DNA from: Candidatus Omnitrophica bacterium UBA6253 | GTDB lineage: Bacteria; Omnitrophota; Gorgyraeia; Gygaellales; Profunditerraquicolaceae | Direction: 5' to 3' | Length of the DNA stretch: 64,000 bases | Assembly (NCBI GenBank): GCA_002441245.1 | Contig: DJVP01000012.1 | Coordinates: 116,547-180,546 of the forward strand | In this document: positions 1 through 64,000 of the stretch, one piece after another | Layout: every line of letters begins with the position of its first letter | How positions within the stretch are numbered: position 1 is the first letter of the stretch | Notes under the pieces: generated by a model | Seen by the model: the letters and a program-made list of their open reading frames with translations, nothing else | What the model was told of the DNA's origin: nothing | Database searches by the model: none | Position numbers and translations under genes: made by a program

Positions 1-954
1 GGTTGAATTAGCATGCAACGTAGTCATAGAGCCATCATGGCCGGTATTCATCGCCTGGATCATATCCCAAAGCTCTTCGGCGCGCACCTCTCCAATAATA
101 ATCCTATCGGGCCGCATATGCAGGGCATTTTTTAATAATGTGCGTATGGAGATCTCGCCTTTGCCTTCAATATTTGGAAGGCGAGTCTCAAGCGGCACAA
201 AATGCTTGTGGTTAAAACACAGCTCCCTGGTATCTTCAATAGTAACAATTCTTTCTTTTTCCGAAATATTGCCCGCCAGGGCGTTAAGCATAGTGGTCTT
301 ACCGGAACCGGCTCCCCCGCAGATTAAAATATTCAGCCGGGCATCAACACACGCCCTTAAGAAATCCGCCGCTAAAATGTTAAGCGTCTTTAAACGCACC
401 TGATCTTCAAGGGTAAGCAAACGGTATGACATCTTTCTTATAGTTAATAATGAGCCGACGGAAGAAATAGGGCTTTTAACAATATTCACCCTTGAACCAT
501 CCTTTAAGCGCGCGTCTACGCACGGCTCCAGGCTGTTGACCCTTCTTCCGGAATAATCAAGGATTCGCTCAATAAAATAAGCAAGATGCGCCTCATTAGT
601 AAACCTGATTTCAGTCAACTCTATTTTACCGTTACGTTCTATATAAACCTGGCTGGGGCCGTTAATCATAATCTCTGAAATACTCTGGTCCTTAAGCAAC
701 ATGCCTATTGGACCAAGTTCAAGAAAATAAGCAATCACCTCATTCAAAAGCTCCTCTTCCTGAAGACGGGATAATTGCGCTTTACTACTCCTGGCCTCCT
801 CCTTAATAACATGAATAACTGAAGCTATAAAAGCCTGATCTTTAATTTTCAAGAAATCAACTTTTATTCCCTCCTGAGGATCGGTTAATTTCTCCAGCAC
901 CTGTTCAAGCAAACCCTTTTGCTCGCTTATATCTGCGGTCTTTTCCGGAATCAT
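1..954 (-). CDS. CpaF/TadA-family type IV pilus/secretion ATPase, partial (C-terminus runs off the window start)
   Basis: Manual minus-strand translation is open from the ATG at 954 to position 1. Walker A GGAGSGKTT and the IIIGEVRAEE / TGHDGSMTTLHAN motifs are typical of CpaF/TadA/PilT-type ATPases. The ATG overlaps the proS TGA as ATGA. Confidence 0.7.
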   Translation of the reverse strand, partial: MIPEKTADISEQKGLLEQVLEKLTDPQEGIKVDFLKIKDQAFIASVIHVIKEEARSSKAQLSRLQEEELLNEVIAYFLELGPIGMLLKDQSISEIMINGPSQVYIERNGKIELTEIRFTNEAHLAYFIERILDYSGRRVNSLEPCVDARLKDGSRVNIVKSPISSVGSLLTIRKMSYRLLTLEDQVRLKTLNILAADFLRACVDARLNILICGGAGSGKTTMLNALAGNISEKERIVTIEDTRELCFNHKHFVPLETRLPNIEGKGEISIRTLLKNALHMRPDRIIIGEVRAEELWDMIQAMNTGHDGSMTTLHANST

Positions 955-2216
955 TTCTTTCCTTTAATATTAGTTAAACGCTTTATCTCTGCCAGTGCCT
1001 GATCCTTAGGGCAGATTATCTTTTCTTTATTGTTACTTCGCAGTTTTATTTCAACAGTATTATCTTTGAGGCAAGTGCGGCCTATGACCACCTGTACTGG
1101 GATACCTAAAAGGTCTGCGTCCTTAAATTTAATCCCTGCACGGTCATCACGGTCATCCAAAAGGGCCTCTTTGCCAGCGCCAATAACCTGTTGATAAATA
1201 TCCTTGGCTAAATTCATGATGTCCGCATTCATTACATCCAGAGGAAGAATAACCACATCAAAAGGCGCTACTTCAGGCGGCCATACAATACCTTCGCTGT
1301 CATTATTTTGCTCAATCACTGCCGAAACCAGACGCGATACTCCTATACCGTAACAACCCATAATTATCGGCTTAAGAACCCCCTTGGCATCAGAAAAGTT
1401 GGCCTGGATCGCCTGGCTATATTTTGTCCCTAATTTAAAGATATGGCCAACCTCAATGCAATTTAGTTTCTCCATTTTGATTTTGCATTTCGGGCACTCC
1501 TGGCCATCTTCCTCTTTAAATGTCCTGGCCCCTGCGCACTTTGCGCATAATAAAACTACATCTTCCCCATCCTTGCTGGGGACCATGAATTCATGTGAGA
1601 CCTTGCCTCCCATAACTCCCGAATCAGCTTCAGTAATCAGGATTCTTAAACCCAGGCGCGAAAATATATTCTTATAAGCGTTAAACATCGCCTGGTAATT
1701 CTTATCCAACCCCGCCTCATCCTGATCAAAGCTATAAGCATCCTTCATAATAAACTCACAGGCGCGGATCAAACCAAAACGCGGTCTGATCTCATCGCGG
1801 AACTTAGTCTGGATCTGGTATAAGACCAAAGGAAGCTGCCTGTAGCTGGCGACTTGGCTCCTTACTAAATCTGTAATCGCCTCTTCATGTGTCGGCCCCA
1901 GACAAATACTCCTGCCCCGGCGGTCCTTAAAACTAAACATCACCTGCCCCAGGTCTTTATCCCGGCCCGTCTTCTGCCAAAGCTCAAGCGGCTGCAAAGC
2001 CGGAAGCAATAATTCATTTGCCCCGCAGGCATCCATTTCTTCCCGGATAACTTCCTGGATATTTTCCATGACCCTCAACCCCAAAGGAAGATATGAATAC
2101 ACGCCAGCCATAAGCATGCGCACTAGCCCTGCACGCAACAGTAACTTATGGCTAACTGATTCTGCCTCCTGAGGGTCCTCCTTTAAAGTTGGAATAAAAC
2201 TTTTGCTCCAAAACAT
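951..2216 (-). CDS. proS: Prolyl-tRNA synthetase (short bacterial form without INS domain)
   Basis: N-terminus MFWSKSFIPTLKEDPQEAESVSHKLLLRAGLVR aligns with the ProRS N-terminus, and class II aaRS motifs are present. The ORF track extends to 2267, but the conserved N-terminus suggests ATG at 2216, 1 nt after the upstream gene's stop. Confidence 0.85.
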   Translation of the reverse strand: MFWSKSFIPTLKEDPQEAESVSHKLLLRAGLVRMLMAGVYSYLPLGLRVMENIQEVIREEMDACGANELLLPALQPLELWQKTGRDKDLGQVMFSFKDRRGRSICLGPTHEEAITDLVRSQVASYRQLPLVLYQIQTKFRDEIRPRFGLIRACEFIMKDAYSFDQDEAGLDKNYQAMFNAYKNIFSRLGLRILITEADSGVMGGKVSHEFMVPSKDGEDVVLLCAKCAGARTFKEEDGQECPKCKIKMEKLNCIEVGHIFKLGTKYSQAIQANFSDAKGVLKPIIMGCYGIGVSRLVSAVIEQNNDSEGIVWPPEVAPFDVVILPLDVMNADIMNLAKDIYQQVIGAGKEALLDDRDDRAGIKFKDADLLGIPVQVVIGRTCLKDNTVEIKLRSNNKEKIICPKDQALAEIKRLTNIKGKK

Positions 2217-2217
2217 A

Positions 2218-3480
2218 TCAATCCTTGTTAAAAGTTTCTTTTGCCAAACATATTCCTCTTTTTGCAAAAAGTGACTGGAATGCCGGCTGAACCCCTGTAG
2301 CCCTGAAGCGGCCGCTCACCTTACCATGCTCAACAACATCATTTATTTCATAATAAAAAATATCTTCAAGATTGGCCCAGCCATTCCTGAGCCCGTTTAT
2401 CTGGGTAATCCGGGTAATCTTACGTGAACCATCGGCAAGCTGGTCCTGTTGAATAATCAAGTTTAAAGATGCGGCGATCTGGCGGTGGATCGCCTCTAAT
2501 GTAATAGGGATACCCGACATCAAAATCATAGTCTCTATTCGGTGCATTACCTCCTGGGGAGAATTTGCGTGAATTACCGAAAGGGCTCCGCTATGTCCGG
2601 AACACATCGCCTGAAGCATATCTAAGGCCTCAGCACTTCGAATCTCGCCTAAAATAATCCTTTGAGGCCGCATACGCAAAGAGTTCCTGAAAAGATCCCG
2701 GATACTAATCTCGCCTTTTCCTTCAATATTAGGCGGTTTGGTCTCAAGCCTGACCACGTGATCCTGCGCCAGATGAAGTTCGGCTGTATCTTCAATAACA
2801 ATAGTACGCTCATCATTATCAATATAACTGGAAAGTACGCCGACGGTAGTGGTCTTACCGCTTCCGGTTGCGCCGGCGAATATCATATTCACTTTACTCT
2901 TTATACAAGCGACCAGGAAATCCGCCATTCTTTTATCCAGCGTATCCAGGTGGATAAGATCCTCTGCCCTTTGAATTACTTTAAGGAATTTGCGGATAGT
3001 TATTGTCGGCCCATCCAGGGCTAATGGCGGTATAATAATATTAACTCGCGAACCATCCGGCAGGCAAACATCAGTATAGGGCTGAGTTTCATCAACCCTT
3101 CTTCTTGTAGGCGCCAGGATCTTTTGAATAACATACATAAGCTGCTGATCACTGTCAAATCTTATGTCAGTCATCAGTTTCTTGCCGCCCTTCTCTACAT
3201 ATACATTATGCGTGCCATTAATCATAATCTCCGTAACTTCATGGTCCATCATCAATTTTTCGATAGGACCAAAACCGGCAAACTCATCAACCAATTCATT
3301 AATGATAGTTTCCCTGTCCTGCTCTTTAAGCACGCTGCGCGGCTGATTAAGAATCCCCTCAAGGATCTGCCTGACGGTAGCCGCAACTTCTATTTTATTG
3401 CCGGCACTTTTAGACAAAACACTGCTGTATCGAGCAATGAAATCTTCACGTACCCTTCCCTTTAGCGTTTGATGAGCCAC
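2218..3480 (-). CDS. CpaF/TadA-family type IV pilus/secretion ATPase (second paralog)
   Basis: TEIMINGTHNVYVEKGGK, Walker A GATGSGKTTT, RPQRIILGEIRSAEALDMLQAMCSGHSG and SVIHANSP motifs. Confidence 0.8.
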   Translation of the reverse strand: MAHQTLKGRVREDFIARYSSVLSKSAGNKIEVAATVRQILEGILNQPRSVLKEQDRETIINELVDEFAGFGPIEKLMMDHEVTEIMINGTHNVYVEKGGKKLMTDIRFDSDQQLMYVIQKILAPTRRRVDETQPYTDVCLPDGSRVNIIIPPLALDGPTITIRKFLKVIQRAEDLIHLDTLDKRMADFLVACIKSKVNMIFAGATGSGKTTTVGVLSSYIDNDERTIVIEDTAELHLAQDHVVRLETKPPNIEGKGEISIRDLFRNSLRMRPQRIILGEIRSAEALDMLQAMCSGHSGALSVIHANSPQEVMHRIETMILMSGIPITLEAIHRQIAASLNLIIQQDQLADGSRKITRITQINGLRNGWANLEDIFYYEINDVVEHGKVSGRFRATGVQPAFQSLFAKRGICLAKETFNKD

Positions 3481-4550
3481 GTCTTCTCCTTGGTTTTAAG
3501 TTCCCGTAACAGAATCCGCACACAATCACCTGGCGTTATTTTCCTAATTATTTTACCATGCCTGAACAAAACCCCTTCGTTTCTGCCAAAAGCAACTCCT
3601 ATATCCGCTTCCTTAGCCTCCCCCGGGCCATTGACTACACAGCCCATTATAGCCAATTTCACCGGCCGGGGAAATAATTTATAGTCAATAGCCGATAGCT
3701 TACTCTCCAGCTCCTTTACTATTCCGACAAGATTCACCTTGCAACGGCCGCAGGTAGGGCAACTAATAACCTGCGGGCCGAAACTGCGCAGGGCTAAAGA
3801 CTCTAATATACATTTAGCTGCCCTGACCTCTTCTGTCGGCCCTTCAGTCAAAGACACCCTTATTGTATCACCAATACCCTCCAGAAGTAAAGCCCCTAAA
3901 GCCACGCTGGACTTGATAATCCCGTTGTAAACAGAACCGGTAGCAGTCAGGCCGAGATGCAGAGGATAACTACAAGCCTTAGAAATCTTACGATAAGCAT
4001 CAAGTGTGTCTAAAACATTATTTGCTTTAAGCGAAATTACTATATTATTAAACTTGAACCCCTCAACCATTTTTACATACCCCATACAGGCAGACACTAA
4101 TTTATCGCTCATTGAAGATTTCTTTAACCCGGTGTTTTTTACCGATCCCGAATTAAGCCCAATGCGCAGAGGGATCCTGGCAGCCTTTAATGCCAAAACA
4201 ACTGACCTTACCTGCTCTCTTTTATCAATATTTCCCGGATTCAATCTTATTTTATCCGCCCCATTCTCGATAGCCGCAATTGCCAGGCGCCAATCAAAAT
4301 GAATATCCGCCACGAGCGGCAATTTGACTTTTGATTTAATCCGCTTTAAAGCCGCGGCGTCATTAAAATCATTAATCGCCAGGCGCACAATTTGGCAGCC
4401 TGCATCCCTTAATTGGTTGATCTGAATAACAGTATTTTCTACATCGGCTGTCCTGGTCTTAGTCATTGACTGGATCGCTACCGGATTACTGCCCCCGACC
4501 AAAATATCGCCAATCTTTACTACCCTAGATTTTCTTCTTACAATATCCAT
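3462..4550 (-). CDS. ispG: 4-hydroxy-3-methylbut-2-enyl diphosphate synthase (GcpE)
   Basis: Overall 362-aa similarity to IspG, with a VVKIGDILVGGSNPVAIQSMT N-terminus and a C-terminal CPTCGRC Fe-S motif. Confidence 0.9.
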   Translation of the reverse strand: MDIVRRKSRVVKIGDILVGGSNPVAIQSMTKTRTADVENTVIQINQLRDAGCQIVRLAINDFNDAAALKRIKSKVKLPLVADIHFDWRLAIAAIENGADKIRLNPGNIDKREQVRSVVLALKAARIPLRIGLNSGSVKNTGLKKSSMSDKLVSACMGYVKMVEGFKFNNIVISLKANNVLDTLDAYRKISKACSYPLHLGLTATGSVYNGIIKSSVALGALLLEGIGDTIRVSLTEGPTEEVRAAKCILESLALRSFGPQVISCPTCGRCKVNLVGIVKELESKLSAIDYKLFPRPVKLAIMGCVVNGPGEAKEADIGVAFGRNEGVLFRHGKIIRKITPGDCVRILLRELKTKEKTWLIKR

Positions 4551-4555
4551 ATTAT

Positions 4556-5638
4556 TTATTTACCTATAACCCTGCTGATCTTATCCCCGTAAAGCCTTAA
4601 TATATCGTTATAGGTAACCAATAAGGCTATTGTAATCATCAGGGTAAAACCAACATTATTAATTACCTGCTCTGCCTTAATCCCCAGCGCCTTCCTCCTC
4701 AATTTTTCCAAACCCAACAAAAAAATATGCCCCCCATCAAGGATAGGCAGCGGCAAAAGGTTGAATATTGCCAGGCTCACGCTTAAGACCGCAACCAAAT
4801 GCATAACAGCAATTAAACCCAATTTCGCTGTTTTAGAAGTAATAAAAAATATCCCCAGCGGACCGGTCACAGAATCACGCATGGAAATCTTACCGCTGAT
4901 TAATCTCCATAGCCCCCTATAAGTCATAACAGTCAAATCTATGGTTTTCTTAATTCCAAGATAGCCCGATTCAAAGAATCCGTGCCTAACCTCAATAGTT
5001 TCATCAAAAGGAGAGATGCCTATAATCCCCAAGGAGCGTTTTTCCCCTATTTCATCACCTAAGATTTTATCTTTAATCAATACCTTAAATTTTAACTCCT
5101 TATTATCACGCAAAACCGAAAGCTCCACGCTCTCTTTAACTTTTCTTTTCTGGATCTGCAGCTGCAGGTCCTCCCATAAGTTAACCTTCTTGCCATCTAC
5201 AACAATAATTTTATCCCCTACCGCCAAACCGGCTTCTTTAGCTCCGTAACCGTCTATTAAACCGCCAACCTTAGTAGTCAGGCTTGGATAACCCGTAAAA
5301 AGAATACACCAGAAGAATAAAAAACCAAGTAAATAGTTCAAGAACGGGCCAAAAAAGATAATCTGGAATCGGCTGCCAATACTTTTGGAAAAATACTCAT
5401 CGGCCTTCCCTTTATATTCCGACTGGCTGTCCCCGGCCATCTTCACATACCCCCCCAGAGGGATCAGGCTTATGCTATATTCAGTATCATTTTTTTTCTT
5501 CTTAAAGACCTGCGGCCCAAACCCTAAAGAAAAATTCTCCACACGCACGCCATTTTTCCGTGCGGCGATGAAATGGCCAAATTCATGCACAATAATAAGC
5601 AGGCTTAAAATTAAAATAAAAATAAGAGTGGCAATCAT
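4556..5638 (-). CDS. rseP: RIP metalloprotease RseP (site-2 protease, PDZ-containing)
   Basis: HEFGHFIAARKNGV zinc motif, central PDZ-like region and C-terminal LPLPILDGG motif. Confidence 0.85.
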   Translation of the reverse strand: MIATLIFILILSLLIIVHEFGHFIAARKNGVRVENFSLGFGPQVFKKKKNDTEYSISLIPLGGYVKMAGDSQSEYKGKADEYFSKSIGSRFQIIFFGPFLNYLLGFLFFWCILFTGYPSLTTKVGGLIDGYGAKEAGLAVGDKIIVVDGKKVNLWEDLQLQIQKRKVKESVELSVLRDNKELKFKVLIKDKILGDEIGEKRSLGIIGISPFDETIEVRHGFFESGYLGIKKTIDLTVMTYRGLWRLISGKISMRDSVTGPLGIFFITSKTAKLGLIAVMHLVAVLSVSLAIFNLLPLPILDGGHIFLLGLEKLRRKALGIKAEQVINNVGFTLMITIALLVTYNDILRLYGDKISRVIGK

Positions 5639-6795
5639 TATTGATTTAGGTTAGCTGCCAACATAGCAGCTTCTTCTCGGGCCCAGGCATCGGCAGCCAT
5701 TATATCCGGCAAAACAGGATCAGCTATCCTTCTGTGGCGCCGCATTACCTTTTCTATTATTTTCGGTATAGTCAAGAAGCTAATCCGTTTGTTTAAGAAA
5801 TTATTCACACTTATCTCATTGGCCGCGTTTATTACCGCAGGCATTGTCCCCAACTGCCTGGCTGCCTGGAACGCAAGGCCAAGACAAGGAAATTTTTCCA
5901 GGTCCGGTTTTTCAAAATGCAGCTTATTTAAACGGTAGAAATCTATCCCTGAAAGTTTATTAACCAGCCTCTCGGGATAAGATAAGGCATACTGAATAGG
6001 TATGCGCATGTCCACCGCCGAAAGTTGCGCCATGATCACGCCATCATTGAATTCAACCATAGAATGGATTAAGGATTCAGGATGAATCAATACCTTGATT
6101 TTCTCCGCTCCTAAATCAAATAAAAACATCGCTTCAAGCAACTCCAGCCCCTTATTCATCAAGGTTGCCGAATCAACGGTTATCTTTCTGCCCATCTTCC
6201 AGCGGGGATGATGCAACACCTGCTCCAGGCTAACCTTTTTAAATTTACTACGCGGCAGGCTCCTTAGAGGCCCTCCGGATGCAGTAAGATAGACCTGCCT
6301 GACATCAGACTGCTGAAAACCCCCCAGGCTCTGCCAGATAGCCGATTGCTCGCTATCAACCGGCAAAATATTAACCTTGTGTTTCTTTGCCATACGCATA
6401 ACTAAGGGGCCGGCCATCACCAAGGCTTCTTTATTAGCCAAAGCAATATCTTTACCGTTTTTAATCGCTGCAAGTAAAGGGCTAAGGGCAGCTGAACCGG
6501 TAATGGCAAACATTACCAAATCTATATCTCTATCCTTGACCATTTCGCCCAACCCCTTTTCCCCGCAAAAAATTTTTATTGATGAACCCAGATCAGAGCC
6601 TAATTCACAGGCTGCCTGTTCATCTCTTACGCATACAAACCGTGGTTTAAACTCTTTTATCTGCTGTTTTAGTTTAATAATATCGGTATTAACGCTTAAG
6701 GCCTCCACCTTGAATTGTCTTGGCAGACTCCTGACTACCGAAAGCGTACTTTGGCCTATTGAGCCGCTGGAACCTAAAACCGCAATTCTCTTCAT
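5638..6795 (-). CDS. dxr: 1-deoxy-D-xylulose 5-phosphate reductoisomerase
   Basis: N-terminal IAVLGSSGSIGQSTLSVV NADPH motif and full-length Dxr similarity. Confidence 0.9.
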   Translation of the reverse strand: MKRIAVLGSSGSIGQSTLSVVRSLPRQFKVEALSVNTDIIKLKQQIKEFKPRFVCVRDEQAACELGSDLGSSIKIFCGEKGLGEMVKDRDIDLVMFAITGSAALSPLLAAIKNGKDIALANKEALVMAGPLVMRMAKKHKVNILPVDSEQSAIWQSLGGFQQSDVRQVYLTASGGPLRSLPRSKFKKVSLEQVLHHPRWKMGRKITVDSATLMNKGLELLEAMFLFDLGAEKIKVLIHPESLIHSMVEFNDGVIMAQLSAVDMRIPIQYALSYPERLVNKLSGIDFYRLNKLHFEKPDLEKFPCLGLAFQAARQLGTMPAVINAANEISVNNFLNKRISFLTIPKIIEKVMRRHRRIADPVLPDIMAADAWAREEAAMLAANLNQ

Positions 6796-7586
6796 TTTAC
6801 GATTACGCTAAGATAAAAATAAAATACCGGGGCAGTAAATAACAAACTGTCAATTTGATCTAATACCCCTCCCATGCCCGGAAAGATACTTCCTGAATCT
6901 TTGATCTGGCAATCCCTTTTAAGCAGTGATTCGGAAAGATCACCCAATTGGCCAAGCACGCCCAAACAAACCGCCACCAACAACAGCTGCCCATAGCCAA
7001 ATGGTAAAAACGATTTACTGGCTAAGGCGCCTAAAATACTGAATAATAATCCGCCAAGCGCTCCTTCAACGGTTTTCTTTGGGCTTATATGCTGCATCAA
7101 GGGCCTCTTTCCCCAGCGGCTTCCCACTAAATATGCACCGATATCGCCAAGCTTAATGATTAACAATAAAGCTACCAGAAAACCAAACCCTCCGGAAAGG
7201 TAACGTATCTTTATAATAAAACTAAAAAACCAGGAAACATAAAGGATGCCAAAGATAGTGGTCGAGATATCCACGATCACCCCGCTTGAATCCCTGCGCT
7301 TAAATTGCATAATCAGGATAAAAAACAAAGCCAAAACGATAAAAAGCAACTCCCAGCTTTTAGTCGGCTCAAATCTGAACATAATTGATAAAGGGATAAC
7401 CGCCCCCATGCCAATACCGAAATATTTATAAATATTGATCCCTTTTTTCTCAAGCATCACAAAATACTCATACAATCCGGCAATAATAAAAATGGTAACC
7501 ACTAATCCACAGAGCCAATCAAAGAAAATAACCACTGAAATAATGCTGATGAGCACAGCTGAACTGGTTATTCTTTTAGCAAGCAT
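6792..7586 (-). CDS. cdsA: Phosphatidate cytidylyltransferase
   Basis: Polytopic membrane protein with the C-terminal KRDCQIKDSGSIFPGMGGVLDQIDS CdsA signature. Confidence 0.85.
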   Translation of the reverse strand: MLAKRITSSAVLISIISVVIFFDWLCGLVVTIFIIAGLYEYFVMLEKKGINIYKYFGIGMGAVIPLSIMFRFEPTKSWELLFIVLALFFILIMQFKRRDSSGVIVDISTTIFGILYVSWFFSFIIKIRYLSGGFGFLVALLLIIKLGDIGAYLVGSRWGKRPLMQHISPKKTVEGALGGLLFSILGALASKSFLPFGYGQLLLVAVCLGVLGQLGDLSESLLKRDCQIKDSGSIFPGMGGVLDQIDSLLFTAPVFYFYLSVIVK

Positions 7587-8295
7587 TTAGGCCTCCGAAC
7601 CTGCGTTCTCTTTTTTGATACTCCTTAATCGCCTCTTTTAAATCATCTATCCCGAAATCCGGCCAGTATTTCCTGGAAAAATAAAACTCAGAATATGAAA
7701 GCTGCCAGAGCAGAAAATTGCTAATGCGCATCTCTTCACTGGTGCGGATTAAAAGATCAGGATCAGGAATATCCGCGGCATAAAAATAACTGCTGAACCG
7801 CTTTTCTTCCAGGCTTTCCGGATCAACTTTACCGGCCAATACATCCTTGGCGAATTCTTTAGCGGCATCCACAATCTCCTGCCTGCCTCCGTAATTTATA
7901 GCTAATACAACCTTAAGCCCGGTGTTCCCGGAGGTTTCGTCCTGAGCCTTTTTAATCTTTACTTGAAGATATTTAGGAATTGGCTGGCCCCTGCCGATAA
8001 CTATAAAACGCATATTATTTTTATGCAACTGAAGGATCTCTTTCCCCAGGAAGTTATCCAGGTAGCGCATTAAAACGGCAACTTCATTCTTTGGCCTGGA
8101 CCAATTCTCAGTCGAGAAGGCGAAAAAGGTGACCACCTGAATACCTAATTGTCCTGCACCGCGAATAATCTCTTTTACGCGTTTTACCCCCTCCCGGTGC
8201 CCGCAAGTTCGGTTTAAGCCTCTCTCTTTTGCCCAGCGGCCATTACCGTCCATAATAAAAGCTATATGCTTAGGGATTTTTAGATTGTCCTGCAT
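7576..8295 (-). CDS. uppS: Undecaprenyl diphosphate synthase
   Basis: HIAFIMDGNGRWA motif and cis-prenyltransferase fold features. Confidence 0.9.
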   Translation of the reverse strand: MQDNLKIPKHIAFIMDGNGRWAKERGLNRTCGHREGVKRVKEIIRGAGQLGIQVVTFFAFSTENWSRPKNEVAVLMRYLDNFLGKEILQLHKNNMRFIVIGRGQPIPKYLQVKIKKAQDETSGNTGLKVVLAINYGGRQEIVDAAKEFAKDVLAGKVDPESLEEKRFSSYFYAADIPDPDLLIRTSEEMRISNFLLWQLSYSEFYFSRKYWPDFGIDDLKEAIKEYQKRERRFGGLNAC

Positions 8296-8296
8296 G

Positions 8297-9877
8297 CTAC
8301 TGATGCACCTGGTAATCTATATTAGGGAAGAGATTGTCCTTATATTCAATATCTGAAAGCCAATTCTCGTTAATATTATTGGACTTGACATCTTCATAGA
8401 TCCGATTAAACCTTAAAAGATGATCTTTGGTACGGCGCACCGCATAACTTGTATGCGTTCCCGTACCCAGGATAAATGCCCAATCCGAACTTTGTGCCAA
8501 TAGTAATTCACGTAAAGCCTGATTTAAAGCCCTGCGCAATAAACCTTGAGCCTGGGGAAAACTTCTGGACAACTCACTCATTCGTTCTGAAGCCACATGC
8601 AAGTGCCGATAGATCCAGTCATTTGTGCCTTGAAGCCACATCTCCGAATACCCTTTATAGCCCCAGCTGGAAAGCGAAGGAGTAATCACCTGATTACGCG
8701 GATTCTCTGCCAGGTATTCCGAGGGAGTGATCATGCGGATCTCGTTCTGGTCGCAGGCGACTTTACGGAAAAGAAAATCCAGCCACATCGGCCCCTCATA
8801 CCACCAATGCCCAAATAGCTCGGCGTCATACGGCGAGACAATAATCGGTGCCTTACCCATAAGGTCATTAAGGTAACTTGCCTGTTTCTGGCGGTTGAAC
8901 ATAAAATTTCCGGCATGTTCGGCTGCCCGGTCCCTTGCCCACTCCGGGACATATGGCTCCTTATGGTTGCCTGTGCCGGTAATACGGTAATATTTTATCC
9001 CCGTATTGATACGTACTCCGTCGGGATGAATATATGGTTTGATATAATCAAACTCAAGGTCAAAACCTATATCGCGGTAAAACTCCCGGTAGTTATAATC
9101 TCCTGGATATCCTTCGATAGAACTCCAGACCTGTTTTGAAGACTCCAGGTCCCTGCCAAAAGCAGCTACCCCTGTACCCTTACAATAAACAGGGGCAAAC
9201 ACTCCATATTTAGGCCGAGGCGTACCATGCAGCAGGCCGTGAGAATCAGTAAAAAAATAACGGATCCCCGCTTCACGAAGTATCTCATCATGCCCGGGGC
9301 AAAAACCGCATTCAGGAAGCCAGATACCGCGCGGCCTTCTGCCAAATACACCTTCATAGTGGTCCGCTGCCACCTTTACCTGCGCGCGTACCGAATCCCG
9401 GCAAACATCCATAAGCGGGAAAAATCCATGCGTAGCTCCGCAGGTAATTATCTCAAGCTTGCCTAAATCCTGGAATTTCTTAAAGGCATACACCAGATTA
9501 TTGTTATATTTCTGAAAGGTATCCCGGGCATGCGAGAATTTGATAAAATACATTTCCGCCAGGTGCCTGAACGCCTCCTGCCACTTTGTCCTCTCTATTT
9601 CTTTTTGGGACAATTCGATGAGCTTATTTATATGCTTTAAATAACGCTCCTGCAAAAGCTGGTCTGAAAGCATTGAAATAAGCGTAGGGCTTAATGTCAT
9701 GGTAATCCGGAAGTCTATACCGTCGGCAACCAGCCCTTCAAAAACAGAAATCAAAGGTACATAAGTCTCAGTGATTGCCTCATAAAGCCAATCCTCTTCC
9801 AGGAAATTTTCATGTTCCGGATGCCGCACAAAAGGCAAATGTCCATGCAAAACTAAACAAAGGTATCCTTTAGCCAT
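8297..9877 (-). CDS. GH57-family 1,4-alpha-glucan branching enzyme
   Basis: N-terminus LVLHGHLPFV and GH57 (DUF1957-type) architecture, 526 aa. Confidence 0.7.
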   Translation of the reverse strand: MAKGYLCLVLHGHLPFVRHPEHENFLEEDWLYEAITETYVPLISVFEGLVADGIDFRITMTLSPTLISMLSDQLLQERYLKHINKLIELSQKEIERTKWQEAFRHLAEMYFIKFSHARDTFQKYNNNLVYAFKKFQDLGKLEIITCGATHGFFPLMDVCRDSVRAQVKVAADHYEGVFGRRPRGIWLPECGFCPGHDEILREAGIRYFFTDSHGLLHGTPRPKYGVFAPVYCKGTGVAAFGRDLESSKQVWSSIEGYPGDYNYREFYRDIGFDLEFDYIKPYIHPDGVRINTGIKYYRITGTGNHKEPYVPEWARDRAAEHAGNFMFNRQKQASYLNDLMGKAPIIVSPYDAELFGHWWYEGPMWLDFLFRKVACDQNEIRMITPSEYLAENPRNQVITPSLSSWGYKGYSEMWLQGTNDWIYRHLHVASERMSELSRSFPQAQGLLRRALNQALRELLLAQSSDWAFILGTGTHTSYAVRRTKDHLLRFNRIYEDVKSNNINENWLSDIEYKDNLFPNIDYQVHQ

Positions 9878-9881
9878 AGGT

Positions 9882-10922
9882 TTATCTGGTCTCTCGGGTT
9901 ACGATTGGAGTAATAGTACGCTCTTCTAATTTATCCGCGGAGGTCGCTTTAACCGGTATTACCTGTTTGCTATCCGGCAAATAATAGCGTAAGGTAAAAG
10001 TCCCGTCGGGCCTTAAATTAATCGGCTGCCCCTGCACTGTAACTTTTGCATCAGGTTCAGTAGCTCCATAGACAATTAGTTCACAATCTACTTTCATCCA
10101 AAAACTTCTCTCCTTAACTGCTTTTCTTACGGGGCTAGAGGATATGCCTGAGCTAAATAACCCCTGCTTTGTGCGTTCCTGCCAGGCACGGCCTACCGGG
10201 GAACTTTTACCCAAACCAAAACCCATACCATAAAGCCTGGCAAATATATCTTCAGGGATCATCCATTCTTCATCGGTAATCCACGACGGCCCATCCAATG
10301 GCGTCGAAACAACATTCGAACGTAAAATAGTAATAAACCTGCCATCGGTTAACATCAACCCCAAATCTACACACCAGGAACGCCCGGGGCCTGCCGTATC
10401 TATATACCAGCTGTTGGCAAAATCATTGTAATGAATATCAAAGAAACTATTGGCATTAAAACCGTTAAAGATAATATTAGTAACATCATAAACCCTTAAA
10501 ACCTTTTTTGCACGATAGAAATCGTCACCTAATTTACTCTTTAATCCTTCAATGGTTTGGTTCCTCATCTCCCAGTAAGTATGCAGCCAGCGCGGATCGC
10601 GTACCTGCAAAATAATCTTATCCTGGTCATAACAAAAAGGGAGATCCTGCAGTGCCGTACTTCTGGGGCGGGTATCTTCCGGATGAGAGAATTTTGTATT
10701 GACGGCAACAGTCTCCTGAAAACCAGGGATATCCCTAGATGCAGAAACCGCTGGACCAGAAACAGGAGATTTCTTTTTCTTCGGTTTTAAAGTTACGTTC
10801 TTGGAAGAGATGATTTTCTTTAGTTTGTCTTTTACTTTCTTTAATATTTTCATCAGCCCGCCTCCCTCTAATAAAAAAGGGGGATTATCTCCCCTTTTTA
10901 TAGAACAGTTACTTCCGTTCAT
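9882..10922 (-). CDS. Hypothetical protein with lysine-rich N-terminus (DUF4912-like partner of GH57?)
   Basis: Lies immediately downstream of the GH57 enzyme and has no catalytic motifs I recognise. DUF4912 assignment is from memory of typical GH57 neighbourhoods. Confidence 0.4.
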   Translation of the reverse strand: MNGSNCSIKRGDNPPFLLEGGGLMKILKKVKDKLKKIISSKNVTLKPKKKKSPVSGPAVSASRDIPGFQETVAVNTKFSHPEDTRPRSTALQDLPFCYDQDKIILQVRDPRWLHTYWEMRNQTIEGLKSKLGDDFYRAKKVLRVYDVTNIIFNGFNANSFFDIHYNDFANSWYIDTAGPGRSWCVDLGLMLTDGRFITILRSNVVSTPLDGPSWITDEEWMIPEDIFARLYGMGFGLGKSSPVGRAWQERTKQGLFSSGISSSPVRKAVKERSFWMKVDCELIVYGATEPDAKVTVQGQPINLRPDGTFTLRYYLPDSKQVIPVKATSADKLEERTITPIVTRETR

Positions 10923-10938
10923 TCAATCTCCCCTTATT

Positions 10939-11262
10939 TCATTTTTTAGTTACCCTTTGCAACTCATCTTTCAAGCCTTGATTTGCCAGCTGCTCTTGAA
11001 CTAAAATTCTTTTGTTTTCCTCAAGCGCTGCTTTTATCTCTTCAGCCTCTTTTTCCTTTGCCTTGACCTTTTCTTCTAAAGCTGACCTCTCCTGGGAGAA
11101 TTTGTTCATCTTTTCTTCAAGCTGAAGACGCGCAACCATCTCTTTATCGCGGCCAGCTTTTTGGCGCATCGCGTTATTGTATGAACTGATTGTCCCAAAC
11201 AATAATACCGACGATAATATAGCTAAGATAATTACTATGCGATTCTTTAAACCATTCTCCAT
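10939..11262 (-). CDS. Small membrane-anchored coiled-coil protein
   Basis: N-terminal TM segment followed by an E/K-rich heptad-like sequence. Sits directly upstream of an OmpA-family gene. Confidence 0.5.
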   Translation of the reverse strand: MENGLKNRIVIILAILSSVLLFGTISSYNNAMRQKAGRDKEMVARLQLEEKMNKFSQERSALEEKVKAKEKEAEEIKAALEENKRILVQEQLANQGLKDELQRVTKK

Positions 11263-11265
11263 GGT

Positions 11266-11931
11266 TTATTTAAGGTTCTCTTTAGGCTCTTTGAGCCCGG
11301 TTGAATCCGCATTAAGATCGCCCTTGGAATCACCTTTAATCTTGGTAATATTAGGCAGTATGACAATCTCTACCCTGCGGTTCTGCTTGCGGCCATATGC
11401 GGTTTCGTTAGAATCTACAGGACGATATTCTCCGTAACCGATCGCGGATAAACGTTCGGGCGCAATCCCCTGATCCTTAACTAAATAGTGCAATACACTT
11501 AAGGCACGGGCAGTAGAAAGCTCCCAGTTAGACTTCCAACCTGAAAGCTTAATCGGGACATTATCAGTGTGGCCTTCAATACCGACATTAAATTGTGCCA
11601 TATTATCTTTTAATATCGCCGATACTTTATCTAATAAAGAATACGCCTCAGGCCTGATCTTGGACTTTCCGGAATCAAACAAAAGGTCCCCTACGACGGT
11701 AATAACCAGCCCTTTTTCCATCATTTGGAGTTTTATTTGTTTATCATTTATCTCCTGGCCTAACTTCTGCTCAAGCATCCCCTTAGAGCGCAAAAGCTCA
11801 TCCAACTGGGCATTCAACTCCTCGATTTTCTGGGCGTCAGAACGCCTGCCTTTCTGAAAAACAAAACTGCATCCGGATAATCCTAAGATTATGAATAAAA
11901 CCAGTGCGAATTTAAAGAAAGTATTTCTCAT
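11266..11931 (-). CDS. OmpA-family peptidoglycan-binding lipoprotein (Pal/MotB-like)
   Basis: Lipobox LSGC, then an OmpA-like domain: GHTDNVPI...NWELSTARALSV...NRRVEIVI. Confidence 0.8.
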   Translation of the reverse strand: MRNTFFKFALVLFIILGLSGCSFVFQKGRRSDAQKIEELNAQLDELLRSKGMLEQKLGQEINDKQIKLQMMEKGLVITVVGDLLFDSGKSKIRPEAYSLLDKVSAILKDNMAQFNVGIEGHTDNVPIKLSGWKSNWELSTARALSVLHYLVKDQGIAPERLSAIGYGEYRPVDSNETAYGRKQNRRVEIVILPNITKIKGDSKGDLNADSTGLKEPKENLK

Positions 11932-12027
11932 TTTAATTCTCCTTGGCCCTTGGCCTGTTTACTTGAAATTGAAATTTAAATATAACATAACCCCCTATTC
12001 TAGTCAAGAGTTTTATCAGGCTACAAC

Positions 12028-13308
<1,281 letters not shown>

Positions 13309-14547
13309 TTATGGTGTCATCGTAAAAATCTTATGCGCGATATCCGGATACCTGGCGATAAAATTCAACTCATCATCAACCAAGGGTTTCTGGTTATGCA
13401 CGTTAGCATACCTGACTAATTCCAATATACGCGTGGCCTCGGCATCATCCTTAAAAGGTACCTCCAGTTTTTCATAAACATTGCGGAAACCCTTGATGCC
13501 AGAATATTCTCCAGCAGTGATCTTTCTGCCTGTCTCAATTATTTCCGGCTCTCCCCGGCCAAGCTCCTCATAATCATAAAGTTCGTAATTGCGCCTGTCT
13601 TTCAATGCACCGTCGGCATGGATCCCCGATTCATGGGCAAAGGCATTAGCACCCACACCGGGCTGATTAATCGGGATCGGCACGCCAAAGGCATAAGAAG
13701 CATATTTACATATTTTCCAAGCCATCTTTAAATCCACCTTCTCGTCTAAATGATAACCCTGCATACCCTGGCCGAATTTAATTGCCAAAATTACCGAAAC
13801 CAGGTCAGCATTACCCGCACGTTCCCCCATGCCATTAACACAAGTATTAATATAAGCGTCTACGCCGGCATCATTGGCTGCTTTAGCTCCGGCAATGGAA
13901 TTAGCCACTACCAAACCCAAATCGTTGTGGCAATGGACCTCAATAGGCAAATTAACCGCTTCAGCGAGCGACTTTATACGCTCATAAATACTAAAAGGAG
14001 TATCACATCCTAACGTATCGCAGTAACGAATCCTTCCTGCGCCGGCATTTTTGGCTTTAACAGCAAAATCAATCAGGTATTTTATATCGGTACGCGAAGC
14101 ATCTTCGGCGTTTACCCCGACGGTCTCTGCGCCTAATTTTATTGCCTCCCCTACCGCCTCCTCCATCTCCTGGATTACCGATTGATGATCTAATTTACCT
14201 TTAAATTTATGGATAATCATCTGGTCGCTGGTAGAGATAGAAAGATTTATGTATTTTAAATGCGGCACCAGTTTAAAGGCAGCTTTTACATCCTCTTTTG
14301 TCGCACGTAACCAGCCGCTTAACCTGATATTAGAAAACCCCCCTAATTTAATCAATTCTAAATTAGCATTAAGGTAATTTGTTTCATGGCGAGTGAGCGG
14401 GAAACCAAACTCCGATTGAAAAACTCCCATTTGATCCAGATACCAGTTAATCATAGTTTTCTGCAGTTTCGACAAACAGATACGCGAGGTCTGTACCCCG
14501 TCGCGATTAGTTACATCAAGCAGATAAATCTTATGTTTATGTGTCAT
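13309..14547 (-). CDS. HMGL-like DRE-TIM metallolyase (homocitrate/citramalate/isopropylmalate synthase family, short form)
   Basis: LLDVTNRDGVQ, HCHNDLGL, GERAGNA and AHESGIHADG motifs with no LeuA C-terminal regulatory domain. The ORF could extend to 14583. Confidence 0.65.
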   Translation of the reverse strand: MTHKHKIYLLDVTNRDGVQTSRICLSKLQKTMINWYLDQMGVFQSEFGFPLTRHETNYLNANLELIKLGGFSNIRLSGWLRATKEDVKAAFKLVPHLKYINLSISTSDQMIIHKFKGKLDHQSVIQEMEEAVGEAIKLGAETVGVNAEDASRTDIKYLIDFAVKAKNAGAGRIRYCDTLGCDTPFSIYERIKSLAEAVNLPIEVHCHNDLGLVVANSIAGAKAANDAGVDAYINTCVNGMGERAGNADLVSVILAIKFGQGMQGYHLDEKVDLKMAWKICKYASYAFGVPIPINQPGVGANAFAHESGIHADGALKDRRNYELYDYEELGRGEPEIIETGRKITAGEYSGIKGFRNVYEKLEVPFKDDAEATRILELVRYANVHNQKPLVDDELNFIARYPDIAHKIFTMTP

Positions 14548-14606
14548 ATTTACTCCTTGCCCAAAAAGGGTAGGCCCGCGCAATTCCTTATAAACGCGGG
14601 GCGTTG

Positions 14607-16328
14607 TTATTCTTTTATTATTTTTCTGAGTTCTTTTTTATCCGGCACCCCGTGCGAAGAAAATATCTGATAGTTATCTAAAAGATAACTCAGGCCAAAA
14701 CTAACCTGCACCTCTTTATTTAAAGCAATATTTTCCTTGAGCAAGAGCGTGCCTTCCGGCCCTTTAGCACAGGTTCGTATTTTTTGCGCGTCAGCCTCGG
14801 GAAGGCAATCCTCCCACCATGAACTATTAATATTCTTGGCGCGACAGATTAGATAATCCCAGAACTTCTGCGGATAATACTTCTGAATGCAACAGCTGCG
14901 CAGGTATTCCTCTGTTTCAAATAAACCGTTCCTAGTATCAAAACTATTCCCCTTCTCTACTGCCAGAAAGTGCAAACTTGGTTTAAATTCCCTTAACACC
15001 GAGAGAAGGCCTGCGGCATCTTTATCAAATATACTGAAAAACAAATCCAGGTTCCCCTTTCTAGGCTGGCGATTAATAAAATAAGATACCCCGCTTACCT
15101 GGGGCTTAAGCAGATATAAGCCGTCAATTAACTCCAGATTATTCTTAAAGTTGTCAAAATTATTTTCTTTTTCTACATCCTTGCCGATAATGTAAGCCGG
15201 TAAAAACTTAATTGATAAATTCTTGATCAACCCTTGAGCCCGCTCCAAATCAACATATTCAGCACTAATACCGGGAAATTGTTTTCTCAACAGTTCTATG
15301 ACCGGCTCCGTATTGCAGACAACACAGTCTTTAGAGCTTATTACAATCAAGTTCAGTTTATTCGGTTCAGGAAACAAACAGCTGGCCTTAAGTTCACCCG
15401 GGTTATGACAGCTACCGGCCAATCCATCCTTCTTACAGTTAGCATCGGAATAACAACGCGGCAGGATCGCCAGTATATCAGGATCATCGGCAATCTTATC
15501 TGACAAACGGATCTCTTCGGTTTTGCAGTTCAAAAGCTTGCCGCCTTTAACTTCTAGTGTCAGCTTCCCGAGCTTGCGCCCCTGCCAGGAAGGATGCACA
15601 ATAAAAGTGGAACCCACTTTAGTTTCCACGTCCTCTTTTATCGGATTAGACCCCCTAAAAAGTATATCTATATCCTTAACTTCAGAAATTAAATCCGAGT
15701 CTTCTTTTATACCCAAAGTACTTAAAACAATCACTACCTCCACACCTTCATTCTTAAGGCGGCTGACCAGCTGACCTATTGCTTTAGGCGCTGTAATCTT
15801 TAAACCTTCTGATTTCTGGCTGGCGGCTAGATTAGTCAAACCGATAATCCCGATCTTTACCCCGGAAACCTGTTTGACAATATACGGCTCCACTTTATCC
15901 GAATCTAAATTAACGCTTAAAAAGGCGGGATTGCTTTTCCTGGCGTTCTTTAGAAAGAAATCCTTGCCGAAATTAAACTCATCGCCGCTTATGCCAACCG
16001 CATCATAGCGCATCAACTCCATAGCCTTGAAGTTTACTTCAGAACGCTGCATATCCAACCGGGTATTCTGAGTATATTCATCCATCGGGCCTCCGGCGGT
16101 AAAAGCACCGCAGTCTAAAAGCAAAAGCCCCGGAAATTTCTTTCTTAATTCTTTTACCAGCGAAGCCCTGCGGGCAAGTCCGCCATCACGCTCTATAGGA
16201 CAGCTACAGGTATAAAGCATGGCATGGGTATTGCCGGTATAAAGTATAGTTATTTCTTTTGCGCAAAGATTGCCGGCACTCAATGCCAACAGTACAAAGA
16301 TAAAGAATATAGCTTTAACGCTTTTCAT
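14607..16328 (-). CDS. Secreted multidomain protein: 5'-nucleotidase/metallophosphatase-like N-domain with degenerate metal ligands plus Cys-rich thioredoxin-like C-terminal region
   Basis: Signal peptide. ITILYTGNTHAM...GGLARRASLV...LLLDCGA...GDEFN resembles the UshA/SoxB-type fold, but H/D ligands are replaced. C-terminal DCVVC and multiple Cys pairs. Confidence 0.5.
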   Translation of the reverse strand: MKSVKAIFFIFVLLALSAGNLCAKEITILYTGNTHAMLYTCSCPIERDGGLARRASLVKELRKKFPGLLLLDCGAFTAGGPMDEYTQNTRLDMQRSEVNFKAMELMRYDAVGISGDEFNFGKDFFLKNARKSNPAFLSVNLDSDKVEPYIVKQVSGVKIGIIGLTNLAASQKSEGLKITAPKAIGQLVSRLKNEGVEVVIVLSTLGIKEDSDLISEVKDIDILFRGSNPIKEDVETKVGSTFIVHPSWQGRKLGKLTLEVKGGKLLNCKTEEIRLSDKIADDPDILAILPRCYSDANCKKDGLAGSCHNPGELKASCLFPEPNKLNLIVISSKDCVVCNTEPVIELLRKQFPGISAEYVDLERAQGLIKNLSIKFLPAYIIGKDVEKENNFDNFKNNLELIDGLYLLKPQVSGVSYFINRQPRKGNLDLFFSIFDKDAAGLLSVLREFKPSLHFLAVEKGNSFDTRNGLFETEEYLRSCCIQKYYPQKFWDYLICRAKNINSSWWEDCLPEADAQKIRTCAKGPEGTLLLKENIALNKEVQVSFGLSYLLDNYQIFSSHGVPDKKELRKIIKE

Positions 16329-17911
16329 GTCCTGATAACTTTTACGGTTAAGATATTTTCTAATTCACGTATTTTATCCTGAATCTCCGGGCTAACCAGG
16401 CTATCTACATTTAAAACACTAATCGCCTTTCCCCCCTGTTGATCCCTGCCGAAGGTCATCGCGGCGATATTAATGCCGTTCTTGCCCATAAGTGTTCCCA
16501 GGCTCCCTATCAAACCGGGTTTATCCCAGTTGCGGATAAAGACCATTTCGCCAATCGGATATAACTCAAGGTAATAATCGTCAATCTTGACAATCCTCGG
16601 CTGTTTATTGCTGGAAAGCGTTCCAAAAACTTTTTTTACCTCTTTATCCGTCTTAATCTCTAGCTGGATAAGATTGACAAATTCCCCTTCTTGAGCCGAC
16701 TTTGATTCACGCAGTTTTATTCCTCTTTCCTTAAGCAAGGATACGGCGTTAACAAAATTTACTGTCTCCTTTAATATCGGTTCAAGCACGCCCTTAGCCA
16801 AAGCCATAGTTACAGGGCTTAAATCATACTTAGTAATTTCGCCGCTGTAATTTATAATTAACTCCTGGAACCTCCCCTCTACAAGCTGGGCAGTAAACAT
16901 ACCAAGTTTTTCCCCTAAATTAATATAAGGATTAAGAATTTTACAAACCTCCGCCTCCAAACATGGATAATTAGCGGCATTGCGTATGCCCTTGCCTAAA
17001 AGGGCGTCGCGCACAATCTCTGCTACTTCAATTGCCACGTTGACCTGAGCCTCCTCGGTAGAAGCGCCCAGATGCGGAGTAATAACTACATTATCGAGTT
17101 TTAAAAGTTCGTTCTCTGCGGAAAGCGGCTCATTTTCAAAAACATCCATTGCCGCCCCGGATACCTTTTGCTCTTTTAATGCCTTAACTAAAGCTGCCTC
17201 ATCAATTATCCCTCCACGGGCGCAATTTATTATACGCACCCCTTTTTTCATTAAGGCAAATTCTTTGTCAGAAATCATATGCCGGGTTTCATCAGTTAGC
17301 GGGGTATGCACTGTGATATAATCTGCCTCCTGCAGGACTTTTTTTAATTCCGCGATCTCAACCCCAATGCTCTCGGCAACCTCAGCCGACAAAAACGGAT
17401 CATACGCTAATATCTTCATTCCAAACGATAAAGCACGCTTGGCCACTTCTGAACCAATACGGCCAAAACCTACTATGCCAAGGGTTTTTCCATAGAGCTC
17501 TACACCCATAAACTTTGAACGCTTCCATTCCCCCTTCTTAGTTGAGGCATTCGCCTGCGGGATATTCCTGGAAAGGGCAAGGATCATACTAAAGGTATGC
17601 TCAGCGGTAGAAATAGTATTGCCCGCCGGAGTATTCATCACAATAATCCCTTTTTGCGTAGCTGCCTCCAAATCCACATTGTCAAGTCCGACCCCGGCGC
17701 GGCCGACAACCTTCAGTTTTTTAGCTGCCTGAATTATATCGCTGGTTACTTTGGTTGCGCTACGCACTACCAAAGCATCATAATCCTTGATGATCTCCTT
17801 TAGGGTATCCGGCTTTAAATCTGTCTTTACATCCACGACAAGTTCCTTGGATTCCCTAAACACCTTAATCCCCTCTTCTGACAATGCATCACTAACCAAG
17901 ACCTTGATCAT
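16325..17911 (-). CDS. serA: D-3-phosphoglycerate dehydrogenase with C-terminal ACT domain
   Basis: 2-hydroxyacid dehydrogenase motifs (GxGxxG, catalytic His), C-terminal ACT, 528 aa. Confidence 0.9.
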   Translation of the reverse strand: MIKVLVSDALSEEGIKVFRESKELVVDVKTDLKPDTLKEIIKDYDALVVRSATKVTSDIIQAAKKLKVVGRAGVGLDNVDLEAATQKGIIVMNTPAGNTISTAEHTFSMILALSRNIPQANASTKKGEWKRSKFMGVELYGKTLGIVGFGRIGSEVAKRALSFGMKILAYDPFLSAEVAESIGVEIAELKKVLQEADYITVHTPLTDETRHMISDKEFALMKKGVRIINCARGGIIDEAALVKALKEQKVSGAAMDVFENEPLSAENELLKLDNVVITPHLGASTEEAQVNVAIEVAEIVRDALLGKGIRNAANYPCLEAEVCKILNPYINLGEKLGMFTAQLVEGRFQELIINYSGEITKYDLSPVTMALAKGVLEPILKETVNFVNAVSLLKERGIKLRESKSAQEGEFVNLIQLEIKTDKEVKKVFGTLSSNKQPRIVKIDDYYLELYPIGEMVFIRNWDKPGLIGSLGTLMGKNGINIAAMTFGRDQQGGKAISVLNVDSLVSPEIQDKIRELENILTVKVIRT

Positions 17912-17916
17912 TTTAT

Positions 17917-19059
17917 TTACTCCTTTTTCAAGAAAGTTTCTTCTGCCGCCTTAACCCCTGTGCCCAGCTCAAATGCATAACCTAGTTCCTTTAAAACTTT
18001 TTCAAGGCAGGCAATACCGGCGATAATATCAAACTCTTCAATAAACCCCATATGGGCAAATCTGAATACCTTGCCTTTTAATTCCGCCTGGCCTCCGGCA
18101 ATAGTTACTCCATAAACATCACGCATAGTTTTGACTAATTTTTCTCCGTCAATACCTGCGGGGACTTTTACCGCGGTTACCACATCCGAAGCAGCGGTCG
18201 GCGCGAATAACTCCAGGCCCAACGCCTTCATCGCCGCTTTAGTAGCACAAGCCATAACCTTATGGCGGTTGAATATCTTTTCCAAACCGTCCTGTTTCAT
18301 CATCCTCAATACTTCCACCAAGGCAACTATCAGAGAAATAGCCGGGGTAAAAGGTGTATCTGTCTTTTGGATGGCCTTCCTGGCCAATGTCAAATCAAAA
18401 TAATACCGCGGACTCTTTGAAACAGAAATCATCTCCCATGCCTTTTTGCTTACGCTTATAAAGGCAAGCCCGGGAGGAAGCATAAAACCTTTTTGCGAAC
18501 CTGAAACACACACATCAACACCCCAGGCGTCAGTTTTTAAATCAATGGCTCCCAGGCCGCTGATCGCATCAACTACTAAAACTGCCTTATATTTACTAAC
18601 CACCTTGCCAATCGCTTCGATATCGCTGGCGACGCCGGTTGAAGTTTCGCAAAGAGTGGTAAAAACAGCCTTTATATTAGGGTTATCCTTAAGCCGTTTT
18701 TCAATATCTTTAGGATCCACTGCCTTGCCCCACTGGACCTTAATCACATCCGCCGAAATACCATACCCCTTGCATATCTCAGTCCAGCGTTCCCCGAATT
18801 TACCACTCTCTACGGAGATCACAGCATCCTGCGCTGAAAGCAGATTAACTACCGCTGCCTCCATCGCCCCTGTACCGGAAGAGGTAAGTATAAAGACATC
18901 GGATTCTGTCTGAAATATATACTTTAGTCCTTCAGTAGCTTCTTTAAGTATCGCCTGAAACTGCGGGGTGCGGTGATGAATAATCGGTTTACCTAATGCC
19001 TGGCATACCTCAGGCGGCAACGGAGTCGGACCAGGCGTTAACAAATAATTTTTTCTCAT
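17917..19059 (-). CDS. Class V aminotransferase (phosphoserine / serine-pyruvate aminotransferase type)
   Basis: LLTPGPTPLPPEV N-terminus typical of AGXT/archaeal-type SerC. Adjacent to serA. Confidence 0.75.
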   Translation of the reverse strand: MRKNYLLTPGPTPLPPEVCQALGKPIIHHRTPQFQAILKEATEGLKYIFQTESDVFILTSSGTGAMEAAVVNLLSAQDAVISVESGKFGERWTEICKGYGISADVIKVQWGKAVDPKDIEKRLKDNPNIKAVFTTLCETSTGVASDIEAIGKVVSKYKAVLVVDAISGLGAIDLKTDAWGVDVCVSGSQKGFMLPPGLAFISVSKKAWEMISVSKSPRYYFDLTLARKAIQKTDTPFTPAISLIVALVEVLRMMKQDGLEKIFNRHKVMACATKAAMKALGLELFAPTAASDVVTAVKVPAGIDGEKLVKTMRDVYGVTIAGGQAELKGKVFRFAHMGFIEEFDIIAGIACLEKVLKELGYAFELGTGVKAAEETFLKKE

Positions 19060-19071
19060 TTCTCACTCCTC

Positions 19072-19695
19072 TTATTTTATTTTCTTGTTGTTTAATACCA
19101 CTTCATCAATTATTCCGTAATCCTTTGCTTCTTTAGCGGACATAAAATAATCCCTGTCAGTATCCTTCTGTATTTTCTCCAGCGGCTGAGAAGTATGGTG
19201 CACAAGGATGTTATTAATTTTATCACGTAGGGTTAAGATCTCCTTAGCCTGTATAGATATATCGGCAGCCGCCCCTTGCACCCCGCCCCAGGGCTGATGG
19301 ATCATTACCCGTGAATTAGGAAGCACAAAGCGCTTTCCCTTGGTACCCGCTGCCAGCAAAACCGCCCCCATACTGGCTGCCTGCCCCACGCAATAGGTTG
19401 CCACATCGCATTTTATAAATTGCATAGTATCGTATATGGCAAGGCCCGCAGTAACCGAACCACCGGGAGAATTAATATAGACATTGATATCTTTATCCTT
19501 GTCTTCCATCTGCAAGAAAAGCATCTGGGCCATCACAAGATTTGCCACATAATCATCAATAGGCGTGCCGATAAAAACAATGCGGTCCTTTAAAAGACGC
19601 GAGTAAATATCATAAGCGCGCTCGTAACCCCGGGCAGTCTGCTCAATTACCATGGGAACTAATGTCTGCATTTTTGTCTCCATCATTTCCTCCAT
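19072..19695 (-). CDS. clpP: ATP-dependent Clp protease proteolytic subunit
   Basis: [19 protein letters not shown]...AASMGA...MIHQP catalytic triad context. Confidence 0.95.
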
Positions 19696-19696
19696 T

Positions 19697-20575
19697 TTAA
19701 TGGGTCTCCTGCCAATCCGCCTCGCTTAACAAAAACTCCATCACCTTGGCCGGCATATGGTCATCTATAGGCATGCCTTCTTTTTTGGCAATCTGAGCTA
19801 AAACTAAATAAATCTTAACCTGTTTTTTAGCCTGCGGCTGAATCCCCTCCGCAATCAGTTTCTCCTGCTCCTCAATTTTATCCCGGGGAACCCCCTTCAT
19901 TGCCAAATCAATCTTTGTCTGCCGCAGCATATCCTGGGCCTGCCGGTTAACCAGGCTCTCCGGAACTTTAAATTCCAAATCTTTAAGCAGGTTCTCAATT
20001 AATTCACTTTCAATACGCTGACGCTCTTGATTTTCCTTGGTAATAAAAATCTGCCTCTCCACCGCTTTTTCAAATTCCGAAAGGTTCGGATAACCCAAAG
20101 AACGGCTAAATTTATCGTCTAAAGTTTCCGCCTTACGCGACTCCTTAACGGAATCAATCTGTTTCTTTACCTCATCGGCAGTTACCGTCACTGCCTTGAA
20201 ATTTATCTTCATTTTTCTATAATCTTTAACCGCAATCTCCGGAGTAACCTCTACAACCGCTTTAAAAGAAAGGTTGCTGCGGTCCAACTTCACATCAGTT
20301 ATCTGCGGTAATTCAATCACATCAAGCTTTTCTGCTGCAATTGCCTGATTATATACATCAGGAACCAGCTCCTTCAATACCTGTTCATGTACCGAAGCAG
20401 CGTAATGTTTCTCTAAAACATCCCGCGGAGCCTTACCCGGGCGAAAACCCGGGACCTTTGCTTCTTTGGCAACCTGAGAGAAAACTTCTTCAAATTTATT
20501 TTTAATTAACTCACCGCTAACCGCTACGCTTAATTCACATTTAGTGCTATCCAACTTCCTTACTTCAGTTTTCAT
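19697..20575 (-). CDS. tig: Trigger factor, short form lacking the PPIase domain
   Basis: GFRPGKAP ribosome-binding motif plus C-terminal chaperone-arm region. Only 292 aa. Conserved tig-clpP synteny. Confidence 0.7.
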
Positions 20576-20609
20576 TTGAATCCTTTCTTATTTTAATTAT
20601 ATAATATAC

Positions 20610-21332
20610 TTACATTCTAAACTTCTCGCCCAGATAAACCTCGCGCGCGCGCGGATGGTTAATCAGCTCATGCGCCGAACCCGATATGAGAATCGCTCCA
20701 TCAGCAATCAAATAAGCCCGGTCAGTTATAGCCAGGGTTTCGCGCACATTATGGTCGGTTAATAAAATCCCAAGCCCTTTTGCCCTCAGTTCTTTAATGA
20801 TCTCTTGAGCCTCATTGACAACTATAGGGTCAATACCGGAAAAAGGCTCATCCAAAAGTATAAAAGAAGGGTTGGTTACTAGCGCCCGGGTAATCTCAAG
20901 CCTACGCCTTTCCCCTCCGCTTAAGGTATATGCCTTATTTTTTGCCAAATGCGCGATATTTAATTCTTCAAGCAAAGAAACAAGCCTGCGTTTTCTCTGC
21001 GGCCGGCTCAAAGGCAGAGTTTCAAGAATCGCGTTTATATTCTCCGCCACTGTCAGCTTGCGGAATATCGAAGCCTCCTGAGAAAGGTATCCTATGCCAA
21101 AACGCGCCCGCTCATGGATAGGCAGATTCGTAATTTCATGGTTATCAAAAACAATCGTGCCGCGATTTGGAGGCACAATTCCTACAATCATATAGAATGT
21201 CGTGGTTTTTCCTGCCCCATTAGGCCCAAGCAAACCGACAATCTCACCGCGCTTAACGGTAATATCTACACCATTAACAACAGTCCGGCCATCGTACGAC
21301 TTAGCTAAACCTTTAGTTTCTAAAAGCTGCAT
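20610..21332 (-). CDS. lptB: LPS export ABC transporter ATP-binding protein
   Basis: Walker A GPNGAGKTT, LSGGERRRLEI signature, 240 aa. Adjacent to an OstA-like gene. Confidence 0.85.
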   Translation of the reverse strand: MQLLETKGLAKSYDGRTVVNGVDITVKRGEIVGLLGPNGAGKTTTFYMIVGIVPPNRGTIVFDNHEITNLPIHERARFGIGYLSQEASIFRKLTVAENINAILETLPLSRPQRKRRLVSLLEELNIAHLAKNKAYTLSGGERRRLEITRALVTNPSFILLDEPFSGIDPIVVNEAQEIIKELRAKGLGILLTDHNVRETLAITDRAYLIADGAILISGSAHELINHPRAREVYLGEKFRM

Positions 21333-22209
21333 TCAGATTCTCCGTCTGGTAAATTTCTATCTGAGGTCTGCCGGTCAAAACTATTCTCTTGTCCAAAGCA
21401 GTATAGACTGCCTCCTGGCTAAAAGAAGTATTTTCGCCGCGCAATATACGCACATTTCCCTGGGCAATAATCTTATTGACAGAGCTGGACATCACCGCAG
21501 AACTTTGGGCCATCTTGGCCCCTTCCTGTTTTGCAGTAAAATAAACCTGCATTTTATCGCTATAGATGATTAAATCCGGCGTTTCTACTTTAACATTATT
21601 ATTAAATATGGCAATATTTTTTTCATAATCTACTTCCAGGGGGCCGTCGCAGATAATTACGATTTTTTCTTTTTTGGCCTTTTGCTTATTTAAAGGTTCC
21701 ATATCCAAACGCACATTCTTCTCCAATGCCACCTGCTTGAGCGCGGTCTGCCCCTTGGCACCTTCTCCGCTAAGGTTCATATCCGAACGCTGAAGGTTGA
21801 CTCTATCCAGGGTACTGACTATCTGTTGCTTGCGGTCCCAGTCCAGTGAATCAGTAGTCAGTTTTGCACCAGTAGAAGTAGTAATCACTACATTATTTTC
21901 TAAATGTACAACTCCGCTATCTTTATTGAAATTGCCGTTATCGGCTGTAAGATTAATGCTGTCTTTATCCGCGTAATGATTGCCCACCACCTCTTTAAGT
22001 TTTACAACTTCATTAGATATATCCGCTGATTTTCCGGATAGGTCCCAGGATTTTTTCCCTTTCTCGCCGTACCCGGAGAGAGAAAAATCGCCAATCTGCT
22101 GATCAGAATCTTTTGTCTCTTCGTTAGTTTTATTGGCTTCAACCGCCAAAGAACTTCTGGAGAGAAATAAAAACGCCAGGATTAAAAACGCGAGCTTCTT
22201 AAACTCCAT
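21313..22209 (-). CDS. OstA-like LPS transport periplasmic protein (LptA/LptC family)
   Basis: Signal peptide, beta-jellyroll-like repetitive sequence, and position between kdsC and lptB as in the kdsD-kdsC-lptC-lptA-lptB operon. Confidence 0.6.
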   Translation of the reverse strand: MEFKKLAFLILAFLFLSRSSLAVEANKTNEETKDSDQQIGDFSLSGYGEKGKKSWDLSGKSADISNEVVKLKEVVGNHYADKDSINLTADNGNFNKDSGVVHLENNVVITTSTGAKLTTDSLDWDRKQQIVSTLDRVNLQRSDMNLSGEGAKGQTALKQVALEKNVRLDMEPLNKQKAKKEKIVIICDGPLEVDYEKNIAIFNNNVKVETPDLIIYSDKMQVYFTAKQEGAKMAQSSAVMSSSVNKIIAQGNVRILRGENTSFSQEAVYTALDKRIVLTGRPQIEIYQTENLNAAFRN

Positions 22210-22741
22210 AAATTTTCAATATTTTTCCCCATTTACCCTGTGATTTAAGGATCATCTCGGCGATCTCCCTGACAGCCCCGCGTCCGCCCATGCGCTTAGT
22301 TATATAAACTGCGGCCTTTTTAATTTCGCCGGAGGCATTTCCTACCGCTATCGGCAGGCCTATTTTGTGCATAAGCGACAGGTCCACCAGGTCGTCCGCC
22401 ACAAAACAAATTTCATCTGTGGAAACTTTGTATTTCTTTAGAATCATGCCCAAGACCTTAGTCTTAGGAAAAACATCGGCAAAAACTTTAGCCACCCGCA
22501 TATCTTTAGCGCGCGGGAGGATAGTCTTGGAACTTTTAGCGGTAATCAGAATAGTAGGGATCCCGGCTTTGTGTAAAACATAAACCCCTAACCCGTCATG
22601 CACATCAAAAAATTTAAGCTCGCCTCCCCGGGAATCATAGACTATCCTGCCGTCAGTTAATACCCCGTCAACATCCAGAAGGAGCAGTTTGATTTTTCGC
22701 AGGCGAGCATTTAAATCTTTTTTAGCTATTCCTCCAGGCAT
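22199..22741 (-). CDS. kdsC: 3-deoxy-D-manno-octulosonate 8-phosphate phosphatase
   Basis: HAD motif LLLLDVDGVLTDG and small size. Confidence 0.85.
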   Translation of the reverse strand: MPGGIAKKDLNARLRKIKLLLLDVDGVLTDGRIVYDSRGGELKFFDVHDGLGVYVLHKAGIPTILITAKSSKTILPRAKDMRVAKVFADVFPKTKVLGMILKKYKVSTDEICFVADDLVDLSLMHKIGLPIAVGNASGEIKKAAVYITKRMGGRGAVREIAEMILKSQGKWGKILKIYGV

Positions 22742-22743
22742 GA

Positions 22744-23712
22744 TTAAACTAATCCCGCTTTAAGCAGGTCCTGTACATCCAGCAAGCCCACCGGCCGCAT
22801 AAATTTATCCACAACAGGAACTTCATCTATTTTCTTGGCCTGCAATATACGCATTGCCTCTGCAGCCAGCATATCCTTATTTACTACTGTAGGATTCCTA
22901 GTCATTACCTCTTTGATCGCTCGCATCGCCAGATTTTTATCCGTTTCAAGATGGCGGCGCAGGTCTCCATCAGTAAAAATACCTTTTAGCTTACCCTGTT
23001 TATCTACAACTGTAGCTGAACCTGCCCTTGCCCGGGTAATCGCGCATAAGACCTGCGATACCTTCTTGTCTTCATCTACTACGGCATTGGACTGCGCGCG
23101 GCGCATAATATCCTCAACCCTCAAAAGCAGTCTCCTGCCTAAAGCTCCTCCCGGATGGAAAAAAGCAAAATCTTTTTCTTTAAAACCCTTTCTCTCCAAT
23201 AAACACACAGCCAGGGCATCCGCCATTGCAAGAGTCGCGGTGGTTGAAGCCGTAGGAGCCAGGCCCAATGGGCAAGCCTCTTTTTTAACTGAGACATCTA
23301 AAACCACATCGCTGTATTTAGCAAGCACGGATTTTAAGTTCCCAGTAAGCGATATAATCGGAGAACCTATTTTTTTAAGTATAGGCAGAAGCTGTTTCAT
23401 CTCCTCGGTAGAGCCGCTGTTAGAAAGAATAACTATGATATCATCCGCAGTTACTTTACCCAAATCACCGTGAATCGCCTCCGCGGTATGCAGAAATAAA
23501 CTAGGGGTACCGGTAGAAGCAAGGGTCGCGGAAAGTTTTTGCGCGATAATACCGGTCTTGCCCATACCACTGACTACAACCCTGCCCTTATTCTTAAGGA
23601 TTAATTCAACTGCCTTAACAAATCCTTTATCCAGCCGGCTTTTTAACAATTTTACGGCCGCGGCTTCGATATCTAAAACCTCTTTTGCCCGCTTAATAAC
23701 ATTTATCTTCAT
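22744..23712 (-). CDS. kdsD: Arabinose-5-phosphate isomerase (SIS + tandem CBS)
   Basis: SIS motifs (VVVSGMGKTG), C-terminal CBS pair. Confidence 0.85.
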   Translation of the reverse strand: MKINVIKRAKEVLDIEAAAVKLLKSRLDKGFVKAVELILKNKGRVVVSGMGKTGIIAQKLSATLASTGTPSLFLHTAEAIHGDLGKVTADDIIVILSNSGSTEEMKQLLPILKKIGSPIISLTGNLKSVLAKYSDVVLDVSVKKEACPLGLAPTASTTATLAMADALAVCLLERKGFKEKDFAFFHPGGALGRRLLLRVEDIMRRAQSNAVVDEDKKVSQVLCAITRARAGSATVVDKQGKLKGIFTDGDLRRHLETDKNLAMRAIKEVMTRNPTVVNKDMLAAEAMRILQAKKIDEVPVVDKFMRPVGLLDVQDLLKAGLV

Positions 23713-24521
23713 AGTGCACGCTCAATCTTTTTGACTTGTTTTAACAAAATCTCCAATTCTTTAAAATTAATCATATTTGCCCCATCGCAAGGTGCTATCT
23801 TAGGATCAATATGCACCTCTAAAAATAAACCATCGCAGCCAAAAGCTACGGCTGCCCTGGAAAGCCCGGAGACAAATTCACTTTGGCCTCCGGAACAAGC
23901 GCCTTTTCCTCCGGGGAGCTGGACACTGTGCGTGGCGTCATAAATTACCGGATAACCAAACCCGCGCATAATCGCAAGGGCCCGGTAATCCGTAACCAGG
24001 TTATTATAACCAAAACTTGCCCCTCTTTCCGTAAGTAAAATATTTTTATTCCCGGCGGATTCAACTTTCTTGATTATCGGCAAGATATCCCAAGGAGCAA
24101 GGAACTGCCCCTTCTTGATATTCACTGTTTTGCCGGTCTTTGCCGCAGCCAACAGAATATCTGTCTGACGGCAGAGAAAAGCCGGAATCTGAATAATATC
24201 CAAGACCTTGGCTGCCTCAGCCATATCTTTTGCGCAATGCACATCGCTAAGGACAGGAACCTTAAGCTGCTGTTTTACCTTCTTTAAAATAGCCAGCCCC
24301 TTGCTTAATCCCGGGCCGCGGTAAGAATCCACGGAAAGGCGGTTGGCTTTATCAAAGCTGGATTTGAATATAAAGGGCACTTTACATGATGAGGCGATGG
24401 ATTTAATCCGCCTGGCAGCTTCAAGACAAGAGCTTTCCGACTCAATAACACAGGGCCCGGCAATAAGCACGAGCGGAAATTTATCCCCAAATTTTATATT
24501 TCCTACATTAACCTGGCGCAT
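23709..24521 (-). CDS. kdsA: 2-dehydro-3-deoxyphosphooctonate aldolase (Kdo8P synthase)
   Basis: LVLIAGPCVIES N-terminus and DAHP/Kdo8P synthase fold. Confidence 0.9.
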   Translation of the reverse strand: MRQVNVGNIKFGDKFPLVLIAGPCVIESESSCLEAARRIKSIASSCKVPFIFKSSFDKANRLSVDSYRGPGLSKGLAILKKVKQQLKVPVLSDVHCAKDMAEAAKVLDIIQIPAFLCRQTDILLAAAKTGKTVNIKKGQFLAPWDILPIIKKVESAGNKNILLTERGASFGYNNLVTDYRALAIMRGFGYPVIYDATHSVQLPGGKGACSGGQSEFVSGLSRAAVAFGCDGLFLEVHIDPKIAPCDGANMINFKELEILLKQVKKIERAL

Positions 24522-25262
24522 TTAATTTATCCCCTTTTGTAATAAAACCTTGAGCCTCTCTAGATCTTCGGGAGTATCCACGCTTATAGTATCAAATTTA
24601 GTTTCGATCACTTTAATTTTAAACCCCTCGGCTAAAACGCGCAATTGTTCCAATTTCTCCGTCCTCTCAAGATTAGAAACAGGGAGGTTCTTATAAGTAA
24701 AAAGAAAATCTTTTGTATAACCATAAAGGCCGATATGCTTATAATAACTTGCCTCTTTGATTTCGGCGTTAGGCGCTAAGTAGGGAATAGGCGCGCGCGA
24801 AAAATACAAAGCTAGGTTATTCTTCCCCACCACTACCTTTACTACGTGCGGATCAGCAATCTGCTCGGGATCTTCAATCTTTTTCATGATTGTCGCCATA
24901 CTAAGAGAGCTATCTTCTAACAAAGCACGCGCGACGTTATCAATCATCATCGGATGAACTAAAGGTTCGTCACCCTGGATATTGATAACAATCTTCACAT
25001 CCAAAGGATTGACCACCTCGCTAATCCTATCAGTACCACAAGTATGCTCTTTAGAGGTCATTACTGTTTTGGCTCCAAATTCAGTTGCGACCTTCTGGAT
25101 TATTTTATCGTCACAAGCAATAACCAAATCATCGAGTATGCGGCTTGCTTTGGCCCTTTCCCAAACATGCTGCAACATAGGCTTGCCCATAATATCCGCC
25201 AGGACCTTGCCCTTAAACCTGGTAGATAAATACCTGGCAGGTATAACTCCAATTACATCCAT
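24522..25262 (-). CDS. kdsB: 3-deoxy-manno-octulosonate cytidylyltransferase
   Basis: GVIPARYLSTRFKGK N-terminus. Confidence 0.9.
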   Translation of the reverse strand: MDVIGVIPARYLSTRFKGKVLADIMGKPMLQHVWERAKASRILDDLVIACDDKIIQKVATEFGAKTVMTSKEHTCGTDRISEVVNPLDVKIVINIQGDEPLVHPMMIDNVARALLEDSSLSMATIMKKIEDPEQIADPHVVKVVVGKNNLALYFSRAPIPYLAPNAEIKEASYYKHIGLYGYTKDFLFTYKNLPVSNLERTEKLEQLRVLAEGFKIKVIETKFDTISVDTPEDLERLKVLLQKGIN

Positions 25263-26278
25263 TATTTAATCCTTCCTAAAAGTTCTCGGGAATTTGTTAC
25301 CGCTGTCCCCAGCTTGCCTACTACAATACCGGCGGCAAAATTAGCAATATACGCTGCTTCGAGTTTTGAAGCACCTGCGCAAAGAGCCAAGGTAAAACTG
25401 CTGATTACCGTGTCCCCTGCTCCGGATACATCAAAAACCTCCTGGGCTACGGTAGGAATGCGTTTATTCTTGCCTTTTTCAAAAAGCCACATTCCACCCT
25501 CGCCAAGTGTAATTAAAAGGCTCTCTAACTGCAAATACTCCAATATCTTCTCTCCTGCATTCTTAATGTCGTTATCCGTAAACAGAGTTTCCTTGTAAAT
25601 TTTAAACAAGTTTCCCCTATCATTCATTTTAAGATACCTGATGGCGTTCTGGGCTTCTTTTCGATTAGGAGTAATACAAGTGGCATGCTTATAGCAGTCG
25701 AAGTTATTCTCCTTAGGGTCAACAGTTACTATCTTTTTAAAATCTTTAGCGGTTTTAATAATATTCCTAGTCAATTCACGATCAAGCAGCCCTTTTCCAT
25801 AGTCCTCAATAACAATAGCGTCAAAATTCTTTATATTAGTGTCGAGAAATATTGTAAGCTTATCTTTTATAGACTTCGAAATATCATGTACATCTTCCCA
25901 ATCAACCCTTACCACCTGCTGGTGCCCTGCGATAATCCTTGTCTTAAGGGTTGTTTTCCTGCCCTTTTCAAAAAATACCCCCTTAGTATCAATGCCCAGT
26001 TTCTTGGCCTCGGACTGAAACATTTCTGTCGCCGGATCCTTGCTATCGCCCAATATCCCGCACAGACTTACCCTTGCGCCTAAGGCACTGATATTATTGG
26101 CAACATTAGCCGCGCCTCCTGGAACATAATTTCTTCTGTTTGCGTAAACCACGGGAACAGGAGCTTCAGGAGAAATCCTCTCGACATTACCCCAGATATA
26201 CTGGTCAAGAATCAGGTCGCCTACGACCAATACCCTTGCTTTATTAAGTTTCCCGACTACTTTTCTTAAGTTCTTCAT
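25262..26278 (-). CDS. hldE: D-beta-D-heptose 7-phosphate kinase (HldE/RfaE domain I only)
   Basis: PfkB ribokinase fold with VLVVGDLILDQY...PGGAANVA and C-terminal GAGDT motifs. No adenylyltransferase domain fused. Confidence 0.75.
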   Translation of the reverse strand: MKNLRKVVGKLNKARVLVVGDLILDQYIWGNVERISPEAPVPVVYANRRNYVPGGAANVANNISALGARVSLCGILGDSKDPATEMFQSEAKKLGIDTKGVFFEKGRKTTLKTRIIAGHQQVVRVDWEDVHDISKSIKDKLTIFLDTNIKNFDAIVIEDYGKGLLDRELTRNIIKTAKDFKKIVTVDPKENNFDCYKHATCITPNRKEAQNAIRYLKMNDRGNLFKIYKETLFTDNDIKNAGEKILEYLQLESLLITLGEGGMWLFEKGKNKRIPTVAQEVFDVSGAGDTVISSFTLALCAGASKLEAAYIANFAAGIVVGKLGTAVTNSRELLGRIK

Positions 26279-27207
26279 AGCTTTTCAATTACCGCCTGCG
26301 CTAAAAGCGGAAGCATTATTTCATGGTGGCCGATAATATAATACCCCTGCCCGCCTGAATTCGTCGGACGAATCACCACATTCTGCGCCGGACGGTACTG
26401 ATAAATCATATCAAAGTTAGCGGTAGTAAAATCCTTGACCTTATGCCCAAGGTTTCGCGCAAGATTAAGCGCCTTTAAAAATACCTCAGGCAAAAGCACA
26501 GCTGAGCCAAAATTTAAAACTACACCGCCCTGATTCAATAAGCAGATATTTTTAACAAGGGTATGGAAATCACGTAATGAGCCTTCGGCGGTCAACCCGG
26601 CATTGAACGAAGGATGCTGATGTATTATATCCGTACCGATGCCTACAAAAACGCATACCGGTACATTATATTTATGGGCATTATAAAGCAGGCTTAAATT
26701 TTTATTCGGTAATTTCTCATCGGAAATCATTTTACCCACCGCGTTTCCTAAACCTAAGCCCTCGCCCACTCCGTCCTTAACTGCCCGATTAATAAAATCC
26801 GCAGTTTCCTTGCCCATGCCGAAACTGCCATTTTTAAGGTTTTCGGCAACATCCTCGGAGGTCTTGCCCTGGAAAGCAATCTCAAAATCATGAATAATCC
26901 CGGCGCCATTAAGGCAAACACAACTAATTACTTTTTTCTTAATCAGTTCAATTAATATTGGATTAAGCCCGCATTTTATTACATGCGCGCCTGCCATAAA
27001 AATTACCGCTTTTTTCTTCCTGCTGGCCAAGGCTATATGCGAAGAAACCGCGCGTAAATCTTTAACCTTTAAAATATCCGGCAAAGAGCTCAGGAAGCTG
27101 TTAAAACTTTTAAGCTTAGCCGGAGCAAGCGCAAAATCCCCTTTACCTACCTTGCTAAAACGGGTTTTAATTGAGTATCTTTTTACTTTTTTCCAGTTAA
27201 TCGTCAT
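26275..27207 (-). CDS. Deoxyhypusine synthase-like protein (candidate homospermidine synthase-type)
   Basis: By-eye similarity to DHS blocks (NGAGIIHDFEI vs TAGGVEEDLIK, LLNQGGVV vs ILGGGVV, PLL near the C-terminus). Not confirmed. Confidence 0.4.
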   Translation of the reverse strand: MTINWKKVKRYSIKTRFSKVGKGDFALAPAKLKSFNSFLSSLPDILKVKDLRAVSSHIALASRKKKAVIFMAGAHVIKCGLNPILIELIKKKVISCVCLNGAGIIHDFEIAFQGKTSEDVAENLKNGSFGMGKETADFINRAVKDGVGEGLGLGNAVGKMISDEKLPNKNLSLLYNAHKYNVPVCVFVGIGTDIIHQHPSFNAGLTAEGSLRDFHTLVKNICLLNQGGVVLNFGSAVLLPEVFLKALNLARNLGHKVKDFTTANFDMIYQYRPAQNVVIRPTNSGGQGYYIIGHHEIMLPLLAQAVIEKL

Positions 27208-27375
27208 AGGAATCCTTCGCTCAGGACAATAAGCCTTTAGTGATTAGTGCGAAAAGCTTAATGATTTTATCACAATTTAAGGTTAATTCAAACAGAAATA
27301 TTTTAGCTCAAAAGGAATATCGATAGTATCTTTTATATCTAAAACCGGCATCTTTTTGCCCCTAACAACTATATA

Positions 27376-27567
27376 TCATCCTTCTTTGCCACTGCCGCAC
27401 TTATTTAATACCCACATCATAGGACACCATCCGGTAAACGCCGATTGGAATAAGTTTAAACCGACAAACGCAGTAAACCAGAGCCAATTATGATTAACGT
27501 AATGAGCCAAAAAAAGGCTGACCAGAATAAAAAAACCTGCTATGCCGCGTAATAACCTGTCTATCAT
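27376..27567 (-). CDS. Small inner-membrane protein (DUF2892/YgaP-like, GWCP motif)
   Basis: Two TM helices and a GWCPMMW motif. 16 bp downstream of the OMP gene in the same operon. Confidence 0.5.
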
Positions 27568-27582
27568 ACACGCCTCCTTTTC

Positions 27583-28869
27583 TTAAAAACTATAGCGCAG
27601 CCGCGCGTAAATATTCTTGTTCTTCCTCATCTGACCGAAATCTGTATAATCTTCCGCCCCCCAGGGAATGTTTAATCCGCTTGTAAACTTCCAGTGGTCG
27701 GTCAAATCATACTCCACAGAAAACCGCAGGTAACCGTCATTATTAGAAGGAGAATAGAAGTTAAACAAAGACACCCTTACCGTCTGGTTTTTAAAAAGTT
27801 TGGTTAGGCGCTGAGTAGTAATATGTTTACATTCATCGTAAACAACATCCTGACTGAGCAGCGAACGTTTATAGGCAGCGTAATCGAGCATCTGCTCATA
27901 ATAATACTGGAAAGCGACTTTCAAATCATTACCCAAATCCTTCTCATATCCAGCCATAAGTCTTACGGAAGAATTCTCGATAAGCCGATTATTGCCTTTA
28001 GGATCCTCGGGCGAATGCAGATAGGCGCCTTCAATATTCCCGATACCCCCCAACAACTCCCCCCTAAGGCTTGAACCGTAAACATCCTGGCGTTCGTAAT
28101 AAAGCTGCCTGGCTGCTTCATTTTTATAGCTACGGGATATATTATCAAATCCCCTGAATAAATAGATTGCCGCTTCGGTGCTGCCGAAATTACGATAGAA
28201 TCGCCCGGCATATTCAAAATTTTTTGCCTGCTGCCCAGGCTCAATCAGGTCCCGGTCAGAATCAGTGCCGGCGATACCCCCCTGAAAACTATCAAAGAAT
28301 GAAAGCCTGTCTCCCTCAGGCATACTGTTAGGCGTAAAATGCGGTATAACAATAAAATCAAAATTAAATAACTCCGGATACAGAGAAATCTTGAGCGCAT
28401 CTGAAGGTTTTTTTAAATATTCATCATCACGTCCTACATAAAAAGACACATAGTCCTTAGGAAAGACATCGTTTATAAACAGATAGTCTCCGGTACCCCA
28501 GGTAAGAACCTGGCGGCCAACTTTTACGTCGATTAATTGAGTAGGCGTAAAAGAAAGGTTTGCCTCACGCAACTCAAAATCTGTTTTCCCGCCGAAATAC
28601 TCGTCAAGCGTAAAGTCGCCCTTAAAACGGAATACCCCTTGAAAACGCGATAATATGTCTTCCCCCTCAAAGTTATACTGATTTTTTAACTGCAGGCGTT
28701 CTTCCGCCATATTGTAATCGCTGTGCTTGGTAGGATCACCCTTGCTGATTACCCCACCAAAAGCACCTTCAGCAAAACCATGCCATCCGGATAAACCAGC
28801 AAAAACTGGCTTCTGCCAGGCAAAAAGTAATAAAATAACCAAGAATATGCCGGATTTCTTGATTACCAT
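27583..28869 (-). CDS. Outer-membrane beta-barrel protein (DUF1302-like?)
   Basis: Signal peptide, alternating amphipathic strands, C-terminal ...RLRYSF aromatic terminus. Translationally coupled to the upstream LolA-like gene. Confidence 0.55.
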   Translation of the reverse strand: MVIKKSGIFLVILLLFAWQKPVFAGLSGWHGFAEGAFGGVISKGDPTKHSDYNMAEERLQLKNQYNFEGEDILSRFQGVFRFKGDFTLDEYFGGKTDFELREANLSFTPTQLIDVKVGRQVLTWGTGDYLFINDVFPKDYVSFYVGRDDEYLKKPSDALKISLYPELFNFDFIVIPHFTPNSMPEGDRLSFFDSFQGGIAGTDSDRDLIEPGQQAKNFEYAGRFYRNFGSTEAAIYLFRGFDNISRSYKNEAARQLYYERQDVYGSSLRGELLGGIGNIEGAYLHSPEDPKGNNRLIENSSVRLMAGYEKDLGNDLKVAFQYYYEQMLDYAAYKRSLLSQDVVYDECKHITTQRLTKLFKNQTVRVSLFNFYSPSNNDGYLRFSVEYDLTDHWKFTSGLNIPWGAEDYTDFGQMRKNKNIYARLRYSF

Positions 28870-28870
28870 A

Positions 28871-29659
28871 CTAACCCTTTATCCACTGCATGGGAGGATT
28901 ACGTAAATACCTCTCAGTAAATATGCTATCATTAATGCCAATGCCATAAGAAATATCCGTAAACTCCGCCGTAGTGGAAGAGCCGGAATTTAAATCCTGA
29001 GCAATCATTTTTACAATGGTAGGATACCCTTGGATCTCTTTTATTTCCGCTGCCTCCACTATACGGTAGAGTTTCCCCTCTTTGTCATAATATTCAGCCT
29101 TTAGCGGGATAAAATTACTCTTATCCACTTGTACTTGATAATAGGAAAATTCGACCTGGTCGGCATCTTTAGGCGTATTCTTGATCATATAACTATCGCC
29201 CTCGCTCGATAAAAGTTCATGGTTATCCAGGTTTACGCTGCGGCCCGAAACATCTTCATATAGAAAATTCGTCCCGGCAAAACTGGAGCGTTTATCAGAA
29301 GAGGCGACACGGCGCACAAGGTCAAGAGCCGGAAGATAAAGCCATCGGTCATCGTCTTTGCTCAGGTGCTTCCAGACAATATAGGCCATGCCCTTAACAT
29401 CGCTGGGCTTATCAAAATAAACGTAATATTTTTGATCTCCGTTATCCGATATATTAAAACGCAATATCGTCATTTGGCGCTCGCGCCTGCGGCCCTGGGA
29501 GTCGGTTATGACCATCTTTGCCTGGGAACGTCCGTCCTTATCCTGATAATACCCCATATGGCTTGCGCGGCCGGCAATATCATCGGCACTCATTTGCGCA
29601 TATACAGAACCGATGCCCATGAGAAATAAAAATAAGAATATTGAGATATTTTTTTTCAC
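28871..29659 (-). CDS. LolA-like periplasmic lipoprotein-sorting-type protein (DUF1329-like)
   Basis: Signal peptide, about 260 aa. Its coupled position after an MMPL/RND exporter matches the known exporter / LolA-like / OM barrel trio. Confidence 0.5.
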   Translation of the reverse strand: MKKNISIFLFLFLMGIGSVYAQMSADDIAGRASHMGYYQDKDGRSQAKMVITDSQGRRRERQMTILRFNISDNGDQKYYVYFDKPSDVKGMAYIVWKHLSKDDDRWLYLPALDLVRRVASSDKRSSFAGTNFLYEDVSGRSVNLDNHELLSSEGDSYMIKNTPKDADQVEFSYYQVQVDKSNFIPLKAEYYDKEGKLYRIVEAAEIKEIQGYPTIVKMIAQDLNSGSSTTAEFTDISYGIGINDSIFTERYLRNPPMQWIKG

Positions 29660-32187
29660 TTTACTCCTCCTTTATCGCTTTTAGTAAAAAAACATTGCCT
29701 TAACCGGGAAACAAAAAAACACAATGCAGATAACAGGCCTACGCTACCTACTGCTATCACTGTCGCGATATTCCAAGGCGTTGCGGTATAAGCTATAAGC
29801 ACATAAGCAACGCCTATGGCAATAACCAAAGACATCAAAATACATTGTGGGCAGGAACGTAAGAACCTGTTTGTAGGCTCATAGAAAATTACTCCCGGAT
29901 GCATGGAGACTATTGCCGGCAGAATAATCAACGTACCTACGCTGGCGAATAACATTATCGCGAACATAAATAAACCAACTGTATTATAAGGCACGAGCGG
30001 AGAAATAAAAAGCGGCAGGAATCCGATAGACACAACCAGGGCATTACGCAGTATTGCCCTGTACGGAGACAAGAACATTTCTTCAGAGGTATCTTTCCAG
30101 TTCCCCTTAACCGCGTATATGGTTTTAGCGCGCTCCACGAAATGAATGGAGAAATCAATCGCAAGCCCCAAGGTAAGAGCTGAAAGTACCGCTACCGGCA
30201 TATCATATTCCTTCCCTGTAAACCCCAGAGAACCGTATATAAAAAGCACGGTAACGATCAAAGGCACCATTGAGACAAACGCGGCAACCACCGAACGCAA
30301 AAGTATAATCATCATAAGAAGCACAATGATAAAACTACCGATAAAATTCCACAACATGCCCATGACCATTTTATCCTGCCAGACCATGTTGATATATGTA
30401 AGACCGGACCAATTATATGAAACTTGATAAGGAGGCGGATTATCTTTTATGAACTTTTCCGTATCACGCTTGACTTGCGCCATCACCTGATTATCACCGC
30501 TTTTTAGCTGTAACCAGAGATTAGCCTTTGAATAATCCGGGGTTACAAAATGAAAAAGGTCATCCGGCTTATGTGAATTTTCGAAGGACAGAAGACATTG
30601 CGCTACCGCCGCCTTGGTCACCGGGATAGTATAATAAATTTTATTTCCTCCCATAAGTTCGTAATAAACTTTCATAACTACGTCCGCCACCGAAGTAGAT
30701 TTACCCACCTGATTCTCTTTGTAAAGATAATCTTGCAGTTTTTGTATGTAAACAAGCATTGCCGGCTCTTTAAAAACCTCCGCATCCTTATCCTTGGCTG
30801 CGAAAATAAAATACACGCTGTAGGTTCCGCCGAAATGTTTATTCAAAACAGTATCCGCCTGGCGGATGGGATGGCGATTAGCAAACCACTTTGTGGGGTT
30901 ATCGTTAATACGTATCCTGGTTATACCGTAGATAGACAACGCAACAACAACAAGAGTTGCCATCAAAAATACCGGCCAGCGCCGTACCGTCAGGCGGCCC
31001 AAAATCACCAGAAGTTTGGAAAAACCAGTTTCCTTTAATTCTTCTTGAGTGAGGCCAAAACCTTTAAGCTTATCCTCCTTTAACAACGCCACATAAGCGG
31101 GGATAAAAAGAACCGTAGTAAACCAAGCTATGCCCACACCCACAGCTACAAAAATACCGAATATTTGAATAGGCGGTATAGGAGCAAAAGACAACGAAAA
31201 GAAACCGGCTATAGTAGTAATAGAAGTAAACAGGTTCGGGATAAAGAGTGTCTTTAAAACATGGGCCACCGTCTTATTCTTATCATGAGTCTTTTTATAT
31301 TCTTCGAAGAAATCGCTTAAAATATGAATGGAATCCAATACGCAAATGGGCAGCAAAAATATCGGGATCATTGAACTCATTATATGTATAGGAAACCCCA
31401 AACCAACCATCAGCCCCATGGTCAATAGAACCACATCTACTGCCATTAAAATAGGTATTAATACTAAAACAATATTCCTGAAAAACCAGAACATAAGCAG
31501 AAAAATCACCAGGATAGCTAATGGGGCACAAATCCCCATCTGAACAAACATCTCTTTACCGAAAGCATCTTCCGCAAGAGGCAACCCGGCAAGATAATAC
31601 TGTTCCTGCCCTTGATGAGATTTCAGGATATCCTGTATGGCACGGGAGATTTTATAACTAAGGTTTTTCTCTTTTATGGGGACATAAATGCACAACGCCC
31701 TGGCATCCTGGGAAATAAGAGTATTATAGAACAACGGGTTGGCCAGCGCCCTTATCTTGATGCGCAAGGCATCTTCAGGCGTATAAGGCGGTTTATCCAT
31801 TAACCACCTAAAAACCACCTCTCCGGGGCCACCCTGGCGTATATCATCTTTGTTGCTTAAGCTCATCAATTCATATGTTACAACCCCGTCAATTTTCTTA
31901 ATCGCCTGCGTAATATCATAAACCTTTTCCAGTGTCCCGGGGTTAAAAACACCATCCTTATCTTGTTCATTCACTACACCCAACACGATATAATCATTGA
32001 GCGAAAATTCCTTTTTTACCTCTTTATGGAATAACCTGACAAATTCCTTCTCGGAAAGCATATTCTCCGGATCAGTGTCTATCTTTATTTTTAAAAACTG
32101 CAGGCATGAAGCAATGGTAAGGAATATGGTTATACCGAATATGACCCTGGGCCTGCGCAAGGCGAAATTAACCATCTTTTCAAACAT
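29656..32187 (-). CDS. MMPL/RND-superfamily exporter (HpnN/MmpL-like, 12 TM with two periplasmic domains)
   Basis: 843 aa, two 6-TM bundles each followed by a large soluble loop. Gly-rich TM4/TM10-like segments typical of RND/MMPL. Confidence 0.7.
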   Translation of the reverse strand: MFEKMVNFALRRPRVIFGITIFLTIASCLQFLKIKIDTDPENMLSEKEFVRLFHKEVKKEFSLNDYIVLGVVNEQDKDGVFNPGTLEKVYDITQAIKKIDGVVTYELMSLSNKDDIRQGGPGEVVFRWLMDKPPYTPEDALRIKIRALANPLFYNTLISQDARALCIYVPIKEKNLSYKISRAIQDILKSHQGQEQYYLAGLPLAEDAFGKEMFVQMGICAPLAILVIFLLMFWFFRNIVLVLIPILMAVDVVLLTMGLMVGLGFPIHIMSSMIPIFLLPICVLDSIHILSDFFEEYKKTHDKNKTVAHVLKTLFIPNLFTSITTIAGFFSLSFAPIPPIQIFGIFVAVGVGIAWFTTVLFIPAYVALLKEDKLKGFGLTQEELKETGFSKLLVILGRLTVRRWPVFLMATLVVVALSIYGITRIRINDNPTKWFANRHPIRQADTVLNKHFGGTYSVYFIFAAKDKDAEVFKEPAMLVYIQKLQDYLYKENQVGKSTSVADVVMKVYYELMGGNKIYYTIPVTKAAVAQCLLSFENSHKPDDLFHFVTPDYSKANLWLQLKSGDNQVMAQVKRDTEKFIKDNPPPYQVSYNWSGLTYINMVWQDKMVMGMLWNFIGSFIIVLLMMIILLRSVVAAFVSMVPLIVTVLFIYGSLGFTGKEYDMPVAVLSALTLGLAIDFSIHFVERAKTIYAVKGNWKDTSEEMFLSPYRAILRNALVVSIGFLPLFISPLVPYNTVGLFMFAIMLFASVGTLIILPAIVSMHPGVIFYEPTNRFLRSCPQCILMSLVIAIGVAYVLIAYTATPWNIATVIAVGSVGLLSALCFFVSRLRQCFFTKSDKGGVK

Positions 32188-32189
32188 CT

Positions 32190-32465
32190 TTAACCCCTCC
32201 CTTTATATAAAGCCCCTAATAAAAACCTGACCCTTTTATCCAGGATGCGGTAGCAGGATTTTGTCCCTTCTTTACGGATTCCAAGTATACCGCGTGACTT
32301 TAAGATACCCAGATGCTGGGAAATCGTTGACTGCGGAAGACCGAGTGCCTTGACCATCATCTGGACATTACATTCATTTTTCGTTAACAGCCCTTTCACG
32401 ATCTTAAGGCGTACCGGATGCCCCAGGGCCTTCAAAAAATCGCTCTCCTCATTATAATTCAACAT
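32190..32465 (-). CDS. ArsR/SmtB-family transcriptional repressor
   Basis: 91 aa winged helix with LGHPVRLKIV...STISQHLGILK. Perfect GGAGG RBS 5 nt upstream. Stop overlaps the exporter start. Confidence 0.8.
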   Translation of the reverse strand: MLNYNEESDFLKALGHPVRLKIVKGLLTKNECNVQMMVKALGLPQSTISQHLGILKSRGILGIRKEGTKSCYRILDKRVRFLLGALYKGRG

Positions 32466-32484
32466 GCATCCTCCTTAAACTATT

Positions 32485-32532
32485 ATTTATCTATTAATCG
32501 TGATAATACGATAAATAGATAAATTTGTCAAG
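32485..32532 (-). promoter_or_regulatory. Sigma70-like promoter (TTGACA-17-TATTAT on the minus strand) overlapped by a 40-bp imperfect palindrome, the likely ArsR operator
   Basis: Minus-strand TTGACA is the complement of 32527-32532 and TATTAT of 32503-32508. Inverted repeat ATTTATCTATT-ATCGT...ACGAT-AAATAGATAAAT spans 32485-32524. Confidence 0.6.
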
Positions 32533-32565
32533 CAAATTTTTTATTGATTGCTGGGCAATATTAAA

Positions 32566-34587
32566 CTAACCGCCTTTGAGTATTGATTCAGCTACAGAAA
32601 GCACATCCTCGATACTGATTGCCTTAAGACAGGCAAATTCTTTTTCACAATTATGCGCCAGGCATTGGATACAGCCTACGTCTTTATGCAGATATTTATC
32701 CCTTTTTCCTAAAGGGCCCCAGCGCCGCGGGCTAAGCCCGGGTTGATTGCGGCCAAAGATGGAAATTACGGGTATTCCTAAGCTTGAGGCGATATGCACC
32801 GGACCAGAATCATTAGAGATAAACAAAGAACACCTTTTAAGGATGCTGGCAAGATGACTCAGCGAAGTCTTGCCGGACAGATTTAACGCCTTATCTCCTA
32901 ATTTTTGAGCTACCATATTTGCCAATGGAATATCCCTGGCCCCGGCTACAATCAGAATCTTAAAATTATGCCGTTTGGCTAAAATTTCGGCAACCTGAGC
33001 GAACCTATTTATCGGCCAAATCTTTGAAGGACAACTTGCCCCAGGGTTAATCGCTAATAATTTATCTGCTTCTTCGATGCCATTGCCAGCAAACAAGTCA
33101 CTAACCCATTGCTCTGATTCCGGCTTTATGGGCATGAATAAATCCCGGGCATTGCCGCTTATACCTAAATCGCTAAGTAAATCCAGGTTATATTCCGCTT
33201 CATGCCTCAAGCCTTCTTGCTTTTTATGGGGTTTCTTGAGATTATTCAAGAAACCGAATTTACGGTTATACCCCAGGCGGCAAGGAATGCCAGCCAGGAA
33301 AATTATCAGATGCATACGATTGGTAGGATGCAGGATTATTGCCAAATCAAATCTTTTCTTTTTTAGCCTGCCGGCAAATCTTAGCGAACGAATCCAGCTT
33401 CTATGCTTAATCTCTTTATCATAAATTATAGTTTCATCCAGATATGGATTTGCCTCCACAATATCCCTGGCATAAGGAGCAACCATCATAGAAATATAAG
33501 CCTGTGGGTACTTTTGCCTTAAGGCCTTAATTACCGGAGTAGACAAAAGCACATCTCCTATACGGTCAGTACGCACGATTAAAATGCGCCGGTAAATCTT
33601 TTCTTTGGCATCAGGGGTATTTTCTTTATCTTTGCCTTTAAGTAAATAGTTTACCTGCTTAAATACATCATCAACCTTCAGACAAGACAAGCATTCAAGG
33701 CTAGCAAAACGGCAGGAGGCCTTTTCGCACGGCCGGCAAAATATATCTTTTTTAACAATTATTCTCTTCTGCGACCACGGCCCGTATTTATTTTCATCCG
33801 TAGGGCCGAATATTGAAACAACCGGAATATCCAGGTAACTAGCCAAATGCATTGCCGCGCTATCGTTGGTGATTAAAAGCCTGGCTTTTCTTAGTAAAGC
33901 TGCCAATTGATTAATTGAGGTTTTGGCGCAAAGATTAATGATTCTTTCCGGACAGGACTGGTGGACAAATGAACATACGGGTTCGTCGGTTTTATCCCCT
34001 ACCAAAACTACATCCCAGCCTTCTTTAATAAGTAGGCTGCATAGATGGCTGAAATTCTCTTTATCCCAACGCTTAATCTGACTCCTTGCTCCGGGAGCAA
34101 CTACTACTATTTTAGCGCTGTCTTTTATGTTTTGTCCTTTTAAAATATCCTCGATATATTTTACATCTTCGGCCGCGATAACCAGTGATTGCTGTTTCTT
34201 GCTCCTGAAAGGATACCCGGCAAAGCAGGCCCAAAATAAATGCCTGTCCTTCATATGTTTAAACTTTCCCGGTATAAAACGTAATGGGGAACTTCTTTTT
34301 TTAGCAGGCAGGAAAGCCCCGAACAAGCTATTGCGTAAGTCAACAATTATATCGAATTTCTCTTTGGACAGAAAAAGAAATAATTTTATCTTATCTATTA
34401 ACTTGGCATGTTTATTAAAAACAATTACATTTTCTATCGCCTGGTTGCTAATGAATATCTCTTTGGGCCTCTCAGGAACCAGGCAACTGATCTTGGCATT
34501 AGGGTATTCATTGCACAATGCGTCTAAAACCGGCAAGGTTAAAATGCAATCGCCTATATTGCTTAAAGTAATAAAAAGTATCTTCAT
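32566..34587 (-). CDS. Tandem-fused glycosyltransferase family 9 (two heptosyltransferase-like domains)
   Basis: Two repeats of the GT9 N-terminal signature (ILFITLSNIGDCILTLPVLDAL and RILIVRTDRIGDVLLSTPVIKAL), each with a C-terminal sugar-nucleotide domain. 673 aa. Confidence 0.75.
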   Translation of the reverse strand: MKILFITLSNIGDCILTLPVLDALCNEYPNAKISCLVPERPKEIFISNQAIENVIVFNKHAKLIDKIKLFLFLSKEKFDIIVDLRNSLFGAFLPAKKRSSPLRFIPGKFKHMKDRHLFWACFAGYPFRSKKQQSLVIAAEDVKYIEDILKGQNIKDSAKIVVVAPGARSQIKRWDKENFSHLCSLLIKEGWDVVLVGDKTDEPVCSFVHQSCPERIINLCAKTSINQLAALLRKARLLITNDSAAMHLASYLDIPVVSIFGPTDENKYGPWSQKRIIVKKDIFCRPCEKASCRFASLECLSCLKVDDVFKQVNYLLKGKDKENTPDAKEKIYRRILIVRTDRIGDVLLSTPVIKALRQKYPQAYISMMVAPYARDIVEANPYLDETIIYDKEIKHRSWIRSLRFAGRLKKKRFDLAIILHPTNRMHLIIFLAGIPCRLGYNRKFGFLNNLKKPHKKQEGLRHEAEYNLDLLSDLGISGNARDLFMPIKPESEQWVSDLFAGNGIEEADKLLAINPGASCPSKIWPINRFAQVAEILAKRHNFKILIVAGARDIPLANMVAQKLGDKALNLSGKTSLSHLASILKRCSLFISNDSGPVHIASSLGIPVISIFGRNQPGLSPRRWGPLGKRDKYLHKDVGCIQCLAHNCEKEFACLKAISIEDVLSVAESILKGG

Positions 34588-35618
34588 AATTTCCTAACTT
34601 TTCTGGCCTCTGTCAAGACATCATCAGGAGTAACCGCTTTCATACAACGGTTATCCTGGCAATTAACTCTATAGCAAGGAATCGCGCAACCAACATCTTT
34701 CTGCAAGATAACCACATTAGTATCCGGATAAGGGCCGGTTATTTCTCTGGCCGTCGGTCCAAAAATCCCTATTATCTTCTTAGCCCCAACGGCATTAGCT
34801 ATATGCATTGGCCCGGTATCCGCGGTAACAAAAAGGCTTGCCCGCTTAGCTAGGGCGGCCAAATGCTTTATATTAAAAACCCCGCAGCCAATCAAGGGCT
34901 TCTCTTTCATTTTTTCTTTTATCTGATTAGCCAGCGGCAGGTCAGATATACTACCGGTTATAATTACCCTTGCCTTTACTTCATCGATCAAACTATCAGC
35001 TAGCTTAGCCCAGTAATCCTTCGGCCAACGTTTAGGCATCCAATTTCCTCCGGGATTAAGCGCAACTAAAAAATCATCCTTACCCACGCCATTTCTTTTC
35101 AGGAAATCATATACATATTCCTCTTCTTCAGGAGTAAAAATAAAATCCAAGTACCTGTCTTCCACGCGTAAACCCGCTTTTTCAACAACATTCAGATAAA
35201 AATCTATACGGTGCAAAGAATCCCTTTTCGGCATAGAGATCTTTTGAGTCAGCAAGAAAGAACGTTTTTTAGTATTATGGCCTATCCTCTGCTGTATCCC
35301 GGCCAACCGACAAATTAACGCGCGGCTAAATGAACGATGCAACAGGAACGCAGTATCAAATTTCTTGCTTTTAAGCAGGCTGATAAAATTTAATTTTGCC
35401 AGCATACCCTTATGCCTGTCCTTTTCATCAAAAATAATTACTTCATCTAAATACGGATTTCCTTTTAATATCGGATAACACCGACTGGGGATTGCACAGG
35501 CAATATAGCTATCGGGATAATTCCTGCGTACATTCCTGATAGTGGCCGTAGAAAACAAAACATCCCCCAGCCAATTTACATTAAAGATAAGGATACGTTT
35601 TGGCTTAAGTTTACTCAT
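34584..35618 (-). CDS. Glycosyltransferase family 9 (ADP-heptose:LPS heptosyltransferase, WaaF/WaaC-like)
   Basis: RILIFNVNWLGDVLFSTATIRNV signature, 344 aa. Confidence 0.8.
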   Translation of the reverse strand: MSKLKPKRILIFNVNWLGDVLFSTATIRNVRRNYPDSYIACAIPSRCYPILKGNPYLDEVIIFDEKDRHKGMLAKLNFISLLKSKKFDTAFLLHRSFSRALICRLAGIQQRIGHNTKKRSFLLTQKISMPKRDSLHRIDFYLNVVEKAGLRVEDRYLDFIFTPEEEEYVYDFLKRNGVGKDDFLVALNPGGNWMPKRWPKDYWAKLADSLIDEVKARVIITGSISDLPLANQIKEKMKEKPLIGCGVFNIKHLAALAKRASLFVTADTGPMHIANAVGAKKIIGIFGPTAREITGPYPDTNVVILQKDVGCAIPCYRVNCQDNRCMKAVTPDDVLTEARKVRKL

Positions 35619-36734
35619 TTACGCTGGCTCTCCCGGCCGGATTCTTTTCTCTAAACATTCTTTATAAACCTTTTCTGTCGCATCAACCATTTTCTCTTTA
35701 GAAAAATTATCCATAATGAATTTACGGGCGCTAGTTGCCAAATTATCGCGCATTTGCTTATCAGTCAAAAGGCGCATAATCGCCCCCGCTAAAGATACCG
35801 GGTCAGCAGGCTCAACTAATAATCCGTTTTGCCCGTCTTTAATCAGGGTTTTTATCCCCCCCACTGCCGAACCTACAACTGCCAACCCCTGCGCCATTGC
35901 TTCCATAAGCGCTAAGCCTAAACCCTCCTGCAATGAAGGCATAACAAAGATATCCAGTGCCGCAAGCACATTTTTAGTTCCTTCAGCTTGCGGTAAGAAT
36001 AAAACACTATTTTTGATAGCTAGATCATCCGCTTCTTCAACCAGCACATCCTTCATTTTACCTTCGCCGACAACAACCAATTTCACTGAAGGAAAGTTCT
36101 TGATAATAATCTGCATGGCCTTAAAAAGATAAATATGCCCTTTCACGTCAGATAAACGGGCAACAATCCCCACTAAAGGGGCATCTTCTATGCCTAAAGA
36201 TTCCCTGAAACTTTGCCTGCCTGAAAAATCACCGAAACTTTGCAGATCTATACCGTTATTTATTACTTTAATTTTGTTTTCATCCAGATTAAAATCAAGA
36301 ATCAGATGTTCCTTTACCTGCTGGCTTATAGCAATAATAGCATTATCCCAACAAGGAAAAAACAAGCGGGATAGCTTTGGTTTAAAAAAACCATGGCAGG
36401 TAAATATATGCGGTTTACGGCAATAACGACTCAATAAACTCCCCAAAACCTGAGTAGTTCGGCTGTTTGAATGTATCAAATCAATATTAAGCCGCTTGAT
36501 TTCTTTTCTGAGCCTTAAAAAACTGATAATGATCTTCGGGCTGACCTCTTTTTTCGTGCATAAAGGAACCCGTATGTTCTTTATGCCTGCTGCCGTGAAC
36601 TTTCCTAAGAGTCCGCCTCCTCCGGAAGCCAGGTAAACACTATGGCCATTTTCTTTAAGTCCGGAGGCTAGAGTAAACAGATAGCTGGAAATTCCCCCTA
36701 CATTAAGATGGTTAGCTATAAACAATATATTCAT
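35619..36734 (-). CDS. Glycosyltransferase family 4 (GT-B, group 1)
   Basis: MNILFIANHLNVGGISSY N-terminus and C-terminal E-x7-E-like GT4 region. Confidence 0.8.
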   Translation of the reverse strand: MNILFIANHLNVGGISSYLFTLASGLKENGHSVYLASGGGGLLGKFTAAGIKNIRVPLCTKKEVSPKIIISFLRLRKEIKRLNIDLIHSNSRTTQVLGSLLSRYCRKPHIFTCHGFFKPKLSRLFFPCWDNAIIAISQQVKEHLILDFNLDENKIKVINNGIDLQSFGDFSGRQSFRESLGIEDAPLVGIVARLSDVKGHIYLFKAMQIIIKNFPSVKLVVVGEGKMKDVLVEEADDLAIKNSVLFLPQAEGTKNVLAALDIFVMPSLQEGLGLALMEAMAQGLAVVGSAVGGIKTLIKDGQNGLLVEPADPVSLAGAIMRLLTDKQMRDNLATSARKFIMDNFSKEKMVDATEKVYKECLEKRIRPGEPA

Positions 36735-38824
36735 TATAATAATTTATCTATTGCCGCAAGCACTTCCTCAGGAGTAATCTGCCTCATACAGTGCTTGGTT
36801 CGACATTTAGTTTTATAACAAGGCTGGCAATCCAGATTTTTATTAATCACAATGCAGTTCTTTCCTGGCGGAAGATGGCGGCGCGCATCAGTAGGCCCAA
36901 AGAGCGCGATAAAAGGAGTCCTTACCGCGGATGCGATATGCAAAGGCGAAGAATCTGCTGAAATAAACACATTGCATTTCTTGATCAGGGCAGCCAACTC
37001 ATTTACACTGGTTTTACCGCAGGCATTAATAATTTTGGTACCCTTAAGTGAATTTACGAGCATGTCAGCATAGACTAAATCCTGGGCAGTACCGGTAATC
37101 ACTACGCGTATATCGCGCAACCCCAAATCTTCACAAAGACGCATCAGGTATTGCTGCGGCCAAAGTTTGGTACTCCATCTCCTGGAAGCGCTAATATTGA
37201 TCCCCACTATTTTCTGAGCCTCGCTCAGCCATTGGGCGTTTAAAAGCTCATCCACGCGCTTTATATCTTCAGGAGACGGCCAAAGCTCAAGCGAATTATT
37301 CAAAAGGTCAATACCGAGCATTTTTAATATGCGAAACTGGTGCGTTACCGGGTCGATAAGCGGTTTTCCATCTTTAATGCGGTGCTGAAGCAAAAAAGAA
37401 AGCTTTTTGTTATCATAACCGTAGCAATTAACGCAGCCGCTCAGGTAAGAAAGTATATGGCTGGACCGGCTGTTCTGCAGGTCTATAACAATATCAAAAT
37501 TCTTTTTCCTTAAGACGCCTCCTATGCCCAATAACCCCTTTAGCCCCTTATCATTATTTTTCAAATCACACACCAATAGCTCATCTATATAAGGGCTTCT
37601 TAGCAATACATCTTTTGATTCCTCTCCGGTCAAAAAGCTTATCTTATAATTTGCTTGGGAAAATTTCTCCCAAACCGCCCTTAATGCAGCCGTGGAAAGG
37701 ATTATATCCCCTAGAGAGCTGAGCTTAATTATCAGAATCTTAAAATTACTCAAGGCATCACGGTAAACATCCAAGGTATTCTTAACCATCAACTCCACCG
37801 TATATTTTTCTTTAATCTTAACGTAGGCATTCTCTGCCAAATTCTGTGCTAATTGCGTATTTTCATAAATACGCAGTATAGCATCGGCCATGCTTTTATG
37901 ATCTGCTGGAGGAACTAATAGACCGTTTTTGCCATCTTCAATGATATCAATTACCCCGCCTACCTTAGTAGCTACCACCGGTACGCCGGAGGCTTGGGCC
38001 TCAACCACTACCCGGCCAAATGCCTCATGTGTTGTCGTAGCCAAAACCACCAGGTCCAGATGCGCCAGTATCCCAGGGATATCACGCTGTGTTCCTAAGA
38101 ATTCTGTGCAATGCCATAGACCAAGCCGTCGTACTAACACCTGTACTTCCTCCTTATACGCCTCCTTTGATGCCGGGGCATCCCCCACTATCCATATTTT
38201 TAACCGTGGTACAGTCCTTGAGATACGCGCCATAGCCTTAATAAAATGCAGGTGGCCTTTTAGAGGAGTGATCCTGCCGATAATCCCTACGTTAAACTCC
38301 TCTTTTCTCTTTGACTTAGGGTCAAGGTATTTAAACCTTTCCATATCCACGCTGCGCGGAACAAGCCTGATACGCTCATGAGGCACTGCAAAGTCTTCAA
38401 TCATATGCCGGGCAATCACGTTGCTTAAAACAATCACTCTCTTAGCCCAACCCATTACTAAACTAAAAAGATGCTTCTTATAGTAGCCATGACAAGTAGT
38501 TATAAATACGGCCTTGGTCCTACGGCAGGCAAAATAAGCAATCCATGCCGGCACGCGCGAACGGGCATGAACGATATCAATCTCCTCCTGTTTGATTATC
38601 CCTACTAGAATAGGGATTAATTTATATATAGAAAAAATTGATTTTTTATGTACTGCTAATGTGTAATGTTTGGCGCCGCATGCTTCAAGCTCTCCGACCA
38701 GGGCTCCGCCGGCAGAAACCACTACTACTTTATGCCCCAGGCGCACCAGATACTTGGACAAATCCAAGGTACCGGTCTCAACCCCGCCTACATTAAGTTC
38801 AGGCAATATTTGCAGTATCTTCAT
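36734..38824 (-). CDS. Fusion protein: GT4 glycosyltransferase (N-terminal) + GT9 heptosyltransferase (C-terminal)
   Basis: N-terminus ILQILPELNVGGVE (GT4), then from about residue 360 FKILIIKLSSLGDIILSTAALRAV (GT9). 696 aa. Confidence 0.75.
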   Translation of the reverse strand: MKILQILPELNVGGVETGTLDLSKYLVRLGHKVVVVSAGGALVGELEACGAKHYTLAVHKKSIFSIYKLIPILVGIIKQEEIDIVHARSRVPAWIAYFACRRTKAVFITTCHGYYKKHLFSLVMGWAKRVIVLSNVIARHMIEDFAVPHERIRLVPRSVDMERFKYLDPKSKRKEEFNVGIIGRITPLKGHLHFIKAMARISRTVPRLKIWIVGDAPASKEAYKEEVQVLVRRLGLWHCTEFLGTQRDIPGILAHLDLVVLATTTHEAFGRVVVEAQASGVPVVATKVGGVIDIIEDGKNGLLVPPADHKSMADAILRIYENTQLAQNLAENAYVKIKEKYTVELMVKNTLDVYRDALSNFKILIIKLSSLGDIILSTAALRAVWEKFSQANYKISFLTGEESKDVLLRSPYIDELLVCDLKNNDKGLKGLLGIGGVLRKKNFDIVIDLQNSRSSHILSYLSGCVNCYGYDNKKLSFLLQHRIKDGKPLIDPVTHQFRILKMLGIDLLNNSLELWPSPEDIKRVDELLNAQWLSEAQKIVGINISASRRWSTKLWPQQYLMRLCEDLGLRDIRVVITGTAQDLVYADMLVNSLKGTKIINACGKTSVNELAALIKKCNVFISADSSPLHIASAVRTPFIALFGPTDARRHLPPGKNCIVINKNLDCQPCYKTKCRTKHCMRQITPEEVLAAIDKLL

Positions 38825-40770
38825 AGTATTTTATCTAACCCTGCGCTTACCCGTAAGTTATCTTCAGGAAAACTTACCCTGGGATGATTCTGTAATATTT
38901 CTCTAATGAAGCCGGAGATTTCTTTAATTTGCTTTAAATATATATATCTTTTATCCTGATAATTTTTTAGAAAGCGTTGATGCTTCTTGCTAAGGCCGGC
39001 GGCCTTAAATACCACAACATATCTTTCTGCCATAACCGCCTCAGAGATCATCGATATACTCTCCGGCGAACTTATAATTATACTGCTTAAGCCTAATATG
39101 CCGCCAACTGCATCAGGATGGTTGTTTTCATTGGCAATAATTAAAAGCTTACAGCGCAAATAAGCCTCAAATTCTTTTTTAAGCACCTGCTCCACTTCCG
39201 GCGGCGTACGGCGGGAGGTAGAAAGAAGAATATCCGCGTTCAACTCTTCGGCAGATTGTTTAATTTGACCAATCAATCCTGTTATCGCCTGACGGCTAAT
39301 AGCAAACCCTTTACTATCGCCTCCAATTAATATGCCAATACAAGGATTAAGCAAAGGGCCTTTTAAGAGGCCGGACTTCTGCAATCTCCCTGATTTTTCT
39401 TTTAAATAATCCCCGTCAATTAAATTAAGCGCCCCCTCGGTCATTACCACATTTTTCTTATTTTGTGGCCTGTCATGCCGGGGGATAATCGCCAGATCAA
39501 ACTTTTTCAGGCTTAAGACAGCCGGCCGCATTACAATAACTGACTTGGCCTGGTTTGCTTTAGCCAATATATAATTTACAGCGCTCAATTTATCTCCCGC
39601 AGAAATAATAATATCGGGCTTAAGGTTGATTAAACCCTGCCAACTTTCACTGGTTAAGGCATAATGCAAATAACACAGGCAGCGATGGCATTGATACCTG
39701 CCGTTAAAAACAGCCATCCAGTTAAATATAACCCTGAACAGGCAGCTACGGAATTTCACCTCACAGATAGATAATGTAGATTTTATTCCCCGCCCTGATA
39801 ATTGCCGATTGACCAATTTAGCTACGCTTTCAGACTGATGGAGGTGGCCTGCCTTTCCATCGGAAAGGATCAATACCTCTTTCTCTTTACCGTATTTCCA
39901 GATTTTATAAGTCCAGAGATACTCATAGGGGTATTGCTGGATATACTTCTCATAAATATCAGCCAACCTCTGCAGGTTGTCATGCAGGTCATTTTGTGCG
40001 TCACCGCTTTTGGTTGCCACATAAACCTGGTCCAGAATAACTTTAGTATGAGGACCTTTTACGCGCGTATAAAAAACAGGGATTATGGAACAGCCGTATT
40101 TCAAAGCCAGCTTCACCGCTCCGGTAGACATAGAGGCGGATTTACCAAAAAACCTTACGATCTCCCCCTTTTTGCCGCCCTGATCAGTAGTCATCCCGAT
40201 TGACTGGTTATTTTTAAGGACATCAATCAACTCCCGCAATCCCCCTTGCTTATGGATAAGCTTTGCCCCTTGTTTAAGCCTATAGGTATTAAGCAGGTCA
40301 TTTAACCGCGGGAATCCCTGATCTCGCACAAATAATATAAAAGGGAACCCGAGGTTTGCGCAGATGATATTGGAAAGTTCCCAGTTACCTTCATGTGCGA
40401 TAAGAAAAATTACCCCTTTGCCTCTTTTAAAAGCCTCGCCAATATAATGCCTGTTTTCAATATGGATATACTTTTCAAGATACCTCTTATTTATACGCGG
40501 GATAAAAGAAATCTCTATAAGGTTCTGGCCGAATGCCTGATAAACCTTGCGGGTTATCTTTGCGGCTAACCGAAAGTCTTTATTTATTGTCACGGCCTTC
40601 TTGATATTCGCGTAAGCGACCGCGCGATGCCGGGAATCAAAAAAATAGATAACGTCCCCCAGCCTCCTGCCCAAAAACAGGCTTGCGTTCAAAGGCAGCA
40701 AGAAAGTAAACAGGCTGGCGGCCTTAAAGAGAATACAGCTTAAGTAATCGGCGATCAAATTCTGCTTCAT
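38821..40770 (-). CDS. Fusion protein: LpxL/HtrB-type lipid A late acyltransferase (N-terminal) + ELM1-like GT-B domain (C-terminal)
   Basis: N-terminal half resembles lauroyl/myristoyl acyltransferases (about 290 aa). C-terminal half begins LILSDGKAGHLHQSESVAKL, like the ELM1-family N-terminus. Confidence 0.6.
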   Translation of the reverse strand: MKQNLIADYLSCILFKAASLFTFLLPLNASLFLGRRLGDVIYFFDSRHRAVAYANIKKAVTINKDFRLAAKITRKVYQAFGQNLIEISFIPRINKRYLEKYIHIENRHYIGEAFKRGKGVIFLIAHEGNWELSNIICANLGFPFILFVRDQGFPRLNDLLNTYRLKQGAKLIHKQGGLRELIDVLKNNQSIGMTTDQGGKKGEIVRFFGKSASMSTGAVKLALKYGCSIIPVFYTRVKGPHTKVILDQVYVATKSGDAQNDLHDNLQRLADIYEKYIQQYPYEYLWTYKIWKYGKEKEVLILSDGKAGHLHQSESVAKLVNRQLSGRGIKSTLSICEVKFRSCLFRVIFNWMAVFNGRYQCHRCLCYLHYALTSESWQGLINLKPDIIISAGDKLSAVNYILAKANQAKSVIVMRPAVLSLKKFDLAIIPRHDRPQNKKNVVMTEGALNLIDGDYLKEKSGRLQKSGLLKGPLLNPCIGILIGGDSKGFAISRQAITGLIGQIKQSAEELNADILLSTSRRTPPEVEQVLKKEFEAYLRCKLLIIANENNHPDAVGGILGLSSIIISSPESISMISEAVMAERYVVVFKAAGLSKKHQRFLKNYQDKRYIYLKQIKEISGFIREILQNHPRVSFPEDNLRVSAGLDKIL

Positions 40771-41785
40771 TCTTAGTTATGACCAGTTTAATATTCAAAG
40801 AGAATATGCCCGGATAGGTAAATTTAAGCCTGGAAATCTTCACGGCATCTTTTTCGGTTGTGATAATCGTATCTAAATTCCTGTCTCTGGCGCATTTAAT
40901 AATACCATCTAAGTCTGCCTGCGCATAATCGTGATGATCAATAAATCTCAAGGCCTCTGCGATATTAATTCCTAAAGAAGAAACCGTGTTCTCGAAGGCC
41001 CGCGGGTTGCCTATAGCTGAAAAAACTACCGCGGATTTTCCGTTAAAACTATCTGGGCTTAAAATTTCATCCGGAGCATGCAGATTACCAAAACCCTCAG
41101 GCCTATGCCTTGACTCTACAATAAGAGCCCGGGAATTTAACTGTCTTAATCTTGCCGTCAGGCCAGCGGTATCCTGGCCAGGATAAACTTGAGTCAAAAC
41201 AAATATATCTGCCCTGCTCAACGCAATCAACGGCTCACGTAAAAAACCCGCCGGAAGCAAACGAAGATTACCAAAAGGATTGCAGGCATCGATAGTTACA
41301 ATCTCCAGATCTTTAAATATACGCCACTGCTGCATACCATCATCAAGAATCAGGATATTTGCAGCATGATCCTTGATTGCCCTGGCTGCCCCTTTTAACC
41401 TGTCTTTATCGACAATAACAGGAGTTTGCGGCAGCTTTTTTTGTAACATAGCCGGTTCATCTCCCATACCTTGCTCCCCGGAAAGTTTTATATCTCTTTT
41501 ATAGCCCCGGGTAAGCACCGCTATCTTATTGCCTTTCTGGCTTAGTTTAACAACCAAATATTCTACAAGGCTGGTCTTGCCTGTGCCGCCTAGAGTAATG
41601 TTTCCTACGCTGATTAACGTACAATTAACCCGTGCCGGCCGAAACCTATGGAAACCCGCCGCAATAACCACAGCCAATCCATAAACCAAAGACAACATAA
41701 AAAGCAGGCCTCTTAAACACGCTGCCAACGGGCCTTTTATCTTGCAGGTAACTAAGTTATAAAGGTAGTCCTTTGGTAAAAGCAT
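40724..41785 (-). CDS. lpxK: Tetraacyldisaccharide 4'-kinase
   Basis: LISVGNITLGGTGKTSLVEYLV P-loop and TRGYKR motif. Confidence 0.85.
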   Translation of the reverse strand: MLLPKDYLYNLVTCKIKGPLAACLRGLLFMLSLVYGLAVVIAAGFHRFRPARVNCTLISVGNITLGGTGKTSLVEYLVVKLSQKGNKIAVLTRGYKRDIKLSGEQGMGDEPAMLQKKLPQTPVIVDKDRLKGAARAIKDHAANILILDDGMQQWRIFKDLEIVTIDACNPFGNLRLLPAGFLREPLIALSRADIFVLTQVYPGQDTAGLTARLRQLNSRALIVESRHRPEGFGNLHAPDEILSPDSFNGKSAVVFSAIGNPRAFENTVSSLGINIAEALRFIDHHDYAQADLDGIIKCARDRNLDTIITTEKDAVKISRLKFTYPGIFSLNIKLVITKNEAEFDRRLLKLYSL

Positions 41786-41794
41786 AGCAAAAAT

Positions 41795-42067
41795 TTAAAT
41801 CGCCTTAAAAAACATTAAAAACCCGATGATTATAAACAGTGCTGCTCCGATATAGCGAATCAACTCTGGCCTGATGAACTTAGCCAAAAGCGCCCCCAGA
41901 AAAACCGAAATCACCGTAACAATAACATAAGCCGATACCGAACCTAACCATACAGAAATTGGCTTACCAGTCTTAGCCGCCATGCCAATGCCAACCAACT
42001 GGGTTTTATCCGCCAACTCCGCGAAGAATACAGCGCCAAAAGTAGCCAAAAAAACCTTCCAATCCAT
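41795..42067 (-). CDS. UPF0016 (GDT1/TMEM165-like) single-repeat membrane protein
   Basis: AELADKTQL (E-x-G-D-K-T motif variant) and 3 TM segments. 90 aa. Confidence 0.6.
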   Translation of the reverse strand: MDWKVFLATFGAVFFAELADKTQLVGIGMAAKTGKPISVWLGSVSAYVIVTVISVFLGALLAKFIRPELIRYIGAALFIIIGFLMFFKAI

Positions 42068-42181
42068 CTTCCTGCTCCTCTCTATGATAAGGTTGCTTTA
42101 AATATTTATGATATCACATAAGGTGCCTTCAGGCAAATAGTTTAAAGGATTAAAACGCAAGAATACCAATAGGATATGTAA

Positions 42182-42838
42182 TTAAAGCAGGATGTAACCG
42201 GAGATCTGTTTTAACTGATTTACTACGATATCGGCGTCAGCCAAATACTCCTTGGGTAAACTGGTAGAAACAGCAATACAGGACATCCCGGCCTTCTTAG
42301 CCGAGATAATGCCAAATGGCGCATTTTCTATAACCAGGCAATATTCTGGCCTAAGCCCCAATAGCCCGGCTGCCCTGAGATACGGCTCAGGATGAGGTTT
42401 GCCATTCTTAACCTGGTTACCGGCTACTATAACATCAAAAAGCTTGCGCATTTTAACAGGTAAAATCCTTTTTATCTCATTGAGCGGGCTGCCCGTAACC
42501 AACCCTAGCATAAAACCCTCATCTTTTAATTCAACCAGAAGCTCGCAAGCTCCATGGAAGATATGCCGCTTAAAATAACGTTTAAATATCTTCTGGCGCA
42601 GCTTAAATATAGCCTTCAAAATCTTCTTTGACGGCTTAATCTTCTCGCGTTTTAACAGGCCTTTTAAGGTAGTTTCCCATCGTTCACCTTCTTGTGCGTA
42701 AACCTCAAAACAACTTACCCGCACGCCCCACGGCCGCAAGGCCTCATACCAAGCAATAAAATGATATGGCATAGAATCGACAATTACTCCATCCATATCA
42801 AAAATAATTGCCCGTGGCCTTATTTTTAGCTTTTTCAT
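42182..42838 (-). CDS. HAD-IA family hydrolase (beta-phosphoglucomutase-like phosphatase)
   Basis: IIFDMDGVIVDS motif I, plus motifs II-IV. Confidence 0.75.
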   Translation of the reverse strand: MKKLKIRPRAIIFDMDGVIVDSMPYHFIAWYEALRPWGVRVSCFEVYAQEGERWETTLKGLLKREKIKPSKKILKAIFKLRQKIFKRYFKRHIFHGACELLVELKDEGFMLGLVTGSPLNEIKRILPVKMRKLFDVIVAGNQVKNGKPHPEPYLRAAGLLGLRPEYCLVIENAPFGIISAKKAGMSCIAVSTSLPKEYLADADIVVNQLKQISGYILL

Positions 42839-42848
42839 ATTTTAATAA

Positions 42849-43571
42849 TTAATCAGATGACATAAAGGAAAGATTGCGTTCGATGAAATCAATCAATTCC
42901 TGCTGAATATCAGCCGAGATATTGCGGAATTCCACGCCGAAACCCGGATACTCATGGGGCTGGACTTCTTTATCCGGGACCCACACAACAGCTGCCTCAA
43001 TTACAAGTTCTTCTTTCTTTGGCGCCAGCCTCATCTTAAGTATTACCTCATCCCCCAGCTTAAAATTATCGCAACCGAATATAAAGGCACCCACCGCGCT
43101 CAAATTAAGTATATCAACCTTAAGGCAGCTTGGCGAAGTCGAAGATTTGGATTTTAACTCTACTTTTAAATCAATGGGCAGGCGTTTAAACCTGCGGCGC
43201 AGCTGCATCTTTTTGATATCCTCAATAGCTTTGTCTTCCTTAAAACTATTAACCGCTAAATCCTCCGTGGCATAAACCTCAATAACCCTGTCCATGCCGG
43301 AAACCGCAAATACTCCCCTGAGGTGCGCCGGAATATTTAAAAGCTTCATCCTACCCTTGCTGTTGACCACTTCTTTATAAGCAATAACTACAACCGAGAT
43401 CCCCATATAATCAATACCTTCAATATCCTCCAAATTGCAGAGTATATCCGTATATCCATCACGCAGGCATTGCCCAACCACCTCTACAAGATTAGCGGAA
43501 TTAACGTCTATGCGGCCGGATAAATCCATAATGATTATATAATCTTTCTGCCTTAATTTTATCTCTAGCAT
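42849..43571 (-). CDS. STAS (anti-sigma-factor antagonist-like) - PilZ fusion protein
   Basis: N-terminal STAS-like 110 aa. C-terminal RRRFKR...NLSAVGAFI...GFGVEF matches PilZ RxxxR and (D/N)xSxxG motifs. Confidence 0.6.
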   Translation of the reverse strand: MLEIKLRQKDYIIIMDLSGRIDVNSANLVEVVGQCLRDGYTDILCNLEDIEGIDYMGISVVVIAYKEVVNSKGRMKLLNIPAHLRGVFAVSGMDRVIEVYATEDLAVNSFKEDKAIEDIKKMQLRRRFKRLPIDLKVELKSKSSTSPSCLKVDILNLSAVGAFIFGCDNFKLGDEVILKMRLAPKKEELVIEAAVVWVPDKEVQPHEYPGFGVEFRNISADIQQELIDFIERNLSFMSSD

Positions 43572-43948
43572 GTTAATTTAAATTCAATGGCAGGATTTAA
43601 TTTTAAGGTATTGTGCGCAGGGCAGTTTTTAATAAACTCCAGCAATGCCCTCTGCCTGCGTTCATCGATTGAGCAGGATTTTAAATCTATCTCCACATTG
43701 ATCTGCCTGAAAGATAACGGAGATTCCTTGGAAAGCTCAGCAGAGACATTGATCTTGAAGTTTTCCAGGTTTAACTTTGAGCCTTCGGAGTATTTACGGA
43801 TATATACCCCGATACAACTGCCTAACCCGGTCAGAAGCGCATCCAGCGGGGTTAATCCTTTTCCTTTTGCGTCCACGACAAATTCACTTTCGCCTGATTT
43901 AACGCTAAATGCCAAATCCTGATTATGCACAACTTCTATCTTATACAT
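43565..43948 (-). CDS. OsmC/Ohr-family peroxiredoxin-like protein
   Basis: LLTGLGSC and CPAHNTL conserved Cys motifs. Confidence 0.7.
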   Translation of the reverse strand: MYKIEVVHNQDLAFSVKSGESEFVVDAKGKGLTPLDALLTGLGSCIGVYIRKYSEGSKLNLENFKINVSAELSKESPLSFRQINVEIDLKSCSIDERRQRALLEFIKNCPAHNTLKLNPAIEFKLTC

Positions 43949-44003
43949 TTACACCTCACTTTTTAAACATACTAACATGCCCAGGGATATATTACAAGGT
44001 TAG

Positions 44004-44480
44004 TTAATAAGCCCTGGGCCTTGCCTGTTTCTGCCAAGAATCAAAAAGCTTTATATTTTCTCTTACTAATACTGCCGGAGTAATCCTGATTCTATTTTTT
44101 GCCAACTTCCTTAAATCCAGATTAGAAACAGGCAATTCATTAAAACCATACCTCTTGGCATCTTTGATTGCGCAGCCAAAAACAATGCGCGAGATTCTTG
44201 CCCAATGGCAGGCCGCAAAACACATCGGGCACGGCTCACAAGTAGAATAAATAACGCAACCGGATAAATCAACTCTTTTAAGCCTCTTACATGCCTGCCG
44301 GATTGCCGTTATTTCAGCATGAGCCGTAATATCGGTATTCTTCCAGACAAGATTATGGCTACAGGCAATAACTTTATTGCCTTTTACAATACAAGAGCCA
44401 AAAGGTGCCTGGCCTTTCCTTGCCCCTTGCGCGGCCTTCTCTATGGCAAAACGCATAAATTTTATATCCTGATTTTTCAT
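44004..44480 (-). CDS. CDA-fold deaminase, guanine deaminase (GuaD)/TadA-like
   Basis: TAHAEITAIRQACK...YSTCEPCPMCFAACHWAR closely parallels the B. subtilis GuaD zinc motifs. Confidence 0.7.
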   Translation of the reverse strand: MKNQDIKFMRFAIEKAAQGARKGQAPFGSCIVKGNKVIACSHNLVWKNTDITAHAEITAIRQACKRLKRVDLSGCVIYSTCEPCPMCFAACHWARISRIVFGCAIKDAKRYGFNELPVSNLDLRKLAKNRIRITPAVLVRENIKLFDSWQKQARPRAY

Positions 44481-44487
44481 TAGCCTT

Positions 44488-45399
44488 TCATAATATTTTA
44501 CTCATTAATAACCCTAGTATAAAGGACAAAGAAGTCCCCAGGTTAACCAAAATAGTCATTGCGCACATCTTTTGAAGCAACAGACTGTCCCTATAAGCAC
44601 CCTTGAGCATTAAAGACGCCAATATTACGGCAATAATCAATACCGGAAAATAGAAAAATGCGCTCTCTACAGGGAAACCCTTTGCTAAAGCGATAAAAAA
44701 ACTAACTCCTGCGCAAACAACAAACAACGCATATAGAAAAGCGCCTCTTTCTTTGCCTATGCGTACTAATAAATTATTTTTAGACGCCTCTCTGTCCACC
44801 TGATAATCCGGATATTCATTGATCAATATTATATTTACCACTGCACAGGCAATAGGCAACGATACAAAAACAGCCAAAATATCAAAACTGGAAACTTGAA
44901 TATAAAATGCGGCATTTACAGCCAAAAAACCAAAACTATAAGCAATAAATATCTCGCCTAATCCCCGGCTTACCCAGCGTAGAGGCGGCTTAGAATAGAA
45001 TAACCCGCAGATTACCCCTGAAGCACCCAGCAAAAGAGTCCATTTGCCGGTTTTAAAATAAAACTGCAAGATTGTTCCTATTAAAAAGGCCAGCAGGATA
45101 ACCGCATAAGACAGGACCCCTACCTTGCTTTCGGGAATTAATTTCTTAACCAATACCTGGCTGCCGCCGCTAAATGGGCTTTTTCCTAAAACCGCCGAAA
45201 GACGGTCTTCTTTGATATCGTAAATCTCGCCACTATAATGCGCGGCTAATTGAATAAGGATCGAACCAGCTAAACCCAAGAAAAAAACTGCCGGACTAAA
45301 TTTACCCGTAAGGCGTTGCGCAAGTAATGCGCCCAAAATATATGGCAGGATGACTACGCTTAAAAACGGTATGCGCGAAAGCAAAATCCAATATTTCAT
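44488..45399 (-). CDS. UbiA-superfamily prenyltransferase (MenA-like)
   Basis: Polytopic membrane protein with two Asp-rich motifs (YDIKED and DYQVD). Confidence 0.65.
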   Translation of the reverse strand: MKYWILLSRIPFLSVVILPYILGALLAQRLTGKFSPAVFFLGLAGSILIQLAAHYSGEIYDIKEDRLSAVLGKSPFSGGSQVLVKKLIPESKVGVLSYAVILLAFLIGTILQFYFKTGKWTLLLGASGVICGLFYSKPPLRWVSRGLGEIFIAYSFGFLAVNAAFYIQVSSFDILAVFVSLPIACAVVNIILINEYPDYQVDREASKNNLLVRIGKERGAFLYALFVVCAGVSFFIALAKGFPVESAFFYFPVLIIAVILASLMLKGAYRDSLLLQKMCAMTILVNLGTSLSFILGLLMSKIL

Positions 45400-45404
45400 A
45401 TTTT

Positions 45405-45830
45405 TTATTTTCTTATAAAATCCTGATAAACCGCCAGGATTATCACAATAGCAGAACTGCTGAAAATGAAAAAATAATTTATGGCATCTTTGTTTGAACG
45501 CAGGCGGCAGAGCATTATGCGCAAAAATTCTCTGTCGCCGGCATCTAAAATCTGGCTGTTCGATATCTTCTTATGGATTTGGTATCTTTCCAATTCCTGG
45601 CGCAAGATTTTATCCTGTCTGAATTTATATAGAAAATATAGAAAGAATCCTGCTACACCCAGATACCAGAAAAACTTCGGCCAGAATAATCCAAAGGGCA
45701 AAACAAGATTTACCAGCCTGACAGAGATTGTGGCAATTATTCCGACAAGAAGAAATAGCCAGGAGACAGTAGTGTCCCTGCAACTTGCGGAAGCCTTACA
45801 ATTAATGCATTGCGTTTTAGGTTTAAACAT
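45405..45830 (-). CDS. Hypothetical membrane protein with N-terminal CxxC...C motif
   Basis: CINCKASASC then 3-4 TM segments. No recognisable family. Confidence 0.4.
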   Translation of the reverse strand: MFKPKTQCINCKASASCRDTTVSWLFLLVGIIATISVRLVNLVLPFGLFWPKFFWYLGVAGFFLYFLYKFRQDKILRQELERYQIHKKISNSQILDAGDREFLRIMLCRLRSNKDAINYFFIFSSSAIVIILAVYQDFIRK

Positions 45831-45833
45831 ATA

Positions 45834-46004
45834 TTATTGAGTAAGGTCCTTATTGTTGCTCCTGCGCAAGGCCTTAACCATGCGCTCATAAGCCTCCAGG
45901 GCTGAAGCCCCTTCAGTAAGATGGTCAAAACAAACAGCCGCATACCCCTTACGGTTTTTAATCTTAAAAATCTGCACTTTTAAGTGGCCGATTTTCTCTA
46001 ACAT
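45834..46004 (-). CDS. Candidate small ORF (56 aa) absent from the ORF track
   Basis: ATG...TAA ORF MLEKIGHLKVQIFKIKNRKGYAAVCFDHLTEGASALEAYERMVKALRRSNNKDLTQ fills a 190-bp same-strand gap. Plausible beta-alpha-beta composition. Confidence 0.3.
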   Translation of the reverse strand: MLEKIGHLKVQIFKIKNRKGYAAVCFDHLTEGASALEAYERMVKALRRSNNKDLTQ

Positions 46005-46017
46005 TTTATATTAAGGA

Positions 46018-46767
46018 TTAACTAACTTCAATGGCTGCGCGAGCATCAAATGGATTAGTGCGCATAGCCAAAGAAAATAAATACGGATAATCTGCCTTAA
46101 GATGTTTCATGTAAGAGACCCATTGCATTATAAGCAGCCGATAAGAACGCTTCAAGTCATTGGAGAGATGCTCATAATCCTTCTGGGTAAGATTTTTTAA
46201 ATCCACACGGCCTTCCAACTCTTCAGTAAGATGGAATACCGCCCAGAGCAAATCAGTAAATGACTCATGTTCCAGAAGATTCTGGTTTTCCAGCAGGCCA
46301 AGCATAAAATTACGCTTTTTAATCAAGAAATCTTTTAATCCCTGCAGGTCGCCTTTTTTATAATCAATTTTATAATCATAGTTTCCAAGGTCCTTCTCCA
46401 AACGGTTAAACTCAGATGCTGCCCATTCTGAGCGTACGCTTAATTTATCAGATATAGAGCACCCCTGCATGTCAAAAACTATGCAGAATTTAAGCAGCTC
46501 CTTGCCTACTTCACTAAAAAATACACCAATGACCATATTCATTTTCTTAAATAAAGCCTGTTTCTCCCGATAAGTCAAAAGGTTATGCATCACCAGCGTA
46601 ACTAGAAAAACCTCCAGAAACACAAAACCGATATCCCCAATAAGATAGATAAATATGTGCCGTGCGTCCCGAAAAATCAAGAAGTGGATATAGTAAACCG
46701 ATGCTGAGAGTATAATTAAAACAACCCCCAAGATAACCTGCCAGTTAAATATCTTATTAAGCACCAT
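46018..46767 (-). CDS. Hypothetical membrane-anchored protein (2 N-terminal TM + cytoplasmic domain)
   Basis: ORF only. No motifs recognised. Confidence 0.4.
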   Translation of the reverse strand: MVLNKIFNWQVILGVVLIILSASVYYIHFLIFRDARHIFIYLIGDIGFVFLEVFLVTLVMHNLLTYREKQALFKKMNMVIGVFFSEVGKELLKFCIVFDMQGCSISDKLSVRSEWAASEFNRLEKDLGNYDYKIDYKKGDLQGLKDFLIKKRNFMLGLLENQNLLEHESFTDLLWAVFHLTEELEGRVDLKNLTQKDYEHLSNDLKRSYRLLIMQWVSYMKHLKADYPYLFSLAMRTNPFDARAAIEVS

Positions 46768-46770
46768 AAC

Positions 46771-47214
46771 TTATTCTCCTATATCCTCATTCCATAAATT
46801 AGGTTTGCGCTTAATAAACTGCCGCATTAATTGTTTGCAATCAGCCGAATCTAAATTGACGATCTTCACTCCCCTTCTTCTGGCATAGCTTTCCGGACCT
46901 TTAAAAGTTTGATTTTCCCCGATTACCACCTTAGGTATCTTATAAAGCAGTATCGCGCCCATACACATATCACAGGGAGAAAGCGTGGAATAAATAATAC
47001 ACTTTTTATAATCTGCGCTTTTTAACCTGCCGGCATTCTCCAGACAATCCATCTCGGCGTGCAAAACCGCCGAACTCTTTTGTATGCGCCTGTTATGGCC
47101 CCTTGCTATAATTAACCCATCCTTAACCAATACCGCACCTATAGGAATTCCTTGTTCGGCTAAACTTTTTTTAGCTTCTTTAATCGCCTCCTGCATAAAC
47201 TTTTCCATAAGCAC
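46771..47214 (-). CDS. CDA-fold deaminase, yeast Fcy1-type cytosine deaminase-like
   Basis: GHNRRIQKSSAVLHAE...YSTLSPCDMCMGAILLYKIPKVVIGEN...WNEDIGE parallels yeast cytosine deaminase along its length. Confidence 0.7.
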   Translation of the reverse strand: MLMEKFMQEAIKEAKKSLAEQGIPIGAVLVKDGLIIARGHNRRIQKSSAVLHAEMDCLENAGRLKSADYKKCIIYSTLSPCDMCMGAILLYKIPKVVIGENQTFKGPESYARRRGVKIVNLDSADCKQLMRQFIKRKPNLWNEDIGE

Positions 47215-47685
47215 CTATCGCGATATCTTGATTATTTTATATTTAAGCAGCCCTGCTGGAACCCTTATCTCCACAACTTCGTTTTCTTTATGCCCCAGTA
47301 AGCCTTCACCCACCGGAGAACTCACTGAAATCTTGTTCTGGTTATAATCCGCCTCAAGCTCCGAAACCAATACATATTCCATCTCTTCTTCCGTATCCAT
47401 ATCTATCAGTTTTACTCTGGCACCGATTAAAACTTGATCCTGGGGTATATCTTTATCAAGTATGCGCACCCGGGAAAGCTTCTCCTCTAATTCAACGATC
47501 TGCTTTTCATTATGCCCCTGGGCATCCTTAGCCGCGTCATACTCGGCATTCTCGCTGATATCGCCATGCGCCCGGGCCTCGCCTACTGCCTTAGAAAGCT
47601 GCCGGCGTTTAACCGTCTTCAAATATTCCAGATCGCTAACTAATTTCTCATAGCCTTCCTGGGTTAGATAGATATCCCCTGACAT
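47215..47685 (-). CDS. greA: Transcription elongation factor GreA
   Basis: LTQEGYEKL...GDISENAEYDAAKD motifs. Start chosen at MSGDIYLTQ; the ORF could extend to 47715. Confidence 0.85.
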   Translation of the reverse strand: MSGDIYLTQEGYEKLVSDLEYLKTVKRRQLSKAVGEARAHGDISENAEYDAAKDAQGHNEKQIVELEEKLSRVRILDKDIPQDQVLIGARVKLIDMDTEEEMEYVLVSELEADYNQNKISVSSPVGEGLLGHKENEVVEIRVPAGLLKYKIIKISR

Positions 47686-47742
47686 ATTTGGCTCCTTTAC
47701 CCTGCAAAAGGGCATACCGGCCGCTTCCTTCCGGGCCGGATG

Positions 47743-49014
47743 TCAATCAATTAACAACTGTTTGATAGCCTCAATATTCTTTTTGGTCGCACCCCTGTTA
47801 CTGATAATCAATTCATAAGCGTGTTCAACCAATTGCTCAGCCGACAGATCACTAGATAATATTTCTTTTGTTTTACTGGCCAACTCTCGTGAATCACACA
47901 CCATAACAGCAGCCTTATTCTTCAAAAACAATTTGCTAATATCCCGGAAGTTAAACATATGAGGACCAAAGATCACCGGCTTTTTTTGACTTGCCGGTTC
48001 AAGGATATTGTGGCCGCCGGTCTTAACCAGGCTACCTCCGACAAAAACAATATCCGCAGCAGCATAATAGTTAAGCAGCTCCCCCATAACATCAAGAATA
48101 AACACAGGATTATTAATATGGACAGGAGATGCCCCGGATATGCTTGAAATAAAAACCGGCATAAAATCCTGCTGCGAAATTAATCTTCCGACATCCCCGC
48201 AGCGTTCCGGATGCCGCGGGACAAGCAGTAATTTTAACTTTGGGAAAGTAAATAAAAGTTCTTTGTAGGCCTCAATAATTATCTCTTCTTCTCCGGGGTG
48301 CGTACTGCCGCAAACCCATAACTTATCATCTAAATCCAGCCAAAGCTTATTGCGGATAAAAAAAGGATCAAATCCTGCTATTGCCTCTAAATTAATGTCA
48401 AACTTGACATTTCCTGTAACCTGGACGTTCCCTTTATCTACTCCCAAATCTGCTAATCGCAAGGCATCAGTTTCCGTTTGCACGCAGAACTTACCAACCT
48501 TCCTTAAAATCGGCCGGATAAGCAATCTTATCGCGCGGTAGCCGGAATAAGAATTATCGGATATCCTGCCATTAACCGTAATTATCGGAATCTTCTGTTT
48601 ATACAGACAATTAATTAAGTTCGGCCAAATTTCTGTTTCAGCAATAATAAACAGACAGGGGTTAATCTTCTTTATTACCTTCTTAACAATAAAACTCAAA
48701 TCCAAGGGAAGATAAGTCAGGAGGTCGCCATCATTGATTAGCCCCCGGGCGATTTTATTGCCGGTTGCGGTTACAGTGGAAATAACTAATTTCTTATGCG
48801 GATAGGCCTTTCTTAATTCACCGACCAACCCCTTTATGGAAACAGCCTCTCCTACGCTTACCGCATGTATCCAAATCGGCTTATCCAGGTTTAAATTATC
48901 CGGCAAAAACCCGAAACGCCTGAAGAACCCATAATGGAACTTACCCTTAAGTAAATATACCGGCAGATAAATTAATACGAAAATTAAAATTATTAAATCA
49001 TAAAGCAGGAACAT
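47743..49014 (-). CDS. waaA: 3-deoxy-D-manno-octulosonic acid (Kdo) transferase
   Basis: IWIHAVSVGEAVSIKGLV N-terminal motif and GT30 fold. Confidence 0.85.
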   Translation of the reverse strand: MFLLYDLIILIFVLIYLPVYLLKGKFHYGFFRRFGFLPDNLNLDKPIWIHAVSVGEAVSIKGLVGELRKAYPHKKLVISTVTATGNKIARGLINDGDLLTYLPLDLSFIVKKVIKKINPCLFIIAETEIWPNLINCLYKQKIPIITVNGRISDNSYSGYRAIRLLIRPILRKVGKFCVQTETDALRLADLGVDKGNVQVTGNVKFDINLEAIAGFDPFFIRNKLWLDLDDKLWVCGSTHPGEEEIIIEAYKELLFTFPKLKLLLVPRHPERCGDVGRLISQQDFMPVFISSISGASPVHINNPVFILDVMGELLNYYAAADIVFVGGSLVKTGGHNILEPASQKKPVIFGPHMFNFRDISKLFLKNKAAVMVCDSRELASKTKEILSSDLSAEQLVEHAYELIISNRGATKKNIEAIKQLLID

Positions 49015-49066
49015 TGTTTTGTTTTTCCCTATATACTACCTACAATATACTCTAGCTACTGCTCTC

Positions 49067-49942
49067 CTACGCATGGGGATGCGCCTTATCGTAAACGCTC
49101 TTCAGTTTTTCGGTTGTTAAATGCGTATAAATCTGCGTCGTGGATAGATTAGCATGCCCCAGGAGCTCCTGTACCGTACGCAGGTCTGCCCCACGATTTA
49201 AAAGATGTGTAGCAAAAGAATGCCGGAAGGTGTGCGCAGAGACCCCCGGTTTTATCTCAGCCAAATGCAGGTATTTTACCAAAATATAGCGCACCCCGCG
49301 CGTAGTAATGCGCCGGTAATTATTGTTTAAGAATACGGCAGATGACTCTTTCTTCCTTTTACCTAAATATCCCCTGATAGCTAAAAGCGCCGCTTCGCCG
49401 ATCGGGGCTATCCTTTCTTTCTTGCCTTTACCTCTGATCTTTACAATTCCACTGATAAAATCAATGTCGTCTAAGTTTAATCCCACCAGCTCTGAAATAC
49501 GCAGGCCGCTGGAGTAAAATGTCTCTAAAATTGCCCGGTCGCGTAACCCCAGGATGTCTGTCCCGCTCCTGGCAAAAGCTGACTCAATAAGCTTCTTAAC
49601 CTCCTCTTCCGTCATAAACGAAGGCAGGTGCCTATCCAGCTTCGGGCTGGAGAGCATAAGAATCGGATTTGTTTTTATGTAACCTTCACGGGATAGGAAT
49701 CTAAAAAAACTGCGTAAAGCTGAAAGCCGGCGGCCGACTGTACGGTTTCCTAAATTCTTTTCCTTTAATACCGCCAGATATTTTCTAAGAGCAAGATAAT
49801 CTATCTTTTCTAATTCCGCGCCGGCAAGAAACCTGCCAAAATCATTAAGGTCTAATTTATAATTGACGACGGTGTGGGCAGAATAATTCTTTTCTATTTC
49901 CAGATAGCGGATAAACTTTTCAATATATTTTTCCATATACAC
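49067..49942 (-). CDS. Tyrosine recombinase XerC/XerD
   Basis: R...HTFRHSFATHLL...LGHANLSTTQIYTH catalytic motifs. Housekeeping context next to topA. Confidence 0.8.
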   Translation of the reverse strand: MYMEKYIEKFIRYLEIEKNYSAHTVVNYKLDLNDFGRFLAGAELEKIDYLALRKYLAVLKEKNLGNRTVGRRLSALRSFFRFLSREGYIKTNPILMLSSPKLDRHLPSFMTEEEVKKLIESAFARSGTDILGLRDRAILETFYSSGLRISELVGLNLDDIDFISGIVKIRGKGKKERIAPIGEAALLAIRGYLGKRKKESSAVFLNNNYRRITTRGVRYILVKYLHLAEIKPGVSAHTFRHSFATHLLNRGADLRTVQELLGHANLSTTQIYTHLTTEKLKSVYDKAHPHA

Positions 49943-49948
49943 CCAGGC

Positions 49949-51943
49949 TTATTCTTTATTTTCCGGTAAGGTGCGCGAGGTAAAGGTACACTTAGGAAAA
50001 TTTGAACAACCAAAGAAAAATCCGCGTTTTGAACGCCGTTCAATCAATTCTCCGCCGCAATTATCTATAGGGCATTTAACCCCTGAAGTAATAGATTTTG
50101 AATTCTTGCATGCCGGAAAACCCGAACAACTTAAAAATTTTCCCCGCCTGCCCCACTTCACAATCAAGGGTTTGCCGCATTTATCGCAAGACTGATCAGT
50201 AGTTATAATTTCTTTCTTAATATTCGCCTGGGCAAAATCAAGGCTCTCTTTAAAGGGCGCGTAGAACTCTTCTAATACTTCAATGCGCTTAAGCCTGCCT
50301 TCTTCAATTTCATCCAACCTCTCCTCCATAAGCGCAGTAAACTTGACATCTATAATCTTTGGAAAATATTCTACCAGCATATCACTTACCTTAAAGCCCA
50401 ATTCTGTAGGATTAAGATATCCCTTAATCCGGCGCACATAATCACGTAAAATAAGCGTATACATAATCGGCGCGTAAGTTGAAGGCCGGCCAATTCCTTC
50501 TTCTTCCAATGCCTTTACTAAAGAACTGTCCGAGAACCTCGGTGGCGGTTTGGTAAAATGCTGTGAAGGAGTAAGTTTATCTAAAGCAAGCGTCTCTCCC
50601 TGGACAAGGGGAGGAATCACATTCTTATTCTTATCTTTCTCATCCTCCTGGCCTTCTTTTTCCTCTTCCTCGGTTTTGTTATAAGCAGCCAAAAAACCTT
50701 CAAAAAGTAAATGACTGCCATTGGCTACAAATAGATATTTTCCCGCTGCAATGTCCACCGCAGTAGCAAGAAACTCCGCGCTTTTCATCTGACTTGCTAA
50801 GAAACGGTTATAGATTAGCTCATATAAACGAAACTGATCATGCGTGAGAAAATCCTTCATGCTTTCCGGAGAACGCGAGATATAGCTTGGCCGGATTGCC
50901 TCATGCGCCTGCTGCGCGGACTTCTTGGCCTTAAAAACATTAGGATTCTCAGGAAGGAAATCTTTGCCAAAAATCCTGCCGATATGCTCACGCACCTCAA
51001 CAATAGCTTCAGGAGCAGTATTCGGCGAATCCGTACGCATATATGTGATTAAACCCAGCGGGTTATCCCCGCCGATATCAACCCCCTCATAAAGCTGCTG
51101 CGCCACTATCATGGTCTTTGAAGCATTGAACCTTAGCTTATTAAACGCCTCCTGTTGCATTGTGCTGGTAATAAACGGCGCCGGGGCATAACGTTTTTTT
51201 TCCGTTTGTTTGATTTCAACAACTTTAAACTCTTTATTCTCTAGTTCATCTACAATATCCTGCGCGTCTTTTTGGGTCTTGATCTCCGTTTTCTTATTCT
51301 CGATTTTCTCAAGCTTAGCGCAAAAATTACTCTCTCCGGAAACTTTAGGTTTAAATAATTCCGCAGCAATCTCCCAATACTCATTGGCGCAAAATGCCTG
51401 GATCTGCCGTTCCCTTTCCACAATCAATCTGAGGGCTACGGATTGTACCCGGCCAGCGCTTAAACCACGGGCGAGCTTCTTCCAAAGTAAAGGGCTTAAG
51501 AAATATCCGACAATCCGGTCAAGCACCCTGCGGCCTACCTGGGCTTCAATCATATTGTTATCAAACTCACGGGCGGCTTTAAATGCCTCCCCTACCGCAT
51601 GCGGAGTAATCTCATGAAAACTTACCCGCAACACATCCTTACCCTTAAAAACCCTTTCCTTTATCTGCCAGCCGATTGCCTCACCCTCACGGTCAGGGTC
51701 GGTTGCTACATATATTCTTTCTTTTTCCTTTGAATCTTTTCTCAACTGAGCCATTAATTTCTTTCTGGATGGAATAACCACATACTCCGGTTTAAATTTA
51801 TTATCAATATCGACCCCCAGCTCTTTCTGCGGCAGGTCAATAATATGCCCCATAGAAGAAACTACGGTATAATCTGCGCCTAATATCTTGCCTATGGTCT
51901 TGGCCTTAGTAGGTGATTCAACAATAACCAGATTTTTACTCAT
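49949..51943 (-). CDS. topA: DNA topoisomerase I with C-terminal zinc-ribbon repeats
   Basis: TOPRIM N-terminus LVIVESPTKAKTI, active-site region, and three C4 zinc ribbons at the C-terminus. Confidence 0.9.
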   Translation of the reverse strand: MSKNLVIVESPTKAKTIGKILGADYTVVSSMGHIIDLPQKELGVDIDNKFKPEYVVIPSRKKLMAQLRKDSKEKERIYVATDPDREGEAIGWQIKERVFKGKDVLRVSFHEITPHAVGEAFKAAREFDNNMIEAQVGRRVLDRIVGYFLSPLLWKKLARGLSAGRVQSVALRLIVERERQIQAFCANEYWEIAAELFKPKVSGESNFCAKLEKIENKKTEIKTQKDAQDIVDELENKEFKVVEIKQTEKKRYAPAPFITSTMQQEAFNKLRFNASKTMIVAQQLYEGVDIGGDNPLGLITYMRTDSPNTAPEAIVEVREHIGRIFGKDFLPENPNVFKAKKSAQQAHEAIRPSYISRSPESMKDFLTHDQFRLYELIYNRFLASQMKSAEFLATAVDIAAGKYLFVANGSHLLFEGFLAAYNKTEEEEKEGQEDEKDKNKNVIPPLVQGETLALDKLTPSQHFTKPPPRFSDSSLVKALEEEGIGRPSTYAPIMYTLILRDYVRRIKGYLNPTELGFKVSDMLVEYFPKIIDVKFTALMEERLDEIEEGRLKRIEVLEEFYAPFKESLDFAQANIKKEIITTDQSCDKCGKPLIVKWGRRGKFLSCSGFPACKNSKSITSGVKCPIDNCGGELIERRSKRGFFFGCSNFPKCTFTSRTLPENKE

Positions 51944-53029
51944 TTAACTCCTTATAAAATGTTTTCCCGGTAATTCTTTGATTAATTTCTTAAATTGTAA
52001 TTTTAAAATCAGGCCTGAAATTTGACTATTGGTCAAAGATGTCTTTTCCATTAAATCATCTATTGCCACTGCTTTATGGCTTATGCAATTGTAAAGCACA
52101 TTTTCTTCTTTTGCACACGAAATATTCTCCTCTAATTCCGGCCCGACCTGATTATTTTCTTTAAAAATACTCAAATTTAATTCTTCAAGTATATCTTCAC
52201 TACAGGTAACCAGCTTTGCACCCTGCTTGAGCAATTCATTAGTCCCCATTGAAACACAAGTATCAATCCTGCCCGGCAAAGCAAAAACATCCCTGCCCTG
52301 CTCCAAAGCAAAATCCACAGTAATCAACGCCCCGCTATTTCTGGCTGCCTCAGTAACCAAAACCCCTAAACTCAAACCGCTGATCAGACGGTTGCGCCGG
52401 GGAAAATTATGCGCCAATGGCTTTGTATCCATAGAAAATTCAGAAACTACTGCTCCATTTTTAGATATCTGCTCGGCCAGGCCACGGTTTTCCGGAGGAT
52501 AAATATGGTTAAAACCGCTCCCCATCACCGCGATCGTACGGCCGGCAGCTTTTAACGCTCCGCGATGGGCGTAAGTATCCACTCCGCGGGCCATCCCGGA
52601 TACAATAGTCAGGTTATTTAAAGCCAGCTCCGCGGCAAATTTCTCTGCGCTGCTTAAACCATAAAGTGATGCCCGGCGTGAACCGACAATACCCAAGCTT
52701 AAACTATCAACCTCGGTTATCCCGCCTGAAACATAAAGCACAATCGGGGCTCCGGGAATAGGCTTTAAGTTTTGAGGGTACCCTTGGTCAAAGAGCGTAA
52801 TAATTTCAAGGCCTGCTTTTTTAGCCTGAGTCAAATCATTCTCTAGATTCCTGGTGTCAAACGAAACAATATTTTCGCTGATCCGGCAGCCCACAACCGA
52901 CTCCAGACTCTGTCGGCTGGCTTTAAATATCTCCTGCGGCTTATCAAAATATTTAAGCAGGCGCCCTAAACATACACTGCCTATCTGCGGGATAAGGTTC
53001 AGGCTTACCAATGACTCAAGGCTATTCAT
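51944..53029 (-). CDS. dprA: DNA processing protein DprA/Smf
   Basis: GMARGVDTYAHRGAL...MGSGFNHIYP Rossmann-like DprA core. Classic smf-topA synteny. Confidence 0.85.
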   Translation of the reverse strand: MNSLESLVSLNLIPQIGSVCLGRLLKYFDKPQEIFKASRQSLESVVGCRISENIVSFDTRNLENDLTQAKKAGLEIITLFDQGYPQNLKPIPGAPIVLYVSGGITEVDSLSLGIVGSRRASLYGLSSAEKFAAELALNNLTIVSGMARGVDTYAHRGALKAAGRTIAVMGSGFNHIYPPENRGLAEQISKNGAVVSEFSMDTKPLAHNFPRRNRLISGLSLGVLVTEAARNSGALITVDFALEQGRDVFALPGRIDTCVSMGTNELLKQGAKLVTCSEDILEELNLSIFKENNQVGPELEENISCAKEENVLYNCISHKAVAIDDLMEKTSLTNSQISGLILKLQFKKLIKELPGKHFIRS

Positions 53030-53532
53030 TTCTTACTGGCAAGTATTTTAGATATTTTATTAACCACCTGTTTAATTGAAAAATGCGTTGTATCAATTAA
53101 TTTGTCGGCTTGCATATAATAAGGCGCGCGCATTTTCAATAAAGTTTCTATACGTTTTTGCGGCTTGCCTACATTCAAAAGCGGCCGGCCTTTATTTGCA
53201 GAAACCCTCCTTAATATTTCTTCGGGGCTTGCATAAAGGCAAATCATTATTCCGGTTCTCTTCATTAAATTAATATTGTCTTTATCTAAGACCACTCCGC
53301 CGCCGCAGGCAACCACAGATTTCTTTTGCGCAGAGACCTGCTTTAAAGCCTTCTTCTCAATTTTGCGGAAATACGCCTCGCCGTCTTTGGCAAAAATATC
53401 TACGATCCTGCGCCGCTCCTTCAATTCAATCAGCTCATCTAAATCAACAAAGCTAGATCCCCTCTCTTTAGCCAATTGGCATCCGACAGAAGATTTCCCG
53501 GTACCCATAAATCCTACTAAATATACATTCAT
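53026..53532 (-). CDS. aroK: Shikimate kinase
   Basis: NVYLVGFMGTGKSSVG P-loop, 168 aa. Confidence 0.85.
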   Translation of the reverse strand: MNVYLVGFMGTGKSSVGCQLAKERGSSFVDLDELIELKERRRIVDIFAKDGEAYFRKIEKKALKQVSAQKKSVVACGGGVVLDKDNINLMKRTGIMICLYASPEEILRRVSANKGRPLLNVGKPQKRIETLLKMRAPYYMQADKLIDTTHFSIKQVVNKISKILASKK

Positions 53533-53585
53533 TTTTTATGCAGGGACGGCTCTAAACTTTGACTTTAGAACCGTCCCCGGGATAG

Positions 53586-53846
53586 CTAACTATTATACGC
53601 TTCCAATACTGTTTCGCTTATCTGCTGCTTCAACTCTTTGGTAACAGGATAAACCGTGTTATACCATTTACCATCTTTTCCTTGATGGCGCGGCATGCTC
53701 ACAAACAAACCCCTGCTGCCGCTTACTACACTGAAACCCTTGACCACAATTCCCGAGATTGAAATATCAACAAAGGCCTTAAGTTTTGAATCGCTGTCTA
53801 ATTTACAGACCCGGCTGACACTTATTACCTTCTCCATCTTGATCAC
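53586..53846 (-). CDS. spoVG: SpoVG-family protein
   Basis: KLKAFVDISISGIVVKGFSVVSGSRGLFVSMP...YPVTKELKQQISETVLEAY parallels SpoVG. Confidence 0.7.
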   Translation of the reverse strand: MIKMEKVISVSRVCKLDSDSKLKAFVDISISGIVVKGFSVVSGSRGLFVSMPRHQGKDGKWYNTVYPVTKELKQQISETVLEAYNS

Positions 53847-53907
53847 CCCTTTCTGTTACAATAGACGAAAGAGGCACGATTATCTAACTTTATATCTTTT
53901 TAGAAAA

Positions 53908-54195
53908 TCAGAATGCGGTTTCGGTATAGACATCATAACGGCTGATACTTTTACCTACCTGTGCATAATCCAGTTCTTCAATTGTCTTTTCAAATGGCTT
54001 AGTAGCTCCAGCAGACAGGCCATTAATAGTAAATACCACATTGGCTACTGAAATATTCTTCATATAAAGTATAATCCGCACTGCCACAGTAGAATAGTTT
54101 TTATCGGTATTATTAATGACCTCACCTTTTACAACTACTTCTTTGGTATTCTCGGATTTTTTAATTTCTATATGATAATAATTAAAGTTAGGCAT
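53908..54195 (-). CDS. Hypothetical 95-aa protein
   Basis: ORF between aroC and spoVG. No motif recognised. Confidence 0.35.
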   Translation of the reverse strand: MPNFNYYHIEIKKSENTKEVVVKGEVINNTDKNYSTVAVRIILYMKNISVANVVFTINGLSAGATKPFEKTIEELDYAQVGKSISRYDVYTETAF

Positions 54196-55234
54196 GAGAT
54201 ATTCTACCCCTGTAATTAGCGTAAGTCTTTTTGATATCGATTAAGGAATCTGAACCGAATTTCTCAAGGAATGCATCAGCTAAAACGAGCGCGCATGCCG
54301 ATTCAGCCACCACGCCGGCAGATTCCACCACGCACACATCCGAACGCTCAATAGCAGCCTTAGCGGATTTCTTGGTTTTAATATTTACCGAATCCAGCGG
54401 ATTCATCAAAGTTGCAATCGGCTTCATGCAGGCGCGTAAAATAATCTCCTGCCCGTTAGATACCCCGCCTTCAATGCCTCCGGCATTATTAGTCCTGCGG
54501 CAATACCCCTTACCTTTATTGTAATAAATCGCATCGTGCACTTCTGAACCAAAACTAACCGCATACCCTAAACCCAGACCGACCTCAAAAGACTTAATCC
54601 CCGGGATAGATATGATAGAACCTGCCAAACGGCTGTCCAGCCTGCGGTCAGCCTGCACATAACTACCCAGACCTACTGGGACTTTTTTGGCAACTACCTC
54701 AAAAACTCCTCCTATCGTATCCTTATTCTTAATCGCCTCGGTTATTTTTGCGGCTACCCCTTTAACAGTAACCTCGCCCCCTACCGATAAAACTCTGCTT
54801 GAAATAGTTATGCCGAATTCACCCAGGAGTTCTTTGCACAAAGCCCCTAAAGCAACTGTAGCTGCGGTGCTGCGCGCCGAGGCGCGTTCCAACACCTCCC
54901 TTATATCTGTAAAACCATATTTCAACAAACCGGCTAAATCCGCATGGCCTGGCCGGGCAGCCATTACCTTATGCAGGCTTTCGATACTTGCGTCTTTATT
55001 TTTTATCAATAAAGTAACCGGGCTGCCAAGAGTAATGTTATTTTTTAAACCAGAACTTATCTCTACCCGGTCATTCTCTATCTGCATACGCTTGCCCCGC
55101 CCAAACCCGGACTGCCTGCGTTTTAACTCTTTATTCATCCGGCTCACATCTACCTTAAGTCCGGCGGGAAAACCCTCCAGTATAGCCACGATTGCCTTTC
55201 CGTGCGATTCACCTGCAGTTAAATATCTTAACAT
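54188..55234 (-). CDS. aroC: Chorismate synthase
   Basis: LRYLTAGESHGKA N-terminus, GRSSARETA-like region, 348 aa. Confidence 0.9.
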   Translation of the reverse strand: MLRYLTAGESHGKAIVAILEGFPAGLKVDVSRMNKELKRRQSGFGRGKRMQIENDRVEISSGLKNNITLGSPVTLLIKNKDASIESLHKVMAARPGHADLAGLLKYGFTDIREVLERASARSTAATVALGALCKELLGEFGITISSRVLSVGGEVTVKGVAAKITEAIKNKDTIGGVFEVVAKKVPVGLGSYVQADRRLDSRLAGSIISIPGIKSFEVGLGLGYAVSFGSEVHDAIYYNKGKGYCRRTNNAGGIEGGVSNGQEIILRACMKPIATLMNPLDSVNIKTKKSAKAAIERSDVCVVESAGVVAESACALVLADAFLEKFGSDSLIDIKKTYANYRGRISHA

Positions 55235-55244
55235 AATATTCCTC

Positions 55245-55829
55245 CTATTGCCTCCAGAGCCCGCGCTTATTTTCGCGCGCCTCTCGATATAATCTTGAAA
55301 ATAAATCCGCGTATTTCACATTTGGCGGATAAGTCATTAAAGACGCATAACCCTCTTCAACAATCATAGCATTCAAGAATCTTCCGTCGGGTAAATAAAC
55401 ATAGGCTAAAATCCTGTTATATCGATCATACCTTTCTTTGTCAAACTCCAACCTTACGCGTTTTCCTTCAGCCATCTGCCTAGTAAAACCATAAGACTGC
55501 CTGCCCAATTGTTTAATTATATCAATACCCTGTCCGCTTCGCCTGGCATCACGATGGAGTTTAGCAGATTCGTGCATCTCGGGAGTATCAATCCCCAGTA
55601 ATCGCACGTATTCTCCATTTTCCAGTTTTAATGTATCCCCATCAACTACTCTCTTTACCAGTATATTACTATAGTCATAATTACTGCCGATAAGAGAAAA
55701 CCGGTTCGACTCTTTTTTAGAATCCATGCAGGGATTCAAAAAATTAGCAAAGAAATATCCCGCTAAAACCAATACCCCTGAAACTAATAAAAAAACAAAT
55801 TTCTTATTCCGTGTCTTTTTCCTGCTCAT
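55245..55829 (-). CDS. Membrane-anchored staphylococcal-nuclease (SNase/thermonuclease)-like nuclease
   Basis: N-terminal TM, then VVDGDTLKL...RLLGIDTPE...R...Y SNase motifs. Confidence 0.75.
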   Translation of the reverse strand: MSRKKTRNKKFVFLLVSGVLVLAGYFFANFLNPCMDSKKESNRFSLIGSNYDYSNILVKRVVDGDTLKLENGEYVRLLGIDTPEMHESAKLHRDARRSGQGIDIIKQLGRQSYGFTRQMAEGKRVRLEFDKERYDRYNRILAYVYLPDGRFLNAMIVEEGYASLMTYPPNVKYADLFSRLYREARENKRGLWRQ

Positions 55830-56383
55830 AGCTGAGAGGCAATAATCTGGGCTAATACCACAATATCTTCAGTACAGAAAATATTCTTTATACTTGAGTC
55901 AAAATACATATTTGCATCAGGCGCAAACTCCGTGTCCTGCTTCCACAACTTAACCAGCACCGGCACATCTATAAATGCCTCGATGATCAGGCTGGCATCT
56001 CCTCCGTCTGATTGCCTTGCCGGCAACCGGCATAAAATATCTTTTAAGGCATCCGGATTCTTGCCGTATTTACGGACTATCGGCTTAATGCAGCGCCTGT
56101 GAAACGCTTCATAATAACCTTGCCCCCCGGGAAATTCCCTGAAGGTAAGCCACCGGCCGCTTGGCGCAGGTAACCCTTTTAATTTTTGCGCCAAATAATG
56201 TAAAAGCAGGATACTTACAAAATCCTTTGCCGGGATATTACAGGAGGAGGAAAGGACTTTTCTTTCCCGGATATTTATACTGTATCCATCCGCCAGGAAT
56301 TTGACTAATAAATTCTTGGCAGGATTAGGGTTAAGATTAGATAAATCCTCCCAGGCCTTATTAAGTGCTGCCTCATAGCCCAT
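55826..56383 (-). CDS. Hypothetical protein, 4-nt overlap with the SNase-like gene (possible DUF3786-like; unverified)
   Basis: 185 aa, several Cys, no recognised catalytic motif. Confidence 0.4.
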   Translation of the reverse strand: MGYEAALNKAWEDLSNLNPNPAKNLLVKFLADGYSINIRERKVLSSSCNIPAKDFVSILLLHYLAQKLKGLPAPSGRWLTFREFPGGQGYYEAFHRRCIKPIVRKYGKNPDALKDILCRLPARQSDGGDASLIIEAFIDVPVLVKLWKQDTEFAPDANMYFDSSIKNIFCTEDIVVLAQIIASQL

Positions 56384-56560
56384 ATTTTATTATATAATTA
56401 TTATCGCATAAATCAATGATTTTAGATAGCGGCGCTGTCTTGGCTTGCCGCATGCCGAAAGATGACGATAAAAAAAGAACATCTTTGTTCCAAGGAGAGG
56501 CTTACTCCTAAAGAACGGGGATACTTTTAACGACAGGGCCCCAAGGCAAACATTATTATA

Positions 56561-56588
56561 TTGCGGTTGCGGTTTTTTGACTTATAAT
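56561..56588 (+). promoter_or_regulatory. Possible sigma70 promoter (TTGCGG-16-TATAAT) that would give a leaderless helicase mRNA
   Basis: TATAAT at 56583-56588 lies 7 nt before the helicase ATG at 56596, with no SD sequence. Confidence 0.3.
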
Positions 56589-56595
56589 AGAAACT

Positions 56596-58485
56596 ATGAT
56601 TTACGACAGGTTCCAGCAGGAAGCCATTAACCACATCAATAACGGCCACTCGGTAATCGTCTCAGCTCCAACCGGCGCAGGCAAGACCGTTATTGCCGAA
56701 CACATTATTTCTTCATGTATTGCAACTAAAGAATGTTCGGCAGGCGTAATCTACACCGCACCTATTAAAGCCCTCTCCAATCAGAAATTCCGAGACTTTC
56801 AAGGCCAATTTCAGGATAATATCGGAATTCTTACCGGTGATGTTTCCATTAACCCCCAGGCCCCGGTCTTGATCATGACTACGGAGATCTTCCGCAACAA
56901 AATACTGGATGAGCCGGAAAGCCTTAATAAATACTCCTGGATTATTTTTGATGAGATCCATTATATTGATAATCCCGAACGCGGCACGGTTTGGGAAGAA
57001 TCCCTGATCTTTCTCCCTAAGCATATGAATCTGTTGGGGCTGTCAGCAACTATTCCCAATATTAAACAATTCGCTTCCTGGATTGAATCCATACATAATA
57101 AACCTATCAAAGTAGTGATCGAAGAAAACCGGCCCGTGCCTTTGCATTTTCTTTTCCAGTGCCAGAATGAAATAGTGGATAAAATTGAACGCCTTAAGCG
57201 CCTGCGCTCAAGTAAGCCTAACAGGCTCAATTCGCTGGTCGATTACCTGCGCGGAAACGACGGATTACCGGCGATATATTTTGTCTTCAGCCGCAAGCGC
57301 GCTGAAGAATTGGCCCAAGACCTCTACGGATTTAAATTTTTAGATGCCAAGGAAAGCCGCGCAATCACCCAGATGTATGAAGATTTAATGGTGCGTTTTA
57401 ATCTAAAACATGAACAATCAGCGCAAATCCTTTACCCTCTGGTGCAGCGCGGGATCGCCTATCACCACGCAGGTATGCTGCCGACATTAAAAGAAGTAAT
57501 TGAAAGGCTTTTTACCAGCCGCCTGCTTAAGGTTATCTTTACCACCGAAACCTTTGCCCTAGGAATTAATATGCCCAGCCGTTCTGTTATGTTCGACGGC
57601 CTGCGTAAATTCTACGGTACCTATGTGCGTAATTTAAAAACGCGCGATTTCTACCAGATGGCCGGCCGTGCCGGAAGGCGCGGCATCGACAAGGAAGGAT
57701 TTGTTTATACACGGGTTAACCCGCAGAGGATAAATTTCGAAGAGGTTAACAGGATAATTTTCGGTAAACCCGAGGAGGTAAAAAGCCAGCTCAACACATC
57801 CTATGCCACCATCCTTAACCTTTACGAAAAATACCAGGAGGATTTATTTAAAATATATCCCCTATCTTTGCATTACTATCAATCAAATAAAAATGAACAG
57901 AAACAGGCATTAAACCTGCTGGATGCAAAGCTCAGACTATTAAAAGAATTAAATTATATCCATGAAGGAAAGCTTTCGGAAAAAGGCAAGTTCGCAAAAA
58001 CCGTTTACGGTTATGAATTGGTACTGGCGGAATTATATGACCAGAATATACTTGAACAGCTGGATGAATTCGAATTAGGGGTAACGGCCTCTGCGGTTGT
58101 ATTTGAGCCGCGCAAGAATCAACGTATGCCTACAGGCATATCCAAGTCTGCTCGCGCGCTCAAGCGCATCTGCGAAGAGAATTACAACCGGATAAAAGAT
58201 AAAGAACGCCGCTACAAAATTTACCCCTTCAGCAAACTCCCCTATTTTCATCTATGCTCAAGCATGGAGGCATGGCTGCGCGGGACAAACTTTGATAAGA
58301 CCCTACAGATGACTGATTGCGACGAAGGCGAGGTAGTGCGTTATTTCAGGATGAGCGTACAGGTTTTAAGGGAAATCTCACAGGCTCCGATTGCCTCATA
58401 CCTGCTTAAAGATAAAATAAAAGAAACCATCCGCGTGATAAACCGCGATATTGTTGACGCAGAAAAACAACTCCGCGAAGGCTAA
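56596..58485 (+). CDS. Ski2-like/DEAD-DEAH superfamily 2 helicase
   Basis: Q-motif F..QQEAI, motif I APTGAGKT, motif [26 protein letters not shown]-terminal arch/accessory region. Confidence 0.8.
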
Positions 58486-59411
58486 TCTAAGCTAAGATAA
58501 TCCTGGATTATTTTCTTGTGGTCAAAAGCAAAATCGAGCTTTTCCAGTTCCTGACGTTTTACCACCTTCAAGCCGGCCGCATCGTCACCGGCCTTCGGCT
58601 TTCCTTTTGCCTTGGCGATAAATACCGTACCGACGGTATGAAACCTGGGATCCCTCTTGGGATCCGAATAAGTATGGAACTGGCGTATCTCGGTGAGCTC
58701 CAGGTCCGTTTCTTCTTTTGCCTCCCTTTTTACCGCATCTTCAAGGCTCTCCCCGTAATCTACGAACCCCCCGGGCAAGGCCCATCCGAACGGAGGGTTA
58801 CTGCGCTTGATGATCACTATCCCTTCGGCCAGTTCGATGATTGCATCTACCGTAACATACGGACCGCCGGACAACTTTGTGGTTACATATTCCAAATATC
58901 CCAAAACCCCTTTATTAAAAACCGCAAATGCCTCCTGGTCATAAAGGCAGAAAATAATTTCTTTTAAAGAAGTATCCTCCTCCCGCAAAAGCTTTAATAC
59001 CTCCTGGGCCATAATCTTGGCGGATGCCAAAAGCGGAAAACCTCCAGTGCCGCATCCTAATGCCGGAAAAACAATGGAACTGATTTTTAATTCATTAGCC
59101 AGCGCCAACGCGCTCCTTGCGGCGTCACGGATTTTTACCTCATCGGTCTTAAAATCCATGCCCATGGTCACGGTATGAATTACATATCTTGCCGCCAGCT
59201 CCCCGGCAGTAGTTTCAACCGCCCCCCCTACCTTTATGGGAGATTTCTTCAACGCCTCTTCTTCAATGACCTTACCGCCCTTACGCTTGATTACACCAGC
59301 AACCCCTCCACCCATCAAAAGCTTATTATTTGCGGCATTCACAATCGCATCCGCCCTTGACTCGGTAATATCTCCCAACACCACCTTGATTTCCGTATTT
59401 TTAATCTTCAT
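58482..59411 (-). CDS. Macro domain (ADP-ribose binding/hydrolase) - NUDIX hydrolase fusion protein
   Basis: N-terminus [17 protein letters not shown]...GGGVAGVI...[10 protein letters not shown] is macro-like. C-terminal half carries the [30 protein letters not shown] box. Confidence 0.75.
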
Positions 59412-59468
59412 ACCACTCCCCTTAAAGGCAATTGCCTACAAAGAACAGACATCAACAGGACCCGCCAG

Positions 59469-59885
59469 TTATTCACCGATTATTTTTATTAATACTCGTT
59501 TCTTCCGCTGCCCATCAAACTCCCCGTAAAAAATCTGCTCCCAGGGGCCAAAATCCAGCTTGCCTTTCGTAACCGCCACAAGCACTTCCCTGCCCATAAT
59601 CGTACGCTTCAAATGCGCATCCCCGTTATCTTCGCCGGTCAGGTTATGCTGATACCTGTCTTTACCAAACGGCGCCAACTTCTCAAGCCAGATAGAAAAA
59701 TCTCTATGCAGCCCGCTTTCATCATCATTGATAAAAACACTGGCGGTGATATGCATAGGGTTAACCAGGCATAAACCTTCTTTAATCCCGCTTTTGCGCA
59801 AGGCCTCTTCTACCTGAGCCGTGATATTAATAAAATCCTGTTTTCCCTCGGTATTAAAATAAAGATACTCAGTATGTGATTTCAT
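59469..59885 (-). CDS. YjbQ/UPF0047-family protein (secondary thiamine-phosphate synthase-like)
   Basis: 138 aa with the [25 protein letters not shown] pattern of UPF0047. Confidence 0.65.
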
Positions 59886-60626
59886 TTACAATTTCTCCAA
59901 TATTAATTTGTCATATTTTTGATCAATTTTGAAATTAAATTTCTTCAGAAAAGACATGCCCAGCAATCCATCTTCGGGAATAGCTGTATTTTCATTTTCA
60001 GGCAAGATCGCCGCCTCTATATTTTTTACCTCGGAATCCTGTACGCTAACACTCTCTAAAATCACCATCCTTGCCTCTGTTTTACGGCCGTCTGCCAGCA
60101 TCAACTCTATCGACTTACCGCCCTTAACATCAGTATCCATCCCTAAATCTTTGGCTATTTTATTTGACAATATTATTAAAGAAGCGCCGGTATCCAAAAT
60201 AAGGTTGGCCTTGACTTTATTGTTCAGCGTGGTTATCACCTTAACATGGCCGCTTTGCTTGTCTACGCTTACCTGCTTTGGCTCATGTTCTCTTCTTAAC
60301 GCTGCCTCTTCAGCCCTTTCCTGCACCTTTGACTTTTCATCAGCCCATTCCTGCCTGATTGATGCAGCCTCTTCAGAAGAAGACCTGACTATCCGCTCTA
60401 TCTGTTTCCTAGAAAATTTCATTGAGCCGAAACTGATCTCCAGGTCAACCTCATCCGCACTTTCTTTCTTAATCAACCCTTCAATGTTGCGCCCGTTTTT
60501 CAAATAAAGGATATCTGCAAATACCTGCAGTTGAAAATTAGACAAAATTAAAAAAGCCAGCGCCGTTAAAATAATATTTAAACGGATTTTTAACATTTTA
60601 TACTTTCGCGGCTGAAACCGCCTCAT
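59886..60626 (-). CDS. Secreted retropepsin-like (clan AA) aspartic protease
   Basis: Signal peptide; LILDTGASLIILS catalytic D-T/S-G motif. The true start is probably the ATG at 60597 (MLKIRLN...). Confidence 0.65.
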   Translation of the reverse strand: MRRFQPRKYKMLKIRLNIILTALAFLILSNFQLQVFADILYLKNGRNIEGLIKKESADEVDLEISFGSMKFSRKQIERIVRSSSEEAASIRQEWADEKSKVQERAEEAALRREHEPKQVSVDKQSGHVKVITTLNNKVKANLILDTGASLIILSNKIAKDLGMDTDVKGGKSIELMLADGRKTEARMVILESVSVQDSEVKNIEAAILPENENTAIPEDGLLGMSFLKKFNFKIDQKYDKLILEKL

Positions 60627-60828
60627 TCACAGAGCAGATAAAACTTATCCGCTCAAGTATTCCGCCTCGACTTTTGTCCGAAGGGCTCAATTTTAGGCAA
60701 TCCTTTAATGGCCTCCAAAGACTTGTGCAGTTTATGTTTTGGAAGCGCATATTTTGTAAGCCTGCCAGACAAAAATTTATCATATCCGGCTAAATCCATC
60801 AGGCCATGTCCGCTGTAGCAAAACAGGA

Positions 60829-62049
60829 TTACTTTCTGCTTTCTTTCTTGGCTTTTTTGGCCTCATCAATAGCACAGGCAATCGCATGGCTGGTCTCAGG
60901 AGCACAGATAGTACCCTCGGTCTTTCCCCAGATCATCGCTGACTCATAACACTTGATCTGATCATATGAACGCGGGTTAATCAGGCCTTTGGCTGCTGCC
61001 TGGCTGACTAAAGGCGCCATACCATGATAACGCAAGCCTCCGGCATGAATCGGCTCAGGCACAAAATCATGCCCCAAGGTATACATGGCCAACAACGGAG
61101 TAAGCCCGGCAGTATCTCCAAAATCATAAGTAAACGGCCCCCTGGTCAATGTCGGGCAAGCTGTAGGTTCAACCGGAATAATCTCAATCTTCTTGCCATG
61201 GATTTTATCACAGATAAACGGAAAAGATACTCCGGCAAAATTGCTGCCTCCTCCTACGCAACCTATAACCACATCAGGAGTTTTCTCTCCGGCTATTTTC
61301 AATTGCTTTTTTGCTTCAAGGCCGATAATTGTCTGATGTAATAAGACATGGTTTAAGACGCTGCCCAAAGAATAACGCGAATTTCCGCTTTTATCGGAAA
61401 CCGCATCCTCTACCGCCTCGCTTATAGCAATACCCAAGCTTCCAGGGGTATGCGGCATCTTCCTTAAGACCTCCCGCCCGGCAGCCGTATCATGGCTGGG
61501 ACTTGCAACACACTTTGCCCCCCAAACCTGCATCATCGTCTTACGCATCGGTTTCTGGTCAAAGCTGATGCGCACCATATAAACCTTACATTCAAGACCG
61601 ATTAGATTACAGGCAAAAGCAATAGCACTTCCCCACTGTCCGGCTCCGGTCTCTGTAGTCAATTTCTTAATCCCGAATTTCTTATTATACCAGGCCTGGG
61701 CCACGGCGGTGTTCGGCTTATGGCTTCCTGCAGGACTGACGCTTTCGTCTTTGTAATAAATACGGGCAGGGGTTTTTAAATATTCTTCCAGCGCCAGCGC
61801 TCGGCGCAACGGAGCAGGCCTCCACAAAGCCAGCATCTCCAATACCTCTTCAGGAATATCAATCCAACGCCTGATTGAAACCTCCTGATCGATTATATTC
61901 ATAGGGAAGACCTTGGCGAGCATTTCAGGCTTAAGCGCCTGGCCATCCGGGCCCAAGGGAGGCTGTATTGGCCCGGGCAAATCCGCGGCTAAATTATACC
62001 ATTGCCTAGGGATATCTTTTTCAGGAAGAATTATTTTATTGAAAGGCAT
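60829..62049 (-). CDS. TrpB2-type tryptophan synthase beta-like PLP enzyme (stand-alone)
   Basis: [19 protein letters not shown]...AGSHKPNTA and the extended TrpB2 N-terminus. The ORF-track upstream extension to 62163 overlaps nth and is rejected. Confidence 0.8.
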
Positions 62050-62068
62050 TTTTCTCCTTATCCTTGAG

Positions 62069-62722
62069 TTAACGCGACCTAGCAACACCCCTTCTTTTAC
62101 AAAATCTATAAACTTTACATTTGCTGCAAAATGGCGAAACCGGAAAACATAAATTCTGGCCAAAGGTTACCAGGATAGTGTTTAGTTCAATCCATTCCTT
62201 CCTGGGAACGATTTTTTGCAAAGCAAATTCTGTTTCTTCGGGATCATTTGTTTTTATCCAGCCCAGACGGTTTGAGATTCTATGCACATGCGTATCCACA
62301 CATATTGCGGGAATGCCAAATCCCAAACCCAAAACCAAGTTAGCTGTCTTTCTGCCTACCCCCTTTAAACCTAAGAGCGCATCCAGCCGGTCCGGAACTT
62401 TCCCGGAATAATCTTCTAATAATTTTCTGCTTAAATTCAGGATCACCCTGCTTTTATTGCGATAAAAACCCACCGGGTAAATTAATTTCCGGATCTTCCC
62501 AACAGTTAATTTTAGCATACTCTTGGGCTTATCCGCAACCTTAAACAATCTCTGGCTGGCCGCAATTGTAGTCTTATCTTTAGTGCGCAGAGAAAGTATA
62601 CAGGAGACCAAAACCCGATAAGCATCATGCTTGGCAGAAATCTGGGTAACCGAAGGAATTATACAATCCTTAACCTGCCCTTTTATTAATTTTATAGTTT
62701 TTAATATTTTTTTAGCGCTCAT
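62069..62722 (-). CDS. nth: Endonuclease III (HhH-GPD glycosylase with 4Fe-4S loop)
   Basis: [12 protein letters not shown] HhH motif, VDTHVHR, C-terminal C-x6-C-x2-C-x5-C cluster. Confidence 0.85.
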
Positions 62723-63651
62723 ATTGATATATCTACGCGCAATTCAGTATATAAACCGTTTTTAATACCCACCTTGCCTAAATCGTCATCTCTGTATTTA
62801 ATCGAACGGTTAAATATATACCCGCCGGAAATTGAGCTTTGGATATATTTATTAACCTGATACTTAACCCCTGCCCCTAAATGCATTTCATTATATTCAA
62901 GTACCGTATTTTTAAGGTTATCTTTGGTTACCTCAAACTCATCCTCTGACATATCCGCCTCAAGAAGCAGGATCAGTTTGTCGTTAAAAACATAGGTAAT
63001 TTCAGGTTTACTGGGAGTAATATTAAAGGTAAGTCTGCCGTCAGGTTTATAGATAAAACCTAAAATCGGCTCAACTACATCTTTAAAACTTGGGAAAACC
63101 CCTACACCGCAGATGAAGGTCAATTTTTTATCAAACTGATGAATAAAAAAGTAGCGTTGCGGCAAGCGGAAGGTCGAGGAATTAAAGTTCCAACTATCAG
63201 AATAAAATGATGGCGCAAGCCCAAGAGTAAGATAAGTTTTATCAAAAAAGAATGGCAGGATAGTCTCAACACCGAATGATATTTGGGTTAAATGCGCCGG
63301 AAGTTTTACGCTGGTTGTATTATTTATCCCTATATACCTGGAACCGATAGCAAGCTCAACCGGTAATTCTCCGAAAACTTTCAGATCATAGCTAAATTCG
63401 GAAGCCGAATCCGTAACTGCCACTTTACCCGATTTTGCATCGACAGAACAGGAAGGCATATAACGCACATAACTATCAAGTTCATAAGGCAATTCATCTT
63501 CTTTTATCGCTATAACCCGCCCGAGCTCCTGGCGATATTCCGGGTTTACTAAAACAGCAGCGGTTTCTGTATCCGCACCCAAACAATAAACCTGGCCAAA
63601 TAAAACAATAAACAAAACAAACAATACTGGTTTAAATTCCTGCTTTTGCAC
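62719..63651 (-). CDS. Hypothetical secreted/outer-membrane protein
   Basis: Signal peptide, beta-rich alternating pattern. No family recognised. Confidence 0.4.
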   Translation of the reverse strand: MQKQEFKPVLFVLFIVLFGQVYCLGADTETAAVLVNPEYRQELGRVIAIKEDELPYELDSYVRYMPSCSVDAKSGKVAVTDSASEFSYDLKVFGELPVELAIGSRYIGINNTTSVKLPAHLTQISFGVETILPFFFDKTYLTLGLAPSFYSDSWNFNSSTFRLPQRYFFIHQFDKKLTFICGVGVFPSFKDVVEPILGFIYKPDGRLTFNITPSKPEITYVFNDKLILLLEADMSEDEFEVTKDNLKNTVLEYNEMHLGAGVKYQVNKYIQSSISGGYIFNRSIKYRDDDLGKVGIKNGLYTELRVDISI

Positions 63652-63670
63652 CTAAATCCCCTTCTGGATA

Positions 63671-64000
63671 TTAAGGCTTTCTGCCAAAAAGCACATCGGT
63701 AAGCCCTTTGATAATATTAGTTACCGCCGGTTTAAAGCCATATTTTGGCTCACGAAGCGTGCCGCTTAATTTAATTACGCCGATTTTGCCAACCTGCCCC
63801 ATAAAAGCCGTGGTAACATCCTTTAATGTTCCGCTTAAAGGGACCATCTCGCTTATAATATCCACGTCTAAAGTTCCCGCCAGTGAACCGTTAAAGCCTA
63901 TTTTTAACGGTCCGGAAAGTTCGGCAATATTACTTTTAAGTTTTAAATTATCCGTATAAGCAAAATTATCTTTTACCAGGAAAGTACAGGCGCATTCTGA
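63671..64000 (-). CDS. C-terminal fragment of a larger protein continuing past the window end (AsmA/TamB-like C-terminus?)
   Basis: Manual translation is open from 64000 down to the stop at 63671 (...GTLREPKYGFKPAVTNIIKGLTDVLFGRKP). Family assignment is weak. Confidence 0.35.
   Translation of the reverse strand, partial: SECACTFLVKDNFAYTDNLKLKSNIAELSGPLKIGFNGSLAGTLDVDIISEMVPLSGTLKDVTTAFMGQVGKIGVIKLSGTLREPKYGFKPAVTNIIKGLTDVLFGRKP

Follow-up and report, generated by a model that had tools for sequence, protein, structure and literature searches.

The window (the whole 64,000-nt stretch of DNA analysed, from Candidatus Omnitrophica bacterium UBA6253) encodes, in a single uninterrupted ORF of 649 aa with an ATG start (38821..40770, minus strand), a fusion of an LpxL-type late acyltransferase with an ELM1-family, KdoT-like glycosyltransferase. 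The fusion is genuine and present across the Omnitrophota phylum; its two parts belong to enzyme types that were already known, and it is no new kind of system. Both halves had been proposed from the letters alone, namely, a lipid A late acyltransferase in the N-terminal ~290 aa and an ELM1-family domain, recognized by its SDGKAGH motif, in the C-terminal half. Pfam bears out both assignments: Lip_A_acyltrans (PF03279) matched aa 16-292 with 145.2 bits (cut-off 22.3, E = 3e-42), and Mito_fiss_Elm1 (PF06258) matched aa 307-610 with 153.7 bits (cut-off 27, E = 8e-45). Far from lacking an ELM1 match, the region singled out for checking (aa ~300-649) thus gave a strong one. On balance we lean towards the view that the protein is a membrane-anchored bifunctional enzyme, a late acyltransferase and an extra-Kdo transferase acting on Kdo2-lipid IVA, with a GnaT-like step coupled to it.

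Domain architecture and the acyltransferase half

The late acyltransferase domain (Lip_A_acyltrans, aa 1-293; 39892..40770, minus strand) and the GT-B glycosyltransferase domain of the ELM1/GtrOC1/KdoT family (PF06258, aa 297-649; 38824..39882, minus strand) meet at aa 294-296 (39883..39891, minus strand), part of the sequence YGKEK, essentially without a linker (~5 residues). The length of this junction is fixed: of 120 close homologs, 116 had a spacing of 178 from H126 in the first domain to D304 in the second, and among 93 diverse representatives the spacing was 178-179 in 63, while spacing within the ELM1 domain was far more variable than across the junction. AF2 pLDDT drops to 63 at the junction (aa 281-290), which gives no ground for assuming that the domains are rigidly packed against each other.

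The PF03279 match spans profile positions 20-294 of 295, and the N-terminal domain has the LpxM/PatA-type acyltransferase fold. An acyltransferase motif had been anticipated here in the HX4D form; the motif is present, but as HX4E, HEGNWE (aa 126-131; 40378..40395, minus strand), where H126 and E131 align with the catalytic H/E dyad of Acinetobacter baumannii LpxM (PDB 5KNK is an E-to-A mutant at the LpxM position aligned with E131). The dyad was invariant in alignment A1 and was found in 89 of 89 full-length fusion representatives. All 17 NCBIfam models scored below their cut-offs for this half, the LpxL, LpxM and LpxP equivalogs included; the best, PRK08419, reached 137.7 bits where its cut-off asks for 248; by sequence comparison we therefore class it as a member of the LpxL/LpxM/LpxP family with no specific sub-type by NCBIfam cut-offs. 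Its hydrophobic N-terminal helix (aa ~5-31; 40678..40758, minus strand), the sole stretch of the fusion where the 19-residue Kyte-Doolittle mean exceeds 1.5, is a probable inner-membrane anchor typical of LpxL/LpxM, a role that we assign from the family; AF2 predicted helices at aa 5-24 and 27-44.

The KdoT-like half

A. baumannii A1S_2903 (GtrOC1, 'ELM1-like') is KdoT, a CMP-Kdo:Kdo2-lipid IVA KdoIII transferase (PMC10936431, PMC12856342). Its activity, the addition of a third Kdo to the endotoxin core, was shown in 2025 (PMC12856342, PMC10936431), and it is the only tested relative of the ELM1-like domain; it needs the arginines of its SRRT motif (PMC12856342) and depends in vivo on the GT4 enzyme GnaT (PMC12856342, PMC10936431). 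We used as reference the A. baumannii ortholog encoded right after ilvE, for which the numbering of D8, H13, H109, D110 and S178-T181 fits the paper exactly, and which itself scores 203.5 bits with PF06258. The ELM1 domain of the fusion matched it with 26% identity over 285 aa by BLASTP (E = 3e-18), and with 99.8% probability over 265 columns by hhalign (E = 4e-29).

Every one of the KdoT landmark residues is aligned and conserved in the fusion. SDGKAGH (aa 303-309; 39844..39864, minus strand) is a 7-mer identical to KdoT residues 7-13, which include D8 and H13; H432-D433 (39472..39477, minus strand) is equivalent to H109-D110; and SRRT (aa 519-522; 39205..39216, minus strand) aligns with S178-T181. 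Farther on, in the C-terminal lobe, the conserved block ESISMISEA (aa 570-578; 39037..39063, minus strand) aligns with KdoT DSVSMVFEA. In alignment A2, made from 19 diverse ELM1 domains with 30-44% identity, the KdoT-equivalent D8, HD pair and S-R-R were invariant (S-R-R also in A1) and the H13 column varied; further invariant residues were G308 and Q312, with D304, and S571, M574, S576 and E577 in the C-terminal block. A Cys-rich, partly hydrophobic insertion of ~25 aa (aa ~348-372; 39655..39729, minus strand) falls in a gap of A. baumannii KdoT.

The sequence-only reading had called this GT-B-like activity uncharacterised and supposed it to be a lipid A modification. The family member KdoT had however already been characterised (PMC10936431, PMC12856342), and the domain is its clear homolog; since all landmark residues are kept, the second activity is, judging by this homology, most likely inner-core Kdo addition instead. 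The domain is not a replacement for the canonical Kdo transferase, because a separate WaaA is encoded at the same locus; nor did the fusion match PF04413 (Glycos_transf_N) in Pfam, or the ELM1 profile show any relationship to the WaaA of the window by hhalign (probability 0.6%).

Operon and surrounding genes

The gene lies on the minus strand, as does lpxK (tetraacyldisaccharide 4'-kinase, 40724..41785; Pfam LpxK E = 2.5e-76, TIGR00682 above cut-off), so that in the direction of transcription the fusion is downstream of lpxK, not directly upstream as had been stated; the two overlap by 47 nt. The fusion stop codon is in turn overlapped by 4 nt by the start of the next gene, which encodes a 696-aa GT4::GT9 fusion. 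Its GnaT/LpsB-like GT4 domain (aa 1-360; 37745..38824, minus strand; Pfam GT4 families) is 34% identical to A. baumannii LpsB/GnaT over the full length (E = 7e-69), so that at this locus an ELM1-type gene is genetically linked to a GnaT/LpsB-type GT4 partner. Its GT9 (heptosyltransferase-family) domain (36734..37741, minus strand) matched Glyco_transf_9 at aa 438-678 (Pfam, E = 2.5e-36), and the protein scored slightly below the cut-off of TIGR02195 (130.5 vs. 134.6 bits). There follow, all on the minus strand and assigned by Pfam, a second GT4 glycosyltransferase of 371 aa (35619..36734), merely 25% identical to LpsB, a GT9 glycosyltransferase of 344 aa (34584..35618), and, closing this tight cluster, a tandem GT9::GT9 of 673 aa (32566..34587; Glyco_transf_9 in two stretches) whose counterpart in some relatives is two separate ORFs. 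Successive genes overlap by 47, 4, 1, 0 and 4 nt, which points to a single operon.

Canonical waaA (GT30 Kdo transferase; 47743..49014, minus strand; Pfam Glycos_transf_N E = 9e-58) is found 7 kb upstream in the window, and adjoins lpxK in many relatives. The genes kdsC, kdsD, kdsA and kdsB for CMP-Kdo synthesis (22199..25262, minus strand), assigned by Pfam on an identical contig (Hydrolase_3, SIS+CBS, DAHP_synth_1 and CTP_transf_3), would supply the presumed donor.

Distribution and prior record

Both domains were found in one ORF in 73 of 80 species-level Omnitrophota genomes, and the order waaA-lpxK-[LpxL::ELM1]-[GT4::GT9]-GT4-GT9-GT9 recurs in 73 of the 80. The identical protein (P0001, 100%) occurs on 12 contigs, which come from independent samples. 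The same pair of domains is shared by more than 100 protein clusters of 63-100% identity; of the best 150 representatives of clusters made at 50% identity, 89 had both, at identities down to 31%. ELM1 is also fused to other proteins acting at this point of the pathway, as LpxK::ELM1 and GT9::ELM1, and occurs as standalone genes as well; GT4::GT9 comes next after a standalone ELM1 gene, and likewise after a GT9::ELM1 gene. In four Omnitrophota genomes LpxK::ELM1 stands at the same position with no LpxL domain, so an acyltransferase in cis is no strict requirement for the glycosyltransferase.

We found no paper discussing the LpxL::ELM1 fusion in our literature search. Hundreds of copies are nonetheless already annotated at NCBI/JGI, as 'ELM1/GtrOC1 family putative glycosyltransferase' or 'lauroyl/myristoyl acyltransferase/mitochondrial fission protein ELM1', and RefSeq holds a Methylophaga protein of this architecture. 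The fusion, for which a novel module had been suggested, is on this record already known to the databases.

Proposed function and alternatives

We envisage the following activities at the late stage of lipid A assembly and in that of the inner core. WaaA would make Kdo2-lipid IVA; the KdoT-type inverting GT-B domain would add KdoIII to it from CMP-Kdo, with the SRRT arginines R520 and R521 positioning the donor carboxylate; and the H126/E131 dyad of the LpxL/LpxM-type domain would add a secondary acyl chain to the Kdo-substituted lipid IVA. The next protein, whose gene is translationally coupled to the fusion, would then take over the product: its GnaT/LpsB-like GT4 domain would attach a sugar to the newly added Kdo, and extension of the core would fall to its GT9 domain. 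Given the shared membrane-bound substrate and the fixed ~5-residue junction, acylation and Kdo transfer would be co-localised, and substrate may even be channelled between the two domains; we infer donor, acceptor, reaction order and any such channelling.

The gene could have been thought an artefact of misassembly, a frameshift or a missed stop codon, given the relative L008, in which the LpxL part is divided between two ORFs, and the standalone ELM1 genes. The conservation data effectively refute this, and we regard it as next to impossible: the identical protein turns up on 12 contigs of independent samples, the architecture with its fixed junction is shared by 73 of the 80 genomes and by 89 of the 150 representatives, and it is encoded also on a finished plasmid of a cultured Methylophaga. 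For a real protein the question becomes what the ELM1-like domain does. It might, like plant ELM1, a dynamin-recruiting adaptor with no known enzymatic role, be a non-catalytic scaffold that organises the downstream glycosyltransferases at the membrane beside LpxL. KdoT variants D8A, H13A, H109A and D110A kept function (PMC12856342), which suits a scaffold and leaves the family with no known classical catalytic base; but KdoT was by itself catalytically sufficient in vitro (PMC12856342), and the invariance at 30-44% identity of D8, the HD pair, GG, S-R-R and the S..M.SE block is an active-site-like pattern, so that we hold a scaffold to be very improbable.

If the domain is an enzyme, homology at no more than 26% identity does not reveal which donor a GT-B protein of this kind uses. 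S[RK][RK][TS] was found in 148 of 150 representatives; with SRRT in nearly all retrieved relatives, this motif may mark the family rather than specifically Kdo use. The domain could be an active inner-core or lipid A GT-B enzyme that differs from KdoT in its acceptor position or in its donor, which might be a neutral sugar or some other ulosonic or uronic acid. We consider this unlikely, though by no means negligible, in that all KdoT landmarks are kept, among them the arginines for which binding of the Kdo carboxylate has been proposed; a GnaT-like partner is retained too, genes of the CMP-Kdo pathway lie close by, and a Rickettsia homolog that is likewise distant complemented delta-kdoT (PMC12856342). 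A Kdo transferase might also give the second Kdo rather than the third, if WaaA here is monofunctional, as is known for instance from Aquifex (PDB 2XCI); the fusion would then complete Kdo2-lipid IVA before acylating it. The contiguity of waaA, lpxK and the fusion in many relatives fits such an arrangement, and the sequence of the window WaaA does not tell the number of Kdo added; A. baumannii KdoT was however inactive on lipid IVA and follows a bifunctional WaaA (PMC12856342), and we judge second-Kdo transfer improbable.

Returning to addition of a third Kdo, a bolder form of it would make LpxL::KdoT-like and GnaT-like::GT9 a physically coupled assembly line that ties secondary acylation mechanistically to the third Kdo, for example with LpxL needing, or gated by, the Kdo that its own protein adds (a Kdo3-dependent acylation checkpoint). 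Two observations lend it some support, namely that Methylophaga has an LpxL::ELM1 fusion apparently independent of the one in Omnitrophota, and that in A. baumannii lpxL lies directly upstream of lpsB/gnaT; we offer it as speculation that is rather unlikely to hold in full. Taken together, these would argue for selection for coupling, and for an ancient and widespread alternative inner-core pathway until now thought confined to Acinetobacter and Rickettsia.

Comparison with known systems

The fusion is ~20-27% identical to characterised members of the LpxL/LpxM/LpxP family (such as A. baumannii LpxM, PDB 5KN7/5KNK) and, unlike these, bears a C-terminal GT-B domain. That domain has no detectable profile relationship to the canonical Kdo transferase WaaA/KdtA (GT30), and belongs to the same Pfam family as plant ELM1, the mitochondrial fission adaptor that names PF06258.

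With KdoT it shares the Pfam family and the GT-B fold (two Rossmann-like lobes), as well as SDGKAGH, the HD pair, TSRRTP and the (E/D)S(I/V)SM..EA block, and both systems have linkage to a GnaT/LpsB-like GT4 and a coexisting canonical WaaA. Apart from the low identity, KdoT differs in lacking two insertions (~25 and ~16 aa) of the Omnitrophota domain, and in its setting: it is a free-standing protein of 296 aa from an outer-core locus, whereas the Omnitrophota domain is C-terminal to an LpxL-type acyltransferase in an lpxK operon.

The architecture is also that of WP_226069883.1 (RefSeq 'ELM1/GtrOC1 family putative glycosyltransferase') of cultured Methylophaga pinxianii TMB1265, encoded on the finished plasmid pWTT2411 with eptA, PAP2, dgkA and an O-antigen ligase gene as neighbours. 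It has the same LpxL::ELM1 domain order, followed by an LpsB/GnaT-like GT4 (46% identical to LpsB) and a GT9 gene. Its linker, though, is ~75 aa rather than ~5, and its halves, only 23-27% identical to those of the window protein, resemble gammaproteobacterial proteins, with 37-40% identity between the LpxL half and E. coli LpxL/LpxP, and 35% between the ELM1 half and KdoT; the same fusion thus probably arose separately in Methylophaga.

An ELM1 domain fused to a late acyltransferase

A single unbroken ORF of 649 aa with an ATG start runs along the minus strand at 38821..40770, and Pfam recognizes two domains in its product, each far over the curated cut-off: Lip_A_acyltrans (PF03279) at aa 16-292 (E 3e-42) and Mito_fiss_Elm1 (PF06258) at aa 307-610 (E 8e-45). 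A sequence-only reading had proposed this pairing of an LpxL-type with an ELM1-type half (hereafter LpxL::ELM1, where :: joins domains fused in one protein), and at the level of domains we regard that description as practically certain; the SDGKAGH motif that it quoted is in place at aa 303-309. An acyltransferase motif is likewise present in the N-terminal half, namely HEGNWE at aa 126-131, in the HX4E form and not the HX4D form that had been named. It aligns with the catalytic motif of the solved A. baumannii LpxM, where the Glu variant is the catalytic form; PDB 5KNK is an LpxM Glu-to-Ala mutant at this same position. The sequence-only reading had named two findings that would refute it, and neither was made. 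The sole strongly hydrophobic stretch of the protein, aa about 5-31, fits the membrane anchor that LpxL-type enzymes have at their N-terminus. None of the NCBIfam equivalog cut-offs for LpxL, LpxM and LpxP was attained by the acyltransferase half, which its sequence places in the late acyltransferase family with no such sub-type assigned.

The fusion recurs widely. An identical protein was found on 12 contigs from independent samples, NCBI MAG assemblies among them, and both Pfam domains were present in all 120 best database clusters (63-100% identity), the named members of which are Candidatus Omnitrophota MAGs. Exhaustive HMMER search of 1.84 billion cluster representatives with the ELM1 half as query gave 2391 matches; the best 150 of these comprised 89 full-length LpxL::ELM1 proteins (identity down to 31%), 15 complete standalone ELM1 proteins (about 350 aa), 3 other fusions and, for the remainder, fragments. 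Relatives of 470-530 aa were considered as carriers of a different N-terminal domain such as LpxJ/DUF374, a candidate that we rejected when all seven tested proved to be truncated LpxL::ELM1. The catalytic His and the first invariant ELM1 Asp are 178 residues apart in 116 of the 120 close homologs and 178-179 residues apart in 63 of 93 diverse representatives, and spacing within the ELM1 domain ranges over tens of residues; such constancy indicates a junction (YGKEK, about 5 residues) of set length and not a flexible tether. In one Omnitrophota MAG (L008, locus 5142-7032) the LpxL part is broken into two overlapping ORFs, either by a frameshift, hence a pseudogene, or by a sequencing error.

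The ELM1 half resembles KdoT

The closest functional guide to the ELM1 half (aa 297-649) is KdoT of A. baumannii (A1S_2903, GtrOC1), the 'ELM1-like mitochondrial fission protein' that is required for core beyond Kdo2 (PMC10936431). This enzyme takes KdoIII from CMP-Kdo and attaches it to Kdo2-lipid IVA (PMC12856342). KdoT relies on a conserved SRRT motif (R179/R180), and it is co-dependent in vivo with the GT4 enzyme GnaT (LpsB) (PMC12856342). As reference we took the 296-aa product of the gene directly after ilvE in a mislabelled A. baumannii chromosome fragment from PLSDB (L089, 6995-7885), whose D8, H13, H109, D110 and S178-T181 agree exactly with the published KdoT numbering. Several PLSDB 'plasmids', including CP040041.1 (561 kb), CP035931.1 (1.02 Mb) and NZ_CP064203.1 (3.97 Mb), are evidently A. 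baumannii chromosomal, carrying ilvE and the outer-core locus, purM, lolD and similar genes.

The ELM1 half is 26% identical to KdoT over 285 residues (E 3e-18), and for a profile of 19 diverse ELM1 domains the match to KdoT had a probability of 99.8% (E 4e-29). The window protein and KdoT share the heptapeptide SDGKAGH unchanged, and the key KdoT residues have counterparts: D8 in D304, H13 in H309, H109/D110 in H432/D433 and S178-T181 in S519-T522. Among ELM1 domains no more than 30-44% identical, there is no variation at D304, G308, Q312, H432, D433, G483, G484, S519, R520, R521 or in the S..M.SE block. SRRT was present in nearly all relatives retrieved, so the motif may not be Kdo-specific. 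Compared with KdoT, the window domain is longer by two insertions, one of about 25 and one of about 16 residues. An insertion rich in Cys and in part hydrophobic (…NGRYQCHRCLCYLHY…), encoded at 39655-39729 (-) (aa about 348-372), belongs to the Omnitrophota domain but not to A. baumannii KdoT, and could be a membrane-association or metal-binding element. No member of the ELM1 family was found among solved structures, profile search included.

Gene neighborhood

The fusion belongs to six tightly packed minus-strand genes, in the order lpxK, LpxL::ELM1, a 696-aa GT4::GT9, GT4, GT9 and a tandem GT9::GT9, with successive overlaps or gaps of 47, 4, 1, 0 and 4 nt. The sequence-only reading had set the fusion gene directly upstream of lpxK, which must be reversed: on the minus strand it lies downstream of lpxK (40724..41785), the 47 nt being their overlap. 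We infer an operon because of the gene overlaps; a promoter and terminator scan gave no more sites than shuffled sequence and did not define the transcription unit.

The gene that follows the fusion (36734-38824, -) joins a GnaT/LpsB-like GT4 to a GT9 heptosyltransferase-family domain. Its GT4 domain is 34% identical to A. baumannii LpsB/GnaT over the full length (E 7e-69), against only 25% for the operon's other GT4. A KdoT-like domain is thus encoded with a GnaT-like domain directly after it. The tandem GT9::GT9 (673 aa, 32566-34587, -) brings the gene fusions of the operon to three and is replaced by two separate GT9 ORFs in several relatives (e.g. L065, L066, L070 and L078).

One might suppose that the ELM1 domain takes the place of WaaA. 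We rejected this because a canonical waaA (PF04413) is present in the same locus, 7 kb upstream; in addition, the ELM1 profile had no profile similarity to this genome's own WaaA. The separate waaA marks the ELM1 domain as a predicted additional transferase and not as a WaaA substitute. Genes that make Kdo and transport LPS form a contiguous minus-strand block at 20610-26278 (PfkB-family sugar kinase, kdsB, kdsA, kdsD, kdsC, LptC/OstA-like and lptB), where the four kds genes, lptC-like and lptB fall within 20.6-25.3 kb of the window; trigger factor and clpP come after it.

Other features of the window were recorded. Just downstream of the glycosyltransferase cluster, at 27583-32566 (-), are genes for a small ArsR/HTH_5 regulator, an 843-aa MMPL/RND-type transporter, a TP_0789-like/DUF1329 protein and a 428-aa protein without Pfam match, a group that may serve in lipid export. 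Between OsmC and HAD hydrolase genes, close to the upstream end of the lpxK operon, a two-domain STAS and PilZ protein (42849-43571, -) is possibly a c-di-GMP-binding anti-sigma-antagonist-like protein. A 573-aa ORF without Pfam match (14607-16328, -), flanked by genes for a phosphoglycerate dehydrogenase and an HMGL-like protein, is conserved on at least 12 contigs. Nearly all genes of the 64-kb window are on the minus strand, a DEAD/DSHCT helicase (56596-58485) being the clear exception, and GC skew stays below zero in each 2-kb segment, in keeping with a single replichore. Scanning the 64 kb for Rfam families and tRNA genes detected none.

Distribution and variants of the fusion

Scanning one genome per GTDB species with a tight ELM1 alignment (A3) as query, we found a relative of the domain in at least 567 species-level genomes. 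The 80 best-scoring ones belong without exception to Omnitrophota, a few of them under the label 'uncultured Planctomycetales/Planctomycetia'. The order waaA-lpxK-[LpxL::ELM1]-[GT4::GT9]-GT4-GT9-GT9 is nearly universal among these 80 loci, with LpxL::ELM1 as one ORF in 73 and interruption by contig ends in 3. The ELM1 domain is instead fused to LpxK in four (L045, L051, L063 and L064; proteins P0136 and P0171), one of which, L063, is a complete chromosome (CP070837.1). No LpxL domain was found in the 13-kb locus of these four genomes, and LpxK::ELM1 may have been derived through deletion of the lpxL part. The existence of such variants implies that the transferase needs no LpxL in cis.

The domain is fused repeatedly, to LpxL, LpxK or a heptosyltransferase, and a GnaT-like GT4 comes after it in every context examined. 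A GT4::GT9 gene comes immediately after both a GT9::ELM1 on an unclassified metagenome contig (L088) and a standalone ELM1 in a MAG labelled Deltaproteobacteria (L086).

A cultured deep-sea gammaproteobacterium, Methylophaga pinxianii TMB1265, carries LpxL::ELM1 on plasmid pWTT2411 (WP_226069883.1; LpxL aa 11-296, ELM1 aa 374-660). Its gene is followed by those for a GT4 46% identical to LpsB, a second GT4, a GT9 and an O-antigen ligase, within an LPS/lipid A remodelling island (L090, NZ_CP095734.1, 150264-169097) in which eptA, dgkA and a PAP2 phosphatase gene are its neighbors and which also includes a two-component system and an LTA-synthase-family gene. Both halves are gammaproteobacterial in type: the LpxL half shares 37-40% identity with E. 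coli LpxL/LpxP, and the ELM1 half 35% with KdoT. Identity of either half to the window protein is only 23-27%, a linker of about 75 residues joins the two halves, and we infer that this fusion arose separately from that of Omnitrophota.

In A. baumannii, the lauroyl acyltransferase gene lpxL lies directly upstream of lpsB/gnaT on the same strand (L092, CP035931.1, locus 3683-5984), a further genetic link of late acylation to the KdoT/GnaT step. Another A. baumannii acyltransferase locus (L091), with no lpsB beside it, holds a paralog adjoining comEC, probably LpxM. Fusion or adjacency thus ties LpxL, KdoT and GnaT together in three different arrangements.

Proposed role and comparison with known systems

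We favor, with moderate confidence and by homology, a bifunctional protein that would act on Kdo2-lipid IVA as late acyltransferase and extra-Kdo transferase. LpxK would provide lipid IVA, to which WaaA would attach Kdo. Both domains of the fusion, which its N-terminal helix would anchor, would then work on Kdo2-lipid IVA: the LpxL-type domain would add a secondary acyl chain and the KdoT-type domain one further Kdo from CMP-Kdo, the donor positioned by R520/R521; the GnaT-like::GT9 protein would then extend the core. E. coli LpxL is Kdo-dependent. A. baumannii KdoT favors a tetra-acylated substrate (PMC12856342). These two properties point to a common substrate, and this gives a rationale for fusing both activities. 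The account is weakened by the low identity to KdoT, by the spread of SRRT through nearly all relatives retrieved, and by the LpxK::ELM1 variants.

The fusions constitute independent genomic evidence for the ELM1 family acting at the Kdo2-lipid IVA stage, and suggest a functional coupling of late acylation to the addition of extra Kdo, for which the Methylophaga plasmid copy offers a cultured test system. The assignment would also put right the database name 'mitochondrial fission ELM1', which is misleading for hundreds of proteins. Full-text literature search found no description of an LpxL::ELM1 fusion, and the KdoT papers (PMC10936431, PMC12856342) mention neither any fusion nor Omnitrophota. 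For bacterial ELM1-like proteins an enzymatic role was settled only in 2024-2025 and only in Acinetobacter, one Rickettsia homolog having been tested by complementation; the locus described here shows that the KdoT/GnaT pair extends past these genera and is no curiosity of theirs. Both families were already known, and the fused proteins already named in databases; what is new is that the KdoT/GnaT pathway, itself a recent find, has a probably bifunctional form across a phylum, together with fusions to other enzymes of that pathway.

What the first reader, a model, noticed from the sequence alone, without database searches (positions are those of the whole stretch)
42849..43948. STAS-PilZ fusion protein overlapping an OsmC-like peroxiredoxin gene
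An anti-sigma-antagonist-like STAS domain is fused to a PilZ domain with intact RxxxR and (D/N)xSxxG c-di-GMP-binding motifs. Its stop overlaps the start of an OsmC/Ohr-family gene by 7 nt. This suggests c-di-GMP-gated partner-switching signalling tied to an oxidative or osmotic stress effector. STAS-PilZ architectures are rare and functionally uncharacterised.
Basis: partly seen in the sequence, partly recalled or inferred. Interest (0 to 1): 0.5.

Follow-up and report, generated by a model that had tools for sequence, protein, structure and literature searches.

The report
Omnitrophota STAS-PilZ c-di-GMP receptor gene
A small, highly conserved protein of the uncultivated phylum Omnitrophota joins an anti-sigma-antagonist-type STAS domain that has lost its phosphorylation site to an intact c-di-GMP-binding PilZ domain; the overlapping OsmC peroxidase gene upstream is an optional passenger, not an obligate partner.

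Summary
On the minus strand, a 240-aa STAS+PilZ protein (42849-43571) and a 127-aa OsmC-like protein (43565-43948) overlap by 7 nt (ATGCTAG). The order is the reverse of what was written: OsmC is upstream, and its stop overlaps the STAS-PilZ start.

Both PilZ motifs (R126xxxR130, N156xS158xxG161) pass profile thresholds and are invariant or nearly so across the family.

- **STAS domain:** it has a SpoIIAA/RsbV-type fold, but the phosphorylatable serine is an invariant tyrosine (D54-Y55-x-G57).
- **Partner-switch genes:** no RsbW/SpoIIAB-like kinase and no PP2C/SpoIIE phosphatase domain appeared in about 82 kb of this contig. No kinase appeared in 672 kb around 50-odd related genes.
- **OsmC link:** OsmC is missing from 17 of 36 orthologous loci. 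At least six of these keep deletion scars, and one has an 18-codon mini-ORF that preserves the stop/start overlap. The link is therefore expression coupling, not an obligate functional tie.

The family is conserved (64-93% identity in 38 Omnitrophota MAGs) and, where hits are named, confined to that phylum. In distant members it sits beside GGDEF, HD-GYP-type and PilZ genes, or beside a K+-channel-like gene.

Most likely it is a c-di-GMP receptor in which ligand binding, rather than phosphorylation, sets what the STAS domain binds. The partner is unknown.

The parts
42849..43571 (-). STAS-PilZ gene, 240 aa
   Evidence: ORF. Pfam STAS and PilZ hits. All 120 listed homologues carry both domains, nearly all at 239-240 aa. 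AlphaFold2 model has mean pLDDT 85.6 with two well-folded domains.
43242..43571 (-). STAS domain (residues 1-110), SpoIIAA/RsbV type
   Evidence: The family profile matches PDB anti-sigma F antagonists 1TH8_B and 1TID_B at about 6e-16. Foldseek target-normalised TM is 0.85-0.88 to SpoIIAA (1THN_B, 1TH8_B) and RsbV (6M36_B).
43407..43409 (-). Tyr55 codon (TAT), at the position of the phosphorylatable Ser of SpoIIAA/RsbV
   Evidence: HMMER aligns family 'vDYsGlsv' to 'MDSSGLGV' of 1TH8_B. D54, Y55 and G57 are invariant in 27 sequences, and IDYMGIS is conserved in the 35 full-length locus-derived sequences plus the window. The codon was read directly.
43200..43241 (-). Interdomain linker (residues 111-124, end of helix 103-121), the most conserved segment
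   Evidence: Mean column conservation is 0.91 here, against 0.79 for each domain. The helix spans 103-121 and is followed by a low-pLDDT loop at 122-126.
43182..43196 (-). RxxxR c-di-GMP motif (R126-R-F-K-R130)
   Evidence: R126 and R130 are invariant. Codons were checked.
42879..43199 (-). PilZ beta-barrel domain (residues 125-231)
   Evidence: Pfam PilZ scores 55.3 bits. Foldseek matches MotI/DgrA 5VX6, MapZ 5XLY, Alg44 4RT0 and YcgR 5Y6G.
43089..43106 (-). (D/N)xSxxG motif (N156-L-S-A-V-G161)
   Evidence: N156 and G161 are invariant and S158 is at least 90% conserved in the 27-sequence alignment. L033, which is not in that alignment, has D at 156, still within the (D/N) motif.
43565..43948 (-). 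OsmC-like gene, 127 aa, upstream of STAS-PilZ and accessory
   Evidence: Pfam OsmC scores 60.4 bits. The closest solved relative is M. pneumoniae OsmC-like 1LQL, with GLxxC and CPAHNTL aligned. Cys45 and Cys109 are invariant in 17 orthologues. The gene is present in 19 of 36 loci.
43565..43571 (-). 7-nt stop/start overlap ATGCTAG (OsmC TAG stop inside STAS-PilZ codons 2-3)
   Evidence: The same overlap occurs in 16 related loci. There is no Shine-Dalgarno sequence before the STAS-PilZ ATG, whereas OsmC has GAGG 5-6 nt before its own ATG.
42182..42838 (-). HAD-IA hydrolase gene directly downstream (10-nt gap); context only
   Evidence: Pfam HAD_2 at 6.9e-28. Present downstream in 17 of the 38 related loci.
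41795..42067 (-). Half-size GDT1/UPF0016 cation/H+ antiporter gene (90 aa), a recurrent neighbour
   Evidence: Pfam GDT1 at 4.5e-23. It lies within about 1.6 kb of STAS-PilZ in about 28 of 35 loci, and directly upstream instead of downstream in L032 and L033.
40724..41785 (-). lpxK, first gene of the lipid A/LPS-core block downstream; context only
   Evidence: Pfam LpxK at 2.5e-76. It lies downstream of STAS-PilZ in most related loci, including those lacking HAD or GDT1 (L023, L036).

Best explanation
The gene encodes a stand-alone cytoplasmic c-di-GMP receptor typical of Candidatus Omnitrophota. A SpoIIAA/RsbV-type STAS domain is joined to a canonical PilZ barrel through a very conserved helix that ends in the RxxxR arginines.

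Shown:
- Both domains are present, and the PilZ ligand motifs are invariant or nearly so.
- The STAS phospho-serine is replaced by an invariant tyrosine.
- The protein evolves more slowly than the LPS enzymes encoded beside it.
- No kinase or phosphatase of the partner-switch type lies nearby.

Inferred:
- c-di-GMP binds the RxxxR loop and the barrel at the domain junction, as it does in the two-domain PilZ proteins YcgR and MotI.
- Binding orders the linker and repositions the STAS domain. This exposes or hides the conserved D54-Y55-x-G57/helix-2 surface, which SpoIIAA uses to contact its partner.
- Ligand binding would thereby replace Ser phosphorylation as the switch.
- The partner is unknown. 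Neighbourhoods suggest an envelope or ion-transport target rather than a sigma factor.

The OsmC-like thiol peroxidase upstream looks intact, but it is an optional gene. Its main conserved relation to STAS-PilZ is translational coupling: STAS-PilZ has no ribosome-binding site of its own and restarts at the OsmC stop.
For: - **Domains and motifs:**
- **Fold:** STAS target-normalised TM is 0.85-0.88 to SpoIIAA and RsbV. PilZ matches c-di-GMP-bound MapZ, Alg44, YcgR and MotI. No solved chain covers both domains (query-normalised TM at most 0.43).
- **Tyr at the phospho-site:**. More remote STAS-PilZ proteins (P0162, P0164, P0223, P0248) and stand-alone STAS hits keep DSxG/SSSG, so Tyr marks this family.
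- **Linker:** it is the most conserved segment (0.91) and is followed by a disordered RxxxR loop in the apo model.
- **Slow evolution:** STAS-PilZ is 64-70% identical where LpxK and LpxL-ELM1 are 45-50% (L022, L029, L030, L033).
- **c-di-GMP genes beside distant members:**. A conserved Omnitrophota REC-GGDEF cyclase family also exists.
- **No RsbW/SpoIIAB-like gene:**
- **OsmC dispensable but coupling kept:** 17 of 36 loci lack it. L009 keeps an 18-codon mini-ORF, MYRIEVVHNQEIEFKLAC, made of the first 11 and last 7 OsmC codons and ending in the same overlap. L012 and L028 have similar mini-ORFs of 15 and 12 codons. Loci with complete loss gained GGAG-type ribosome-binding sites.
Against: - c-di-GMP binding is inferred from motifs and fold only.
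- The relative position of the two domains is not confidently modelled (pTM 0.50).
- No GGDEF, EAL or HD-GYP gene was found in the window or in about 82 kb of its contig, so c-di-GMP synthesis in this particular genome is not shown.
- No conserved neighbour spans the whole family, so the partner is undefined.
- A Ser follows the Tyr in many distant members (DYSG), so some phosphorylation cannot be excluded for them.
- An RsbW-like partner could be encoded elsewhere in the genome.
Confidence: 0.6

Rival explanations
1. This is a classical partner-switching module: the STAS domain antagonises an RsbW/SpoIIAB-type anti-sigma kinase, is reset by a PP2C phosphatase, and is additionally gated by c-di-GMP. 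OsmC is the stress effector it controls.
For: - The STAS domain is closest in sequence and fold to SpoIIAA and RsbV taken from their complexes with anti-sigma kinases, and it passes TIGR00377.
- OsmC is translationally coupled to it in 17 genomes counting the window.
- Sigma-factor genes lie 2-9 kb away in two distant contexts (L053, L039).
Against: - The phospho-Ser is replaced by an invariant Tyr.
- No HATPase-type or PP2C/SpoIIE domain appears in the Pfam tables for about 82 kb of this contig or for the seven distant contexts. No SpoIIAB/RsbW-like sequence was found by tblastn in 672 kb around 54 sequences.
- OsmC has been lost repeatedly while STAS-PilZ stays under strong constraint.
Confidence: 0.1
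2. The target is a membrane ion transporter or channel. STAS-PilZ acts in trans as a c-di-GMP-dependent regulatory subunit, as STAS does in cis in SulP/SLC26 transporters and as MlaB does for MlaF. Here the target would be the GDT1 cation/H+ antiporter. In other lineages it would be a pentapeptide-repeat K+-channel-like protein.
For: - In three distant lineages (28-33% identity; L047, L042/L043, L049) the gene directly precedes, or overlaps, a Pentapeptide+Ion_trans_2 gene, and CorA and CNNM/CorC lie next to it in two of them. On the NJ tree these members fall in separate branches of the family.
- In the window's clade, GDT1 is within about 1.6 kb in about 28 of 35 loci and stays adjacent after a local rearrangement (upstream in L032 and L033).
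Against: - GDT1 is missing from about seven loci that keep STAS-PilZ (L019, L022, L023, L024, L029, L031, L036).
- The channel pairing is absent from L039, L048, L052 and L053 and from this window.
- The STAS domain resembles SpoIIAA rather than transporter STAS or MlaB: none of those passes E <= 0.01.
- Adjacency inside a long syntenic one-strand block is weak evidence.
Confidence: 0.25
3. The target is lipid A/LPS assembly. STAS-PilZ couples c-di-GMP to outer-membrane biogenesis through the lpxK - lpxL-ELM1 - glycosyltransferase genes downstream.
For: - The gene sits inside a 30-kb LPS/outer-membrane cluster: WaaA, LpxK, an LpxL-ELM1 fusion, GT4 and GT9 glycosyltransferases, KdsA/B/C/D, LptC/A/B and AsmA.
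- lpxK follows STAS-PilZ in nearly all 38 loci, even where HAD and GDT1 are absent (L023, L036).
- BacA precedes a 40%-identical member.
- PilZ domains commonly control polysaccharide synthases (established knowledge: BcsA, Alg44).
Against: - The linkage is absent in L024 and L031 and in all distant members.
- Nearly the whole window is transcribed from one strand, so co-orientation carries little information.
- No known LPS enzyme uses a STAS partner.
Confidence: 0.15
4. The PilZ domain does not bind c-di-GMP, like the Xanthomonas PilZ XC1028 type. The protein is a plain adaptor.
For: The best sequence matches for the PilZ part among solved structures are the Xanthomonas 'type IV fimbriae assembly protein' PilZ chains (3CNR and related; 1e-7). 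That XC1028 does not bind c-di-GMP is taken from the reviewer's own knowledge.
Against: - RxxxR and (D/N)xSxxG are complete and conserved down to 26% identity, unlike non-binding PilZ proteins, which lack them.
- The fold matches c-di-GMP-bound MapZ, Alg44 and YcgR.
- GGDEF and HD-GYP-type genes lie next to relatives.
Confidence: 0.08

Closest known systems
SpoIIAA / RsbV anti-sigma factor antagonists (single-domain STAS; PDB 1TH8_B, 1THN_B, 6M36_B)
   Same: Same fold (target-normalised TM 0.85-0.88, 28-30% identity). The conserved D-x-x-G loop sits at the N-terminus of helix 2. The protein passes TIGR00377.
   Different: The phosphorylatable Ser is an invariant Tyr. No cognate kinase or phosphatase gene lies nearby. 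A PilZ domain is fused at the C-terminus.
Two-domain PilZ receptors YcgR and MotI/DgrA (PDB 5Y6F, 5VX6) and single-domain MapZ (5XLY)
   Same: Canonical PilZ barrel with an RxxxR loop at the junction to an N-terminal domain. By analogy, ligand binding at the junction sets how the protein meets its partner (inference).
   Different: The N-terminal domain is STAS, not YcgR_N/PilZN. No flagellar or chemotaxis genes lie in the neighbourhood.
HsbA-HsbD of Pseudomonas aeruginosa (a STAS anti-sigma antagonist that engages a diguanylate cyclase; PMC5085249)
   Same: It links a STAS antagonist to c-di-GMP signalling.
   Different: There the STAS protein is Ser-phosphorylated by HsbR and acts upstream of c-di-GMP synthesis (from the reviewer's own knowledge of that paper; only its listing was retrieved). 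Here the STAS domain is fused to a c-di-GMP receptor and lacks the Ser.
OsmC/Ohr-family thiol peroxidases, closest solved M. pneumoniae MPN625-type (1LQL)
   Same: Both catalytic cysteines (GLGSC45, NC109PAHNTL) align and are invariant.
   Different: It is short (127 aa), does not reach any NCBIfam equivalog cut-off, and is present in only 19 of 36 orthologous loci.

Membership tests
PilZ-domain c-di-GMP receptors (PF07238) | Profile match above the curated threshold | tested here: met
   55.3 bits against 22.5, profile positions 2-101 of 102.
PilZ-domain c-di-GMP receptors (PF07238) | RxxxR motif in the N-terminal loop | tested here: met
   R126 and R130 are invariant in 27 sequences down to 26% identity.
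PilZ-domain c-di-GMP receptors (PF07238) | (D/N)xSxxG motif on the barrel | tested here: met
   N156 and G161 are invariant and S158 is at least 90% conserved. L033 has D at 156.
PilZ-domain c-di-GMP receptors (PF07238) | Six-stranded beta-barrel fold followed by a C-terminal helix | tested here: met
   The AF2 model has strands between 131 and 216 and a helix at 220-237. Foldseek matches MotI, MapZ, Alg44 and YcgR.
PilZ-domain c-di-GMP receptors (PF07238) | Binds c-di-GMP | not testable with these tools
   Needs DRaCALA, ITC or MST on purified protein.
Anti-sigma factor antagonists of partner-switching modules (SpoIIAA/RsbV, TIGR00377) | STAS profile and fold | tested here: met
   PF01740 scores 46.1 against 22.6 and TIGR00377 scores 55.9 against 53.45. 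Target-normalised TM is 0.85-0.88.
Anti-sigma factor antagonists of partner-switching modules (SpoIIAA/RsbV, TIGR00377) | Phosphorylatable Ser/Thr at the start of helix 2 (the D-S-x-G motif) | tested here: not met
   Tyr55 aligns with the first Ser of MDSSGLG in 1TH8_B. It is invariant in the family.
Anti-sigma factor antagonists of partner-switching modules (SpoIIAA/RsbV, TIGR00377) | Cognate anti-sigma kinase (RsbW/SpoIIAB) and PP2C phosphatase encoded in the operon or genome | tested here: inconclusive
   No such domain appears in the Pfam tables for about 82 kb of the contig or for the seven distant contexts. No kinase was found by tblastn in 672 kb around 54 sequences; the phosphatase was not searched by sequence. 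The rest of the genome was not available.
OsmC/Ohr thiol peroxidases (PF02566) | Profile match above threshold | tested here: met
   60.4 bits against 27.5.
OsmC/Ohr thiol peroxidases (PF02566) | Two conserved catalytic cysteines | tested here: met
   Cys45 and Cys109 align with those of 1LQL and are invariant in 17 orthologues.
OsmC/Ohr thiol peroxidases (PF02566) | Hydroperoxide reductase activity | not testable with these tools
   Needs an enzyme assay.
Transporter-associated STAS (SulP/SLC26 C-terminal STAS; MlaB) | Fused to, or encoded with, its transporter (SulP membrane domain, or MlaFED) | tested here: not met
   No SulP or Mla genes appear in the window. MlaB and SLC26 STAS are not recovered by the family profile at E <= 0.01. 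Only neighbourhood hints to GDT1 and Ion_trans_2 exist.

The most novel reading that the evidence does not exclude
In Omnitrophota, a STAS partner-switching domain has been rewired so that c-di-GMP binding to a fused PilZ domain replaces Ser phosphorylation as the switch, and the invariant Tyr locks the domain out of kinase control. Its targets would be membrane ion-transport or envelope proteins (GDT1, a pentapeptide K+-channel-like protein, or LPS enzymes) rather than an anti-sigma factor. That would be a previously undescribed, phylum-wide route from c-di-GMP to ion or envelope homeostasis.
Probability: 0.3. Interest if true: 0.6.

Novelty: new variant of a known kind. Interest (0 to 1): 0.4.

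Why it matters
PilZ receptors are classified by the output domain they carry. A STAS output was not described in any paper found in the searchable library. STAS domains have so far been known to be switched by phosphorylation or by being part of a transporter. A family in which a nucleotide second messenger sets the STAS state, with the phospho-site permanently removed, would add a new input logic to partner switching.

The protein is more conserved than the housekeeping LPS enzymes beside it, across an uncultivated phylum of mostly very small cells. It may therefore be one of the main c-di-GMP effectors there. It is short, soluble and easy to test in vitro. The OsmC deletion scars also give a clear natural example of selection keeping a translational-coupling leader after the upstream gene has been lost.

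Tried and rejected
1. **Literature.** Searches for STAS + PilZ gave only false hits (author names, the lung-cancer term 'STAS'). The Galperin & Chou 2020 PilZ review (PMC6989793) is not held, so I could not check whether the architecture is listed there.
2. **Structure libraries.** The afdb50 fold library was unavailable, so the taxonomic spread of the two-domain fold outside Omnitrophota was not tested by structure.
3. **Cyclase on the same contig.** I compared 'longest contig' sizes between the STAS-PilZ and REC-GGDEF hit lists to place a cyclase in the window's lineage. Only the P0124 lineage matched.
4. **Walking the contig.** Extending about 10 kb past each window end found only housekeeping genes.
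5. **Motif scan.** A scan of all window ORFs for GGDEF, EAL, HD-GYP and the HATPase N-box found nothing relevant.
6. **Promoters and terminators.** The scan gave no more sites than shuffled sequence, so operon limits are not defined.
7. **RNA genes.** Rfam and tRNA scans of the window found nothing, including no c-di-GMP riboswitch.
8. **Base composition.** It is flat (0.38-0.47 GC), so there is no sign of a horizontally acquired island.
9. **Rejected reading: MlaB-like or SulP-like STAS.** Sequence and fold are closest to SpoIIAA and RsbV.
10. **Rejected reading: obligate OsmC partnership.** OsmC has been lost repeatedly.
Full report
**1. What is at the coordinates**

Interval 42849-43948 holds two minus-strand ORFs. 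The 127-aa ORF at 43565-43948 is upstream. The 240-aa ORF at 42849-43571 is downstream.

On the minus strand the junction reads ...AAA TTA ACA TGC TAG for the first gene and ATG CTA GAG ATA for the second. The two share 7 nt, ATGCTAG.

- OsmC has a GAGG ribosome-binding site 5-6 nt before its ATG.
- STAS-PilZ has none (...gaatttaaattaacATG).

This is the usual anatomy of translational coupling by termination and reinitiation (inference).

**2. Domain calls**

| Protein | Model | Score |
|---|---|---|
| 240 aa | Pfam PilZ, residues 125-231 | 55.3 bits, cut-off 22.5 |
| 240 aa | Pfam STAS, residues 4-105 | 46.1 bits, cut-off 22.6 |
| 240 aa | NCBIfam TIGR00377 anti-sigma factor antagonist | 55.9 bits, cut-off 53.45 |
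| 127 aa | Pfam OsmC | 60.4 bits, cut-off 27.5 |

The OsmC-like protein has both catalytic cysteines (GLGSC45 and NC109PAHNTL). They align with the Mycoplasma OsmC-like structure 1LQL and are invariant in 17 orthologues.

The PilZ motifs are LRRRFKR (R126xxxR130) and NLSAVG (N156xS158xxG161).

**3. The organism and the neighbourhood**

The window is identical to part of a 169,648-bp contig assembled from run SRR5323237. The protein's relatives are annotated as Candidatus Omnitrophota.

Almost every gene in the window is on the minus strand. The region is a large outer-membrane and LPS block:
- WaaA, GreA, two cytidine-deaminase-family genes and UbiA upstream.
- Then OsmC, STAS-PilZ, a HAD hydrolase and a 90-aa GDT1 antiporter.
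- Then LpxK, an LpxL-ELM1 fusion, and a GT4-GT9 fusion followed by one GT4 and two GT9 glycosyltransferases.
- Then an ArsR-type regulator, an MMPL transporter, KdsB/A/D/C, LptC/A and LptB.

No GGDEF, EAL, HD-GYP, HATPase-type kinase or PP2C domain appears in the window or in the 10 kb beyond each end. Base composition is flat. There are no Rfam or tRNA hits.

**4. The family**

- The word-indexed search found 947 clusters at E <= 0.001. The best 120 carry both domains, are nearly all 239-240 aa and are 71-100% identical to the query. Where a source names the phylum, it is Omnitrophota.
- A scan of GTDB species genomes found 38 loci at 63-93% identity (64-93% for the full-length matches).
- The exhaustive search of 1.84 billion 50%-identity representatives gave 1853 hits at E <= 0.001, but only 22 at E <= 1e-30. 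About 20 of the listed hits are full-length two-domain proteins at 26-41% identity. The two of these that carry a name are also Omnitrophota.

The architecture is therefore narrow in sequence space and, as far as names exist, specific to one phylum. Within that phylum it is frequent.

In the most diverged orthologous loci it is clearly better conserved than its neighbours: 64-70% identity, against 45-50% for LpxK and LpxL-ELM1 (L022, L029, L030, L033).

**5. The STAS domain is SpoIIAA-like but cannot be phosphorylated on the canonical serine**

A profile of 27 family members matches the anti-sigma F antagonist chains 1TH8_B and 1TID_B at about 6e-16, and RsbV 6M36_B at 3e-12. MlaB and SLC26 STAS do not pass E <= 0.01.

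In that alignment, family 'vDYsGlsv' lies on 'MDSSGLGV'. Tyr55 therefore occupies the place of the first Ser, the phosphorylation site of SpoIIAA (established knowledge). The 1TID and 1TIL chains read MDASGLGV at the same place, which fits an engineered non-phosphorylatable variant (inference).

- D54, Y55 and G57 are invariant in the 27-sequence alignment.
- IDYMGIS is conserved in the 35 full-length locus-derived sequences plus the window.
- More remote STAS-PilZ proteins (P0162, P0164, P0223, P0248) and stand-alone STAS hits keep Ser. Tyr is thus a derived mark of this family.

The AlphaFold2 model (mean pLDDT 85.6) places residue 55 at the start of helix 55-70. Foldseek gives target-normalised TM 0.85-0.88 to SpoIIAA and RsbV taken from their kinase complexes.

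**6. The PilZ domain looks competent to bind its ligand**

R126, R130, N156 and G161 are invariant and S158 is nearly so, down to 26% identity. The barrel matches c-di-GMP-bound MapZ, Alg44 and YcgR, and also MotI.

The stretch linking the domains (residues 111-124, the end of helix 103-121) is the most conserved part of the protein, at 0.91 against 0.79 for each domain. It is followed by a low-confidence loop at 122-126 that begins the arginine motif. This is as expected for an unliganded PilZ.

pTM is only 0.50, so the relative position of the two domains is not predicted. No solved chain covers both domains.

**7. OsmC is optional**

Of 36 assessable orthologous loci:
- 19 have OsmC, and 16 of these show the same 7-nt overlap.
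- 17 lack it, including relatives whose STAS-PilZ is 92%, 88% and 85% identical (L001, L003, L009).

On a neighbour-joining tree the absences are scattered, suggesting roughly eight or more separate losses.

Direct evidence of loss comes from scars:
- L009 keeps an 18-codon ORF, MYRIEVVHNQEIEFKLAC. This is the first 11 and last 7 codons of OsmC, and it still ends in ATGTTAG over the STAS-PilZ start.
- L012 (15 codons) and L028 (12 codons) are similar.
- L001, L025 and L034 keep the 3' tail of OsmC.
- Loci with complete loss carry new GGAG or AGGAG sites 6-10 nt before the ATG.

What is conserved is therefore the means of translating STAS-PilZ, not OsmC itself. No OsmC gene appears in the Pfam tables for the distant family contexts.

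**8. Other neighbours**

Within the window's clade, lpxK follows STAS-PilZ in nearly every locus, with HAD and GDT1 variably in between. GDT1 lies within about 1.6 kb in about 28 of 35 loci. In L032 and L033 it is directly upstream instead of downstream. L024 and L031 have unrelated neighbours.

| Distant member | Context |
|---|---|
| P0133, P0143, P0157 (three lineages) | Gene directly followed or overlapped by a pentapeptide-repeat + Ion_trans_2 (K+-channel-like) gene; CorA and CNNM nearby in two; an HD_5/HD gene follows the channel in one |
| P0135 | Gene follows a REC-GGDEF-MshEN gene by 3 nt |
| P0124 | BacA upstream; REC-GGDEF 6 kb away |
| P0404 | GAF-HD_5 gene and an ECF sigma factor nearby |

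Stand-alone PilZ genes lie nearby in six of the seven distant contexts. A REC-GGDEF cyclase of about 397 aa is itself strongly conserved in the phylum.

No SpoIIAB/RsbW-like sequence was found by tblastn in 672 kb covering all 54 held sequences, whereas a SpoIIAA query found 33 STAS hits.

**9. Mechanism**

*Shown:*
- A SpoIIAA-type STAS domain without its phospho-site.
- A conserved linker that carries the arginine motif.
- A canonical PilZ domain.
- Strong purifying selection.
- c-di-GMP genes next to relatives.
- No partner-switch kinase nearby.

*Inferred:*
- c-di-GMP binds at the junction, as in YcgR and MotI, and reorients the STAS domain.
- Ligand binding, rather than phosphorylation, then decides whether the D-Y-x-G/helix-2 face meets its partner.

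The partner is unknown. My estimates for the rival readings are:

| Reading | Estimate |
|---|---|
| Target is an ion transporter or channel | about 0.25 |
| Target is lipid A/LPS enzymes | about 0.15 |
| Target is an anti-sigma factor encoded elsewhere (classical partner switch) | about 0.1 |
| PilZ domain does not bind c-di-GMP | about 0.08 |

**10. Comparison, novelty and verdict**

The protein works like a PilZ receptor and meets every sequence and fold criterion of that family. It has the fold of an anti-sigma antagonist, but it fails that family's defining phospho-site test. It should not be filed as a classical partner-switch antagonist, although database names say so.

The nearest published link between STAS and c-di-GMP is HsbA-HsbD of Pseudomonas (PMC5085249; listing). 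It is wired differently. No paper describing a STAS-PilZ protein was found. One relevant review could not be read.

I rate it a new variant of a known kind, with interest 0.4. It is a real, conserved and easily testable uncharacterised receptor. The specific story offered, a partner switch tied to an OsmC stress effector, is mostly not borne out.

Noticed in passing
L009:5940-6007; L012, L028, L001, L025, L034 just upstream of the STAS-PilZ start (locus coordinates): Loci that lost OsmC keep scars. L009 has an 18-codon mini-ORF made of the first 11 and last 7 OsmC codons, with the stop/start overlap preserved. L012 and L028 have mini-ORFs of 15 and 12 codons. Loci with complete loss gained GGAG-type ribosome-binding sites. 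This suggests selection to keep translational coupling after gene loss.
   Followed up: partly
L047:8001-10650; L042:9210-11729; L043:4241-6760; L049:7455-9203: In distant Omnitrophota lineages, STAS-PilZ (a tandem pair in L042 and L043) is directly followed or overlapped by a pentapeptide-repeat + Ion_trans_2 K+-channel-like gene and preceded by a 44-47-aa ORF. CorA and two CNNM/CorC genes lie upstream in L042/L043 and L049. An HD_5/HD gene follows the channel in L047.
   Followed up: partly
window 38821-40770 (-) and 36734-38824 (-): Two unusual fusion proteins occur in the LPS cluster. One joins a lipid A acyltransferase (Lip_A_acyltrans) to a Mito_fiss_Elm1 domain (649 aa). The other joins a GT4 glycosyltransferase to a GT9 heptosyltransferase (696 aa). 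Both are conserved in the related loci.
   Followed up: no
window 1-64000: Almost all predicted genes lie on the minus strand, with tight or overlapping junctions. The clear exception is the DEAD/DSHCT helicase at 56596-58485 (+). GC skew is negative across the 10 kb profiled (38000-48000).
   Followed up: no
window 44004-44480 (-), 46771-47214 (-); L050:4579-5040: Three cytidine/deoxycytidylate-deaminase-family (TadA-like) genes lie within about 30 kb of one contig. Two of them flank the UbiA / membrane protein / MJ1433-like segment, whose content varies between related loci.
   Followed up: no
window 951-3480 (-); L051:10001-13792: Two T2SSE-family ATPase genes of about 420 aa flank a class II aminoacyl-tRNA synthetase gene (tRNA-synt_2b + HGTP_anticodon).
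   Followed up: no
L039:16995-18188 and hits P0276-P0395: A REC-GGDEF diguanylate cyclase of about 397 aa is very well conserved. The top 120 hits are 58-100% identical, and those that carry a name are Omnitrophota/Omnitrophica. It may be the cognate c-di-GMP source for the equally conserved STAS-PilZ.
   Followed up: partly
P0178 (563 aa, source taxon unknown): A protein with several tandem STAS-like repeats (HMMER matched three stretches) is followed by a C-terminal segment that resembles an RsbW-type HATPase by eye. It would be an antagonist-kinase fusion. It turned up among weak STAS hits.
   Followed up: no
window 46018-46767 (-) and 45405-45830 (-): The 249-aa MJ1433_N/C-domain protein and the 141-aa membrane protein upstream are present or absent in different related loci. 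Like OsmC, this points to frequent small indels in this otherwise syntenic region.
   Followed up: no

Follow-up and report, generated by a model that had tools for sequence, protein, structure and literature searches.

The six genes at positions 44004-47214 of the 64-kb stretch of DNA analyzed here (the window) are, with a probability of about 0.8, independent genes that are neighbours in the variable slot of a housekeeping array; the genome, that of a Candidatus Omnitrophota, is streamlined. The observations that carry this reading are the assignment of the genes to families, the conservation of active-site residues and the independent presence and absence of the genes in relatives. Because the genes come and go independently, they are not regarded as a pathway, and we infer that no pathway is shared among the six. 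A conserved co-directional housekeeping array with a variable slot, combined with genome streamlining, would place stand-alone genes next to each other. Each of the two deaminases at the ends of the run, DeamC and DeamG, would act by itself in the salvage of nucleobases or the scavenging of nitrogen.

The six ORFs follow each other back-to-back on the minus strand with a spacing of 3-13 nt (Table 1). The initial annotation had described two deaminases of the CDA fold within 3.2 kb and, between them, a membrane protein with a Cys motif, a 56-aa ORF and a protein with two TM helices. All of these are present on the minus strand, and both deaminases match Pfam dCMP_cyt_deam_1 (E-values of 2e-26 and 6e-27 for the pair). 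In databases, DeamC is represented by a version of 145 aa that starts with the ATG at 47208. As many as 63 of the 66 ORFs of the window are located on the minus strand and are separated by tiny gaps; a shared direction and tight packing therefore characterize the genome as a whole.

Table 1. Genes of the six-gene run and of its two flanks.
Feature	Position	Strand	Length (aa)	Assignment
OsmC-like protein	43565-43948	-		Pfam OsmC, E 2e-16; downstream flank
DeamG	44004-44480	-	158	GuaD/GSDA-type, predicted zinc guanine or guanosine deaminase
UbiA	44488-45399	-	303	UbiA-superfamily intramembrane prenyltransferase (predicted), MenA/UBIAD1-like, not MenA equivalog
M141	45405-45830	-	141	Small membrane protein with N-terminal C-x2-C-x5-C motif
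S56	45834-46004	-	56	Conserved cytoplasmic protein
MJ1433-like	46018-46767	-	249	Two N-terminal TM helices and a helical domain
DeamC	46771-47214	-	147 (from GTG start)	Fcy1/yCD-type, predicted zinc cytosine deaminase
GreA	47215-47715	-		NCBIfam GreA, 176 bits (cut-off 145); upstream edge of backbone

No dedicated signals for a regulation of the six genes were seen. Promoter-like sites numbered 20 compared to a shuffle expectation of 24.9, a count based on the sigma-70 consensus, which Omnitrophota promoters may not follow; the 13 terminator-like sites, compared to 11.3 expected, were taken as no excess. An Rfam search yielded neither a riboswitch nor any other match. A degree of co-regulation may exist, since transcripts probably span the six genes together with their neighbours.

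Close homologues all originate from Candidatus Omnitrophota MAGs. The backbone around the slot reads TopA-XerC-KdtA-GreA-(slot)-STAS/PilZ-GDT1-LpxK; an OsmC gene is found on the downstream side where present, and this flank gene is itself variably present among relatives. GreA is syntenic in all backbone loci and stands outside any unit with the six genes. The sample comprised 21 genomes at species level, all with this backbone, whose loci were ascertained via UbiA. Further loci were found via DeamG or the MJ1433-like protein; gene frequencies are therefore biased. Presence and absence were scored at the slot, and absence there is not proof of absence from the genome.

The conservation of the neighbourhood, which the initial annotation had proposed to check, does not extend to the set as a whole. 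All six genes occur together in only two of the 21 syntenic genomes (L009 and L015), and the individual genes are gained and lost independently. DeamC is found at the slot in 8, the MJ1433-like gene in 6, M141 in 9, DeamG in 15 and S56 in about 20 of the 21 genomes. Of the 21 loci ascertained via UbiA, 15 have DeamG next to UbiA, and UbiA occurs without either deaminase in at least six syntenic genomes. The arrangement GreA-S56-DeamG-OsmC, with UbiA absent, exists in two loci found via DeamG (L092 and L094). For UbiA and DeamG, every combination of presence and absence was seen at the slot except the absence of both. At least 12 gene architectures were counted over about 30 loci, metagenome loci included. 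The losses of UbiA, DeamG, M141 and the MJ1433-like gene are scattered over a tree of the backbone proteins. The junctions of the gene-sized indels displayed no repeats and no mobile-element signatures.

Three of the genes (UbiA, DeamC and the MJ1433-like gene) were traced outside the lineage, and none of them keeps another of the six adjacent. Homologues of DeamC with 74-78% identity are found in three unrelated gene contexts, and 72 more distant MJ1433-like homologues from metagenome loci lie in unrelated contexts where the other five genes are never neighbours. The six genes neither co-occur nor adjoin each other beyond general synteny, and the initial proposal, be it a nucleobase island or the synthesis of a modified or prenylated nucleobase, fails the test of conservation that it had itself set.

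The likeness of one deaminase to yeast Fcy1, noted initially down to the terminal W-x-EDIGE, proved to be well founded. In a phmmer search against the PDB, DeamC aligned end-to-end with yeast cytosine deaminase (yCD; E 1e-42, 148 bits), whereas the best TadA reached 89 bits and GSDA/GuaD 53 bits. The identity with Fcy1 is 53% over 143 residues, and the two sequences are colinear to the last residue. H52, E54, C81 and C84 of DeamC align with H62, E64, C91 and C94 of yCD; we take H62, C91 and C94 to be the zinc ligands and E64 to be the catalytic residue. I33, N51, F114, W152, D155 and I156 of yCD are likewise kept. Judging from yCD structures, Asn51 and Asp155 presumably contact the pyrimidine and Phe114, Trp152 and Ile156 presumably form the C-terminal lid. 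The exchange of G63 for Ala is the sole change among the known active-site residues of yCD, and W-x-EDIG is present in 120 of 120 DeamC homologues among the matches listed. Family and active-site residues point to cytosine as the substrate: DeamC would be a homodimeric zinc enzyme of the Fcy1 type that converts cytosine to uracil and ammonia, and it may also convert 5-fluorocytosine to 5-fluorouracil. A literature search on bacterial Fcy1 and horizontal transfer yielded nothing useful.

The best match of DeamG is a plant guanosine deaminase (E 6e-35, 50% identity over 113 aa). The PDB scores are 124 bits for guanosine deaminase, 102 bits for the guanine deaminase of B. subtilis and 80 bits for the best TadA. 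The alignment with GuaD of B. subtilis (E 3e-28) is end-to-end and takes in the C-terminal Tyr; the core of DeamG is nearer to GSDA and its tail nearer to GuaD. The sequence ends with ...RAY, and the final Tyr is aligned with Y156 of GuaD. All 120 homologues among the matches listed likewise end with Tyr, and 119 of them have the HAE and PCPMC motifs of DeamG. Where GuaD has Asp114 (GFDD), DeamG has Glu (GFNE), as have 115 of the 120 homologues among the matches listed. This swap is conservative. In GuaD and GSDA, the C-terminal Tyr caps the active site at the purine N7, and there is no cross-reaction between the guanine and the guanosine enzymes (PMC9739398). DeamG is predicted to be a zinc enzyme of the GuaD/GSDA type that would convert guanine or guanosine, which sequence alone cannot separate, to xanthine or xanthosine, its C-terminal Tyr probably capping the active site over the purine N7. 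Each of the two deaminases probably works in nucleobase salvage.

It could be argued that the two deaminases are a loose nucleobase-salvage or detoxification island whose members are kept close for joint expression, the genes between them being passengers. Both enzymes are of the salvage type and have intact active sites, and DeamG accompanies DeamC in every one of the 8 slots that carry the latter. The DeamC-bearing genomes are, moreover, essentially one clade on the backbone tree, where positive DeamC scores for L092-L094 are due to a cross-match of the DeamG ORF and were discounted. However, a single clade indicates one insertion event and not repeated co-selection. Of the 15 loci with DeamG, 7 lack DeamC, as do L092-L094, and DeamC homologues elsewhere have neither a second deaminase nor a salvage gene (upp, permease) alongside. 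In the annotated surroundings, no phosphoribosyltransferase and no nucleobase transporter were seen. An island of this kind is considered unlikely.

It is less probable still that the tRNA adenosine-34 deaminase TadA is one of the pair, DeamG being the more plausible candidate. A TadA model is the top NCBIfam match for both proteins, the JGI name of many DeamG homologues is 'tRNA(Arg) A34 adenosine deaminase TadA', and the 64-kb window holds no further CDA-fold gene. However, the scores for this model (NF008113) are only 79 bits for DeamG and 71 bits for DeamC, compared to a curated cut-off of 150 bits, and neither protein classifies as TadA. In the PDB rankings given above, TadA enzymes stay behind guanosine and guanine deaminases for DeamG and behind Fcy1 for DeamC. 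TadA is essential and its retention in all relatives is expected, yet the slot, to which the count refers, is without DeamG in 6 and without DeamC in 13 of the 21 syntenic genomes. In addition, the invariant final Tyr of the DeamG homologues is a hallmark of GuaD and GSDA (PMC9739398). From the initial description of this gene as GuaD/TadA-like, the GuaD part is thus supported by the PDB ranking and the terminal Tyr, and the TadA part is to be dropped.

A prenyltransferase of the MenA/UbiA type had also been recognized correctly between the deaminases. The protein matches Pfam UbiA (E 3e-23) and is MenA-like: its top NCBIfam models are MenA, with a best score of 101 bits vs a cut-off of 264, and it scores 50 bits with TIGR00751 (cut-off 102). 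The top PDB match is UBIAD1 (E 2e-7). Two motifs are invariant across homologues, G57-E58..D61..E64-D65 and N194-E195..D198...D202. The protein is predicted to be a MenA/UBIAD1-like intramembrane aromatic prenyltransferase. None of 52 UbiA homologues from other Omnitrophota, Syntrophales, Actinomycetota, Chloroflexota and Asgard archaea has a deaminase as neighbour, and most of them are followed by a radical SAM/SPASM gene. The literature search on this pairing found nothing useful. In the distant Omnitrophota genome L045, UbiA-S56 adjoins an IMPDH-family gene and guaA, so that genes of guanine-nucleotide metabolism are neighbours for a second time.

S56 is a real gene, conserved across about 30 species-level loci. 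Aligned with each other, 26 distinct homologues show the pattern IGHLKV..IFKIKNR.GYAAVCF.HLTEG...EAY.RMVKALRR, and the corresponding HMM finds a match in almost every backbone locus, including those without UbiA; within the lineage, the gene is nearly constant after GreA. An exhaustive search of 1.84 billion proteins found only 36 representative clusters; nearly all consist of small stand-alone proteins, and two long matches contained no informative domains. The AF2 model has the topology beta-beta-beta-alpha (pLDDT 67) and matches no fold in the PDB (best E 1.3). A HicB/UPF0150-like fold, suspected from the sequence, was not confirmed by this fold search. In M141, the residues C8, C11, C17 and C108 are invariant. 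The MJ1433-like protein is assigned to MJ1433_N and MJ1433_C by precomputed Pfam and is 67-78% identical in the 6 syntenic genomes; it has no match in the PDB or in local Pfam, its AF2 single-sequence model is all-helical with low confidence (pLDDT 54), and nothing useful was found in the literature on MJ1433. Pfam (E up to 10), NCBIfam, PHROGs and PADLOC were searched with all three proteins, and no significant match emerged. The sole PADLOC matches were those of a generic zinc-deaminase motif to a dCTPase model, and the idea of a defence island was therefore given up.

UbiA-S56 is located beside DeamG here and beside the IMPDH-family gene and guaA in L045. S56, M141 and UbiA could be an undescribed Omnitrophota membrane prenylation module whose acceptor might come from guanine-nucleotide metabolism; we rate this as highly improbable. 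If it were true, the position of UbiA-S56 next to a guanine deaminase would carry meaning, dispensable though this adjacency is.

Strongly disfavoured, and the least probable of all readings, is a six-gene pathway to a prenylated or modified nucleobase or a quinone-like metabolite, with deaminases that would provide or modify the acceptor of UbiA and membrane proteins that would assist: it is in line with the tight packing and shared direction, with the guanine-nucleotide genes adjoining UbiA-S56 in L045 and with a UbiA protein that is not a recognized MenA equivalog, so that the acceptor is not fixed by family, but it conflicts with the nearly free combination of UbiA and DeamG at the slot, with the syntenic genomes that have UbiA and neither deaminase, with the 52 homologues of other lineages that have no deaminase beside them and are mostly paired with radical SAM/SPASM genes instead, and with deaminase active sites of the free-base or nucleoside enzyme type.

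The reading as independent genes provides probable functions for two Omnitrophota families, a cytosine deaminase and a guanine or guanosine deaminase, which are presently labelled 'nucleoside deaminase' (the only NCBI name for the DeamC homologues) or, probably wrongly, 'TadA'. It also offers a clear example that, in a streamlined and strand-biased genome, adjacency and tight spacing are no sign of an operon. Its importance beyond annotation is little. A host-dependent or necromass-consuming lifestyle has been proposed for Omnitrophota (PMC10066038); nucleobase scavenging fits this lifestyle and is not surprising.

Compared to known systems, DeamC has the zinc, catalytic, substrate and lid residues in common with S. 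cerevisiae Fcy1 (PDB 1UAQ, 1P6O); it differs in its bacterial (Omnitrophota) origin, in an N-terminus that is shorter by about 11 residues and in the Ala that replaces G63. DeamG shares the CDA fold, the HAE and PCxxC motifs and the final Tyr with both B. subtilis GuaD (PDB 1WKQ, 1TIY), to which it can be aligned over its entire length, and Arabidopsis GSDA (PDB 7DBF), to which its core is 50% identical; in contrast to GuaD, it contains a Glu instead of Asp114. With TadA, both deaminases have the CDA fold and the zinc motif in common, whereas their C-terminal regions match Fcy1 and GuaD and their scores are about half the cut-off. The UbiA protein belongs to the same fold family as MenA and UBIAD1 and has its two acidic motifs at the expected positions. 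However, its first motif is G-E-x-x-D-x-x-E-D instead of the canonical N-D-x-x-D, it scores far under every MenA equivalog cut-off, and men/mqn genes are not adjacent to its gene; the conserved partner of this UbiA family in other phyla is a NirJ2/AhbD-like radical SAM/SPASM protein.

The interval 44004–47214 of the window contains six successive ORFs, which are all located on the minus strand and lie 3–13 nt apart. From the sequence alone, the initial annotation had proposed that they could form a nucleobase salvage or detoxification island or a pathway for a prenylated or modified nucleobase or a quinone-like metabolite.

Six-gene interval and adjoining genes
Feature	Coordinates	Strand	Position
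GreA	47215–47715		directly upstream of the interval
DeamC (Fcy1-type deaminase)	46771–47214	-	first in transcription direction
MJ1433-like protein (249 aa)	46018–46767	-	second
S56 (56-aa protein)	45834–46004	-	third
M141 (141-aa Cys-motif membrane protein)	45405–45830	-	fourth
UbiA-family protein	44488–45399	-	fifth
DeamG (GuaD/GSDA-type deaminase)	44004–44480	-	sixth
OsmC-like gene	43565–43948		55 nt downstream of the interval

The minus strand carries 63 of the 66 ORFs of the window with minimal spacing, and the GC skew stays below zero in all 2-kb bins. From 41.5 to 52.5 kb, sites resembling promoters or terminators are no more numerous than expected from shuffled sequence, and Rfam gave no match. 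Co-orientation and tight packing are therefore uninformative about these six genes. Their GC content (approximately 0.41 versus 0.39–0.46 over the window) is unremarkable. Strand bias and gene density are extreme for a 64-kb stretch (1–64000). The surrounding genes have housekeeping and LPS-core functions (TopA, XerC, KdtA, GreA, LpxK, an LpxL-Elm1 fusion, GT4/GT9 transferases), and all close homologues are found in Candidatus Omnitrophota MAGs. The fusion at 38821–40770 (649 aa) joins an LpxL-like lipid A acyltransferase to an Elm1-like domain and overlaps LpxK by 47 nt; a second one (36737–38824, 696 aa) combines GT4 and GT9 (heptosyltransferase) domains. A 309-aa protein (58485–59411), in which a Macro domain is fused to a NUDIX domain, would suit ADP-ribose processing.

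Species-representative genomes, all of them MAGs, were scanned with a UbiA alignment. The ORFs of the resulting 80 loci, simple ORF calls matched by means of phmmer, were searched with all window proteins. The backbone TopA-XerC-KdtA-GreA-[slot]-STAS/PilZ-HAD-GDT1-LpxK-LpxL/Elm1 is common to 28 Omnitrophota loci with a UbiA identity of at least 55%. Presence or absence of genes was scored at the slot, the variable stretch following GreA. Among the 21 loci with a complete slot, S56 occurs in approximately 20, DeamG in 15, M141 in nine, DeamC in eight, and the MJ1433-like protein in six; these frequencies are biased, because loci were ascertained via UbiA, DeamG or the MJ1433-like protein. All six genes are united in only two of the 21 (L009 and L015). 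Two loci found via DeamG homologues (L092, L094) have the order GreA-S56-DeamG-OsmC and lack UbiA. In L094, a chagasin-family peptidase inhibitor gene (Inhibitor_I42; L094:5588–6004) lies between S56 and DeamG, at the place of UbiA in the window, which shows that the slot accepts unrelated genes. Metagenome loci found via the MJ1433-like protein added further combinations, giving at least 12 architectures in total.

On a rough neighbour-joining tree of KdtA, XerC and GreA, DeamC is confined to what is essentially a single clade, implying one insertion event; absences of UbiA, DeamG, M141 and the MJ1433-like protein are scattered. The indels are gene-sized and leave stop/start junctions intact. 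For example, the MJ1433-like gene is absent from the slot of the closest relative L014, and the junctions (window 46004–46030 and 46760–46775 versus L014:9355–9420) are clean, with stop and start a few nt apart and no visible repeats or scars.

Outside the syntenic lineage, the three genes traced (DeamC, the MJ1433-like gene and UbiA) do not keep the partners either. DeamC homologues from other Omnitrophota (74–78% identity) occur in three unrelated neighbourhoods, with no UbiA gene, second deaminase or GreA nearby. Next to 72 MJ1433-like homologues (at most 59% identity) the other five genes were never found, nor was any recurrent neighbour. None of 52 UbiA homologues (41–51% identity) from other Omnitrophota, Syntrophales and other Thermodesulfobacteriota, Actinomycetota, Chloroflexota and Asgard archaea adjoins a deaminase. 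Directly after UbiA, 43 (clustering) or 47 (tblastn) of these 52 loci contain a radical SAM/SPASM gene, NirJ2/AhbD-like and highly conserved, which is absent from the window. In the listed groups other than Omnitrophota, it lies within about 10 nt of UbiA (L036–L087; e.g. L054:10001–12129). Its product (approximately 405 aa) is extended at the N-terminus by about 65 residues that look hydrophobic by eye, and is up to 82% identical between phyla; the top NCBIfam models NirJ2, AhbD and TIGR04053 all score below cut-off. No function for this strongly conserved pair was found in the literature. The six genes have therefore come to lie side by side in this lineage, within a slot of variable content in a syntenic backbone; they do not form an island or pathway, and the data do not support a cluster acting as a unit.

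The grouping noticed in the sequence and the individual gene identifications are correct. The MenA/UbiA-type prenyltransferase noticed between the deaminases matches Pfam UbiA (E 3e-23). Its top NCBIfam models are MenA (101 bits versus a cut-off of 264) and its sole PDB relative is UBIAD1 (E 2e-7); by these scores it is MenA-like, yet no recognised MenA, and most likely would serve a membrane prenylation unrelated to the deaminases. S56 is a real gene: 26 distinct homologues align without gaps around a strongly conserved core. It is the most constant slot gene and comes after GreA even without UbiA (L092:5826–5984, L094:5473–5628). In a distant Omnitrophota genome (L045:10913–11092), it directly follows UbiA in another context, with an IMPDH-family gene and guaA as neighbours. 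Only 36 representative clusters among 1.84 billion proteins make up this tiny family, and no fold could be assigned to it. The reported Cys motif of M141 is an invariant C-x2-C-x5-C preceding hydrophobic segments. For the MJ1433-like protein, precomputed Pfam lists the MJ1433_N and MJ1433_C families, and a low-confidence model predicts two N-terminal helices. S56, M141, the MJ1433-like protein and the acceptor of this UbiA family pose ordinary "hypothetical protein" problems.

Both deaminases match Pfam dCMP_cyt_deam_1; their mutual identity is only 31%, and the window contains no third CDA-fold gene. The whole of DeamC aligns with yeast cytosine deaminase Fcy1 (E 1e-42, 148 bits; best TadA score 89 bits), with 53% identity over 143 residues in the mapped alignment. 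DeamG matches Arabidopsis guanosine deaminase GSDA (124 bits, 50% identity over 113 residues) and B. subtilis guanine deaminase GuaD (102 bits), and its TadA scores are all at most 80 bits. The NCBIfam TadA model gives 79 bits for DeamG and 71 for DeamC, and neither reaches the cut-off of 150. A TadA identity, which the initial annotation had named as refuting its reading, is thus very unlikely, and its Fcy1-like and GuaD-like assignments hold. Within the family of DeamG (homologues P0241–P0360), public names conflict: JGI uses "tRNA(Arg) A34 adenosine deaminase TadA" or "guanine deaminase", and NCBI "nucleoside deaminase". Judged by the sequence matches, the TadA label is probably wrong.

Of the Fcy1 residues compared, DeamC retains I33, N51, H62, E64, C91, C94, F114, W152, D155 and I156; the sole change is Ala for G63. 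The terminus W-x-EDIG is retained in 120 of 120 homologues listed. The C-terminal half of DeamG aligns end to end with GuaD, including the final Tyr, and has a Glu (GFNE) instead of Asp114. Tyr is the final residue in all 120 DeamG homologues listed; in GSDA, the terminal Tyr contacts purine N7, caps the active site and is required for catalysis to be efficient (PMC9739398). DeamC most likely acts as a stand-alone deaminase of cytosine and DeamG as one of guanine or guanosine, activities that would serve salvage or nitrogen scavenging. Both proteins are new members of well-known deaminase families.

Follow-up and report, generated by a model that had tools for sequence, protein, structure and literature searches.

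Helicase, nuclease and Macro-NUDIX genes as probable housekeeping neighbours in a core-genome block conserved within an Omnitrophota lineage

Genes for nucleases, helicases and ADP-ribose-processing enzymes recur in defence systems, and four adjacent genes in the genome of Candidatus Omnitrophica bacterium UBA6253 (GCA_002441245.1, DJVP01000012.1:116547-180546; the 64,000 nt analysed here are referred to as the window) raise the question of whether they form an anti-phage system or are ordinary residents of the chromosome. A preliminary description of positions 55245-59411 had headlined the cluster as defence-island-like and had offered RNA quality control and ADP-ribose housekeeping as the alternative. 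The evidence favours the alternative. Given which genes are present, their domains and catalytic motifs, how far their order and sequences are conserved, and their absence from mobile collections, we put the probability at roughly 80% that the four genes are chance-fixed neighbours, arranged in three transcription units with unrelated housekeeping functions, within a core-genome block that one Omnitrophota lineage has inherited vertically.

Gene content and predicted functions

ORF calling and Pfam searches recovered all four genes with the domains previously assigned to them. The locus comprises the following features:

55245-55829, minus strand: SNase (thermonuclease) gene, 194 aa, second cistron after the DUF3786 gene and followed after 10 nt by aroC
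55826-56383, minus strand: DUF3786 gene, 185 aa, first cistron of the minus-strand unit
56384-56595, no strand: divergent spacer with two predicted overlapping, back-to-back sigma-70-like promoters
56596-58485, plus strand: helicase gene, 629 aa, monocistronic, Ski2/Mtr4-type with a C-terminal DSHCT domain
58482-59411, minus strand: Macro-NUDIX gene, encoding a 309-aa fusion
59010-59342, minus strand: Macro domain of the fusion (Pfam Macro PF01661, aa 24-134)
58500-58856, minus strand: NUDIX domain of the fusion (Pfam NUDIX PF00293, aa 186-304)

The DUF3786 and SNase genes open a long minus-strand array that continues into aroC, spoVG, aroK, dprA and topA; the helicase gene stands alone on the opposite strand, and the Macro-NUDIX gene is the last cistron of a second minus-strand array with nth, a trpB-like gene, an aspartic protease gene and yjbQ. 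As had been proposed, the helicase gene is the sole convincing plus-strand gene of the window: the remaining plus-strand ORFs lie inside or oppose minus-strand genes, among them the ORF at 45481-45840, which faces a 141-aa minus-strand membrane ORF that is the more plausible of the two. The stop codons of the convergent helicase and Macro-NUDIX genes overlap by 4 nt as CTAA (58482-58485). This overlap, part of the preliminary description, is real here and is not conserved in relatives, where the distance between the two genes ranges from -4 to 3353 nt.

The assignment of the helicase to a Ski2-like SF2 type was borne out by Pfam matches to DEAD (94.9 bits), Helicase_C (33.3 bits) and DSHCT (PF08148, 94.8 bits; aa 458-621, profile positions 2-171 of 172) and by its closest PDB relatives, Ski2 (E = 2e-110, 373 bits) and Mtr4 (1e-100), followed by Hel308 (5e-44) and HamB (7e-18, 68 bits). 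The translation contains GAGKT, DEIH, SAT and a further motif of ten residues, and stretches of 15 and 10 residues match the ATPase motifs I, II and VI. Like the eukaryotic Ski2/Mtr4 exosome helicases, the protein combines a DExH SF2 core (motifs I, II, III and VI) with a C-terminal DSHCT helical domain, and it is 36-41% identical to proteins of Ski2/Mtr4 length (E = 1e-100 to 1e-110); unlike them, it has no arch (stalk/KOW) insertion and no N-terminal extensions, since a length of 629 aa leaves no room for the extensions or for an arch of ~250 aa, and nothing resembling exosome or Ski-complex partners is apparent. Among the PDB matches listed, the two best, 4buj_A and 6c90_A, are also the shortest of the Ski2 and Mtr4 chains; both are arch-deleted constructs. 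Relatives of eukaryotic length align to it in three stretches and compact relatives in a single one, and the compact form is common to dozens of bacterial 50%-identity clusters with lengths of 640-680 aa. Among the closest known systems we also count HelY, a Ski2-like helicase of actinobacteria; a literature search on bacterial Ski2, HelY and DSHCT helicases returned nothing directly applicable. By homology, the protein would unwind RNA in the 3'->5' direction and serve in RNA turnover or surveillance.

The nuclease, described earlier as SNase-like and membrane-anchored, matches Pfam SNase (PF00565) with 75.2 bits and has a hydrophobic N-terminus, and its relatives carry signal-peptide or lipobox N-termini; we thus regard it as a putative exported or membrane-anchored enzyme. 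It resembles staphylococcal thermonuclease (Nuc/NucI) in its N-terminal export signal or anchor, in 32% identity over the catalytic domain and in the retained Ca2+-binding and catalytic residues: equivalents of all six residues D21, R35, D40, T41, E43 and R87 align with S. aureus nuclease A. It differs in its score against the NCBIfam NucI-like model (103.6 bits, below the equivalog cut-off of 250 bits) and in its operon with DUF3786 and aroC, the latter having an AGGAGG Shine-Dalgarno motif that overlaps the SNase stop codon. Given the intact Ca2+-nuclease active site together with the signal peptide or anchor, the enzyme would most likely break down extracellular or periplasmic nucleic acid, for instance in nucleotide scavenging. 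A role as an intracellular effector working with the helicase was rejected because of the export signals.

The Macro-NUDIX gene has its own Shine-Dalgarno motif (GGGGAG). The Macro domain (Pfam, 112.2 bits) has intact GDIT, NAAN and GGGV motifs and is of the MacroD/YmdB/TTHA0132-like type; its best PDB match is Thermus TTHA0132 (1.3e-31), followed by MacroD-type proteins and O-acetyl-ADP-ribose deacetylases, with E-values from 1e-19 to 1e-31 overall. In the NUDIX domain (Pfam, 74.6 bits) a stretch of 23 residues follows the Nudix box GX5EX7REUXEEXGU with one change, the last G to D. In the PDB it comes closest to 2yyh, a Nudix protein of Aquifex (1.8e-31), and its nearest NCBIfam models are of the NadM-Nudix and ADPR-binding NtrR types, both scoring under their cut-offs. 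These models and the fusion to a Macro domain suggest an ADP-ribose pyrophosphatase. All NCBIfam equivalog cut-offs were missed, so the Macro assignment holds at the family level and the substrate specificity of the fusion is a prediction. Judged by their families, the two domains would act in turn: O-acetyl-ADP-ribose or mono-ADP-ribosylated substrates would yield free ADP-ribose through the Macro domain, and cleavage of this ADP-ribose to AMP and ribose-5-phosphate would fall to the NUDIX domain, making the fusion a putative two-step enzyme of detoxification and recycling. The protein shares intact Macro motifs and the Nudix box with MacroD/YmdB-type O-acetyl-ADP-ribose deacetylases, TTHA0132 being the closest solved one, and with NadM-Nudix-like domains, and it departs from these and from ADP-ribose pyrophosphatase-type Nudix enzymes in combining both predicted activities in a single polypeptide. 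Relatives are named [quoted passage not shown] in IMG; a literature search on Macro-Nudix fusions turned up nothing directly applicable.

Conservation within Omnitrophota and comparison with defence systems

We compared the locus across 80 species-level Omnitrophota genomes, the top matches ranked by helicase similarity, which mildly favours helicase identity; they represent a single clade with helicases at least 74% identical (74-96%), and the conservation described here applies at the level of that clade. Most of the 80 genomes keep the order topA-dprA-aroK-spoVG-aroC-SNase-(DUF3786), then the divergent helicase gene, then the convergent array Macro-NUDIX-yjbQ-protease-trpB-like-nth. Among informative loci, SNase was present in 55 of 60, Macro-NUDIX in 62 of 66, AroC in 49 of 53 and TopA in 38 of 40, and the median identities of the helicase (77%) and Macro-NUDIX (75%) are on a par with those of AroC (75%) and TopA (72%). 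All neighbours within +/-10 kb belong to housekeeping Pfam families. A few relatives have accessory or mobile cargo at the helicase-side junctions (an AbiEii toxin-antitoxin pair, IS605 TnpB or an AAA_14/DUF4143 ATPase), indicating that this spot tolerates insertions; none occurs in the window. Five more distant helicases of the compact DSHCT form, with 40-50% identity, sit among entirely different genes.

Could the cluster nevertheless be a chromosomally fixed anti-phage or NAD/ADP-ribose-signalling system, be it a Hachiman-like pairing of helicase and nuclease, a macro antitoxin of the DarTG type, or some novel combination? PADLOC profile HMMs, run on six proteins at the level of single profiles, did match HamB (122 bits), DarG (39.5 bits), an SNc+LTD candidate (81 bits) and the NUDIX profile PDC-S07 (41 bits), and the toxin-antitoxin and IS elements taken up near the helicase in some relatives point the same way. 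These matches are, however, confined to generic cores (helicase core, macro domain, SNase domain). The HamB profiles align helicase aa 4-371 with profile positions 148-530 of 864; like HamB, the helicase has a Ski2/Hel308-type SF2 core, but it carries a DSHCT C-terminus in place of HamB-specific regions, lies far nearer Ski2/Mtr4 (about 1e-110) than HamB, and is encoded by a highly conserved core-genome gene with no adjacent hamA. PADLOC found no HamA match in either protein flanking the helicase, there is no DUF1837 Pfam match within +/-10 kb, and the helicase gene, divergent from one neighbour and convergent with the other, has no same-operon partner. The weak DarG match (39.5 bits with PADLOC, 36.7 bits with NCBIfam) is likewise restricted to the macro domain, which scores 113-135 bits against MacroD-type models and 39 against DarG; Macro-NUDIX has a NUDIX domain and no DarG C-terminal domain, and no DarT-like (DUF4433) gene was found within +/-10 kb. 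With partner genes missing and only domain cores matching, membership in Hachiman and DarTG was rejected.

The wider setting also argues against defence. The genes are near-universal and conserved at the level of topA and aroC, unlike defence genes, which typically occur patchily and evolve fast. Co-transcription does not join the three units, the nuclease is a predicted exported protein, and the association dissolves around more distant helicase homologues. The locus lacks the generic marks of a defence island or mobile setting, such as a patchy occurrence, changing neighbours and closeness to other defence or mobile genes. Among phages and plasmids, no record reached 80% coverage of the helicase, of Macro-NUDIX or of DUF3786, the Macro-NUDIX fusion was not found in these collections, and IMG/VR contained no close or full-length relative. 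We therefore consider a defence function highly improbable. The preliminary description had itself named fixed synteny with core genes across a phylum, free of any mobile or defence link, as the pattern that would speak against its headline, and this is what most of the 80 genomes have at the clade level: housekeeping flanks, with sporadic cargo in few. Their place in a conserved core block among housekeeping genes makes the four genes, most probably, ordinary neighbours.

The DUF3786 protein and the divergent spacer

The 185-aa protein was previously called unknown; the ORF stands, the label does not, as the protein is a clear, full-length member of Pfam DUF3786 (134.5 bits against a gathering cut-off of 27; profile positions 17-174 of 176). 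When its profile was searched against PDB sequences, no match was better than E = 0.98; PADLOC profiles gave none, a literature search on DUF3786 found nothing relevant, and in AlphaFold2 modelling one of five models had a pLDDT of 80. The gene was present in 45 of 67 informative loci and is an accessory gene within the clade.

DUF3786 might be a dedicated partner of SNase, for instance by inhibiting it inside the cell or conferring immunity to it (compare barstar-barnase), or by acting as a chaperone or export helper. Its stop codon overlaps the SNase start as ATGA, no Shine-Dalgarno-like motif lies upstream, and this layout implies the coupled, roughly stoichiometric translation that had been proposed for the pair; adjacency in 45 relatives and many invariant polar residues in DUF3786 would fit a partnership as well. 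Against it, at least 15 relatives have an SNase with its own Shine-Dalgarno leader and no DUF3786, a ROK kinase and a Na/Ca exchanger, and no nearby SNase, flank the single distant DUF3786 homologue that was inspected, in Acetoanaerobium, and Pfam treats DUF3786 as a separate family whose definition does not involve SNase. We consider such a partnership quite unlikely.

The spacer between the DUF3786 and helicase genes contains a predicted minus-strand promoter (TTGATT-16 nt-TATAAT, 56416..56389) that ends 5 nt before the DUF3786 ATG and a plus-strand TATAAT (56583-56588) 7 nt ahead of the helicase ATG. Its edges are invariant and its centre is variable among close relatives; here the two conserved edges are separated by a lineage-specific insert of ~130 nt (about 56425-56560). 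This insert was considered as a repeat or MITE and rejected, as blastn found no further copy in the window or in loci L001-L087. Its folding z-scores were only -2.0 and -1.7, and an Rfam scan of 53000-61000 (E <= 1) had no matches, hence no known riboswitch or sRNA in the spacer. Most of the 26 relatives with spacers of up to 100 nt (21 of them with 50-60 nt) fit the core cat-N5-7-ATTTTA-N17-AATCAA-N11-TATAAT-N6-7-atg. This conserved ~58-nt back-to-back promoter likely makes the helicase and DUF3786 mRNAs leaderless (for DUF3786 considered by itself, probably so); the window's 12 other operon-first genes are instead preceded by Shine-Dalgarno motifs of the GGAG type.

The spacer could thus make the helicase and the DUF3786-SNase pair a lineage-specific, co-regulated nucleic-acid module, expressed together, for example, under stress that favours leaderless mRNAs and linking RNA turnover to nucleic-acid scavenging. 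In most of the 26 short-spacer relatives the -35 elements abut or overlap and the -10 boxes lie 5-8 nt from both starts, no others of the window's 14 operon-first genes have this layout, and the promoter core is kept even where DUF3786 is missing. The minus-strand unit, however, runs straight into aroC and further housekeeping genes, so that any coupling to the helicase would not be nuclease-specific; the nuclease is predicted to act outside the cytoplasm and the helicase inside, distant helicase homologues are without these neighbours, and promoter function and leaderless starts are read from sequence. On balance, such co-regulation appears unlikely. A broader version, to which we give very little credence, would make the helicase and DUF3786-nuclease genes a nucleic-acid stress or scavenging regulon of probably host-dependent nanobacteria, with DUF3786 as a new nuclease-associated factor and Macro-NUDIX as a fixed guard against ADP-ribosylation-based attack.

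Implications for the lineage

Under the favoured reading of a core-genome block, the result is mainly negative: a helicase, nuclease and Macro-NUDIX neighbourhood that, judged by its domains alone, resembles a defence system can be an ordinary housekeeping block passed on vertically, and generic PADLOC domain matches are not evidence of a system. The sole distinctive feature of the locus is the conserved ~58-nt promoter, an overlapping divergent element that appears to yield two leaderless mRNAs in a genome otherwise using Shine-Dalgarno leaders. In this Omnitrophota clade, compact, arch-less helicases of the Ski2/Mtr4 type (DSHCT) belong to the highly conserved core genes, and across the wider protein collection their compact full-length relatives fall into many sequence clusters.

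Genes and transcription units

We favour, at a probability of roughly 0.8, the housekeeping reading of the four genes at 55245-59411 (RNA quality control and ADPR housekeeping), which the preliminary description had offered as an alternative, over the defence-like cluster that it proposed. The four genes add new members to known families, and together they do not make up a system. All four ORFs previously described were found:

55245-55829, minus strand, SNase gene (194 aa; Pfam SNase, 75 bits)
55826-56383, minus strand, DUF3786 gene (185 aa; Pfam DUF3786, 134.5 bits, E = 4e-39)
56596-58485, plus strand, helicase gene (629 aa; Pfam DEAD, Helicase_C and DSHCT)
58482-59411, minus strand, Macro-NUDIX fusion gene (309 aa; Pfam Macro and NUDIX)

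The 185-aa protein, described earlier as unknown, belongs to a named Pfam family, although the family itself is uncharacterised. Its stop codon and the SNase start share ATGA and no Shine-Dalgarno-like motif precedes the SNase start in the window, consistent with the suggested translational coupling. The 4-nt convergent overlap of the helicase and Macro-NUDIX genes is likewise present (stop codons sharing CTAA, 58482-58485), but is incidental, as the gap between the two ranges from -4 to 3353 nt within the clade. The helicase is indeed the sole convincing plus-strand gene in the window, the remaining plus-strand ORFs being shadows of minus-strand genes; the plus-strand ORF at 45481-45840 faces a more plausible minus-strand membrane ORF.

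Because aroC starts 10 nt after SNase and an AGGAGG overlaps the stop codon of SNase, a long housekeeping array begins with the cistrons DUF3786 and SNase. A separate array ends with Macro-NUDIX, for which a GGGGAG Shine-Dalgarno motif of its own lies 57 nt downstream of yjbQ, and the helicase is monocistronic. Across positions 1-64000 the minus strand carries essentially all genes except the helicase, and every 2-kb bin has a negative GC skew (-0.06 to -0.25), weakest at the helicase, indicating extreme gene co-orientation along a single replichore.

Conserved neighbourhood in Omnitrophota

In sequence, the window matches a contig of the Candidatus Omnitrophota MAG GCA_028712745.1 without any difference. 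All genes within 10 kb either side belong to housekeeping Pfam families (CCA-adding enzyme, AsmA, nth, trpB-like PALP enzyme, aspartic protease, yjbQ, aroC, spoVG, aroK, dprA, topA, Xer-type recombinase, kdtA, greA and dCMP deaminase). tRNA genes are absent, and the locus does not stand out in base composition. When GTDB was scanned with one genome for each species, 490 helicase relatives emerged, of which the best 80 (74-96% identity; titles nearly all Omnitrophota, some 'uncultured Planctomycetales' and one Margulisiibacteriota) were compared by tblastn with 15 window proteins. In most of these 80 loci, which represent one clade and not the whole phylum, gene order and orientation are kept as topA-dprA-aroK-spoVG-(hyp95)-aroC-SNase-(DUF3786) <> helicase >< Macro-NUDIX-yjbQ-protease-trpB-like-nth-DUF6268 (<>, divergent; ><, convergent), the synteny with housekeeping genes that the preliminary description had itself set against a defence role.

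Presence among loci with sufficient flanking DNA (informative) and median identity
SNase: 55/60, 67%
DUF3786: 45/67, 59%
Helicase: all 80 by construction, 77% (mildly favoured, as loci were ranked by helicase similarity)
Macro-NUDIX: 62/66, 75%
AroC: 49/53, 75%
TopA: 38/40, 72%
DprA: 38/41, 57%

With values on par with those of bona fide core genes, helicase and Macro-NUDIX experience equally strong purifying selection. Defence genes are typically patchy and fast-evolving, the opposite of this pattern.

Two neighbouring ORFs deserve comment. The 95-aa ORF at 53908-54195 (minus strand) has no family match and shares 8 nt with the start of aroC; it could be detected in no more than 23 of 52 informative relatives (37-89% identity) and is thus a small, weakly conserved gene in an operon that is otherwise conserved. 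The trpB-like ORF at 60829-62163 (minus strand) has 444 aa when called mechanically from a TTG, overlapping nth by 95 nt, and 406 aa in public gene calls, so its true start is probably downstream.

Some relatives carry sporadic cargo, none of it in the window, at either helicase junction (relatives' loci L057 9885-11122, L064 6282-7571, L071 9888-11141, L058 9878-11236 and L079 1885-3213): a pair formed by an HTH protein and an AbiEii toxin, IS605 OrfB/TnpB, an AAA_14/DUF4143 ATPase, a Peptidase_G2-like and a glycosyl-hydrolase-like protein. Insertions are tolerated at these junctions, and the core genes keep their places. [quoted passage not shown] A multi-pass membrane protein of ~735 aa without Pfam match, absent from the window, occupies different junctions: between Macro-NUDIX and yjbQ in L018 (10874-13069) and L019 (10872-13097; ORFs 83% identical), and, as a 48%-identical copy, between DUF3786 and helicase in L085 (5703-7910). 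The ~2.2-kb Macro-NUDIX/yjbQ gaps in L014, L020, L026, L029, L031 and L033 probably hold the same protein.

Defence systems and individual functions

The defence-like reading is unsupported, given the housekeeping synteny, missing partner genes and negative mobile collections. PADLOC profiles match generic domain cores only (HamB, 122 bits, helicase aa 4-371; DarG, 39.5 bits; SNc+LTD, 81 bits; PDC-S07, 41 bits), and none matches DUF3786. Hachiman was rejected because the HamB match is core-only, solved HamB (7e-18) is far more distant from the helicase than Ski2 (E = 2e-110) or Mtr4 (1e-100; Hel308, 5e-44), and no HamA (DUF1837) gene occurs within 10 kb either side. DarTG was rejected since DarT is absent from the same interval and the macro domain is MacroD/TTHA0132-like (113-135 bits). 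A generic defence island was rejected as no record in the phage and plasmid collections covers at least 80% of helicase, Macro-NUDIX or DUF3786; the IMG/VR matches to the helicase are all distant and confined to its core (27-36% identity; many of the contigs carry the label GVMAG), and neither Macro-NUDIX nor DUF3786 has any.

Five distant compact DSHCT helicases from an exhaustive representative search (40-50% identity, 642-656 aa) have entirely different neighbours (AMP-binding enzyme and ABC transporters; VWA protein, PEPCK and GcpE; BacA, GltX and PlsX; Ser/Thr kinase and WD40 protein; cytochromes). Macro-NUDIX or DUF3786 genes occur near none of the five, and one has an unrelated DUF1016-SNase protein at 4.6 kb. 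The only distant DUF3786 homologue inspected, from Acetoanaerobium, has a ROK kinase on one side, a Na/Ca exchanger on the other and no SNase.

The active sites of SNase, helicase and Macro-NUDIX look intact. SNase keeps the equivalents of D21, R35, D40, T41, E43 and R87 of S. aureus nuclease A; its relatives' N-termini are signal peptides or lipoprotein signals, which would place the nuclease outside the cytoplasm, and a role in nucleotide scavenging is plausible. The helicase, whose motifs were read from the translation (15 and 10 residues), appears to be a naturally arch-less Ski2/Mtr4-type enzyme, as the arch could not fit into 629 aa. In the PDB it is matched best by the shortest of the Ski2 and Mtr4 chains listed, which are arch-deleted constructs, and the compact form (640-680 aa) is common to dozens of clusters in the exhaustive search. 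By homology, it would unwind RNA in the 3'->5' direction and serve RNA turnover or surveillance. The macro motifs GDIT/NAAN/GGGV and a 23-residue Nudix box are present in Macro-NUDIX, whose relatives already bear the IMG name O-acetyl-ADP-ribose deacetylase / ADP-ribose pyrophosphatase. In the logical reaction order, ADP-ribose would be freed first and then split, yielding AMP and ribose-5-phosphate; these substrates are putative, since the protein falls below every NCBIfam equivalog cut-off. Of five AF2 runs on DUF3786 just one gave a confident model, and the protein has no relative of known function by fold or by sequence. That DUF3786 is an obligatory nuclease-immunity partner of SNase is argued against by the at least 15 SNase-bearing relatives that lack it.

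The divergent spacer and its predicted promoters

The DUF3786-helicase spacer is the sole distinctive feature of the locus. It measures 50-60 nt in 21 of the 26 relatives in which it is at most 100 nt, and most of these 26 conserve the layout cat-N5-7-ATTTTA(C)-N17-AATCAA-N11-TATAAT-N6-7-atg, which reads as two predicted sigma-70-like promoters, each with its -35 element inside the other's spacer. In the window these are:

56416..56389, minus strand, promoter TTGATT-16 nt-TATAAT
56583-56588, plus strand, TATAAT, read from sequence

The predicted -10 boxes end 5-8 nt from both start codons, implying that the DUF3786 and helicase mRNAs would be leaderless or near-leaderless; GGAG-type Shine-Dalgarno motifs occur at 12 other operon-first genes in the window. 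In relatives without DUF3786 the promoter core persists, and a short leader bearing a Shine-Dalgarno-like motif appears ahead of SNase. Such a bidirectional promoter would allow co-regulation of the helicase and the DUF3786 unit, but housekeeping genes dominate the minus-strand unit.

The window's spacer contains an extra ~130-nt segment (56425-56560), flanked on both sides by the conserved promoter edges. Some 95 nt of this segment align with L009 only, with differences that look compensatory (e.g. AAAGATG...CATCTTT vs GGGGTG...CATCCCC). Its fold z-scores are only about -2, it has no Rfam match, and a search of the window and of loci L001-L087 gave no second copy; other close relatives have unrelated 300-400-nt inserts at the same site.

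With the housekeeping reading favoured, the remaining curiosities are the conserved, predicted leaderless bidirectional promoter and the role of DUF3786.
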